In this document: positions 1-64,000 of the stretch, in pieces
How positions within the stretch are numbered: position 1 is the stretch's first letter
Layout: every line of letters starts with the position of its first letter
The notes under the pieces: model-generated
Databases searched by the model: none
Seen by the model: the letters and a program-made list of their open reading frames with translations, nothing else
Told to the model about the DNA's origin: nothing
Made by a program: the position numbers and the translations under genes
Source of the DNA: Euglena gracilis
Taxonomy: Eukaryota
Direction of reading: 5' to 3'
Assembly: GCA_039621445.1 (NCBI GenBank)
Contig: CP154954.1
Location: forward strand, 34,197,737 to 34,261,736
DNA length: 64,000 bases

Positions 1-3000
1 GCGCTCCAAAAACGAGCGCTCTGCCCCGGCTAGAGGTCGGCGATCCTTTACCTAACTGTTGCGAAGGGCGGCGGGCGGATAGCCGCAATTTTGCCCGCGG
101 CGGGCGTGCGTAAAACGCAGCCGTTACCGCCCGGGAGGCGCAAAATAGCACGTAAGTAACGGACGCCCCCAGAAACGTCATTTTTCGGCCGTTTTCGGCC
201 GAAATCGGCTGCGCCGGCGCTCCAAAAACGAGAGCTCTGCCCCGGCTAGAGGTCGGCGCTCCTTTACCTAACTGTTGCGAAGGGCGGCGGGCGGATAGCC
301 GCAATTTTGCCCGCGGGGGCGTGCGTAAAACGCAGCCGTTACCGCCCGGGAGGCGCAAAATAGCACGTAAGTAACGGACGCCCCCAGAAACGTCATTTTT
401 CGGCCGTTTTCGGCCGAAATCGGCTGCGCCGGCGCTCCAAAAACGAGCGCTCTGCCCCGGCTAGAGGTCGGCGATCCTTTACCTAACTGTTGCGAAGGGC
501 GGCGGGCGGATAGCCGCAATTTTGCCCGCGGCGGGCGTGCGTAAAACGCAGCCGTTACCGCCCGGGAGGCGCAAAATAGCACGTAAGTAACGGACGCCCC
601 CAGAAACGTCATTTTTCGGCCGTTTTCGGCCGAAATCGGCTGCGCCGGCGCTCCAAAAACGAGCGCTCTGCCCCGGCTAGAGGTCGGCGATCCTTTACCT
701 AACTGTTGCGAAGGGCGGCGGGCGGATAGCCGCAATTTTGCCCGCGGGGGCGTGCGTAAAACGCAGCCGTTACCGCCCGGGAGGCGCAAAATAGCACGTA
801 AGTAACGGACGCCCCCAGAAACGTCATTTTTCGGCCGTTTTCGGCCGAAATCGGCTGCGCCGGCGCTCCAAAAAGGAGGGCGCTCTGCCCCGGCTAGAGG
901 TCGGCGATCCTTTACCTAACTGTTGCGAAGGGCGGCGGGCGGATAGCCGCAATTTTGCCCGCGGCGGGCGTGCGTAAAACGCAGCCGTTACCGCCCGGGA
1001 GGCGCAAAATAGCACGTAAGTAACGGACGCCCCCAGGAACGTCATTTTTCGGCCGTTTTCGGCCGAAATCGGCTGCGCCGGCGCTCCAAAAACGAGCGCT
1101 CTGCCCCGGCTAGAGGTCGGCGATCCTTTACCTAACTGTTGCGAAGGGCGGCGGGCGGATAGCCGCAATTTTGCCCGCGGCGGGCGTGCGTAAAACGCAG
1201 CCGTTACCGCCCGGGAGGCGCAAAATAGCACGTAAGTAACGGACGCCCCCAGAAACGTCATTTTTCGGCCGTTTTCGGCCGAAATCGGCTGCGCCGGCGC
1301 TCCAAAAACGAGCGCTCTGCCCCGGCTAGAGGTCGGCGTCCCTTTACCTAACTGTTGCGAAGGGCGGCGGGCGGATAGCCGCAATTTTGCCCGCGGCGGG
1401 CGTGCGTAAAACGCAGCCGTTACCGCCCGGGAGGCGCAAAATAGCACGTAAGTAACGGACGCCCCAGAAAAAACATTTTTCGGCCGTTTTCGGCCGAAAT
1501 CGGCTGCGCCGGCGCTCCAAAAACGAGCGCTCTGCCCCGGCTAGAGGTCGGCGATCCTTTACCTAACTGTTGCGAAGGGCGGCGGGCGGATAGCCGCAAT
1601 TTTGCCCGCGGCGGGCGTGCGTAAAACGCAGCCGTTACCGCCCGGGAGGCGCAAAATAGCACGTAAGTAACGGACGCCCCAGATACGTCATTTTTCGGCC
1701 GTTTTCGGCCGAAATCGGCTGCGCCGGCGCTCCAAAAACGAGCGCTCTGCCCCGGCTAGAGGTCGGCGATCCTTTACCTAACTGTTGCGAAGGGCGGCGG
1801 GCGGATAGCCGCAATTTTGCCCGCGGCGGGCGTGTGTAAAACGCAGCCGTTACCGCCCGGGAGGCGCAAAATAGCACGTAAGTAACGGACGCCCCCAGAA
1901 ACGTCATTTTTCGGCCGTTTTCGGCCGAAATCGGCTGCGCCGGCGCTCCAAAAACGAGCGCTCTGCCCCGGCTAGAGGTCGGCGATCCTTTACCTAACTG
2001 TTGCGAAGGGCGGCGGGCGGATAGCCGCAATTTTGCCCGCGGCGGGCGTGCGTAAAACGCAGCCGTTACCGCCCGGGAGGCGCAAAATAGCACGTAAGTA
2101 ACGGACGCCCCCAGAAGAAGCGTCATTTTTCGGCCGTTTTCGGCCGAAATCGGCTGCGCCGGCGCTCCAAAAACGAGCGCTCTGCCCCGGCTAGAGGTCG
2201 GCGATCCTTTACCTAACTGTTGCGAAGGGCGGCGGGCGGATAGCCGCAATTTTGCCCGCGGCGGGCGTGTGTAAAACGCAGCCGTTACCGCCCGGGAGGC
2301 GCAAAATAGCACGTAAGTAACGGACGCCCCCAGAAACGTCATTTTTCGGCCGTTTTCGGCCGAAATCGGCTGCGCCGGCGCTCCAAAAACGAGCGCTCTG
2401 CCCCGGCTAGAGGTCGGCGATCCTTTACCTAACTGTTGCGAAGGGCGGCGGGCGGATAGCCGCAATTTTGCCCGCGGCGGGCGTGCGTAAAACGCAGCCG
2501 TTACCGCCCGGGAGGCGCAAAATAGCACGTAAGTAACGGACGCCCCCAGAAACGTCATTTTTCGGCCGTTTTCGGCCGAAATCGGCTGCGCCGGCGCTCC
2601 AAAAACGAGCGCTCTGCCCCGGCTAGAGGTCGGCGATCCTTTACCTAACTGTTGCGAAGGGCGGCGGGCGGATAGCCGCAATTTTGCCCGCGGCGGGCGT
2701 GCGTAAAACGCAGCCGTTACCGCCCGGGAGGCGCAAAATAGCACGTAAGTAACGGACGCCCCCAGAAACGTCATTTTTCGGCCGTTTTCGGCCGAAATCG
2801 GCTGCGCCGGCGCTCCAAAAACGAGCGCTCTGCCCCGGCTAGAGGTCGGCGATCCTTTACCTAACTGTTGCGAAGGGCGGCGGGCGGATAGCCGCAATTT
2901 TGCCCGCGGCGGGCGTGCGTAAAACGCAGCCGTTACCGCCCGGGAGGCGCAAAATAGCACGTAAGTAACGGACGCCCCCAGAAACGTCATTTTTCGGCCG

Positions 3001-6000
3001 TTTTCGGCCGAAATCGGCTGCGCCGGCGCTCCAAAAACGAGCGCTCTGCCCCGGCTAGAGGTCGGCGATCCTTTACCTAACTGTTGCGAAGGGCGGCGGG
3101 CGGATAGCCGCAATTTTGCCCGCGGCGGGCGTGCGTAAAACGCAGCCGTTACCGCCCGGGAGGCGCAAAATAGCACGTAAGTAACGGACGCCCCCAGAAA
3201 CGTCATTTTTCGGCCGTTTTCGGCCGAAATCGGCTGCGCCGGCGCTCCAAAAACGAGCGCTCTGCCCCGGCTAGAGGTCGGCGATCCTTTACCTAACTGT
3301 TGCGAAGGGCGGCGGGCGGATAGCCGCAATTTTGCCCGCGGCGGGCGTGCGTAAAACGCAGCCGTTACCGCCCGGGAGGCGCAAAATAGCACGTAAGTAA
3401 CGGACGCCCCGGAAAACGTCATTTTTCGGCCGTTTTCGGCCGAAATCGGCTGCGCCGGCGCTCCAAAAACGAGCGCTCTGCCCCGGCTAGAGGTCGGCGA
3501 TCCTTTACCTAACTGTTGCGAAGGGCGGCGGGCGGATAGCCGCAATTTTGCCCGCGGCGGGCGTGCGTAAAACGCAGCCGTTACCGCCCGGGAGGCGCAA
3601 AATAGCACGTAAGTAACGGACGCCCCCAGAAACGTCATTTTTCGGCCGTTTTCGGCCGAAATCGGCTGCGCCGGCGCTCCAAAAACGAGCGCTCTGCCCC
3701 GGCTAGAGGTCGGCGATCCTTTACCTAACTGTTGCGAAGGGCGGCGGGCGGATAGCCGCAATTTTGCCCGCGGGGGGGGCGTGCGTAAAACGCAGCCGTT
3801 ACCGCCCGGGAGGCGCAAAATAGCACGTAAGTAACGGACGCCCCCAGAAACGTCATTTTTCGGCCGTTTTCGGCCGAAATCGGCTGCGCCGGCGCTCCAA
3901 AAACGAGCGCTCTGCCCCGGCTAGAGGTCGGCGATCCTTTACCTAACTGTTGCGAAGGGCGGCGGGCGGATAGCCGCAATTTTGCCCGCGGCGGGCGTGC
4001 GTAAAACGCAGCCGTTACCGCCCGGGAGGCGCAAAATAGCACGTAAGTAACGGACGCCCCCAGAAACGTCATTTTTCGGCCGTTTTCGGCCGAAATCGGC
4101 TGCGCCGGCGCTCCAAAAACGAGCGCTCTGCCCCGGCTAGAGGTCGGCGATCCTTTACCTAACTGTTGCGAAGGGCGGCGGGCGGATAGCCGCAATTTTG
4201 CCCGCGGGGGGCGTGCGTAAAACGCAGCCGTTACCGCCCGGGAGGCGCAAAATAGCACGTAAGTAACGGACGCCCCCAGAAACGTCATTTTTCGGCCGTT
4301 TTCGGCCGAAATCGGCTGCGCCGGCGCTCCAAAAACGAGCGCTCTGCCCCGGCTAGAGGTCGGCGATCCTTTACCTAACTGTTGCGAAGGGCGGCGGGCG
4401 GATAGCCGCAATTTTGCCCGCGGCGGGCGTGCGTAAAACGCAGCCGTTACCGCCCGGGAGGCGCAAAATAGCACGTAAGTAACGGACGCCCCCAGAAACG
4501 TCATTTTTCGGCCGTTTTCGGCCGAAATCGGCTGCGCCGGCGCTCCAAAAACGAGCGCTCTGCCCCGGCTAGAGGTCGGCGATCCTTTACCTAACTGTTG
4601 CGAAGGGCGGCGGGCGGATAGCCGCAATTTTGCCCGCGGGGTGCGTGCGTAAAACGCAGCCGTTACCGCCCGGGAGGCGCAAAATAGCACGTAAGTAACG
4701 GACGCCCCCAGAAACGTCATTTTTCGGCCGTTTTCGGCCGAAATCGGCTGCGCCGGCGCTCCAAAAACGAGCGCTCTGCCCCGGCTAGAGGTCGGCGATC
4801 CTTTACCTAACTGTTGCGAAGGGCGGCGGGCGGATAGCCGCAATTTTGCCCGCGGCGGGCGTGCGTAAAACGCAGCCGTTACCGCCCGGGAGGCGCAAAA
4901 TAGCACGTAAGTAACGGACGCCCCCAGAAACGTCATTTTTCGGCCGTTTTCGGCCGAAATCGGCTGCGCCGGCGCTCCAAAAACGAGCGCTCTGCCCCGG
5001 CTAGAGGTCGGCGATCCTTTACCTAACTGTTGCGAAGGGCGGCGGGCGGATAGCCGCAATTTTGCCCGCGGCGGGCGTGCGTAAAACGCAGCCGTTACCG
5101 CCCGGGAGGCGCAAAATAGCACGTAAGTAACGGACGCCCCAGAAACGTCATTTTTCGGCCGTTTTCGGCCGAAATCGGCTGCGCCGGCGCTCCAAAAACG
5201 AGCGCTCTGCCCCGGCTAGAGGTCGGCGATCCTTTACCTAACTGTTGCGAAGGGCGGCGGGCGGATAGCCGCAATTTTGCCCGCGGCGGGCGTGCGTAAA
5301 ACGCAGCCGTTACCGCCCGGGAGGCGCAAAATAGCACGTAAGTAACGGACGCCCCCAGAAACGTCATTTTTCGGCCGTTTTCGGCCGAAATCGGCTGCGC
5401 CGGCGCTCCAAAAACGAGCGCTCTGCCCCGGCTAGAGGTCGGCGATCCTTTACCTAACTGTTGCGAAGGGCGGCGGGCGGATAGCCGCAATTTTGCCCGC
5501 GGCGGGCGTGCGTAAAACGCAGCCGTTACCGCCCGGGAGGCGCAAAATAGCACGTAAGTAACGGACGCCCCAGAAACGTCATTTTTCGGCCGTTTTCGGC
5601 CGAAATCGGCTGCGCCGGCGCTCCAAAAACGAGCGCTCTGCCCCGGCTAGAGGTCGGCGATCCTTTACCTAACTGTTGCGAAGGGCGGCGGGCGGATAGC
5701 CGCAATTTTGCCCGCGGCGGGCGTGCGTAAAACGCAGCCGTTACCGCCCGGGAGGCGCAAAATAGCACGTAAGTAACGGACGCCCCCGAAAAACGTCATT
5801 TTTCGGCCGTTTTCGGCCGAAATCGGCTGCGCCGGCGCTCCAAAAACGAGCGCTCTGCCCCGGCTAGAGGTCGGCGATCCTTTACCTAACTGTTGCGAAG
5901 GGCGGCGGGCGGATAGCCGCAATTTTGCCCGCGGCGGGCGTGCGTAAAACGCAGCCGTTACCGCCCGGGAGGCGCAAAATAGCACGTAAGTAACGGACGC

Positions 6001-8985
6001 CCCAGAAACGTCATTTTTCGGCCGTTTTCGGCCGAAATCGGCTGCGCCGGCGCTCCAAAAACGAGCGCTCTGCCCCGGCTAGAGGTCGGCGATCCTTTAC
6101 CTAACTGTTGCGAAGGGCGGCGGGCGGATAGCCGCAATTTTGCCCGCGGCGGGCGTGCGTAAAACGCAGCCGTTACCGCCCGGGAGGCGCAAAATAGCAC
6201 GTAAGTAACGGACGCCCCAGAAACGTCATTTTTCGGCCGTTTTCGGCCGAAATCGGCTGCGCCGGCGCTCCAAAAACGAGCGCTCTGCCCCGGCTAGAGG
6301 TCGGCGATCCTTTACCTAACTGTTGCGAAGGGCGGCGGGCGGATAGCCGCAATTTTGCCCGCGGCGGGCGTGCGTAAAACACAGCCGTTACCGCCGGGAG
6401 GCGCAAAATAGCACGTAAGTAACGGACGTCCCCAGAAACGTCATTTTTCGGCCGTTTTCAGCCGAAATCGGCTGCGCCGCCGCTCAAAAAACGAGCGGTC
6501 TGCCCGGGCTAGAGGTCGGCGATCCTGTACCTAACTGTTGCGAAGGGCGGCGGGCGGATAGCCGCAATTTTGCTCGCGGCGGGCGTGCGTAAAACGCAGC
6601 CGTTACCGCCGGCAGGCGCAAAATAGCACGTAAGTAACGGACGCCCCCAGAAACGTCATTTTTCGGCGATTTTCGGCCGAAATTGGCTGCGCCGGCGCTC
6701 CAAAAACGAGCGGTCTGCCCCGGCTAGAGGTCGGCGATCCTGTACCTAACTGTTGCGAAGAGCTGCGAGTGGAAAGCCGCAATTTTGCTCGCGGCGGGCG
6801 TGCGTAAAACGCAGCCGTTACCGCCCGGGAGGCGCAAAATAGCACGTAAGTAACGGACGCCCCCAGAAACGTCATTTTTCGGCCGTTTTCGGCCGAAATC
6901 GGCTGCGCCGGCGCTCCAAAAACGAGCGGTCTGCCCCGGCTAGAGGTCGGCGCTCCTTTACCTAACTGTTGCGAAGGGCGGCAGGCGAATAGCCGCAATT
7001 TTACCCGCAGCGGGCGTGCGTAAAACACAGCCGTTACCGCCGGGAGGCGCAAAATAGCACGTAAGTAACGGACGCCCCCAGAAACGTCATTTTTCGGCCG
7101 TTTTCGGCCGAAATAGGTTGCGCCGGCGCTCCAAAAACGAGCGCTCTGCCCCGGCTGGAGGTCGGTGATCCTTTACCAAACTGTTGTGAAGGGCGGCGGG
7201 CGGATAGCCGCAATTTTGCCCGCGGCGGGCGTGCGTAAAACGCAGCCGTTACCGCCCGGGAGGCGCAAAATAACACGTAAGTAACCGACGCCCCCGAAAA
7301 ACGTCATTTTTCGGCCGTTTTTGGCTGAAATCAGCTGCGCCGGCGCTCCAAAAATGAGCGCTGTGCCGCGGCTAGAGGTCGGCGATCCTTTACCTAACAG
7401 TTGCGAAGGGCTGCAGGCGGATAGCCGCAATTTTGCCCGCAGCGGGCGTGCGTAAAACACAGCCGTTACCGCCGGGAGGCGCAAAATAGCACGTAAGTAA
7501 CGGACGCCCCCAGAAACGTCATTTCGTGGCCGTTTTCGGCCGAAATCGGCTGCGCCAGCGCTCCAAAGACGAGCGCTCTGCCCCGGCTAGAGGTCGGCGA
7601 TCCTTTACCTAACTGTTGCGAAGGGCGGTGGGCGGATAGCCGCAATGTTCCTCGCGGCGGGCGTGCGTAAAACGCAGCCGTTACCGCCCGGGAGGCGCAA
7701 AATAGCACGTAAGTAACGGACGTCCCCAGAAACGTCATTTTTCGGCCGTTTTCGGCCGAAATCGGCTGCGCCGGCGCTCCAAAAACGAGCGCTCTGCCCC
7801 GGCTAGATCTCGGCGATCCTGTACCTAACTGTTGCGAAGGGCGGCGGGCGGATAGCCACAATTTTGCCCGCAGCGGGCGTGCGTAAAACACAGCCGTTAC
7901 CGCCGGGAGGCGCAAAATAGCACGTAAGTAACGGACGCCCCCAGAAACGTCATTTTTCGGCCGTTTTCGGCCGAAATCGGCTGCGCCGGCGCTCCAAAAA
8001 CGAGCGCTCTGCCCCGGCTAGAGGTCGGCGATCCTTTACCTAACTGTTGCGAAGGGCGGTGGGCGGATAGCTGCATTTTGCCCGCGGCGGGCGTGCGTAA
8101 AACGCAGCAGTTACCGCCGGGAGGCGCAAAATAGCACGTAAGTAACGGACGCCCCCGAAAAACGTCATTTTTCCGCCGTTTTCGTCCGAAATCGGCTGCG
8201 CCGGCGCTCCAAAAACGAGCGCTGTGCCCCGGCTAGGGGTCGGCGATCCTTTCCCTAACTGTTGCGAAGGGCGGCGGGCGGATAGCCGCAATTTTGCCCG
8301 CGGCCGGCGTGCGTAAAACGCAGCCGTTACCACCCGGGAGGTGCAAAATAGCACGTAAGTCTCCGACGCCCCCCAGAAACGTCATTTTCCGGCCGTTTTC
8401 GGCCGAAATCGGCTGCGCCGGCGCTCCAAAAACGAGCGCTCTGCCCCGGCTAAAAGTCGGCGATCCTTTACCTAACTGTTGCGACGAGCGCAGGGCGGAT
8501 AGCCGCAATTTTGCCCGAGGCGGGCGTGCGTAAAACGCAGCCGTTACCGCCCGGGAGGTGCAAACTAGCACGTAAGTAACGGACACCCCCAGACACCTCA
8601 TTTTTCGGCCGTTTTCGGCCGAAATCGGCTGTGCCGGCGCTCCAAAAACGAGCGCTCTGCCCCGGCTAGAGGTCGGCGATCCTGTACCTAACTGTTGCGA
8701 AGGGCGGCGGGCGGATAGCCGCAATTTTGCCCGCGGCCGGCGTGAGTAAAATGCAGCCGTTACCGCCCGGGAGGTGCAAACTAGCACGTAAGTAACGGAC
8801 GCCCCCAGAAACGTCATTTTTCGGCCGTTTTCGGCCGAAATCGGCTGCGCCGGCGCTCCAAAAACGAGCGCTCTGCCCCGGCCAGAGGTCGGCGCTCCTT
8901 TACTTAACTGTTGCGAAGGGCGGCGGGCGGATAGCCGCAATTTTGCCCGCGGCGGGCGTGAGTAAAACGCAGCCGTTACCGCCCG

Positions 8986-9214
8986 CCTGCCGGGTCATCA
9001 AATACAGAGGTAGGTGACAGGTCAGGGACTACGAGGTAGGTGACAATTTCCTGGGAGGGGGTCCGGTCCAGAGGGAAAAAATGAAGCTTTCGACCCCCTG
9101 GCCCAGAAACCCCCCAAAAATGCATGAATAATTTTTTTCATTTTTGGGTCAAACATTTGAAAATAAAAAAATCCACTCAATTCTCCAGGTGACGGGTACA
9201 GAGATAGGAGAGAG
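8986..9214. repeat. Insert X copy 1: 229-bp non-satellite sequence inserted in a satellite A monomer
   Basis: Monomer sequence TTACCGCCCG^GGAGGCGC is split cleanly (boundary ambiguous by one G). Internal direct repeat GAGGTAGGTGACA at 9007-9019 and 9033-9045; AT-rich tract at ~9115-9180. No TSD or terminal inverted repeats seen. Confidence 0.92.
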
Positions 9215-10292
9215 GGAGGCGCAAAATAGCACGCAAGTAACGGACGCCCCCAGACACGACATTTTTCGGCCGTTTTCGGCCGAAATCGGCTGCGCCGGCG
9301 CTCCAAAAACGAGCGCTCTGCCCCGGCTAGAGGTCGGCGATCCTTTACCTAACTGTTGCGAAGGGCGGCGGGCGGATAGCCGCAATTTTGCCCGCGGCGG
9401 GCGTGCGTAAAACGCAGCCGTTACCGCCCGGGAGGTGCAAAATAGCACGTAAGTAACCGACGCCCCCCAGAAACGTCATTTTTCGGCCGTTTTCGGCCGA
9501 AATCGGCTGCGCCGGCGCTCCAAAAACGAGCGGTCTGCCCCGGCTAAAGGTCGGCGATCCTTTACCTAACTGTTGTGAAGGGCGGATGGCGGATAGCCGC
9601 AATTTTGCCCGCGGCGGGCGTGCGTAAAACGCAGCCGTTACCGCCCGGGAGGCGCAAACTAGCACGTAAGTAACGGACGCCCCCAGAAACGTCATTTATT
9701 GGCCGTTTTCGGCCGAAATCGGCTGCGCCGGCACTCCAAAAACGAGCGCTCTGCCCCGGCTAGAGGTCGGCGATTCTTTACCTAACTGTTGCGAAGGGCG
9801 GCGGGCGGATAGCCGCAATTTTGCCCGCGGCGGGCGTGCGTAAAACGCAGCCGTTACCGCCCGGGAGGCGCAAAATAGCACGTAAGTAACCGACGCCCCC
9901 CAGAAACGTCATTTTTCGGCCGTTTTCGGCCGAAATCGGCTGCGCCGGCGCTCCAAAAACGAGCGGTCTGCCCCGGCTAAAGGTCGGCGATCCTTTACCT
10001 AACTGTTGTGAAGGGCGGATGGCGGATAGCCGCAATTTTGCCCGCGGCGGGCGTGCGTAAAACGCAGCCGTTACCGCCCGGGAGGCGCAAACTAGCACGT
10101 AAGTAACGGACGCCCCCAGAAACGTCATTTATTGGCCGTTTTCGGCCGAAATCGGCTGCGCCGGCACTCCAAAAACGAGCGCTCTGCCCCGGCTAGCGGT
10201 CGGCGCTCCTTTACCTAACTGTTGCGAAGGGCGGCGGGCGGATAGCCGCAATTTTGCCCGCGGCGGGCGTGCGTAAAACGCAGCCGTTACCG

Positions 10293-10529
10293 TGTGGGTC
10301 CGCGCAGATTCCTAATTACACCTGATGCCTTACTTTGCAGGTGGCAAGGGTCATGTACTGTTTGCGTTGAGTATGATTACTGCTTTTATTTTACATTGCC
10401 AGTGATCTGGGAAGGTTGGAAAGGCAGAAAAGATCAAGTTTTTGACAAGTTCAGATATCAATGAAAAAGTCCAGATTGGAGATTGCAATGCCAAGGAAAA
10501 GGCCATCTGGGCCAGGGCCCCCGCCCTCA
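10293..10529 (+). repeat. 5' LTR of element copy 1 (237 bp)
   Basis: TGTGGG...CCCTCA termini form a 5/6 inverted repeat; ~94% identical to 11286-11521. Confidence 0.9.
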
Positions 10530-10540
10530 CAAACAGTACA
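10530..10540 (+). promoter_or_regulatory. Putative self-priming primer-binding site (CAAACAGTACA)
   Basis: Abuts the 5' LTR end; exact reverse complement of TGTACTGTTTG at 10354-10364 inside the LTR; no TGG-initiated tRNA-type PBS at this position. Confidence 0.7.
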
Positions 10541-11273
10541 ACTCCCGTACAAACAGACAAGCCAAGATTATTACCACCAAGGGCGCCAATGGCCTGAGAA
10601 GAGCAAATGGAATCCGGCCAGCAAATCTCAGAAGTCAAGTCTGAAAGGAGAGAAAATGTCAAAGGATGTGTCTGACATGGCCACGCATGTGACATCGCAA
10701 TCTCCAAGATTGGAACCATCATCTGGGATTACCACTGTGGACAGGGAAGTTCAGACATATGGAGTCAAGCCCAAGCCCAGAACACTCCGGAGACGGAGGA
10801 GGCGGCAGCAGATTGCAGCCGCCAGCCGCCAGCAGGAGTAATATTTGACAGATTCGTGGGAAGATTTTACATTGCAGGCGGCTGCTGCTGTGGCTGTGGA
10901 TGGCCGCGCAATTTCAATTACTGGTGGTCGAATGTGGTCATCGCCGCGTACAGCTGTGGCAATGCCGCTGGCTGCTGCCTCTCTGGTTGTGGGTTATCCG
11001 AGCCTTTACGCAGAAACCCTCCGCCGTGTGTGATTTGGCGTCGAGGTGGTGGTAATTGGACTTGGGGATTAATGTGGCAAGCTGGTCGAAAAAGGGGGGA
11101 AGGACCAGTTTGGGACAGTTTTTCCAAAGGCTCTGGGGGGATGCTCTGGACGGTTGGGATTCCTTTTCTGTCATTGAGGCATCAATGTTGGCAAGGGCAC
11201 CCCAACGACACCCAGGGGCTCCCAGCGCTCACTGGCCTACGGTGTTGTGTGACCTTGGCGCTGACAACGTCTT

Positions 11274-11285
11274 GAAGCAGGGGGG
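11274..11285 (+). promoter_or_regulatory. Polypurine tract (plus-strand primer) of element copy 1
   Basis: GAAGCAGGGGGG immediately precedes the TG of the 3' LTR. Confidence 0.75.
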
Positions 11286-11521
11286 TGTAGGTTCGCGCAG
11301 ATTCCTAAATACACCTGCTGCCTTACTTTGCAGGTGGCAAGGGTCATGTACTGTTTGCGTGGAGTATGAGTACTGCGTTTATTTTACATTGCCAGTGATC
11401 TGGGAAGGTTGCAAGGCAGAAAAGATCAATTTTTTGACAAGTTCAGATATCACTGAAAAAGTCCAGATTCGAGATTGCAGTGCCAAGGAAAAGGCCATCT
11501 GGGCCAGGGTCCCCGCCCTCA
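11286..11521 (+). repeat. 3' LTR of element copy 1 (236 bp)
   Basis: TGTAGG...CCCTCA, followed by TSD ACCG and resumption of the satellite monomer. Confidence 0.9.
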
Positions 11522-14500
11522 ACCGCCCGGGAGGTGCAAAATAGCACGTAAGTAACGGACGCCCCCAAAACGTCATTTTTCGGCCGTTTTCAGCCGAAAT
11601 CGGCTGCGCCGGCGCTCAAAAAACGAGCGCTCTGCCCCGGCTAGAGGTCCGGGATCCTTTACCTAACTGTTGCGAAGAGCGGCGGCAGATAGCTGCATTT
11701 TTGCCAGTTGCGGGCGTGCGTAAAACGCAGCCGTTACCGCCCGGGAGGCGCAAAATAGCACGTAAGTAACCGACGCCCCCCAGAAACGTCATTTTTCGGC
11801 CGTTTTCGGCCGAAATCGGCTGCTCCGGCGATCCAAAAACGAGCGCTCTGCCCCGGCTAGAGGTCCGCGATCCTTTACCTAACTGTTGCGAAGGGCGGCG
11901 GGCGGATAGCCGCAATTTTGCCCACGGCGGGCGTGCGTAAAACGCAGCCGTTACCGCCCGGGAGGCGCAAAATAGCACGTAAGTAACGGACGCCCCCAGA
12001 AACGTCATTTTTCGGCCGTTTTCGGCCGAAATCGGCTGCGCCGGCGCTCCAAAAACGAGCGCCCTGCCCCGGCTAGAGGTCCGCGATCCTTTACCTAACT
12101 GCTGCGAAGGGCGGCGGGCGGATAGCCGCAATTTTGCCCGCGGGGGGCGTGCGTAAAACGCAGCCGTTACCGCCCGGGAGGCGCAAAATAGCACGTAAGT
12201 AACGGACGCCCCCAGAAACGTCATTTTTCGGCCGTTTCGGCCGAAATCGGCTGCGCCGGCGCCCCAAAAACGAGCGCTCTGCCCCGGCTAGAGGTCGGCG
12301 ATCCTTTACCTAACTGTTGCAAAGAGCGGCGGGCGGATAGCCGCAATTTTGCTTGCGGGGGGCGTGCGTAAAACGCAGCCATTACCGCCCGGGAGGCGCA
12401 AAATAGCACGTAAGTAACGGACGCCCCCAGAAACGTCATTTTTCGGCCGTTTTGGCCGAAATCGGCTGCGCCGGCGCCCCAAAAACGAGCGCTCTGCCCC
12501 GGCTAGAGGTCGGCGATCCTTTACCTAACTGTTGCGAAGGGCGGCGGGCGGATATCCGCAATTTTGCCCGCGGCGGGCGTGCGTAAAACGCAGCCGTTAC
12601 CGCCCGGGAGGCGCAAAATAGCACGTAAGTAACGGACGCCCCCAGAAACGTCATTTTTCGGCCGTTTTCGGCCGAAATCGGCTGCGCCGGCGCTCCAAAA
12701 ACGAGCGCTCTGCCCCGGCTAGAGGTCGGCGATCCTTTACCTAACTGTTGCGAAGGGCGGCGGGCGGATAGCCGCAATTTTTCCCGCGGCGGGCGTGTGT
12801 AAAACGCAGCCGTTACCGCCCGGGAGGCGCAAAATAGCACGTAAGTAACGGACGTCCCCGGAGACGTCATTTTTCGGCCGTTTTCGGCCGAAATCGGCTG
12901 CGCCGGCGCTCCAAAAACGAGCGCTCTGCCCCGGCTAGAGGTCGGCGCTCCTTTACCTAACTGTTGCGAAGGGCGGCGGGCGAATAGCCGCAGTTTTGCC
13001 GGCGGCGGGCGTGCGTAAAACGCAGCCGTTACCGCCCGGGAGACCCAAAATAGCACGTAAGTAACGGACGCCCCCAGAAACGTCATTTTTCGGCCGTTTT
13101 CGGCCGAAATCGGCTGCGCCGGCGCTCCGAAAACGAGCGCTCTGCCCCGGCTAGAGGTCGGCGCTCCTTTACCTAACTGTTGCGAAGGGCGGCGGGCGGA
13201 TAGCCGCAATTTTGCCGCGGCGGGCGTGCGTAAAACGCAGCCGTTACCGCCCGGGAGGCGCAAAATAGCACGTAAGTAACGGACGCCCCCAGAAACGTCA
13301 TTTTTCGGCCGTTTTCGGCCGAAATCGGCTGCGCCGGCGCTCCAAAAACGAGCGCTCTGCCCCGGCTAGAGGTCGGCGCTCCTTTACCTAACTGTTGCGA
13401 AGGGCGGCGGGCGGATAGCCGCAATTTTGCCCGCGGCGGGCGTGCGTAAAACGCAGCCGTTACCGCCCGGGAGGCGCAAAATAGCACGTAAGTAACGGAC
13501 GCCCCCAGAAACGTCATTTTTCGGCCGTTTTCGGCCGAAATCGGCTGCGCCGGCGCTCCAAAAACGAGCGCTCTGCCCCGGCTAGAGGTCGGCGCTCCTT
13601 TACCTAACTGTTGCGAAGGGCGGCGGGCGGATAGCCGCAATTTTGCCCGCGGCGGGCGTGCGTAAAACGCAGCCGTTACCGCCCGGGAGGCGCAAAATAG
13701 CACGTAAGTAACGGACGCCCCCAGAAACGTCATTTTTCGGCCGTTTTCGGCCGAAATCGGCTGCGCCGGCGCTCCAAAAACGGGCACTCTGCGATGGCTA
13801 GAGGTCGGCGCTCCTTTACCTAACTGTTGCGAAGGGCGGCGGGCGGATAGCCGCAATTTTGCCCGCGGGGGGCGTGCGTAAAACGCAGCCGTAACCGCCC
13901 GGGAGGCGCAAAATAGCACGTAAGTAAGGACGCCCCCAGGAACGTCATTTTTCGGCCTTTTCGGCCGAAATCTCCTGCGCCGGCGCCCCAAAAACGAGCG
14001 CTCTGCCCCGGCTAGAGGTCGGCGATCCTTTACCTAACTGTTGCGAAGGGCGGCGGGCGGATAGCCGCAATTTTGCCCGCGGCGGGCGTGCGTAAAACGC
14101 AGCCGTTACCGCCCGGGAGGCGCAAAATAGCACGTAAGTAACGGACGCCCCCAGAAACGTCATTTTTCGGCCGTTTTCGGCCGAAATCGGCTGCGCTGGC
14201 GCTCCAAAAACGGGCGCTCTGCCCCGGCTAGAGGTCGGCGCTCATTTACCTAACTGTTGCGAAGGGCGGCGGGCGGATAGCCGCAATTTCGCCTGCGGCG
14301 GGCGTGTGTAAAAACGCAGCCGTTACCGCCCGGGAGGCGCAAAATAGCACGTTAGTAACGGACGCCCCCAGAAACGTCATTTTTCGGCCGTTTTCGGCCG
14401 AAATCGGCTGCGCCGGCGCTCCAAAAACGAGCGCTCTGCCCCGGCTAGAGGTCGGCGATCCTTTACCTAACTGTTGCGAAGGGCGGCGGGCGGATAGCCG

Positions 14501-17500
14501 CAGTTTTGCCCGCGGCGGGCGTGCGTAAAACGCAGCCGTTACCGCCCGGGAGGCGCAAAATAGCACGTAAGTAACGGACACCCCCAGAAACGTCATTTTT
14601 CGGCCGTTTTCGGCCGAAATCGGCTGCGCCGGCGCTCGAAAAACGGGAACTCTGCCCCGGCTAGAGGTCGGCGCTCCTTTACCTAACTGTTGCGAAGGGC
14701 GGCGGGCGGATAGCCGCAATTTTGCCCGCGGGGGGCGTGTGTAAAACGCAGCCGTTACCGCCCGGGAGGCCCAAAATAGCACGTAAGTAAGGGACGCCCC
14801 CAGAAACGTCATTTTTCGGCCGTTTTCGGCCGAAATCGGCTGCACCGCCGCTCCAAAAACGAGCGCTCTGCCCCGGCTAGAGGTCGGCGCTCCTTTACCT
14901 AACTGTTGCGAAGGGCGGCGGGCGGATAGCCGCAGTTTTGCCGGCGGCGGGCGTGCGTAAAACGCAGCCGTTACCGCCCGGGAGGCGCAAAATAGCACGT
15001 AAGTAACGGACGCCCCCAGAAACGTCATTTTTCGGCCGTTTTCGGCCGAAATCGGCTGCGCCGGCGCTCCAAAAACGAGCGCTCTGCCCCGGCTAGAGGT
15101 CGGCGCTCCTTTACCTAACTGTTGCGAAGGGCGGCGGGCGGATAGCCGCAATTTTGCCCGCGGCGGGCGTGCGTAAAACGCAGCCGTTACCGCCCGGGAG
15201 GCGCAAAATAGCACGTAAGTAACGGACGCCCCCAGAAACGTCATTTTTCGGCCGTTTTCGGCCGAAATCGGCTGCGCCGGCGCTCCAAAAACGGGCACTC
15301 TGCGATGGCTAGAGGTCGGCGCTCCTTTACCTAACTGTTGCGAAGGGCGGCGGGCGGATAGCCGCAATTTTGCCCGCGGCGGGCGTGCGTAAAACGCAGC
15401 CGTAACCGCCCGGGAGGCGCAAAATAGCACGTAAGTAAGGACGCCCCCAGAAACGTCATTTTTCGGCCGTTTCGGCCGAAATCGGCTGCGCCGGCGCCCC
15501 AAAAACGAGCGCTCTGCCCCGGCTAGAGGTCGGCGATCCTTTACCTAACTGTTGCGAAGGGCGGCGGGCGGATAGCCGCAATTTTGCCCGCGGCGGGCGT
15601 GCGTAAAACGCAGCCGTTACCGCCCGGGAGGCGCAAAATAGCACGTAAGTAACGGACGCCCCCAGAAACGTCATTTTTCGGCCGTTTTCGGCCGAAATCG
15701 GCTGCGCCGGCGCTCCAAAAACGAGCGCTCTGCCCCGGCTAGAGGTCGGCGCTCCTTTACCTAACTGTTGCGAAGGGCGGCGGGCGGATAGCCGCAATTT
15801 TGCCCGCGGCGGGCGTGCGTAAAACGCAGCCGTTACCGCCCGGGAGGCGCAAAATAGCACGTAAGTAACGGACGCCCCCAGAAACGTCATTTTTCGGCCG
15901 TTTTCGGCCGAAATCGGCTGCGCCGGCGCTCCAAAAACGAGCGCTCTGCCCCGGCTAGAGGTCGGCGATCCTTTACCTAACTGTTGCGAAGGGCGGCGGG
16001 CGGATAGCCGCAATTTTGCCCGCGGCGGGCGTGCGTAAAACGCAGCCGTTACCGCCCGGGAGGCGCAAATAGCACGTAAGTAACGGACGCCCCCAGAAAC
16101 GTCATTTTTCGGCCGTTTTCGGCCGAAATCGGCTGCGCCGGCGCTCGAAAAACGGGAACTCTGCCCCGGCTAGAGGTCGGCGCTCCTTTACCTAACTGTT
16201 GCGAAGGGCGGCGGGCGGATAGCCGCAATTTTGCCCGCGGGGGGCGTGTGTAAAACGCAGCCGTTACCGCCCGGGAGGCGCAAAATAGCACGTAAGTAAC
16301 GGACGCCCCCAGAAACGTCATTTTTCGGCCGTTTTCGGCCGAAATCGGCTGCGCCGGCGCTCCAAAAAGGAGCGCTCTGCCCCGGCTAGAGGTCGGCGAT
16401 CCTTTACCTAACTGTTGCGAAGAGCGGCGGGCGGATAGCCGCAATTTTGCCCGCGGCGGGCGTGCGTAAAACGCAGCCGTTACCGCCCGGGAGGCGCAAA
16501 ATAGCACGTAAGTAACGGACGCCCCCAGAAACGTCATTTTTCGGCCGTTTTCGGCCGAAATCGGCTGCGCTGGCGCTCCAAAAACGGGCGCTCTGCCCCG
16601 GGTAGAGGTCGGCGCTCCTTTACCTAACTGTTGCGAAGGGCGGCGGGCGGATAGCCGCAATTTTGCCCGCGGCGGGCGTGCGTAAAACGCAGCCGTTACC
16701 GCCCGGGAGGCGCAAAATAGCACGTAAGTAACGGACGCCCCCAGAAACGTCATTTTTCGGCCGTTTTCGGCCGAAATCGGCTGCGCCGGCGCTCCAAAAA
16801 CGAGCGCTCTGCCCCGGCTAGAGGTCGGCGCTCCTTTACCTAACTGTTGCGAAGGGCGGCGGGCGGATAGCCGCAATTTTGCCCGCGGCGGGCGTGCGTA
16901 AAACGCAGCCGTTACCGCCCGGGAGGCGCAAAATAGCACGTAAGTAACGGACGCCCCCAGAAACGTCATTTTTCGGCCGTTTTCGGCCGAAATCGGCTGC
17001 GCCGGCGCTCCAAAAACGAGCGCTCTGCCCCGGCTAGAGGTCGGCGTCCCTTTACCTAACTGTTGCGAAGGGCGGCAGGCGGATAGCCGCAATTTTGCCC
17101 GCGGCGGGCGTGCATTAAAACGCAGCTGTTACCGCCCGGGAGGCGTAAAATAGCACGTAAGTAACGGACGCCCCTAGAAACGTCATTTTTCGGCCGTTTT
17201 CGGCCGAAATCGGCTGCGCCTGCGCTCCAAAAACGAGCGCTCTGCCCCGGCTAGAGGTCGGCGCTCCTTTACCTAACTGTTGCGAAGGGCGGCGGGTGGA
17301 TAGCCGCAATTTTGCCCGCGGCGGGCGTGCGTAAAACGCAGCCGTTACCGCCCGGGAGGCGCAAAATAGCACGTAAGTAACGGACGCCCCCAGAAACGTC
17401 ATTTTTCGGCCGTTTTCGGCCGAAATCGGCTGCGCTGGCGCTCCAAAAACGGGCACTCTGCCCCGGCTAGAGGTCGGCGATCCTTTACCTAACTGTTGCG

Positions 17501-20500
17501 AAGGGCGGCGGGCGGATAGCCGCAATTTTGCCCGCGGCGGGCGTGCGTAAAACGCAGCCGTTACCGCCCGGGAGGCGCAAAATAGCACGTAAGTAACGGA
17601 CGCCCCCAGAAACGTCATTTTTCGGCCGTTTTCGGCCGAAATCGGCTGCGCCGGCGCTCCAAAAACGAGCGCTCTGCCCCGGCTAGAGGTCGGCGATCCT
17701 TTACCTAACTGTTGCGAAGGGCGGCGGGCGGATAGCCGCAATTTTGCCCGCGGCGGGCGTGCGTAAAACGCAGCCGTTACCGCCCGGGAGGCGCAAAATA
17801 GCACGTAAGTAACGGACGCCCCCAGAAACGTCATTTTTCGGCCGTTTTCGGCCGAAATCGGCTGCGCCGGCGCTCCAAAAACGAGCGCTCTGCCCCGGCT
17901 AGAGGTCGGCGATCCTTTACCTAACTGTTGCGAAGGGCGGCGGGCGGATAGCCGCAATTTTGCCCGCGGCGGGCGTGCGTAAAACGCAGCCGTTACCGCC
18001 CGGGAGGCGCAAAATAGCACGTAAGTAACGGACGCCCCCAGAAACGTCATTTTTCGGCCGTTTTCGGCCGAAATCGGCTGCGCCGGCGCTCCAAAAACGA
18101 GCGCTCTGCCCCGGCTAGAGGTCGGCGCTCCTTTACCTAACTGTTGCGAAGGGCGGCGGGCGGATAGCCGCAATTTTGCCCGCGGGGGGCGTGCGTAAAA
18201 CGCAGCCGTTACCGCCCGGGAGGCGCAAAATAGCACGTAAGTAACGGACGCCCCCAGAAACGTCATTTTTCGGCCGTTTTCGGCCGAAATCGGCTGCGCC
18301 GGCGCTCCAAAAACGAGCGCTCTGCCCCGGCTAGAGGTCGGCGATCCTTTTCCCTACTGTTGCGAAGGGCGGCGGGCGGATAGCCGCAATTTTGCCCGCG
18401 GCGGGCGTGCGTAAAACGCAGCCGTTACCGCCCGGGAGGCGCAAAATAGCACGTAAGTAACGGACGCCCCCAGAAACGTCATTTTTCGGCCGTTTTCGGC
18501 CGAAATCGGCTGCGCCGGCGCTCCAAAAACGAGCGCTCTGCCCCGGCTAGAGGTCGGCGATCCTTTACCTAACTGTTGCGAAGGGCGGCGGGCGGATAGC
18601 CGCAATTTTGCCCGCGGCGGGCGTGCGTAAAACGCAGCCGTTACCGCCCGGGAGGCGCAAAATAGCACGTAAGTAACGGACGCCCCCAGAAACGTCATTT
18701 TTCGGCCGTTTTCGGCCGAAATCGGCTGCGCCGGCGCTCCAAAAACGAGCGCTCTGCCCCGGCTAGAGGTCGGCGATCCTTTACCTAACTGTTGCGAAGG
18801 GCGGCGGGCGGATAGCCGCAATTTTGCCCGCGGCGGGCGTGCGTAAAACGCAGCCGTTACCGCCCGGGAGGCGCAAAATAGCACGTAAGTAACGGACGCC
18901 CCCAGAAACGTCATTTTTCGGCCGTTTTCGGCCGAAATCGGCTGCGCCGGCGCTCCAAAAACGAGCGCTCTGCCCCGGCTAGAGGTCGGCGATCCTTTAC
19001 CTAACTGTTGCGAAGGGCGGCGGGCGGATAGCCGCAATTTTGCCCGCGGCGGGCGTGCGTAAAACGCAGCCGTTACCGCCCGGGAGGCGCAAAATAGCAC
19101 GTAAGTAACGGACGCCCCCAGAAACGTCATTTTTCGGCCGTTTTCGGCCGAAATCGGCTGCGCCGGCGCTCCAAAAACGAGCGCTCTGCCCCGGCTAGAG
19201 GTCGGCGATCCTTTACCTAACTGTTGCGAAGGGCGGCGGGCGGATAGCCGCAATTTTGCCCGCGGCGGGCGTGCGTAAAACGCAGCCGTTACCGCCCGGG
19301 AGGCGCAAAATAGCACGTAAGTAACGGACGCCCCCAGAAACGTCATTTTTCGGCCGTTTTCGGCCGAAATCGGCTGCGCCGGCGCTCCAAAAACGAGCGC
19401 TCTGCCCCGGCTAGAGGTCGGCGATCCTTTACCTAACTGTTGCGAAGGGCGGCGGGCGGATAGCCGCAATTTTGCCCGCGGCGGGGCGTGCGTAAAACGC
19501 AGCCGTTACCGCCCGGGAGGCGCAAAATAGCACGTAAGTAACGGACGCCCCCAGAAACGTCATTTTTCGGCCGTTTTCGGCCGAAATCGGCTGCGCCGGC
19601 GCTCCAAAAACGAGCGCTCTGCCCCGGCTAGAGGTCGGCGATCCTTTACCTAACTGTTGCGAAGGGCGGCGGGCGGATAGCCGCAATTTTGCCCGCGGCG
19701 GGCGTGCGTAAAACGCAGCCGTTACCGCCCGGGAGGCGCAAAATAGCACGTAAGTAACGGACGCCCCCAGAAACGTCATTTTTCGGCCGTTTTCGGCCGA
19801 AATCGGCTGCGCCGGCGCTCCAAAAACGAGCGCTCTGCCCCGGCTAGAGGTCGGCGATCCTTTACCTAACTGTTGCGAAGGGCGGCGGGCGGATAGCCGC
19901 AATTTTGCCCGCGGGGGGCGTGCGTAAAACGCAGCCGTTACCGCCCGGGAGGCGCAAAATAGCACGTAAGTAACGGACGCCCCCAGAAACGTCATTTTTC
20001 GGCCGTTTTCGGCCGAAATCGGCTGCGCCGGCGCTCCAAAAACGAGCGCTCTGCCCCGGCTAGAGGTCGGCGATCCTTTACCTAACTGTTGCGAAGGGCG
20101 GCGGGCGGATAGCCGCAATTTTGCCCGCGGCGGGCGTGCGTAAAACGCAGCCGTTACCGCCCGGGAGGCGCAAAATAGCACGTAAGTAACGGACGCCCCC
20201 AGAAAAGTCATTTTTCGGCCGTTTTCGGCCGAAATCGGCTGCGCCGGCGCTCCAAAAACGGGCACTCTGCCCCGGCTAGAGGTCGGCGATCCTTTACCTA
20301 ACTGTTGCGAAGGGCGGCGGGCGGATAGCCGCAATTTTGCCCGCGGCGGGCGTGCGTAAAACGCAGCCGTTACCGCCCGGGAGGCGCAAAATAGCACGTA
20401 AGTAACGGACGCCCCCAGAAACGTCATTTTTCGGCCGTTTTCGGCCGAAATCGGCTGCGCCGGCGCTCCAAAAACGAGCGCTCTGCCCCGGCTAGAGGTC

Positions 20501-23500
20501 GGCGATCCTTTACCTAACTGTTGCGAAGGGCGGCGGGCGGATAGCCGCAATTTTGCCCGCGGGGGGCGTGCGTAAAACGCAGCCGTTACCGCCCGGGAGG
20601 CGCAAAATAGCACGTAAGTAACGGACGCCCCCAGAAACGTCATTTTTCGGCCGTTTTCGGCCGAAATCGGCTGCGCCGGCGCTCCAAAAACGAGCGCTCT
20701 GCCCCGGCTAGAGGTCGGCGATCCTTTACCTAACTGTTGCGAAGGGCGGCGGGCGGATAGCCGCAATTTTGCCCGCGGCGGGCGTGCGTAAAACGCAGCC
20801 GTTACCGCCCGGGAGGCGCAAAATAGCACGTAAGTAACGGACGCCCCAAGAAACGTCATTTTTCGGCCGTTTTCGGCCGAAATCGGCTGCGCCGGCGCTC
20901 CAAAAACGAGCGCTCTGCCCCGGCTAGAGGTCGGCGATCCTTTACCTAACTGTTGCGAAGGGCGGCGGGCGGATAGCCGCAATTTTGCCCGCGGCGGGCG
21001 TGCGTAAAACGCAGCCGTTACCGCCCGGGAGGCGCAAAATAGCACGTAAGTAACGGACGCCCCCATTTTTCGGCCGTTTTCGGCCGAAATCGGCTGCGCC
21101 GGCGCTCCAAAAACGAGCGCTCTGCCCCGGCTAGAGGTCGGCGATCCTTTACCTAACTGTTGCGAAGGGCGGCGGGCGGATAGCCGCAATTTTGCCCGCG
21201 GCGGGCGTGCGTAAAACGCAGCCGTTACCGCCCGGGAGGCGCAAAATAGCACGTAAGTAACGGACGCCCCCAGAAACGTCATTTTTCGGCCGTTTTCGGC
21301 CGAAATCGGCTGCGCCGGCGCTCCAAAAACGAGCGCTCTGCCCCGGCTAGAGGTCGGCGATCCTTTACCTAACTGTTGCGAAGGGCGGCGGGCGGATAGC
21401 CGCAATTTTGCCCGCGGCGCGTGCGTAAAACGCAGCCGTTACCGCCCGGGAGGCGCAAAATAGCACGTAAGTAACGGACGCCCCCAGAAACGTCATTTTT
21501 CGGCCGTTTTCGGCCGAAATCGGCTGCGCCGGCGCTCCAAAAACGAGCGCTCTGCCCCGGCTAGAGGTCGGCGATCCTTTACCTAACTGTTGCGAAGGGC
21601 GGCGGGCGGATAGCCGCAATTTTGCCCGCGGCGGGCGTGCGTAAAACGCAGCCGTTACCGCCCGGGAGGCGCAAAAATAGCACGTAAGTAACGGACGCCC
21701 CCAGAAACGTCATTTTTCGGCCGTTTTCGGCCGAAATCGGCTGCGCCGGCGCTCCAAAAACGAGCGCTCTGCCCCGGCTAGAGGTCGGCGATCCTTTACC
21801 TAACTGTTGCGAAGGGCGGCGGGCGGATAGCCGCAATTTTGCCCGCGGCGGGCGTGCGTAAAACGCAGCCGTTACCGCCCGGGAGGCGCAAAATAGCACG
21901 TAAGTAACGGACGCCCCCAGAAACGTCATTTTTCGGCCGTTTTCGGCCGAAATCGGCTGCGCCGGCGCTCCAAAAACGAGCGCTCTGCCCCGGCTAGAGG
22001 TCGGCGATCCTTTACCTAACTGTTGCGAAGGGCGGCGGGCGGATAGCCGCAATTTTCCCCAGGCGGGCGTGCGTAAAACGCAGCCGTTACCGCCCGGGAG
22101 GCGCAAAATAGCACGTAAGTAACGGACGCCCCCAGAAACGTCATTTTTCGGCCGTTTTCGGCCGAAATCGGCTGCGCCGGCGCTCCAAAAACGAGCGCTC
22201 TGCCCCGGCTAGAGGTCGGCGATCCTTTACCTAACTGTTGCGAAGGGCGGCGGGCGGATAGCCGCAATTTTGCCCGCGGGGGCGTGCGTAAAACGCAGCC
22301 GTTACCGCCCGGGAGGCGCAAAATAGCACGTAAGTAACGGACGCCCCCAGGAACGTCATTTTTCGGCCGTTTTCGGCCGAAATCGGCTGCGCCAAAAACG
22401 AGCGCTCTGCCCCGGCTAGAGGTCTGCGCTCCTTTACCTAACTGTTGCGAAGGGCAGCGGGCGGATAGCCGCAATTTTCCCCAGGCGGGCGTGCGTAAAA
22501 CGCAGCCGTTACCGCCCGGGAGGCGCAAAATAGCACGTAAGTAACGGACGCCCCCAGAAACGTCATTTTTCGGCCGTTTTCGGCCGAAATCGGCTGCGCC
22601 GGCGCTCCAAAAACGAGCGCTCTGCCCCGGCTAGAGGTCGGCGATCCTTTACCTAACCGTTGCGAAGGGCGGCGGGCGGATAGCCGCAATTTTGCCCGCG
22701 GGGGCGTGCGTAAAACGCAGCCGTAACCGCCCGGGAGGCGCAAAATAGCACGTAAGTAACGGACGCCCCCAGGAACGTCATTTTTCGGCCGTTTTCGGCC
22801 GAAATCGGCTGCGCCAAAAACGAGCGCTCTGCCCCGGCTAGAGGTCGGCGCTCCTTTACCTAACTGTTGCGAAGGGCAGCGGGCGGATAGCCGCAATTTT
22901 GCCCGCGGCGGGCGTGCGTAAAACGCAGCCGTTACCGCCCGGGAGGCGCAAAATAGCACGTAAGTAACGGACGCCCCCAGAAACGTCATTTTTCGGCCGT
23001 TTTCGGCCGAAATCGGCTGCGCCGGCGCTCCAAAAACGAGCGCTCTGCCCCGGCTAGAGGTCGGCGATCCTTTACCTAACTGTTGCGAAGGGCGGCGGGC
23101 GGATAGCCGCAATTTTGCCCGTGGCGGGCGTGCGTAAAACGCAGCCGTTACCGCCCGGGAGGCGCAAAATAGCACGTAAGTAACGGACGCCCCCAGAAAC
23201 GTCATTTTTCGGCCGTTTTCGGCCGAAATCGGCTGCGCCGGCGCTCCAAAAACGAGCGCTCTGCCCCGGCTAGAGGTCGGCGCTCCTTTACCTAACTGTT
23301 GCGAAGGGCGGCGGGCGGATAGCCGCAATTTTGCCCGCGGCGGGCGTGCGTAAAACGCAGCCGTTACCGCCCGGGAGGCGCAAAATAGCACGTAAGTAAC
23401 GGACGCCCCCCAGAAACGTCATTTTTCCGCCGTTTTCGGCCGAAATCGGCTGCGCCGGCGCTCCAAAGACGAGCGCTCTGCCGCGGCTAGAGGTCGGCGA

Positions 23501-26500
23501 TCCTTTATCTAACTGTTGCGAAGGGCGGCGGGCGGATATCCGCAATTTTGCCCGCTGCGGGCGTGCGTGAAACGCAGCCGTTACCGCCCGGGAGGCGCAA
23601 AATAGCACGTAAGTAACGGACGTCCCCAGAAACGACATTTTTCGGCCGTTTTCGGCCGAAATCGGGTGCGCCGGCGCTCCAAAAACGAGCGGTCTGCGCC
23701 GGCTAGAGGTCGGCGATCCTGTACCTAACTGTTGCAAAGGGCGGCGGGCGGAAAGCCGCAATTTTGCTCGCGGCGGGCGTGCGTAAATCACAGCCGTTAC
23801 CGCCCGGGAGGCGCAAAATAGCTCGTAAGTAACGAACGCCCCCCAGAAACGTCATTTTTCGGCCGTTTTCGGCCGGAATCGGCTGCGCCGGCGCTCCAAA
23901 AACGAGCGCTCTGCCCCGGCTAGAGGTCGGCGATCCTGTACCTAACTGTTGCGAAGGGCGGCGGGCCGAAAGCCGCAATTTTGCTCGCGGCGGGCGTGCG
24001 TAAAACGCAGCCGTTACCGCCGGCAGGCGCAAAATAGCACGTAAGTAACGGACGTCCCCAGAAACGTCATTTTTCGGCCCTTTTCGGCCGAAATCGGCTG
24101 CGCCGGCGCTCCAAAAACGAGCGGTCTGCCCCGGCTAGAGGTCGCGATCCTGTACCTAACTGTTGCAAAGGGCGGCGGGCGGATAGCCGCAATTTTGCCC
24201 GCGGCGGGCGTGCCTAAAACGCAGCCGTTACCGCCCGGGAGGCGCAAAATAGCACGTAAGTAACGGACATCCCGAGAAACGTCATTTTCGGCCGTTTTCG
24301 GCCGAAATCGGCTGCGCCGCCGCTCCAAGAACGAGCGGTCTGCCCCGGCTAGAGGTCGGCGATCCTGTACCTAACTGTTGCGCAGGGCGGCGGGCGGATA
24401 GCCGCAATTTTGCCCGCGGCGGGCGTGCGTAAAACGCAGCCGTTACCGCCCGTGAGGCGCAAAATAGCACGTAAGTAACCGACGCCCCCGAAAAACGTCA
24501 TTTTTCGGCCGTTTTCGGCCGAAATCGGCTGCACCGGCGCTCCTAAAACGTGCGCTCTGCCCCGGCTAGAGGTCGGCGATCCTTTACCTAACTGTTGCGA
24601 AGGGCGGCGGGCGGATAGCCGCAATTTTGCCCGCGGCGGGCGTGCGTAAAACGCAGCCGTTACCGCCCGTGAGGCGCAAAATAGCACGTAAGTAACCGAC
24701 GCCCCCGAAAAACGTCATTTTTCGGCCGTTTTCGGCCGAAATCGGCTGCACCGGCGCTCCTAAAACGTGCGCTCTGCCCCGGCTAGAGGTCGGCGATCCT
24801 TTAACTAACTGTTGCGAAGGGCGGCAGGCGGATAGCCGCAATTTTGCTCGCAGCGGGCGTGCGTAAAACACAGCCGTTACCGCCGGGAGGCGCAAAATAG
24901 CACGTAAGTAACGGACGTCCCCAGAAACGTCATTTTTCGGCCGTTTTCAGCCGAAATCGGCTGCGCCGCCGCTCAAAAAACGAGCGGTCTGCCCGGGCTA
25001 GAGGTCGGCGATCCTGTACCTAACTGTTGCGAAGGGCGGCGGGCGGATAGCCGCAATTTTGCTCGCGGCGGGCGTGCGTAAAACGCAGCCGTTACCGCCG
25101 GCAGGCGCAAAATAGCACGTAAGTAACGGACGCCCCCAGAAACGTCATTTTTCGGCGATTTTCGGCCGAAATTGGCTGCGCCGGCGCTCCAAAAACGAGC
25201 GGTCTGCCCCGGCTAGAGGTCGGCGATCCTGTACCTAACTGTTGCGAAGAGCTGCGAGTGGAAAGCCGCAATTTTGCTCGCGGCGGGCGTGCGTAAAACG
25301 CAGCCGTTACCGCCCGGGAGGCGCAAAATAGCACGTAAGTAACGGACGCCCCCAGAAACGTCATTTTCGGCCGTTTTCGGCCGAAATCGGCTGCGCCGGC
25401 GCTCCAAAAACGAGCGGTCTGCCCCGGCTAGAGGTCGGCGATCCTTTACCTAACTGTTGCGAAGGGCGGCGGGCGGATAGCCGCAATTTTGCCCGCGGCG
25501 GGCGTGCGTAAAACACAGCCGTTACCGCCCGGGAGGCGCAAAATAGCACGTAAGTAACGGACGCCCCCAGAAACGTCATTTTTCGGCCGTTTTCGGCCGA
25601 AATCGGCTGCGCCGGCGCTCCAAAAACGAGCGCTCTGCCCCGGCTAGAGGTCGGTGATCCTTTACCAAACTGTTGTGAAGGGCGGCGGGCGGATAGCCGC
25701 AATTTTGCCCGCGGCGGGCGTGCGTAAAACGCAGCCGTTACCGCCGGGAGGCGCAAAATAGCACGTAAGTAACGGACGCCCCCAGAAACGTCATTTCGTG
25801 GCCGTTTTCGGCCGAAATCGGCTGCGCCGGCGCTCCAAAAAGGAGCGCTCCGCCCCGGCTAGAGGTCGGCGATCCTTTACCTAACTGTTGCGAAGGGCGG
25901 CGGGCGGATAGCCGCAATGTTCCTCGCGGCGGGCGTGCGTAAAACGCAGCCGTTACCGCCCGGGAGGCGCAAAATAGCACGTAAGTAACGGACGTCCCCA
26001 GAAACGTCATTTTTCGGCCGTTTTCGGCCGAAATCGGCTGCGCCGGCGCTCCAAAAACGAGCGGTCTGCCCCGGCTAGAGGTCGGCGATCCTGTACCTAA
26101 CTGTTGCGAAGGGCGGCAGGCGGATAGCCACAATTTTGCCCGCAGCGGGCGTGCGTAAAACACAGCCGTTACCGCCGGGAGGCGCAAAATAGGACGTAAG
26201 TAACGGACGCCCCCAGAAACGTCATTTTTCGGCCGTTTTCGGCCGAAATCGGCTGCGCCGGCGCTCCAAAGACGAGCGCTCTGCCCCGGCTAGAGGTCGG
26301 CGATCCTTTACCTAACTGTTGCGAAGGGCGGTGGGCGGATAGCTGCATTTTGCCCGCGGCGGGCGTGCGTAAAACGCAGCAGTTACCGCCGGGAGGCGCA
26401 AAATAGCACGTAAGTAACGGACGCCCCCGAAAAACGTCATTTTTCCGCCGTTTTCGTCCGAAATCGGCTGCGCCGGCGCTCCAAAAACGAGTGCTGTGCC

Positions 26501-27041
26501 CCGGCTAGGGGTCGGCGATCCTTTCCCTAACTGTTGCGAAGGGCGGCGGGCGGATAGCCGCAATTTTGCCCGCGGCCGGCGTGCGTAAAACGCAGCCGTT
26601 ACCACCCGGGAGGTGCAAAATAGCACGTAAGTCTCCGACGCCCCCCAGAAACGTCATTTTCCGGCCGTTTTCGGCCGAAATCGGCTGCGCCGGAGCTCCA
26701 AAAACGAGCGCTCTGCCCCGGCTAAAAGTCGGCGATCCTTTACCTAACTGTTGCGAAGGGCGGCGGGCGGATAGCCGCAATTTTGCCCGCGGCCGGCGTG
26801 AGTAAAATGCAGCCGTTACCGCCCGGGAGGTGCAAACTAGCACGTAAGTAACGGACGCCCCCAGAAACGTCATTTTTCGGCCGTTTTCGGCCGAAATCGG
26901 CTGCGCCGGCGCTCCAAAAACGAGCGCTCTGCCCCGGCCAGAGGTCGGCGCTCCTTTACCTAACTGTTGCGAAGGGCGGCGGGCGGATAGCCGCAATTTT
27001 GCCCGCGGCGGGCGTGAGTAAAACGCAGCCGTTACCGCCCG

Positions 27042-27270
27042 CCTGCCGGGTCATCAAATACAGAGGTAGGTGACAGGTCAGGGACTACGAGGTAGGTGAC
27101 AATTTCCTGGGAGGGGGTCCGGTCCAGAGGGAAAAAATGAAGCTTTCGACCCCCTGGCCCAGAAACCCCCCAAAAATGCATGAATAATTTTTTTCATTTT
27201 TGGGTCAAACATTTGAAAATAAAAAAATCCACTCAATTCTCCAGGTGACGGGTACAGAGATAGGAGAGAG
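27042..27270. repeat. Insert X copy 2 (229 bp)
   Basis: Apparently identical to 8986-9214 and at the same monomer site. Confidence 0.92.
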
Positions 27271-27702
27271 GGAGGCGCAAAATAGCACGCAAGTAACGGA
27301 CGCCCCCAGACACGACATTTTTCGGCCGTTTTCGGCCGAAATCGGCTGCGCCGGCGCTCCAAAAACGAGCGCTCTGCCCCGGCTAGAGGTCGGCGATCCT
27401 TTACCTAACTGTTGCGAAGGGCGGCCGGCGGATAGCCGCAACATTGCCCGCGGCGGGCGTGCGTAAAACGCAGCCGTTACCGCCCGGGAGGTGCAAAATA
27501 GCACGTAAGTAACGGACGTCCCCAGAAACGTCATTTCTTGGCCGTTTTCGGCCGAAATCGGCTGCGCCGGCGCTCCAAAAACGAGCGCTCTGCCCCGGCC
27601 AGAGGTCGGCGCTCCTTTACTTAACTGTTGCGAAGGGCGGCGGGTGGATAGCCGCAATTTTGCCCGCGGCGGGCGTGCATAAAACGCAGCCGTTACCGCC
27701 CG

Positions 27703-27932
27703 CCTGCCAGGTCATCAAATAGAGAGGTAGGTGACAGGTCAGGGACTACGGAGGTAGGTGACAATTTCTGGGAGGGGGTCCGGTCCAGAGGGAAAAAATG
27801 AAGCTTTCGACCCCCTGGCCCAGAAACCCCCCAAAAAAGCATGAATGATTTTTTTTCATTTTTGGGTCAAACATTTGAAAATAAAAAAATCCACTCAATT
27901 CTCCAGGTGACGGGTACAGAGATAGGGAAGAG
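27703..27932. repeat. Insert X copy 3 (230 bp, diverged)
   Basis: Same monomer site, 661 bp after copy 2; about 9 differences from copies 1 and 2. Confidence 0.92.
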
Positions 27933-28797
27933 GGAGGCGCAAAATAGCACGCAAGTAACGGACGCCCCCAGACACGTCATTTTTCGGCCGTTTTCGGCCG
28001 AAATCGGCTGCGCCGGCGCTCCAAAAACGAGCGCTCTGCCCCGGCTAGAGGTCGGCGATCCTTTACCTAACTGTTGCGAAGGGCGGCGGGCGGATAGCCG
28101 CAATTTTGCCCGCGGCGGGCGTGCGTAAAACGCAGCCGTTACCGCCCGGGAGGTGCAAAATAGCACGTAAGTAACCGACGCCCCCCAGAAACGTCATTTT
28201 TCGGCCGTTTTCGGCCGAAATCGGCTGCGCCGGCGCTCCAAAAACGAGCGGTCTGCCCCGGCTAAAGGTCGGCGATCCTTTACCTAACTGTTGTGAAGGG
28301 CGGATGGCGGATAGCCGCAATTTTGCCCGCGGCGGGCGTGCGTAAAACGCAGCCGTTACCGCCCGGGAGGCGCAAACTAGCACGTAAGTAACGGACGCCC
28401 CCAGAAACGTCATTTATTGGCCGTTTTCGGCCGAAATCGGCTGCGCCGGCACTCCAAAAACGAGCGCTCTGCCCCGGCTAGAGGTCGGCGATTCTTTACC
28501 TAACTGTTGCGAAAGGCGGCGGGCGGATAGCCGCAATTTTGCCCGCGGCGGGCGTGCGCAAAACGCAGCGGTTACCGCCCGGGACGTGCAAAATAGCACG
28601 TAAGTATCCGACGCCCCCAGAAACGTCATTTCTTGGCCGATATTTTCGGCCAAAAACCGGCTGCGCCGGCGCTCCAAAAACGAGCGCTCTGCCCCGGCTA
28701 GCGGTCGGCGCTCCTTTACCTAACTGTTGCGAAGGGCGGCGGGCGGATAGCCGCAATTTTGCCCGCGGCGGGCGTGCGTAAAACGCAGCCGTTACCG

Positions 28798-29034
28798 TGT
28801 GGGTCCGCGCAGATTCCTAATTACACCTGCTGCCTTACTTTGCAGGTGGCAAGGGTCATGTACTGTTTGCGTTGAGTATGATTACTGCTTTTATTTTACA
28901 TTGCCAGTGATCTGGGAAGGTTGGAAAGGCAGAAAAGATCAAGTTTTTGACAAGTTCAGATATCAATGAAAAAGTCCAGATTGGAGATTGCAATGCCAAG
29001 GAAAAGGCCATCTGGGCCAGGGCCCCCGCCCTCA
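28798..29034 (+). repeat. 5' LTR of element copy 2
   Basis: TGTGGG...CCCTCA; direct repeat of 29791-30026. Confidence 0.9.
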
Positions 29035-29045
29035 CAAACAGTACA
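29035..29045 (+). promoter_or_regulatory. Putative self-priming primer-binding site, copy 2
   Basis: CAAACAGTACA, complementary to TGTACTGTTTG at 28859-28869. Confidence 0.7.
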
Positions 29046-29778
29046 ACTCCCGTACAAACAGACAAGCCAAGATTATTACCACCAAGGGCGCCAATGGCCT
29101 GAGAAGAGCAAATGGAATCCGGCCAGCAAATCTCAGAAGTCAAGTCTGAAAGGAGAGAAAATGTCAAAGGATGTGTCTGACATGGCCACGCATGTGACAT
29201 CGCAATCTCCAAGATTGGAACCATCATCTGGGATTACCACTGTGGACAGGGAAGTTCAGACATATGGAGTCAAGCCCAAGCCCAGAACACTCCGGAGACG
29301 GAGGAGGCGGCAGCAGATTGCAGCCGCCAGCCGCCAGCAGGAGTAAGATTTGACAGATTCGTGGGAAGATTTTACATTGCAGGCGGCTGCTGCTGTGGCT
29401 GTGGATGGCCGCGCAATTTCAATTACTGGTGGTCGAATGTGGTCATCGCCGCGTACAGCTGTGGCAATGCCGCTGGCTGCTGCCTCTCTGGTTGTGGGTT
29501 ATCCGAGCCTTTACGCAGAAACCCTCCGCCGTGTGTGATTTGGCGTCGAGGTGGTGGTAATTGGACTTGGGGATTAATGTGGCAAGCTGGTCGAAAAAGG
29601 GGGGAAGGACCAGTTTGCGACAGTTTTTCCAAAGGCTCTGGGGGGATGCTCTGGACGGTTGGGATTCCTTTTCTGTCATTGAGGCATCAATGTTGGCAAG
29701 GGCACCCCAACGACACCCAGGGGCTCCCAGCGCTCACTGGCCTACGGTGTTGTGTGACCTTGGCGCTGACAACGTCTT

Positions 29779-29790
29779 GAAGCAGGGGGG
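29779..29790 (+). promoter_or_regulatory. Polypurine tract of element copy 2
   Basis: GAAGCAGGGGGG directly before the 3' LTR. Confidence 0.75.
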
Positions 29791-30026
29791 TGTAGGTTCG
29801 CGCAGATTCCTAAATACACCTGCTGCCTTACTTTGCAGGTGGCAAGGGTCATGTACTGTTTGCGTGGAGTATGAGTACTGCGTTTATTTTACATTGCCAG
29901 TGATCTGGGAAAGTTGCAAGGCAGAAAAGATCAATTTTTTGACAAGTTCAGATATCACTGAAAAAGTCCAGATTCGAGATTGCAATGCCAAGGAAAAGGC
30001 CATCTGGGCCAGGGTCCCCGCCCTCA
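29791..30026 (+). repeat. 3' LTR of element copy 2
   Basis: TGTAGG...CCCTCA followed by ACCG. Confidence 0.9.
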
Positions 30027-30613
30027 ACCGCCCGGGAGGTGCAAAATAGCACGTAAGTAACGGACGCCCCCAAAACGTCATTTTTCGGCCGTTTTCAGCC
30101 GAAATCGGCTGCGCCGGCGCTCCAAAAACGAGCGCTCTGCCCCGGCTAGAGGTCCGGGATCCTTTACCTAACTGTTGCGAAGAGCGGCGGCAGATAGCTG
30201 CATTTTTGCCAGTTGCGGGCGTGCGTAAAACGCAGCCGTTACCGCCCGGGAGGCGCAAAATAGCACGTAAGTAACCGACGCCCCCCAGAAACGTCATTTT
30301 TCGGCCGTTTTCGGCCGAAATCGGCTGCTCCGGCGATCCAAAAACGAGCGCTCTGCCCCGGCTAGAGGTCGGCGCTCCTTTACCTAACTGTTGCGAAGGA
30401 CGGCGGCCGATAGCCGCAATTTTGCCCGCGGCGGGCGTGCGTAAAACGCAGCCGTTACCGCCCGGGAGGCGCAAAATAGCACGTAAGTAACGGACGCCCG
30501 CAGAAACGTCATTTTTCGGCCGTTTTCGGCCGAAATCGGCTGCGCCGGCGCTCCAAAAACGAGCGCTCTGCCCCGGCTAGAGGTCGGCGCTCCTTTACCT
30601 AACTGTTGCGAAG

Positions 30614-33600
30614 TGGAAAATGTCTCCCGGAATGGTCCAATGCACCCATCTAAGTGTGCTCATTTCCTGCAACCAACATTCCTGCTGCATGTTTTCCTTA
30701 CCATTAAACCACGACAATCATGAAACCAACGGGTTCCCTGACTTTGAAGGCCTCCTGGAACACCCATTCGGTTACTCGGAGTAAGGCCGATTTTGGACCA
30801 TTTTTACATGGTAACCTGGGCTGACCTGGTAAACGTCCCCCGGAATGGTCGAATGCACCCAGCTAATTGTGCTCATTTCTTGCAACCAACACTCCTGCTG
30901 CACGTGTTTCTTAGCAATAAACCAAGACAATCATGAAACCAACGTGTCCCCTGACTTGGGCCTCCTGGAACACCCATCCGGTTACTCGGAGTAAGGCCCA
31001 TTTTGGACCATTTTTACATGGTAAGCTGGGCTGACCTAGAAAATGTCTCCCGGAATGGTCGAATGCACCCATCTAAATGTGCTCATTTCTTGCAACCAAC
31101 ATTCCCGCTGCATGTTTTTCTTACCATTAAACCACGACAATCATGAAACCAACGGGTCCCCTGACTTTGGAGGACTCCTGGAACACCCATCCGGTTACTC
31201 GAAGTAAGGCCCATTTTGGTCCATTTTTACATGGTAACCTGGGCTGAACTGGTAAAAGTCCCCCGGAATGGTCGAATGCACCCATCTAAATGTGCTCGTT
31301 TCTTGCCAGCAACATTTCCGCTGCATGTTTTTATTACCATTAAACCACAAAAATCATGAAACTAACGGGTACCCTGACTTTGGAGGCCTCCTGGAACACC
31401 CATTCGGTTACTCGGAGTAAGGCCCATTTTGGTCCATTTTTACATGGTAACCTGGGCTGACCTGGAAAATGTCTCCCGGAATGGTCCAATGCACCCATCT
31501 AAATGTGCTCATTTCTTGCAACCAACATTCCCGCTGCATGTTTTTCTTACCATTAAACCACTACATTCATGAAAACAACGGGTCCCCAGACTTTGGAGGC
31601 CTCCTGGAACACCCATTCGGTTACTCGGAGTAAGGCCCATTTTGGTCCATTTTTACATGGTAACCTGGGCTGACCTAGAAAATGTCTCCCGGAATGGTCG
31701 AATGCACCCATCTAAATGTGCTCAGTTCTTGCAACCAACATTCCCGCTGCATGTTTTTCTTACCATTAAAGCACGAAAATCATGAAACCAACGGGTCCCC
31801 TGACTTTGGAGGACTCCTGGAACACCCATCCGGTTACTCGAAGTAAGGCCCATTTTGGTCCATTTTTACATGGTAACCTTGGCTGAACTGGTAAAAGTCC
31901 CCCGGAATGGTCGAATGCACCCGGCTAATTGTGCTCGTTTCTTGCCAGCAACATTTCCGCTGCCTGTTTTTCTTACCATTAAACCACGACAATCGTGAAA
32001 CCAACGGGTCCTCTGACTTTGGAGGCCTCCTGGAACACCCATTCGGTTACTCCGAGTAAGGCCAATTTTGGTCCATTTTTACATCGTAACCTGGGCTGAC
32101 CTGGTAAATGTCCCCCGGAATGGTCGAATGCCCCCGTCTAAATGTGCTCATTTCTTGCAACCAACGTTCCTGCTGCATGTTTTTCTTACCATTAAACCAC
32201 GACAATCATGAAACCAACGGGCCCCCTGACTTTGCAGGCCTCCTGGGACACCCATTCGGTTACTCGGAGTAAGGCCCATTTTGGTGCATTTTTACATGGT
32301 AACCTGGGCTGACCTGGTGAATGTCCCCCAGAATGGTCGAATGCACCCATCTAAATGTGCTCATTTCTTGCAACCAACATTACCGCCGCATGTTTTTCCT
32401 ACCATTAAATCACGACAATCATGAAACCAACGGGTCCCCTGACTTTAGAGGCCTCCTGGAACACCCATTCGGTTACTCGGAGTAAGGCCCATTTTGGTCC
32501 ATTTTTACATGGTAACCTGGGCAGACCTGGTAAATGTCCCCCGGAATGGTCGAGTGCCCCCATCTAAATGTGCTCGTTTCTTGCCAGCAACATTTCCGCT
32601 GCATGTTTTTATTACCATTAAACCACAAAAATCATGAAACTAACGGGTACCCTGACTTTGGAGGCCTCCTGGAACACCCATTCGGTTACTCGGAGTAAGG
32701 CCCATTTTGGTCCATTTTTACATGGTAACCTGGGCTGACCTGGAAAATGTCTCCCGGAATGGTCCAATGCACCCATCTAAATGTGCTCATTTCTTGCAAC
32801 CAACATTCCCGCTGCATGTTTTTCTTACCATTAAACCACTACATTCATGAAAACAACGGGTCCCCAGACTTTGGAGGCCTCCTGGAACACCCATTCGGTT
32901 ACTCGGAGTAAGGCCCATTTTGGTCCATTTTTACATGGTAACCTGGGCTGACCTAGAAAATGTCTCCCGGAATGGTCGAATGCACCCATCTAAATGTGCT
33001 CAGTTCTTGCAACCAACATTCCCGCTGCATGTTTTTCTTACCATTAAAGCACGAAAATCATGAAACCAACGGGTCCCCTGACTTTGGAGGACTCCTGGAA
33101 CACCCATCCGGTTACTCGAAGTAAGGCCCATTTTGGTCCATTTTTACATGGTAACCTTGGCTGAACTGGTAAAAGTCCCCCGGAATGGTCGAATGCACCC
33201 GGCTAATTGTGCTCGTTTCTTGCCAGCAACATTTCCGCTGCCTGTTTTTCTTACCATTAAACCACGACAATCATGAAACCAAAGGATCCCCTGACTTTGG
33301 AGGCCTCCTGGAACACCCATTCGGTTACTCGGAGTAAGGCCCATTTTGGTCCATTTTTACATGGTAACCTGGGCTGACCTGGAAAATGTCCCCCGGAATG
33401 GTCGAGTGCCCCCGTCTAAATGTGCTCATTTCTTGCAACCAACGTTCCTGCTGCTTTTTTTTCTACCATTAAACCACGACAATCATGAAACCAACGGGTC
33501 CCATGACTTTAGAGGCCTCCTGGAATACCCATTCGGTTACTCGGAGTAAGGCCCATTTTGCTCCATTTTTACATGGTAACCTGGGCTGACCTGGAAAATG

Positions 33601-36600
33601 TCCCCCGGAATGGTCGAGTGCCCCCGTCTAAATGTGCTCATTTCTTGCAACCAACATTCCTGCTGAATGTTATTTTTTACCATTAAACCACGACAATCAT
33701 GAAACCAACGGGACCCATGACTTTGGAGGCCTCCTGGAACACCCATTCGGTTACTCGGAGTATGGCCCATTTTGGTCCAATTTTATATGGTAACCTGGGC
33801 TGACCTGGTAAATGTCCCCCGGAATGGTCGAATGCACCCATCTAAATGTGCTCATTTCTTGCAACCAACATTCCTGCTGAATGTTTTTCTTACCATTAAA
33901 CCACGACAATCGTGAAACCAACGGGTCCCCTGACTTTGGAGGCCTCCTGGAACACCCATTCGGTTACTCGGAGTAAGGCCAATTTGGTCCATTTTTACAT
34001 GGTAACCTGGGCTGACCTGGTAAATGTCCCCCGGAATGGTCGAATGCCCCCGTCTAAATGTGCTCATTTCTTGCAACCAACGTTCCTGCTGCATGTTTTT
34101 CTTACCATTAAACCACGACAATCATGAAACCAACGGGCCCCCTGACTTTGCAGGCCTCCTGGGACACCCATTCGGTTACTCGGAGTAAGGCCCATTTTGG
34201 TGCATTTTTACATGGTAACCTGGGCTGACCTGGTGAATGTCCCCCAGAATGGTCGAATGCACCCATCTAAATGTGCTCATTTCTTGCAACCAACATTACC
34301 GCCGCATGTTTTTCCTACCATTAAATCACGACAATCATGAAACCAACGGGTCCCCTGACTTTGGAGGCCTCCTGGAACACCCATTCGGTTACTCGGAGTA
34401 AGGCCCATTTTGGTCCATTTTTACATGGTAACCTGGGCTGACCTGGTAAATGTCCCCCGGAATGGTCGAATGCACCCATCTAAATGTGCTCATTTCTTGC
34501 AACCAACATTACCGCTGCATGTTTTTCTTACCATTAAACCACAAAAATCATGAAACCAACGGGTCCCCTGACTTTGGAGGCCTCCTGGAACACCCATTCG
34601 GTTACTCGGAGTAAGGCCCATTTTGGTCCATTTTTACACGGTAACCTGGGCTGACCTGGAAAATGTCTCCCGGAATGGTCCAATGCACCCATCTAAATGT
34701 GCTCATTTCTTGCAACCAACATTCCCGCTGCATGTTTTTCTTACCATTAAACCACTACATTCATGAAAACAACGGGTCCCCAGACTTTGGAGGCCTCCTG
34801 GAACACCCATTCGGTTACTCGGAGTAAGGCCCATTTTGGTCCATTTTTACATGGTAACCTGGGCTGACCTAGAAAATGTCTCCCGGAATGGTCGAATGCA
34901 CCCATCTAAATGTGCTCATTTCTTGCAACCAACATTCCCGCTGCATGTTTTTCTTACCATTAAACCACGACAATCATGAAACCAACGGGTCCCCTGACTT
35001 TGGAGGCCTCCTGGAACACCCATTCGGTTACTCGGAGTAAGGCCCATTTTGGTCCATTTTTACATGGTAACCTTGGCTGAACTGGTAAAAGTCCCCCGGA
35101 ATGGTCGAATGCACCCGGCTAATTGTGCTCGTTTCTTGCCAGCAACATTTCCGCTGCCTGTTTTTCTTACCATTAAACCACGACAATCATGAAACCACCG
35201 GGTCCCCTGACTTTGAAGGCCTCCTGGAACACCCATTCGGTTACTCGGAGTAAGGCCCTATTTTGGTCCATTTTTACATGGTAACCTGGGCTGACCTGGA
35301 AAATGTCCCCCGGAATGGTCGAGTGCCCCCGTCTAAATGTGCTCATTTCTTGCAACCAACGTTCCTGCTGCTTTTTTTTCTACCATTAAACCACGACAAT
35401 CATGAAACCAACGGGTCCCCTGACTTTGGAGGCCTCCTGGAACACCCATTCGGTTACTCGGAGTAAGGCCCATTTTGGTCCATTTTTACATGGTAACCTG
35501 GGCTGACCTGGAAAATGTCCCCCGGAATGGTCGAGTGCCCCCGTCTAAATGTGCTCATTTCTTGCAACCAACATTCCTGCTGAATGTTATTTTTTACCAT
35601 TAAACCACGACAATCATGAAACCAACGGGACCCATGACTTTGGAGGCCTCCTGGAACACCCATTCGGTTACTCAGAGTAAAGCCCATTTGGTCCAGTTTT
35701 ATATGGCAACCCGGGCTGACATGGTAAATGTCTCCCGGAATGGTCGAATGCACCCATCTAAATGTGCTCATTTCTTGCAACCAACCTTCCTGCTGCATGT
35801 TTTCCTTACCATTAAACCACGACAATCAGGAAACCAACGGGTCCTCTGACTTTGGAGGCCTCCTGGAACACCCATTCGGTTACTCCGAGTAAGGCCAATT
35901 TTGGTCCATTTTTACATCGTAACCTGGGCTGACCTGGTAAATGTCCCCCGGAATGGTCGAATGCCCCCGTCTAAATGTGCTCATTTCTTGCAACCAACGT
36001 TCCTGCTGCATGTTTTTCTTACCATTAAACCACGACAATCATGAAACCAACGGGTCCCCTGACTTTGGAGGCCTCCTGGAACACCCATTCGGTTACTCGG
36101 AGTAAGGCCCAATTTGGTCCATTTTTACATGGTAACCTGGGCTGACCTGGTAAATGTCCCCCGGAATGGTCGAATGCACCCATCTAAATGTGCTCATTTC
36201 TTGCAACCAACATTACCGCCGCATGTTTTTCCTACCATTAAATCACGACAATCATGAAACCAACGGGTCCCCTGACTTTAGAGGCCTCCTGGAACACCCA
36301 TTCGGTTACTCGGAGTAAGGCCCAATTTGGTCCATTTTTACATGGTAACCTGGGCTGACCTGGTAAATGTCCCCCGGAATGGTCGAATGCACCCATCTAA
36401 ATCTGCTCATTTCTTGCAACCAACGTTCCTGCTGCATGTTTTTCTTACCATTAAACCACGACAATCATGAAACCAACGGGTCCCCTGACTTTGGAGGCCT
36501 CCTGGAACACCCATTCGGTTACTCGGAGTAAGGCCCATTTTGGTCCATTTTTACATGGTAACCTGGGCTGACCTGGTAAATGTCCCCCGGAATGGTCGAA

Positions 36601-39600
36601 TGCACCCATCTAAATGTGCTCATTTCTTGCAACCAACGTTCCTGCTGCATGTTTTTCTTACCATTAAACCACGACAATCATGAAACCAACGGGTCCCCTG
36701 ACTTTGGAGGCCTCCTGGAACACCCATTCGGTTACTCGGAGTAAGGCCCAATTTGGTCCATTTTTACATGGTAACCTGGGCTGACCTGGTAAATGTCCCC
36801 CGGAATGGTCGAATGCACCCATCTAAATGTGCTCATTTCTTGCAACCAACGTTCCTGCTGCATGTTTTTCTTACCATTAAACCACGACAATCATGAAACC
36901 AACGGGTCCCCTGACGTTGCAGGCCTCTTGGAACACCCATTTGGTTACTCGGAGTAAGGCACATTTTCGTCCATTTTTACATGGTAACCTGGGCTGACCT
37001 GGTAAATGTCCCCCGGAGTGGTCGAATGCACCCACCCAAATGTGCTCATTTCTTGCAACCAACATTCCCGCTGCATGTTTTTCTTACCATTAAACCACGA
37101 CAATCATGAAATCAACGGGTACCCTGACTTTGGAGGCCTCCTGGAACACCTATTCCGTTACTCGGAGTAAGGCCCATTTTGGTCCAATTTTAAATGGTAA
37201 CCTGGGCTGACCTGGTAAATGTCCCCCGGAATGGTCGAATGCACCCATCTAAATGTGCTCATTTCTTGCAAGCAACATTCCCGCTGCATGTTTTTCTTAC
37301 CATTAAACCACGACAATCATGAAACCAACGGGTCCCCTGACATTGGAGGCCTCCTGGAACACCCGTTCGGTTACTCTGGAGTAAGGCCCATTTTGGTCCA
37401 TTTTTACATGGTAACCTGGGCTGACCTGGTAAATGTCCCCCAGAATGGTCGAATTCCCCCGTCTAAATGTGCTCATTTCTTGCAACCAACATTCCCGCTG
37501 CATGTTTTTCTTACCGTTAAACCACGACAATCATGAAACCAACGGGTCCCCTGACTTTGGAGGCCTCCTGGAACACCCATTCGGTTACTCGGAGTAAGGC
37601 CCATTTTGGTCCATTTTTACATGGTAACCTGGGCTGACCTGGTAAATGTCCCCCGAAATGGTCGAATGCACCCATCTAAATGTGCTCATTTCTTGCAACC
37701 AACATTCCCGCTGCATGTTTTTCTTATCATTAAACCACGACAATCATGAAACCAACGGGTCACCTGACTTTTCAAGGCCCCCTGGAAAACGCATTCGGTT
37801 ACTCGGAGTAAGGCCCATTTTGGTCCATTTTTACATGGTAACCTGGGCTGACCTGCTAAATGTCCCCCGAAATGGTTGAATGCACCCATCTAAATGTACT
37901 CATTTCTTGCAACCAACATTCCTGCTGCATGTTTTTCTTACCATTAAACCACGAAAATCATGAAATCAAAGGGTCCCCTCACTTTTGAGGCCTCCTGGAA
38001 CACCCATTCGGTTACTGGGAGTAAGGCACAATTTGGTCCATTTTTACATTGTAACCTGGGCTGACCTGGTACATGTCCCCCGGAATGGTCGAATGCACCC
38101 ATCTAAACGTGCTCACTTATTGCAACTAACATTCCTGCTGGATGTTTTTATTACCATTAAACCACGACAATCATGAAACCAACGGGTCACCTGACTTTGG
38201 AGGCCTCCTGGAACACCCATTCGGTTACTCGGAGTAAGGCCCATTTTGGTCCATTTTTACATGGTAACCTGGGCTGACCTGGTAAATGTCCCCCGGAATG
38301 GTCGAATGCACCCATCTAAATGTGCTCATTTCTTGCAACCAACATTCCTGCTGCATGTTTTTCTTACCATTAAACCACGACAATCATGAAACCAACGGGT
38401 CCCCTGACATTGGAGGCCTCCTGGAACACCCGTTCGGTTACTCTGGAGTAAGGCCCAATTTGTCCATTTTTACATGGTAACCTGGGCTGACCAAGTAAAT
38501 GTCCCCCGGAATGGTCGAACGCGCCCATCTAAATGTGCTCACCTCTTACAACCAAGACTCCTGCTGCATGTTTCTCTTACCATTAAACGAAGACGATCAT
38601 GAAACCAACAGGTCCCCTGACTTTGGAGGCCTCCTGGAACACCATTCGGTTACTCGGAGTAAGGCCCATTTTGGTCCATTTTTTCATGGTAAATTGGGCT
38701 GACCTGGTAAATGTCCCCCGGAATGGTCGAATGCACCCATCTAAATGTGCTCATTTCTTGCAACCAACATCCCCGCTGCATGTTTTTCTTACCATTAAAC
38801 CACGACAATCATGAAACCAACGGGTCCCCTGACTTTGGAGGCCTCCTGGAACACCCATTCGGTTACTCGGAGTAAGGCCCAATTTGGTCCATTTTTACAT
38901 GGTAACCTGGGCTGACCTGGTAAATGTCCCCCGGAGTGGTCGAATGCACCCATCTAAACGTGCTCACTTCTTGCAACTAACATTCCTGCTGGATGTTTTT
39001 TATTACCATTAAACCACGACAATCATGAAACCAATGGGTCCCCTGACTTTGGAGGCCTCCTGGAACACCCATTCGGTTACTCGGAGTAAGGCCCAATTTG
39101 GTCCATTTTTACATGGTAACCTGGGCTGACCTGGTAAATGTCCCCCGGAATGGTCGAATTCACCCATCTAAATGTGCTCACTTCTTGAAACTAACATTCC
39201 TGCTGCATGTTTTTCTTACAATTAAACCACGACAATCATGAAACCAACGGGTCCCCTGACTTTGGAGGCCTCCTGGAACACCCATTCGGTTACTCGGAGT
39301 AAGGCCCAATTTGGTCCATTTTTACATGGTAACCTGGGCTGACCTGGTAAATGTCCCCCGGAGTGGTCGAATGCACCCATCTAAACGTGCTCACTTCTTG
39401 CAACTAACATTCCTGCTGGATGTTTTTTATTACCATTAAACCACGACAATCATGAAACCAATGGGTCCCCTGACTTTGGAGGCCTCCTGGAACACCCATT
39501 CGGTTACTCGGAGTAAGGCCCATTTTGGTCCATTTTTACATGGTAACCTGGGCTGACCTGGTAAATGTCCCCCGGAGTGGTCGAATGCACCCATCTAAAC

Positions 39601-42600
39601 GTGCTCACTTCTTGCAACTAACATTCCTGCTGGATGTTTTTTATTACCATTAAACCACGACAATCATGAAACCAATGGGTCCCCTGACTTTGGAGGCCTC
39701 CTGGAACACCCATTCGGTTACTCGGAGTAAGGCCCATTTTGGTCCATTTTTACATGGTAACCTGGGCTGACCTGGTAAATGTCCCCCAGAATGGTCGAAT
39801 GCGCCCCGTCTGAATGTGCTCATTTCTTGCAACCAAGACACCCACTGCATGTTTTTTTTACAATTAAACCACTAAATCCATGAAACCAACGGGTCCCCTG
39901 ACTATGGAGGCCTCCAGGAACACCCATTCGGTTACTCGGAGTAAGGCCCATTTTGGTCCATTTTTACATGGTAACCTGGGCTGACCTGGTAAATGTCCTC
40001 CGGAGTGGTCGAATGCACCCGTCTATATGCGCACATTACCTGCAACCAACATTCCCGCTGCATGTTTTTCTTACCATTAAACCACGACAATCATGAAACC
40101 AACGGGTCCCCTGACTTTGGAGGCCTCCTGGAACACCCATTCGGTTACTCGGAGTAAGGCCCATTTTGGTCCATTTTTACATGGTAACCTGGGCTGACCT
40201 GGTAAATGTCCCCCGGAGTGGTCGAATGCAACCATCTAACTGTGATCATTTCTTGCAACCAACATTCCTGCTGGATGTTTTGTTTACCATTAAACCACGA
40301 CAATAATGAAACCAATGGGTCCCCTGACTTTGGAGGCCTCCTGGAACACCCATTGGGTTACTCGGAGTAAGGCCCAATTTGGTCCATTTTTACATGGTAA
40401 CCTGGGCTGACCTGGTAAATGTCCCCCGGAATGGTCGAATTCACCCATCTAAACGTGCTCACTTCTTGCAACTAACATTCCTGCTGCATTTTTTTCTTAC
40501 CTTTAAACCACGACAATCATGAAACCAACGGGTCCCCTGACTTTGGAGGCCTCCTGGAACACCCATTCGGTTACTCGGAGTAAGGCCCATTTTGGTCCAT
40601 TTTTACATGGTAACCTGGGCTGACCTGGTAAATGTCCCCCGGAATGGTCGAACGCACCCATCTAAATGTGCTCATTTCTTGCAACCAACATTCCCGCTGC
40701 ATGTTTTTCTTACCATTAAACCACGACAATCATGAAACCAACGGGTCCCCTGACTTTGGAGGCCTCCTGGAACACCCATTCGGATACTCGGAGTAAGGCC
40801 CATTTTGGTCCATTTTTACACGGTAACCTGGGCTGACCTGGTAAATGTCCCCCGGAACGGTCGAATGCATCCATCTAAATGTGCTCATTTCTTGCAACCA
40901 ACATTCCCGCTGCATGTTTTTCTTACCATTAAACCACGACAATCATGAAACCAACGGGTCCCCTGACTTTGGAGGCCTCCTGGAACACCCATTCGGTTAC
41001 TCGGAGTAAGGCCCATTTTGGTCCATTTTTACATGGTAACCTTGGCTGACCTGGTAAATGTCCCCCGGAACGGTCGAATGCATCCATCTAAATGTGCTCA
41101 CTTCTTGCAAGCAACATTCCCGCTGAATTTTTTTATTACCATTGAACCACGACAATCATGAAACCAACGGGTCCCCTGACTTTGGAGGCCTCCTGGAACA
41201 CCCATTCCGTTACTCGGAGTAAGGTCCAATTTGGTCCATTTTTGCATGGTAACCTGGGCTGACCTGGTAAATGTCCCCCGGAATGGTCGAATGCCCCAGT
41301 CTAAATGTGCTCATTTCTTGCACCCAACATTCACGCTGCATGTCTTTCTTACCATTAAACCACGACAATCATGAAACCAACGGGGTCCCCTGACTTTGGA
41401 GGCCTCCTGGAACACCCATTTGGTTACTCTGGAGTAAGGCCCATTTTGGTCCATTTTTACATGGTAACCTGGGCTGACCTGGTAAATGTCCCCCGGAATG
41501 GTCGAATGCACCCATCTAAATGTGCTCATTTCTTGCAACCAACATTCCCGCTGCATGTTTGTCTTACCATTAAACCACGACAATCATGAAGCCAACGGGT
41601 CCCCTGACTTTGGAGGCCTCCTGGAACACCCATTCGGTTGCTCTAGAGTAAGGCCCATTTTGTCCATTTTTACATGGTAACCCGGGCTGACCTGGTAAAT
41701 GTCCCCAGGAGTGTCCGAGTGCACCCATCTAATTGTGCTCATTCCTTGCAACCAACATTCCTGCTGCATGTTTTTTCTTATCATTAAACCACGACAATCA
41801 TGAAATCAACGGGTCACCTGACTTTGGAGGCCTCCTGGAACACCCATTCGGTTACTCTGGAGTAAGGCCGAATTTGGTCCATTTTTACATGGTAACCTGG
41901 GATGACCTGGTAAATGTCTCCCGGAATGGTCGAATACACCCATCTAAATGTGCTCATTTCTTGCAACCAACATTCCTGCTGCATGTTTTTTCTTACCATT
42001 AAACCACGACAATAGTGAAACCAACGGGTCCCCTGACTTTGGAGGCCTCCTGAAACACCCATTCGGTTACTGGAATAAGGCCCAAATTGGTCCATTTTTA
42101 CATGGTAACCTGGGCTGACCTGGTAAATGTCCCCCGGAATGGTCGAATGCACCGATATAAATGTGCTCATTTCTTGCAACCAACATTCCCGCTGCATGTT
42201 TTTCTTACCATTGAACCACGACAATCATGAAACCAACGGGTCGCCTGACTTTGGAGGCCTCCTGGAACACCCATTCCGTTACTCTGGAGTACGGCCCAAT
42301 TTGGGCAATTTTTACATGGTAACCTGGGCTGACCTGGTAACTGACCCCCGGAGTGGTCGAATGCACCCTTCTAAATGTGCTCATTTCTTGCAACCGACAT
42401 TCCTGCTGCATGTTTTTCTTACCATTAAACCACGACAATCATGAAACCAACGGGGCCCCTGACTTTGGAGGCCTCCTGGAACACCCATTCGGTTACTCTG
42501 GAGTAAGGCCCAAATTGGTCCAATTTTACATGGTAACCTGGGCTGACCTGGTAAATGTCCCCCGGAATGGTCGAATGCACCCATCTAAATGTGCTCATTT

Positions 42601-45600
42601 CTTGCAACCAACATTCCCGCTGCATGTTTTGTTTACCTTTAAACCACGACAATCATGAAACCAACGGGTCCCCTGACTTCGGAGGCCTCCTGGAACACCC
42701 ATTCGGTTACTCGGAGTAACGCCCAATTTGGTCCATTTTTACATGGTAACCTGGGCTGACCTGGTAAATGTCCCCCGGAATGGTCGAATGCACCCATCTA
42801 AATGTGCTCATTTCTTGCAAACAACATTCCCGCTGCATGTTTTGTTTACCATTAAACCACGACAATCATAAAACCAACGGGTCCCAGACTTTGGAGGCCT
42901 CCTGGAACACCCATTCGGTTACTCGGAGTAAGGCACAATTTGGTCCATTTTTACATTATAACCTGGGCTGACCTGGTAAATGTCCCCTGGAATGGTCGAA
43001 CGCACCCATCTAAATGTGCTCATTTCTTGCAACCAACATTCCCGCTGCATGTTTTGTTTACCATTAAACCACGACAATCATGAAACCAACGGGTCCCAGA
43101 CTTTGGAGGCCGCCTGGAACACCCATTCGGTTACCCGGAGTAAGGCACAATTTGGTCCATTTTTACATTGTAACCTGGGCTGACCTGGTAAATGTCCCCT
43201 GGAATGGTCGAACGCACCCGTCTAAATGTGCTCATTTCTTGCAACCAACATTCCCGCCGCATGTTTTTCTTACCATTGAACCACGACAATCATGAAACCA
43301 ACGGGGTCCCCTGACTTTGGAGGCCTCCTGGAACACCCATTTGGTTACTCTGGAGTAAGGCCCATTTTGGTCCATTTTTACATGGTAACCTGGGCTGACC
43401 TGGTAAATGTCCCCCGGAATGGTCGACCGCACGCATCTAAATGTGCACATTTTTTGCAACCAACATTCCCGCTGCATGTCCTTCTTACCATTAGACCACG
43501 ACAATCATGAAACCAACGGGTCCCCTGACTTTGGAGGCCTCCTGGAACACCCATTCACCATTTTTACATGGTAACCTGGGCTGACCTGGTAAATGTCCCC
43601 CGGAATGGTCGAATGCCCCAGTCTAAATGTGCTCATTTCTTGCAACCAACATTCCCGCTGCATGTCCTTCTTACCATTAGACCACGACAGACCCTGACTT
43701 TCGAGGCCTCCTGGAACACCCATTCAGTAACTCGGAGTAAGGCCCATTTTGGTCCATTTTTACATGGTAACCTGGGCTGACCTGGTAAATGTCCCCCAGA
43801 ATGGTCGAATGCACCCATCTAAATGTGCTCATTTCTTGCAACCAACATTCCCGCTGCATGTTTTCTTACCATTGAACCACGACAATCATGAAACCAACGG
43901 GTCCCCTGACTTTGGAGGCCTCCTGGAACACCCATTCGGTTACTCTGGAGTAACGCCCAATTTGGTCCATTTTTACATGGTAACCTGGGCTGACCTGGTA
44001 AATGTCCCCCGGAATGGTCGAATGCACCCATCTAAATGTGCTCATTTCTTGCAACCAACATTCCCGCTGCATGTTTGTCTTACCATTAAACCACGACAAT
44101 CATGAAACCAACGGGTCCCCTGACTTTGGAGGCCTCCTGGAACACCCATTCGGTTACTCTGGAGTAAGGCCCACTTTGGTCCATTTTTACATGGTAACCC
44201 GGGCTGACCTGGTAAATGTCCCCAGGAGTGTCCGAGTGCACCCATCTAATTGTGCTCATTCCTTGCAACCAACATTCCTGCTGCATGTTTTTTCTTATCA
44301 TTAAACCACGACAATCATGAAATCAACGGGTCACCTGACTTTGGAGGCCTCCTGGAACACCCATTCGGTTACTCTGGAGTAAGGCCGAATTTGGTCCATT
44401 TTTTCATGGTAACCTGGGATGACCTGGTAAATGTCTCCCGGAATGGTCGAATACACCCAACTAAATGTGCTCATTTCTTGCAACCAACATTCCTGCTGCA
44501 TGTTTTTTCTTACCATTAAACCACGACAATAGTGAAACCAACCGGTCCCCTGACTTTGGAGGCCTCCTGAAACACCCATTCGGTTACTCTGGAGTAAGGC
44601 CCAAATTGGTCCATTTTTACATGGTAACCTGGGCTGACCTGGTAAATGTCCCCCGGAATGGTCGAATGCACCGATATAAATGTGCTCATTTCTTGCAACC
44701 AAAATTCCCGCGGCATGTTTTTCTTACCATTGAACCACGACAATCATGAAACCAACGGGTCCCCTGACTTTGGAGGCCTCCTGGAACACCCATTCCGTTA
44801 CTCTGGAGTACGGCCCAATTTGGGCAATTTTTACATGGTAACCTGGGCTGACCTGGTAAATGACCCCCAGAGTGGTCGAATGCACCCTTCTAAATGTGCT
44901 CATTTCTTGCAACCGACATTCCTGCTGCATGTTTTTCTTACCATTAAACCACGACAATCATGAAACCAACGGGTCCCAGACTTTGGAATCCTCCTGGAAC
45001 ACCCATTCGGTTACTCGGAGTAAGGCACAATTTGGTCCATTTTTACATTGTAACCTGGGCTGACCTGGTAAATGTCCCCTGGAATGGTCGAACGCACCCA
45101 TCTAAATGTGCTCATTTCTTGCAACCAACATTCCCGCCGCATGTTTTTCTTACCATTGAACCACGACAATCATGAAACCAACGGGTCCCCTGACTTTGGA
45201 GGCCTCCTGGAACACCCATTCGGTTACTCTGGAGTAAGGCCCATTTTGGTCCCTTTTTACATGGTAACCTGGGCTGACCTGGAAAATGTCCGCCGGAATG
45301 GTCGAATGCACCCATCTAAATGTGCTCACTTCTTGCAACCAACATTCCCGCTGCACGGTCTTCTTACCATTAGACCACGACAATCATGAAACCAACGGGG
45401 CCCCTGACTTTGGAGGCCTCCTAGAACACCCATTCGGTTACTCGGAGTAAGGCTCATTTTGGCCCATTTTTACAAGGTAACCTGGGCTGACCTGGTATAT
45501 ATCCCCCGGGGTGGTCGAATGCACCCATCTAAATGTGCTCATTTCTTGCAACCAACATTCCCGCTGCATGTTTTTCTTACCATTAAACCACGACAATCAT

Positions 45601-48600
45601 GAAACCAACGGGGCCTCTGACTTTGGAGGCCTCCTGGAACACCCATTCGGTTACTCTGGAGTAAGGCACAACTTGGTCCATTTTTACATGGTACCCTGGG
45701 CTGACCTGGTAAATGTCCTCCGGATTGGTCGAACGCACCCATCTAAATGTGCACATTTCTTGCAACCAACATTCCCGCTGCATGTTCTTCTTACCATTAG
45801 ACGACGAAAATCATGAAACCAACGGGTCCCCTGACTTTGGAGGCCTCCTAGAACACCCATTAGGTTACTCGGAGTAAGGCCCATTTTGGTCCATTTTTAC
45901 ATGGTAACCTGGGCTGACCTGGTAAATGTCCCCCGGAATGGTCGAATGCACCCATCTAAATGTGCTCCTTTCTTGCAACCAACATTCCCGCTGCATGGTC
46001 TTCTTACCATTAGACCACGACAATCATGAAACCAACGGGTCCCCTGACTTTGGAGGCCTCCTAGAACACCCATTAGGTTACTCGGAGTAAGGCCCATTTT
46101 GGTCCATTTTTACAAGGTAACCTGGGCTGACCTGGTATATATCCCCCGGAGTTGTCGAATGCACCCATCTAAATGTGCTCATTTCTTGCAACCAACATTC
46201 CTGCTGCATGTTTTTCTTACCATTAAACCACGACAATCATGAAACCAACGGGGCCCCTGACTTTGGAGGCCTCCTGGAACACCCATTCGGTTACTCTGGA
46301 GTAAGGCCCAAATTGGTCCATTTTTACATGGTAACCTGGGCTGACCTGGTAAATGTCCTCCGGATTGGTCGAACGCACCCATCTAAATGTGCACATTTCT
46401 TGCAACCAACATTCCCGCTGCATGTTCTTCTTACCATTAGACGACGAAAATCATGAAACCAACGGGTCCCCTGACTTTGGAGGCCTCCTAGAACACCCAT
46501 TAGGTTACTCGGAGTAAGGCCCATTTTGGTCCATTTGTACATGGTAACCTGGGCTGACCTGGTAAATGTCCCCCGGAATGGTCGAATGCACCCATCTAAA
46601 TGTGCTCATTTCTTGCAACCAACATTCCCGCTGCATGGTCTTCTTACCATTAGACCACGACAATCATGAAACCAACGGGTCCCCTGACTTTGGAGGCCTC
46701 CTAGAACACCCATTAGGTTACTCGGAGTAAGGCCCAATTTGGTCCATTTTTACATGGTAACCTGGGCTGACCTGGTAAATGTCCCCCGGAATGGTCGAAT
46801 GCACCCATCTAAATGTGCTCATTTCTTGCAACCAACATTCCTGCTGCATGTTTTTCTTACCATTAAACCACGACAATCATGAAACCAACGGGGCCCCTGA
46901 CTTTGGAGGCCTCCTGGAACACCCATTCGGTTACTCTGGAGTAAGGCCCAAATTGGTCCATTTTTACATGGTAACCTGGGCTGACCTGGTAAATGTCCCC
47001 CGGAATGGTCGAATGCACCCATCTAAGTGTGCTCATTTCTTGCAACCAACATTCCCGCTGCATGTTTTTCTTACCATTAAACCACGACAATCATGAAACC
47101 AACGGGTCCCCTGACTTTGGAGGCCTCCTGGAACACCCATTCCGTTACTCGGAGTAAGGCCCATTTTGGTCCATTTTTACATGGAAACCTGGGTTGACCT
47201 GGTAAATGTCCCCCAGAATGGTCGAATGCATCCCTCTAAATATGCTTATTTCTTGCAACCAACATTCCCGCTGCGTGTTTTTTTTACCACTAATCCACGA
47301 CAATCATGAAACCAACGGGGCCCCTGACTTTGAAGGCCTCCCGGAACACCCATTCGGTTACTCTGGAGTAAGGCCCAAATTGGTCCATTTTTACCTGGTA
47401 ACCTGGGCTGACCTGATAAATGTCCCCCGTAATGGTCGAATGCACCCATCTAAATGTGCTCATTTCTTGCAACCAACATTCCGTCTGCATGTTTTTCTTA
47501 CCATTAAACCACGACAATCATGAAACCAACGGGTCCCCTGACTTTGGAGGCCTCCTGGAACACCCATTCGGTTACTCGGAGTAAGGCCCAATTTGGTCCA
47601 TTTTTACATGGTAACCTGGGCTGACCTGCTAAATGTTTCCCGGAATGTTCGAATGCACCCATCTAAATGTGCACATTTCTTGCAACCAACATTCCTGGAA
47701 CACCCATTCGGTTACTCGTAGTAAGGCCCAATTTGGTCCATTTTGACATGGTAACCTGGGCTGACCTGCTAAATGTTTCCCGGAATGTTCGAATGCACCC
47801 ATCTAAATGTACACATTTCTTGCAGCCAACATTCCTGGAACACCCATTCGGTTACTCGTAGTAAGGCCCAATTTGGTCCATTTTGACATGGTAACCTGGG
47901 CTGACCTGGTAAATGTCCCCCGGAATGGTCGAATGCACCCATATAAATGTGCTCATTTCTTGCAACCAACATTCCCGCTGCATGTTTCTTTTACCATTAA
48001 ACCACGACAATCATAAAACAAACCGGTACCCTGACTTTGGAGGCCTCCTGGAACACCCATTCGGTTACTCGGAGTAAGGCACAATTTGGTCCATTTTTAC
48101 ATGGTAACCTGGGCTGACCTGGTAAATGTCCTCCGGATTGGTCGAACGCACCCACCTAAATGTGCACATTTCTTGCAACCAACATTCCCGCTGCATGTTC
48201 TTCTTACCATTAGACCACGAAAAGCATGAAACCAACGGGTCCCCTGACTTTGGAGGCCTCCTAGAACACCCATTAGGTTACTCGGAGTAAGGCCCATTTT
48301 GGTCCATTTTTACATGGTAACCTGGGCTGACCTGGTAAATGTCCCCCGGAATGGTCGAATGCACCCATCTAAATGTGCTCATTTCTTGCAACCAACATTC
48401 CCGCTGCATGTTTTTCTTACCATTAAACCACGACAATCATGAAACTAACGGGTCCCGTGACTTTGGATGCCTCCTGGAGCACACATTCGGTTACTCGGAG
48501 TAAGGCCCATTTTGGTCCATTTTTACATGGAAACCTGGGTTGACCTGGTAAATGTCCCCCAGAATGGTCGAATGCACCCCTCTAAATATGCTTATTTCTT

Positions 48601-51600
48601 GCAACCAAAATTCCCGCTGCGTGTTTCTTTTACCATTAAACCGCGACAATCAAGAAACCAACAGGTCCCCTGACTTTGGAGGCCTCCTGTGACACCCATT
48701 CGGTTACTCTGGAGTAGGCCCATTTTGGTCCATTTTTACATGGTAACCTGGGCTGACTTGGTAAATGTCCCCCCGAATGGTCGAATGCACCCGTCTAAAT
48801 GTGCTCATTTCTTGCAAGCAACATTCCTGCTGCATGCTTTTCTTACCATTAAACCACGACAATCATGAAACCAACGGGTCCCCTGACTTTGGAGGCCTCC
48901 TGGAACACCCATTCCGTTACTCGGAGTAAGGCCCATTTTGGTCCATTTTTACATGGAAACCTGGGTTGACCTGGTAAATGTCCCCCAGAATGGTCGAATG
49001 CATCCCTCTAAATATGCTTATTTCTTGCAACCAAAATTCCCGCTGCGTGTTTTTTTTACCACTAATCCACGACAATCATGAAACCAACGGGGCCCCTGAC
49101 TTTGAAGGCCTCCCGGAACACCCATTCGGTTACTCTGGAGTAAGGCCCAAATTGGTCCATTTTTACCTGGTAACCTGGGCTGACCTGATAAATGTCCCCC
49201 GGAATGGTCGAATGCACCCATCTAAATGTGCTCATTTCTTGCAACCAACATTCCGTCTGCATGTTTTTCTTACCATTAAACCACGACAATCATGAAACCA
49301 ACGGGTCCCCTGACTTTGGAGGCCTCCTGGAACACCCATTCGGTTACTCGGAGTAAGGCCCAATTTGGTCCATTTTTACATGGTAACCTGGGCTGACCTG
49401 CTAAATGTTTCCCGGAATGTTCGAATGCACCCATCTAAATGTGCACATTTCTTGCAACCAACATTCCTGGAACACCCATTCTATTACTCGTAGTAAGGCC
49501 CAATTTGGTCCATTTTGACATGGTAACCTGGGCTGACCTGCTAAATGTTTCCCGGAATGTTCGAATGCACCCATCTAAATGTGCACATTTCTTGCAGCCA
49601 ACATTCCTGGAACACCCATTCGGTTACTCGTAGTAAGGCCCAATTTGGTCCATTTTGACATGGTAACCTGGGCTGACCTGGTAAATGTCCCCCGGAATGG
49701 TCGAATGCACCCATATAAATGTGCTCATTTCTTGCAACCAACATTCCCGCTGCATGTTTCTTTTACCATTAAACCACGACAATCATAAAACAAACCGGTA
49801 CCCTGACTTTGGAGGCCTCCTGGAACACCCATTCCGTTACTCGGAGTAAGGCCCAATTTGGTCCATTTTTACATGGTAACCTGGGTTGACCTGGTAAATG
49901 TCCCCCAGAATGGTCGTATGCACCCATCTAAATGTGCTCATTTCTTGCAACCAACATTCCTGGAACACCCATTCGGTTACTCGTAGTAAGGCCCAATTTG
50001 GTCCATTTTGACATGGTAACCTGGGCTGACCTGGTAAATGTCCCCCGGAATGGTCGAATGCACCCATATAAATGTGCTCATTTCTTGCAACCAACATTCC
50101 CGCTGCATGTTTCTTTTACCATTAAACCACGACAATCATAAAACAAACCGGTACCCTGACTTTGGAGGCCTCCTGGAACACCCATTCCGTTACTCGGAGT
50201 AAGGCCCACTTTGGTCCATTTTTACATGGTAACCTGGGTTGACCTGGTAAATGTCCCCCAGAATGTTCGAATGCACCCATCTAAATGTGCACATTTCTTG
50301 CAACCAACATTCCTGGAAAACCCATTCGGTTACTCGTAGTAAGGCCCAATTTGGTCCATTTTGACATGGTAACCTGGGCTGACCTGGTAAATGTCCCCCG
50401 GAATGGTCGAATGCACCCATATAAATGTGCTCATTTCTTGCAACCAACATTCCCGCTGCATGTTTCTTTTACCATTAAACCACGACAATCATGAAACCAA
50501 CGGGTCCCTGACTTTGGAGGCCTCCTGGAACACCCATTGGGTTACTCGGATTAAGGCCTAATTTGGTCCATTTTTACATGGTAACCTGGGCTGACCTGGT
50601 AAATGTCCCCCGGAGTGGTCGAATGCACCCATCTAAATGTGCTCATTTCTTGCAACCAACATTCCCGCTGCATGTTTTTCTTACCATTAAACCACGACAA
50701 TCATGAAACCAACGGGTCCCCTGACTTTGGAGGCCTCCTGGAACACCCATTGAGTTACTCGGAGTAAGGCCCAATTTGGTCCATTTTTACGTGGTAACCT
50801 GGGCTGACCTGGTAAATGTCCCCCGGAACGGTCGAATGCACCCATCTAAATGTGCTCATTTCTTGCAACCAACATTCCCGCTGCATGTTTTTCTTACCAT
50901 TAAACCACGACAATCATGAAACTAACGGGTCCCGTGACTTTGGATGCCTCCTGGAGCACACATTCGGTTACTCGGAGTAAGGCCCATTTTGGTCCATTTT
51001 TACATGGAAACCTGGGTTGACCTGGTAAATGTCCCCCAGAATGGTCGAATGCACCCATCTAAATATGCTTATTTCTTGCAACCAACATTCCCGCTGCGTG
51101 TTTCTTTTACCATTAAACGGCGACAATCATGAAACCAACGGGTCCCCTGACTTTGGAGGCCTCCTGTGACACCCATTCGGTTACTCTGGAGTAGGCCCAT
51201 TTTGGTCCATTTTTACATGGTAACCTGGGCTGACCTGGTAAATGTCCCCCGGAGTGGTCGAATGCACCCATCTAAATGTGCTCATTTCTTGCAACCAACA
51301 TTCCCGCTGCATGTTTTTCTTACCATTAAACCACGACAATCACGAAACCACGGGTCCCCTGACTTTGGAGGCCTCCTGGAACACCCGTTGGGTTACTCGG
51401 AGTAAGGCCCAATTTGGTCCATTTTTACATGGTAACCTGGGCTGACCTGGTAAATGTTTCCCGGAATGTTCGAATGCACCCACCTAAATGTGCACATTTC
51501 TTGCAGCCAACATTCCTGGAACACCCATTCGGTTACTCGTAGTAAGGCCCAATTTGGTCCATTTTGACATGGTAACCTGGGCTGACCTGGTAAATGTCCC

Positions 51601-54600
51601 CCGGAATGGTCGAATGCACCCATATAAATGTGCTCATTTCTTGCAACCAACATTCCCGCTGCATGTTTCTTTTACCATTAAACCACGACAATCATAAAAC
51701 AAACCGGTACCCTGACTTTGGAGGCCTCCTGGAACACCCATTCCGTTACTCGGAGTAAGGCCCACTTTGGTCCATTTTTACATGGTAACCTGGGTTGACC
51801 TGGTAAATGTCCCCCAGAATGGTCGAATGCACCCATCTAAATGTGCTCGTTTCTTGCAACCAACATTCCCGCTGCATGTTTTGCTTACCACTAAACCACG
51901 ACAAACATGAAACCAACGGGTCCCCTGACTTTGGAAACCTCCTGGAACACCCATTCGGTTACTCGGAGTAAGGCCCAATTGGGTCCATTTTTACATGGTA
52001 ACCTGGGCTGACCTGGTAAATGTCCCCCGGAAGGGTCGAAAGCACCCATCTAAATGTGCTCATTTCTTGCAACCCAACATTCCCGCTGCATGTTTTTCTT
52101 ACCATTAAACCACAACAATCATGAAATCAACGGGTCCCCTGACTTTGGTGGCCTCCTGGAACACCCATTCGGTTACTCGGAGCAAGGCCCAGTTTGGTCC
52201 AATTTTCCGTGGTAACCTGGGCTGACCTGGAAAATGTCCCCCGGAATGGTCGAATGCACCCATCTAAATGTGCTCATTTCTTGCAACCGACATTCCCGCT
52301 GCATGTTTTTCTTACCATTAAACCACAACAATCATGAAACCAAAGGGTCCCCTGACTTTGAAGGCCTCCTGGAACACCCATTCGGTTACTCGGAGTAAGG
52401 CCCAATTTGGTCCATTTTTGGATGGTACCCTGTGCTGACCTGGTAAATGTCCCCTGGAATGGTCGAGTGCACCCATCTAAATGTGCTCATTTCTTGAAAC
52501 CAACATTCCCGCTGCATGTTTTTCATACCATTAAACAACGACAATCATGAAACGAACGGGACCCCTGACTTTGCAGTCCTCCTGGAACACCCATTCGGTT
52601 TCGGAGTAAGGCCCAATTGGGTCCATTTTTAGATGGTACCCTGGGCTGACCTGGTAAATGTCCCCCGGAATGGTCGAATGCACCCATCTAAATGTGCTCA
52701 TTTCTTGCAACCAACATTCCCGCTGCATGTTTTTCTTACCATTAAACCACGACAATCATGAAACCAACGTGTCCCCTGACTTTGGAGGCCTCCTGGAACA
52801 CCCATTCGGTTACTCGGAGTAAGGCCCAATTGGGTCCATTTTTAGACGGTACCCTGGGCTGACTTGGTAAATGTCCCCCGGAATGGTCCAATGCACCCAT
52901 CTAAATGTGCTCATTTCTTGCAACCAACAATCCTGCTGCATGTTTTTCTTACCATTAAACCGCTAAAATCATGAAACCAACGGGTCCCCTGACTTTGGAA
53001 ACCTCTTGGAACACCCATTCGGTTACTCGGAGTAAGAGCCAATTGGGTCCATTTTTACATGGTACCCTGGGCTGACCTGGAAAATGTCCCCCGGAATGGT
53101 CGAATGCACCCATCTAAATGTGCTCATTTCTTGCAACCGACATTCCCGCTGCATGTTTTTCTTACCATTAAACCACAACAATCATGAAACCAACAGGTCC
53201 CCTGACTTTGAAGGCCTCCTGGAACACCCATTCGGTTACTCGGAGTAAGGCACAATTTGGTCCATTTTTACATGGTAACCTGGGCTGACCTGGTAAATGT
53301 CCCCCGGAATGGTCGAATGCACCAATCTAAATGTGCTCATTTCTTGCAACCAAAATTCGCGCTGCATGTTTTTCTTACCATTAAACCACTACAATCATGA
53401 AACCAATGGGTCCCCTGACTTTGGAAACCTCCTGGAACACCCATTCGGTTACTCGGAGTAAGGCCCAATTTGGTCCATTTTTACATGGTAACCTGGGCTG
53501 ACCTGGTAAATGTCCCCCGGAATGGTCGAATGCACCCATCTAAATGTGCTCATTTCTTGCAACCAACATTCCCGCTGCATGTTTTTCTTACCATTAAACC
53601 ACGACGATCATGAAACCAACGGGTCCCCTGACTTTGGAAACCTCCTGGAACACCCATTCGGTTACTCGGAGTAAGGCCCAATTTGGTCCATTTTTACATA
53701 GTAACCTGGGCTGACCTGGTAAATGTCCCCCGGAATGGTCGAATGCACCCATCTAAATGTGCTCATTTCTTGCAACCAACATTCCCGCTGCATGTTTTTC
53801 TTACCATTAAACCACTACAATCATGAAACCAATGGGTCCCCTGACTTTGGAAACCTCCTGGAACACCCATTCGGTTACTCGGAGTAAGGCCCAATTTGGT
53901 CCATTTTTACATAGTAACCTGGGCTGACCTGGTAAATGTCCCCCGGAATGGTCGAATGCACCCATCTAAATGTGCTCATTTCTTGCAACCAACATTCCCG
54001 CTGCATGTTTTTCTTACCATTAAACCACGACAATCATGAAACCAACGGGTCCCCTGACTTTGGCATCCTGGAACACCCATTCGGTTACTCGGAGTAAGGC
54101 CAATTGGGTCCATTTTTACATGGTACCCTGGGCTGACCTGGTAAATGTCCCCCGGAATGGTCGAATGCACCCATCTAAATGTGCTCATTTCTTGCAACCA
54201 ACATTCCCGCTGCATGTTTTTCTTACCATTAAACCACGACAATCATGAAACCAACGGGTCCCCTGACTTTGGAAACCTCCTGGAACGCTCATTCGGTTAC
54301 TCGGAGTAAGGCCCAATTTGGTCCATTTTTATATGGTAACCTGGGCTGACCTGGTAATTGTCCCCCGGAATGGTCGAATGCAACCATATAAATGTGCTCA
54401 TTTCTTGCAACTAACATTCCCGCTGCACGTTTTTCTTACCATTAAACCACGACAATCATGAAACCAACGGGTCCCCTGACTTTGGAGGGCTCCTGGAACA
54501 CCCATTCTGTTACTCAAATCTAAGGCCCAATTGGGTCCATTTTTACATGGTACCCTGGGCTGACCTGGTAAATGTCCCCCGGAATGTTCGAATGCACCCA

Positions 54601-57600
54601 TCTAAATGTGCTCATTTCTTGCAACCAACATTCCCGCTGCATGTTTTTCTTACCATTAAACCACGAAAATAATGAAACCAACGGGTCACCTTGACTTTGC
54701 AAGTCTCCTGGAACACCCATTCGGTTACTCGGAGTAAGGCCCAATTTGTTCCATTTTTACATGGTAACCTGGGCTGACCTGGAAAATGTCCCCCGGAATA
54801 GTCGAATGCACCCATCTAAATGTGCTCATTTCTTGCAACCAACATTCCCGCTGCATGTTTTCCATACCATTAAACGTCGACAATCATGAAACCAACGGGT
54901 CCCCTGAATTTGGAGGCCTCCTGGAACACCCATTCGGTTACTCGGAGTAAGGCCCAATCTGGTCCATTTTTACATGGCAACCTGGGCTGACCTGGAAAAT
55001 GTACTCCAGAATGGTCGAATGCACCCATCTAAATGTGCTGATTTCTTGCAACCAACATTCCCGTTGCATATTTTTCTCACCATTAAACCACGACAAACAT
55101 GAAACCAACGGGTCCCCTGACTTTGGAGGCCTCCTGGAACACCCATTCGGTTACTCGGAGTAAGGCCCAATTGGGTCCATTAGTTGATGGTAACCTGGGC
55201 TGACCTGGTAAATGTCCCCCGGAATGGTCGAATGCACCCATCTAAATGTGCTCATTTCTTGCAACCAACATTCCCGCTGCATGTTTTTCTTACCATTAAA
55301 CCACGACAATCATGAAACCAACGGGTTCCCTGACTTTGGAAACCTCCTGGAACACCCATTCGGTTACTCGGAGTAAGGCCCAATTTGGTCCATTTTTACA
55401 TGGTAACCTGGGCTGACCTGGTAAATGTCCCCCGGAATGGTCGAATGCACCCATCTAAATGTGCTCATTTCTTGCAACCAACATTCCCGTTGCATGTTTT
55501 TCTTACCATTAAACCACGACAATCATGAAACCAACGGGTCCCCTGACTTTGGAGGCCTCCTGGAACACCCATTCGGTTACTCGGAGTAAGGCCCAATTTG
55601 GTCCATTTTTACATGGTAACCTGGGCTGACCTGGTAAATGTCCCCCGGAATGGTCGAATGCACCCATCTAAATGTGCTCATTTCTTGCAACCAACATTCC
55701 CGCTGCATGTTTTTCTTACCATTAAGCCACGACAATCATGAAACCAACGGGTCCCCTGACTTTGGAGGCCTCCTGGAACACCCATTCGGTTACTCGGAGT
55801 AAGGCCCAATTGGGTCCATTTTTACATGGTAACCTGGGCTGACCTGGTAAATGTCCCCCGGAATGGTCGAATGCACCCATCTAAATGTGCTCATTTCTTG
55901 CAACCAACATTCCCGCTGCATGTTTTTCTTACGATTAAGCCACGACAATCATGAAACCAACGGGTCCCCTGACTTTGGAGGGCTCCTGGAACACCCATTC
56001 GGTTACTCGGAGTAAGGCCCAATTTGGTCCATTTTTACATGGTAACCTGGGCTGACCTGGTAAATGTCCCCCGGAATGGTCGAATGCACCCATCTAAATG
56101 TGCTCATTTCTTGCAACCACATTCCCGCTGCATGTTTTTCTTACCATTAAACCACGACAATCATGAAACCAACGGGTCCCCTGACTTTGGAGGGCTCCTG
56201 GAACACCCATTCTGTTACTCAAATCTAAGGCCCAATTGGGGCCATTTTTACATGGTACCCTGGGCTGACCTGGTAAATGTCCCCCGGAATGGTCGAATGC
56301 ACCCATCTAAATGTGCTCATTTCTTGCAACCAACATTCCCGCTGCATGTTTTTCTTACCATTAAACCACGACAATCATGAAACCAACGGGTCCCCTGACT
56401 TTGGAGGGCTCCTGGAACACCCATTCGGTTACTCGGAGTAAGGCCCAATTTGTTCCATTTTTACATGGTAACCTGGGCTGACCTGGTAAATGTCCCCCGG
56501 AATGGTCGAATGCACCCATCTAAATGTGCTCATTTCTTGCAACCAACATTCCCGCTGCATGTTTTTCTTACCATTAAACCACGAAAATAATGAAACCAAC
56601 GGGTCCCTTGACTTTGCAGGCCTGAAGGAACACCCATTCGGTTACTCGGAGTAAGGCCCAATTTGTTCCATTTTTACATGGTAACCTGGGCTGACCTGGT
56701 AAATGTCCCCCGGAATGGTCGAATGCACCCATCTAAATGTGCTGATTTATTGCAACCAGCATTCCTGCTGCATGTTTTTCTCACCGTTAAACGACGAAAA
56801 TCATGAAAGCAACGGGTCCCCTGACTTTGGAGGCCTCCTGGAACACCCGTTTGGTTACTCGGAGTAAGGCCCAATCTGGTCCATTTTTACATGGCAACCT
56901 GGGCTGACCTGGAAAATGTACTCCAGAATGGTCGAATGCACCCATCTAAATGTGCTTATTTCTTGCAACCAACATTCCTGCTGCATGTTTTTCTCACCAT
57001 TAAACCACGACAAACATGAAACCAACGGGTCCCCTGACTTTGGAGGCCTCCTGGAACACCCATTCGGTTACTCGGAGTAAGGCCCAATTGGGTCCATTTT
57101 TTGATGGTACCCTGGGCTGACCTGGTAAATGTCCCCCGGAATGGTCGAATGCACCCATCTAAATGTGCTCATTTCTTGCAACCAAAATTCCCGCTGCATG
57201 TTTTTCTTACCATTAAACCACGACAATCATGAAACCAACGGGTTCCCTGACTTTGGAAACCTCCTGGAACACCCATTCGGTTACTCGGAGTAAGGCCCAA
57301 TTTGGTCCATTTTTACGTGGTACCCTGGGCTGACCTGGTAAATGTCCCCCGGAATGGTCGAATGCACCCATCTAAATGTGCTCATTTCTTGCAACCAACA
57401 TTCCTGCTGCATGTTTTTCTTACCAATTAATCACGAAAATCATGAAACCAACGGGTCCCCTGACTTTGGAGGCCTCCTGGAACACCCATTCGGTTACTCA
57501 TAGTAAGGCCCAATTTGGTCCATTTTTACATTGTAACCTGGGCTGACCTGGAAAATGTCCCCCGGAATGGTCGAATGCACCCATCTGAATGTGCTCATTT

Positions 57601-60600
57601 CTTGCAACCAAAATTCCCGCTGCGTGTTTCTCTTACCATTAAACGACGAAAATCATGAAACCAACGGGTCCCCTGACTCTGGAGGCCTCCTGGAACACCC
57701 ATTCGGTTACCCGGAGTAAGGCCCAATTTGGTCCATTTTAGATGGTACCCCGGGCTGACCCGGTAAATGTCCCCCGGAATGGTCGAATGCACCCATCTAA
57801 ATGTGCTGATCTCTTGCAACCAACATTCCCGCTGCAGGTTTTTCCCACCTTTAAACCACAACAATCATGAAACCAACCGGTCCCCTGACTTTGGAGGCCT
57901 CCTGGAACACCCATTCGGTTACTCGGAGTAAGGCCCAATTTGGTCCATTTTTACATGGTAACCTGGGCTGACCTGGTAAATGTCCCCCGGAATGGTCGAA
58001 TGCACCCATCTAAATGTGCTCATTTCTTGCAACCAACATTCCCGCTGCATGTTTTTCTTACCATTAAACCACGACAATCATGAAACCAACGGGTCCCCTG
58101 ACTTTGGAGGCCTCCTGGAACACCCATTCGGTTACTCGGAGTAAGGCCCAATTTGGTCCATTTTTACATGGTAACCTGGGCTGACCTGGTAAATGTCCCC
58201 CGGAATGGTCGAATGCACCCATCTAAATGTGCTCATTTCTTGCAACCAACATTCCCGCTGCATGTTTTTCTTACCATTGAACCACGACAATCATGAAACC
58301 AACGGGTCCCCTGACTTTGGAGGCCTCCTGGAACACCCATTCGGTTACTCGGAGTAAGGCCCAATTTGGTCCATTTTTACATGGTAACCTGGGCTGACCT
58401 GGTAAATGTCCCCCGGAATGGTCGAATGCACCCATCTGAATGTGCACATTTCTTGCAACCAACATTCCCGCTGCATGTGCTTCTTACCATTGAACCACGA
58501 CAATCATGAAACCAACGGGTCCCCTGACTTTGGAGGCCTCCTGGAACACCCATTCGGTTACTCGGAGTAAGGCCCAATTTGGTCCATTTTTACATGGTAA
58601 CCTGGGCTGACCTGGTAAATGTCCCCCGGAATGGTCGAATGCACCCGTCTAAATGTGCTCATTTCTTGCAACCAACATTCTCGCTGCATGTTTTTCTTAC
58701 CATTGAAGCACGACAATCATGAAACCAACGGGTCCCCTGACTTCGGAGGCCTCCTGGAACACCCATTCGGTTACTCGGAGTAAGGCCCAATTTGGTCCAT
58801 TTTTACATGGTAACCTGGGCTGACCTGGTAAATGTCCCCCGGAATGGTCGAATGCACCCGTCTAAATGTGCTCATTTCTTGCAACCAACATTCCCGCTGC
58901 ATGTTTTTATTACCATTAAACCACGACAATCATGAAACCAACGGGTCCCCTGACATTGGAGGCCTCCTGGAACACCCATTCGGTTACTCGGAGTAAGGCC
59001 CAATTTGGTCCATTTTTACATGGTAACCTGGGCTGACCTGGTAAATGTCCCCCGGAATGGTCGAATGCACCCATCTAAATGTGCTCATTTCTTGCAACCA
59101 ACATTCCCGCTGCATGTTTTTCTTACCATTAAACCACGACATTCATGAAACCCACGGGTCCCCTGACTTTGGAGGCCTCCTGGAACACCCATTCGGTTAC
59201 TCGGAGTAAGGCCCAATTTGGTCCATTTTTACATGGTAACCTGGGCTGACCTGGTAAATGTCCCCCGGAATGGTCGAATGCACCCATCTAAATGTGCTCA
59301 TTTCTTGCAACCAACATTCCCGCTGCATGTTTTTCTTACCATTAAAACAAGACAATAATGAAACCAACGGGTCCCCTAACTTTGGAGGCCTCCTGGAACA
59401 CCCATTCGGTTACTCGGAGTAAGGCCCAATTTGGTCCATTTTTACATGGTAACCTGGGCTGACCTGGTAAATGTCCCCCGGAATGGTCGAATGCACCCAT
59501 CTAAATGTGCTCATTTCTTGCAACCAACATTCCCACTGCATGTTTTTCTTACCATTAAACCACGACAATCATGAAACCAACGGGTCCCCTGACTTTGGAG
59601 GCCTCCTGGAACACCCATTCGGTTACTCGTAGTTAGGCCCAATTTGGTCCGTTTTTACATGGTAACCTGGGCTGACCTGGTAAATGTCCCCCGGAATGGT
59701 CGAATGCACCCGTCTAAATGTGCACATACCTTGCAACCAACATTGACGCTGCATGTTTTTCTTACCATTAAACCACGACAATCATGAAACCAACGGGTCC
59801 CCTGACTTTGGAGGCCTCCTGGAACACCCATTCGGTTACTCGGAGTAACGCCCAATTTGGTCCACTTTTACATTGTAACCTGGGCTGACCTGGTAAATGT
59901 CCCCGGAATGGTCGAATGCACCCGTCTAAATGTGCACATTTCGTGCAACCAACATTCCCGCTGCATGTTTTTCTTACTATTAAACCACGACAATCATGAA
60001 ACCAACGGGTCCCCTGACTTTGGAGGCCTCCTGGAACACCCATTCGGTTACTCGGAGTAAGGCCCAATTTGGTCCATTTTTACATGGTAACCTGGGCTGA
60101 CCTGGTAAATGTCCCCCGGAATGGTCGAATGCACCCGTCTAAATGTGCACATTTCCTGCAACCAACTTTCCCGCTGCATGTTTTTCTTACCATTAAACCT
60201 CGGCAGTCATGAAACCAACGGGTCCTCTGACTTAGGAGGCCTCCTGGAACACCCATTCGGATACTCGGAGTAAGGCCCAATTTGGTCCATTTTTACATGG
60301 TAACCTGGGCTGAACTGGTAAATGTCCCCCGGAATAGCCGAATGCACCCATCTAAACGTGCTCATTTCTTGCAAACAACATTCCCGCTGCATGTTTTTCT
60401 TACCACTAAACCACAACAATCATGAAACCATCGGGTCCCCTAACTTTGGGGGCCTCCTGGAACACCCATTCGGTTACTCGGAGTAAGGCCCAATTTGGTC
60501 CATTTTTACATAGTAACCTGGGCTGACCTGGTAAATGTCCCCCGGAATGGTCGAATGCACCCGTCTAAATGTGCTCATTTCTTGCAACAAACATTCCCGC

Positions 60601-63600
60601 CGCATGTTTTTCTTACCACTAAACCACGACAATCATGAAACCAACGGTTCCCCTGATTTCGGAGGCCTCCTGGAACACCCATTCGGTTACTCGGAGTTAG
60701 GCCCAATTTGGTCCGTTTTTACATGGTAACCTGGGCTGACCTGGTAAATGTCCCCCGCAATGGTCGAATGCACCCGTCTAAATGTGCTCATTTCGTGCAA
60801 CCAACATTCCCGCTGCATGTTTTTTTTACCATTAAACCACGACAATCATGAAACCAACGGGTCCCCTGACTTTGGAGGCCTCCTGGAACACCCATTCGGT
60901 TACTCGGAGTAAGGCCCAATTTAGTCCATTTTTACATGGTAACCTGGGCTGACCTGGTAAATGTCCCCCGGAATGGTCGAATGCACCCATCTAAATGTGC
61001 TCATTTCTTGCAACCAACATTCCCGCTGCATGTTTTTCTTACCATTAAACCACGACAATCATGAAACCACGGGTCCCCTAACTTTGGAGGCCTCCTGGAA
61101 CACCCATTCGGTTACTCGGAGTAAGGCCCAATTTCGTCCATTTTACATATTAACCTGGGCTGACCTGGTAAATGTCCCCCGGAATGGTCGAAATGCACCC
61201 ATCTCAGTGTGCACATTTCTTGCAACCAACATTCCCGCTGCATGTTTTTTTTACCATTAAACCACGACAATCATGAAACCAACGGGTCCCCTGACTTTGG
61301 AGGCCTCCTGGAACACCCATTCGGTTACTCGGAGTAAGGCCCATTTTGGTCCATTTTTACATGGTAACCCGGGCTGACCTGGTAAATGTCCCCCGGAATG
61401 GTCGAATGCACCCGTCTCAGTGTGCACATTTCTTGCAACCAACATTCCCGCTGCATGTTTTTCTTACCATTAAACCACGACAATCATGAAACCAACGGGT
61501 CCCCTGACTTTGGAGGCCTCCTGGAACACCCATTCGGTTACTCGGAGTAACGCCCAATTTGGTCCATTTTTACATGGTAACCTGGGCTGACCTGGTAAAT
61601 GTCCCCCGGAATGGTCGAATGCACCCATCTAAATGTGCTGATTTCTTGCAAACAACATTCCCGCCGCATGTTTTTCTTACCACTAAACCACGAAAATCAT
61701 GAAACCATCGGGTCCCCTAACTTTGGAGGCCTCCTGGAACACGCATTCGGTTACTCGGAGTAAGGCCCAATTTGGTCCATTTTTACATGGTAACCTGGGC
61801 TGACCTGGTAAATGTCCCCCGGAATGTTCGAAGGCACCCATCCAAATGTGCTCATTTCTTGCAACCAACATTCCCGCTGCATGTTTTTCTTACCACTAAA
61901 CCACGACAATCATGAAACCAACGGGTCCCCTGACTTTGGAGGCCTCCTGGAACACCCATTCGGTTACTCGGAGTAAGGCCCAATTTGGTCCATCTTTACA
62001 TGGTAACCTGGGCTGACCTGGTAAATGTCCCCCGGAATGGTCGAAATGCACCCATCTCAGTGTGCACATTTCTTGCAACCAACATTCCCGCTGCATGTTT
62101 TTCTTACCATTAAACCACGACAATCATGAAACCAACGGGTCCCCTGACTTTGGAGGCCTCCTGAAACACCCATTCGGTTACTCGGAGTAAGGCCCAATTT
62201 GGTCCATTTTACATAGTAACCTGGGCTGACCTGGTAAATGTCCCCCGGAATGGTCGAATGCACCCATCTAAAAGTGCTAATTTCTTGCAACCAACATTCC
62301 CGCTGCATGTTTTTCTTACCATTAAACCAGGACAATCATGAAACCAACGGGTCCCCTGACTTTGGAGGCCTCCTGGAAGACCCCTTCGGATACTCGGAGT
62401 AACGCCCAATTTGGTCCATTTTTACATGGTAACCTGGGCTGACCTGGTAAATGTCCCCCGGAATGGTCGAATGCACCCGTCTCAGTGTGCACATTTCTTG
62501 CAACCAACATTCCCGCTGCATGTTTTTCTTACCATTAAACCACGACAATCATGAAACCAACGGGTCCCCTGACTTTGGAGGCCTCCTGGAACACCCATTC
62601 GGTTACTCGGAGTAACGCCCAATTTGGTCCATTTTTACATGGTAACCTGGGCTGACCTGGTAAATGTCCCCCGGAATGGTCGAATGCACCCATCTAAATG
62701 TGCTGATTTCTTGCAACCAACATTCCCGAAGCGTGTTTTTCTTACCATTAAACCAGGACAATCATGAAACCAACGGGTCCCCTGACTTTGGAGGCCTACT
62801 GGAACACCCATTCGGTTACTCGGAGTAACGCCCAATTTGGTCCATTTTTACATGGTAACCTGGGCTGACCTGGTAAATGTCCCCCGGAATGGTCGAATGC
62901 ACCCATCTAAATGTGCTCATTTCTTGCAAACAACATTCCCGCTGCATGTTTTTCTTACCACTAAACCACAACAATCATGAAACCATCGGGTCACCTAACT
63001 TTGGAGGCCTCCTGGAACACGCGTTCGGTTACTCGGAGTAAGGCCCAATTTGGTCCATTTTTACATGGTAACCTGGGCTGACCTGGTAAATGTCCCCCGG
63101 AATGGTCGAATGCACCCATCTAAATGTGCTCATTTCTTGCAAACAACATTCCCGCTGCATTTTTTTCTTACCACTAAACCACGAAAATCATGAAACCATC
63201 GGGTCCCCTAACTTTGGAGGCCTCCTGGAACACGCATTCGGTTACTCGGAGTAAGGCCCAATTTGGTCCATTTTTACATGGTAACCTGGGCTGACCTGGT
63301 AAATGTCCCCCGGAATGGTCGAAGGCACCCATCCAAATGTGCTCATTTCTGGCAACCAACATTCCCTCTGCTTGTTTTTCTTACCACTAAACCACGACAA
63401 TCATGAAACCAACGGGTCCCCTGACTTTGGTGGCCTCCTGGAACACCCATTCGGTTACTCGGAGTAAGGCCCAATTTGGTCCATTTTTACATGGTAACCC
63501 GGGCTGACCTGGTAAATGTCCCTCAGAATGGTCGAATGCACCCATCTAAATGCGCTCATTTATTGCAACCAACATTCCCTCTGCATGTTTTTCTTACCAC

Positions 63601-64000
63601 TAAACCACGACAATCATGAAACCAACGGGTCCCCTGACTTTGGAGGCCTCCTGGAACACCCATTCGGTTACTCGGAGTAAGGCCCATTTTGGTCCATTTT
63701 TACATGGTAACGCGGGCTGACCTGGTAAATGTCCCTCGGAATGGTCGAATGCACCCATCTAAATTTGCTCATGTCTTGCAACCAACATTCCCGCTGCATG
63801 TTTTTCTTACCATGGAACCACGATAATCATGAAGCCAACGGGTCCCCTGACTTTGGAGGCCTCCTGGAACACCCATTCGGTTACTCGGAGTAAGGCCCAA
63901 TTTGGTCCATTTTTACATGGTAACCTGGGCTGACCTGGTAAATGTCCCCCGGAATGGTCGAATGCGCCCATCTAAATGTGCTCATTTCTTGCAACCAACA
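30614..64000. repeat. Satellite B: tandem array of 213-bp monomers (~157 copies); runs off the right edge of the window
   Basis: Monomer start TGG(A/T)AAA at 30614 recurs at 30827 (period 213). Consensus begins TGGTAAATGTCCCCCGGAATGGTCGAATGCACCCATC and ends CATGGTAACCTGGGCTGACC; ~103/213 G+C. No evident similarity to satellite A. Confidence 0.99.
47560..51660. repeat. Satellite B subdomain containing seven 140-bp deletion monomers
   Basis: Novel junction CAACATTCCTGGAA at ~47695, 47835, 49467, 49607, 49960, 50313 and 51516. Confidence 0.9.

Follow-up and report, generated by a model that had tools for sequence, protein, structure and literature searches.

The Tf1 element of Schizosaccharomyces pombe uses its own RNA as the primer for reverse transcription: bases 1 to 11 of that RNA pair with its primer-binding site (PBS), and cleavage falls between bases 11 and 12 (PMC7175516). 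A similar complementarity between the 5' LTR and the PBS has been proposed for Tj1 of S. japonicus, which is active in transposition assays (PMC4600332). Complementarity between LTR and PBS has served as the criterion by which self-priming is predicted in many fungal and vertebrate elements (PMC6934838, PMC6317226). In a survey of plant LTR elements, 12% were predicted to prime themselves, in the Tcn1 and TAR lineages, and 2% were found to use half-tRNA primers (PMC6317226).

Among small elements, TRIMs are defined by a length of less than 1000 bp, terminal repeats of 100-250 bp and a PBS complementary to a tRNA (PMC6934838). Skipper and biv-TRIM are without a conventional PBS, and their mechanism is not clear (for biv-TRIM: PMC6934838); the available text of that source proposes no self-complement for biv-TRIM and describes no self-priming miniature LTR element. 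A literature search of limited coverage for Euglena together with self-priming, judged by titles, returned nothing on retroelements. The genome of E. gracilis measures 2.37 Gb, of which LTR elements make up 22-33% (PMC11252322), and chromodomain-bearing Ty3-like elements have been reported in this species (2026 preprint).

The element described here lies in a window of 64,000 nt of E. gracilis DNA. As in Tf1 and Tf2 of S. pombe and Tj1 of S. japonicus, its predicted PBS adjoins the 5' LTR and complements LTR sequence, no tRNA primer would be needed, and the length of the pairing is 11 nt, the same as in Tf1. Tf1, Tf2 and Tj1 are autonomous chromoviruses, whereas the Euglena element is without gag-pol; and the mechanism of Tf1 was shown by experiment in a fungus, whereas the element of the euglenid is likened to it by its sequence. 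An LTR-adjacent site that complements the LTR is likewise the criterion for the Tf1/sushi elements of fungi and vertebrates, the chromoviruses of the Tcn1 clade and the TAR-lineage Ty1/copia elements of plants. These are coding elements that were placed by RT/RH/INT phylogeny, whereas the Euglena element has no such genes and is not placeable in that way.

A small LTR element within a satellite array

The whole window consists of two satellites, a 216-bp repeat at positions 1-30613 and a 213-bp repeat at 30614-64000. The 216-bp repeat is GC-rich, with 93-94% matches, and gives way abruptly at 30613/30614 to the unrelated 213-bp repeat, which has 77% matches and a higher-order period of 426 bp. 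Short sub-arrays of a 140-bp unit occupy 47553-51656.

The 216-bp array is broken twice, at 10293-11521 and at 28798-30026, each time by one complete small LTR element on the plus strand. In the first copy, a 5' LTR of 237 bp (10293-10529, TGTGGG...CCCTCA) is 94% identical to a 3' LTR of 236 bp (11286-11521). The internal region beyond the predicted PBS (10541-11273) is followed by the polypurine tract (PPT) GAAGCAGGGGGG at 11274-11285, which adjoins the TG of the 3' LTR. The intact satellite monomer reads GCCGTTACCGCCCGGG, and the interrupted monomer reads ...GTTACCG, then the element, then ACCGCCCGGG. The single ACCG of the monomer is therefore found on both sides of the insertion, with junctions of ...GTTACCG/TG...CA/ACCGCCC, and is the target-site duplication (left copy 10289-10292, right copy 11522-11525, both on the plus strand). 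With TG..CA direct repeats, a target-site duplication and a PPT before the 3' LTR, the insertion has the structure by which LTR retrotransposons are recognised. The right edge of the LTR is confirmed outside the window, by contigs from two public sequencing runs (X1 and X19), which pass into unrelated letters precisely after 10529.

Differences between the two copies are confined to 5 of 1229 sites, and flanks and target duplication are common to both. They lie within a segmental duplication of the 216-bp array, in which 1-12108 corresponds to 18506-30613 at an offset of 18,505 bp; the LTR element was carried along, and the duplicated satellite on its two sides aligns collinearly, at about 97% for 8.5 kb and for 2.7 kb. 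Given the few differences, the common flanks and the common target duplication, the two copies represent one old insertion, duplicated at a later time along with the satellite around it, and there are only two independent LTRs. In both copies, identity between the 5' LTR and the 3' LTR is 94.1-94.5%, with 14 differences listed for the copy at 10293-11521.

The first-pass annotation described a miniature LTR element and compared it with TRIMs, and the design does resemble that of a TRIM: the LTRs are short (237 bp, within the range of 100-250 bp), a non-coding interior between PBS and PPT ends in the PPT, there is a target duplication, and the copy number is high. TRIMs are, however, shorter than 1000 bp and carry a tRNA-complementary PBS, by the definition in PMC6934838, whereas this element is 1229 bp long and is without a TGG-type site. 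For these two reasons it is not a TRIM. It shares with biv-TRIM the lack of a conventional PBS.

Complementarity between the LTR and the primer-binding position

The predicted PBS, CAAACAGTACA, occupies 10530-10540 on the plus strand and starts at the first base behind the 5' LTR. Its reverse complement occurs without a mismatch as TGTACTGTTTG at 10354-10364, also on the plus strand (nucleotides 62-72 of the LTR), which is the putative self-primer and is predicted to make up nt 1-11 of the transcript. The pairing extends over 11 nt and no further, with a mismatch at either side. The window holds six exact copies of the 11-mer and none with one mismatch. Three belong to the first element (10354+, 10530- and 11347+, the last at 11347-11357 in the 3' LTR) and three to the second (28859+, 29035- and 29852+). 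The chance expectation in the window is 0.67, and six copies were reached in 0 of 100 shuffles. Markov simulation (400,000 trials) put the chance frequency of an exact match of 11 nt at offset 0 at 1.05e-4, and that of a match under a relaxed rule (at least 9 nt, offset 0-3) at 4.2e-3. The same anchored test at the three remaining LTR borders gave matches of 0, 0 and 4 nt. The complementarity is real and beyond chance at reasonable levels.

No TGG was found in the 30 nt behind the LTR. An exact anchored complement, the absence of TGG and the right polarity together form the criterion used in the field to predict Tf1-type self-priming, and all three are found here. Much of what the first-pass annotation had reported about this site thus stands. 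Both the letters themselves and the 11-mer search reproduce the exact complement behind the 5' LTR; the site is without a TGG-type tRNA PBS, as had been stated; and a predicted primer whose 3' end abuts the LTR boundary fits the anatomy, with the 11-mer anchored at 10530. Two reservations made at that stage also hold, namely that the plus strand of the LTR is without AATAAA and that U3 on the self-priming reading is only 61 nt long. The annotation had further counted the 11-mer as unchanged in all four LTRs. Unchanged it is, with 0 of the 14 differences between 5' and 3' LTR inside it, but the count of four takes one insertion twice, and two LTRs are independent. Part of the PBS, ACAAACAG, is repeated 19 nt downstream (GTACAAACAGACA, 10548-10558), where it makes a second 7-nt match to the CTGTTTG of the LTR 11-mer.

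Folding predictions were also made for the RNA, and an 11-bp helix between 10354-10364 and 10530-10540 is present in all of the folds, whatever 5' end is assumed, with the PBS paired in each. In the minimum-free-energy structure this helix forms the closing stem. Ten of its 11 pairs have probabilities of 0.96-1.0, the terminal pair 10354-10540 has 0.56-0.88, and the 11-bp duplex alone has an energy of -13.5 kcal/mol. For 10354-10545 the fold scores z = -2.67, and an equally good fold arises in 2 of 200 shuffles. A 5-bp hairpin, AGGGC/GCCCU, is predicted in the minimum-free-energy fold at 10514-10527 on the plus strand (stem 10514-10518 with 10523-10527), 2 nt before the PBS, and the change from C to T at 10518 in the 3' LTR would retain a G-U pair in it. 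In Tf1 and in retroviruses a U5-IR stem sits at that position, just before the PBS, and the predicted hairpin may have a like role. The internal R-U5 helices of the fold were rejected as unsupported: the letters that the family majority has at 10368 and 10377 would disrupt two.

Further motifs lie close to the 11-mer. A TATA-like TAATTA at 10313-10318 on the plus strand, 36-41 nt upstream, reads TAAATA in the 3' LTR by a difference at 10316, and might act as a promoter element. At 10329-10342, 13 nt upstream of the putative primer, CCTTACTTTGCAG-G forms a pyrimidine run followed by AG that resembles a splice acceptor; speculatively, it could be of consequence in a host that adds spliced leaders.

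There is also a second exact complement of 11 nt, between the interior at 10697-10707 (GCAATCTCCAA) and U5 at 10476-10486 (TTGGAGATTGC), which is not anchored at an LTR border. About 0.04 such matches are expected by chance, and the family-majority A at 10697 leaves 10 nt of it. Chance may have produced it, or it may reflect a long-range contact in the RNA; either way, words complementary to the LTR are not unique to the PBS site.

Family copies and coding capacity

Part of the element is contained in 20 public sequencing runs, most of them from one organism, and the best of them has 0.32 of the element's words. Contigs of four runs (X1, X15, X16 and X19) were aligned to the element, those of X1 at 85% likeness; such contigs show neither RNA ends nor transcription, and libraries labelled as RNA may contain DNA. 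X1 provided 593 contigs, of which 164 are at least 99% identical to the element, 242 are at 95-99%, 147 at 90-95% and 40 below 90%. This spread indicates a family with many diverged members, and the majority letters of the family differ from the window copy at many sites.

Among the 40 variant rows listed, of 60, none falls in either 11-mer, with 593 X1 contigs aligned. In X15, record 11 is a contig from an RNA library of another study, and all 11 of its 11 substitutions and its 3-nt gap are placed outside 10530-10540, so that its PBS is identical to that of the window. Some differences have no placed position and could fall in an 11-mer: 1 of 7 in record 9 of X15, 1 of 27 in record 13 of X16 and 6 of 16 in record 17 of X19. 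In a minor contig of X1, of depth 80.9, the stretch 10349-10420 is missing or has other sequence in its place, the 11-mer included. At a divergence of about 4-5%, all 22 bases would stay unchanged in about one case of three, so the conservation is not significant, and the unchanged 11-mer of the two LTRs is weak evidence.

The contigs also differ from the window copy in structure. Contigs of X15 and X16, both labelled as RNA, carry about 108 extra letters at 11062-11065, and X1 contigs are loose-ended there; the window copy appears to have lost a stretch of about 108 nt between 4-nt repeats, which most family members retain. The summed depth of the X1 contigs is 9,209 at 10531-10564, compared with 227,030 before and 51,797 after, with a stepwise rise inward, although contig depth is no measure and the dip does not count as evidence here. 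In record 4 of X1, the PBS and interior are joined to 34 unmatched letters upstream, and the family may have members that differ in LTR end or leader. In X15 and X16, contigs go from interior through LTR to interior, which collapsed LTRs, tandem elements or library DNA would explain equally well.

The claim that the element is non-coding was borne out by several searches. Its stop-to-stop frames are only short or of odd composition. No Pfam family scored above the cut-off in six frames, the best being HEAT_EZ with an E of 0.016, which is below the cut-off. No Rfam family was found, mir-2241 (E 0.83) being far below the gathering score, and the window has no tRNA genes. With the longest frame (199 aa) as the query, an exhaustive profile search brought up nothing but P0002 and P0004. 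Of these, P0004, a translated tandem repeat of 2848 aa, is matched via a short repeated word and was rejected as spurious. A protein search with the plus-frame ORF returned only P0002, the nearest database relative, whose source label, eukprot:EG_transcript_43538, is of a style found in papers on Euglena gracilis. This diverged relative tracks one window frame for about 60 residues and a different one from there on, which indicates that the reading frame is not kept by selection. P0002 covers the PBS, not the primer region, and has K where the window reads T, so that there is at least one change, at nucleotide 5 of the PBS. The minus-frame ORF retrieved only P0003, a JGI protein from the minus strand of a relative, which ends before the primer region and retains VVLFV across the PBS, fixing about 7 of its 11 bases. 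The LTR-frame ORF had no match in protein searches.

Judged from these frames and searches, the element is non-autonomous, and protein searches with its ORFs found no autonomous partner. A scan of metagenomes with a 22-nt word of the LTR gave 2 loci, each with a match of only 25-29 nt, which were set aside as chance; P0003 suggests that this word varies in relatives. Scans of viral contigs and of prokaryote genome contigs gave 0 matches.

Self-priming and its alternatives

Tf1-type self-priming, predicted here from the sequence criterion, is the best reading of the element and more likely right than not. The 11-mer is anchored at a boundary for which the target duplication and the contigs of other runs are independent evidence, and this counts for self-priming, as do the length and geometry in common with Tf1, the TATA-like motif, the identical PBS of the X15 contig, the VVLFV of P0003 and the occurrence of chromodomain-bearing Ty3-like elements in the host lineage. 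Counted against it are the U3 of only 61 nt, the lack of a plus-strand AATAAA in the LTR, the changed PBS of P0002, the X1 contig in which the 11-mer is missing or replaced, the unanchored second complement and the single insertion event in the window.

The pairing of LTR and PBS could instead be real and selected but serve as an RNA structure, for masking or presentation of the PBS, for packaging or for dimerisation, the primer then coming from the host, for instance an internal tRNA fragment or another small RNA. To abut the LTR, any such primer needs ...CTGTTTG-3' as its end, which is exactly what the LTR of the element itself provides. Mature tRNA 3' ends (CCA) are excluded, since there is no TGG behind the LTR, whereas unconventional primers, among them the half-tRNAs used by 2% of plant elements, have been recognised or suspected elsewhere, Skipper and biv-TRIM being the cases without a conventional PBS. 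The complement between U5 and the interior (10476-10486 with 10697-10707) hints at long-range pairing for purposes other than priming, and the 11-mer is the 5' end of the RNA by prediction; but the complementarity at the PBS stops exactly at the LTR boundary, which is needed for priming and not for a mere stem. This alternative is judged unlikely.

Retroelement particles usually package two RNAs, which would allow the same 11-mer primer to be supplied in trans, by the RNA of another family copy or of a packaged autonomous partner. The very many family variants in the host, as seen in the 593 X1 contigs, would offer such donors, but the intramolecular helix is predicted to be stable, with high pair probabilities for 10 of its 11 pairs, and priming in trans appears distinctly improbable. 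Least probable of all, and very unlikely, is that the complementarity arose by chance in an old, decayed element (its LTRs are 94% alike) whose real primer site is elsewhere or lost: although so many windows were screened that events at the 1e-4 level are expected somewhere, and another 11-nt complement of the LTR does lie in the internal region, the anchored probability, even under the relaxed rule, has to be set against a sizeable prior for self-priming (12% of plant elements), and the PBS is both identical in the RNA-library contig of the other study and kept at the amino-acid level in P0003.

On the self-priming reading, the 1229-bp element would be copied in trans by the enzymes of an autonomous partner; we infer both this mobilisation and what sort of partner is involved. 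The start of transcription would lie at 10354 or beside it, which would divide the LTR into a U3 of 61 nt (10293-10353) and an R plus U5 of 176 nt (10354-10529). The first 11 nt of the RNA would then fold back onto the PBS at 10530-10540, and cleavage behind nucleotide 11 would fall to the RNase H in the reverse transcriptase of the partner. The 3' G of the primer pairs with the first base past the LTR, so that extension would copy U5: the freed 3' end, abutting the LTR boundary, would be extended through 10529-10365, to yield strong-stop DNA of 165 nt joined to 11 nt of RNA.

The mechanism itself is already established for Tf1 and widely predicted elsewhere, and its understanding is unchanged by this element. 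The degree of surprise attached to the element in the first-pass annotation was overstated, given that self-priming had already been predicted in 12% of surveyed plant LTR elements. Non-autonomous derivatives normally retain the cis signals of their parents, and a self-priming non-autonomous element is therefore expected rather than surprising. A fuller account, in which Tf1-type self-priming operates in a euglenid, on a non-coding and abundant host repeat of about 1.2-1.3 kb that is a parasite of a chromovirus-like partner, whose RNase H must recognise a fold-back duplex on a foreign RNA, is tentative, and slightly likelier to be wrong in some part than right throughout. In a bolder extension, loss of the RNA 5' end could make replication indifferent to the sequence upstream of the 11-mer, which could matter with trans-spliced leaders.

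If the self-priming reading is true, self-primed reverse transcription would be extended to Euglenozoa, far beyond fungi, vertebrates and plants. An element with no genes would be seen to multiply greatly with only its LTRs, an 11-nt pair of self-primer and PBS, and a PPT, which would amount to a minimal list of the cis requirements for mobilisation in trans. The pair of 11-mers would also be a sequence handle for finding the autonomous partner in a genome of which LTR elements make up 22-33% (PMC11252322).
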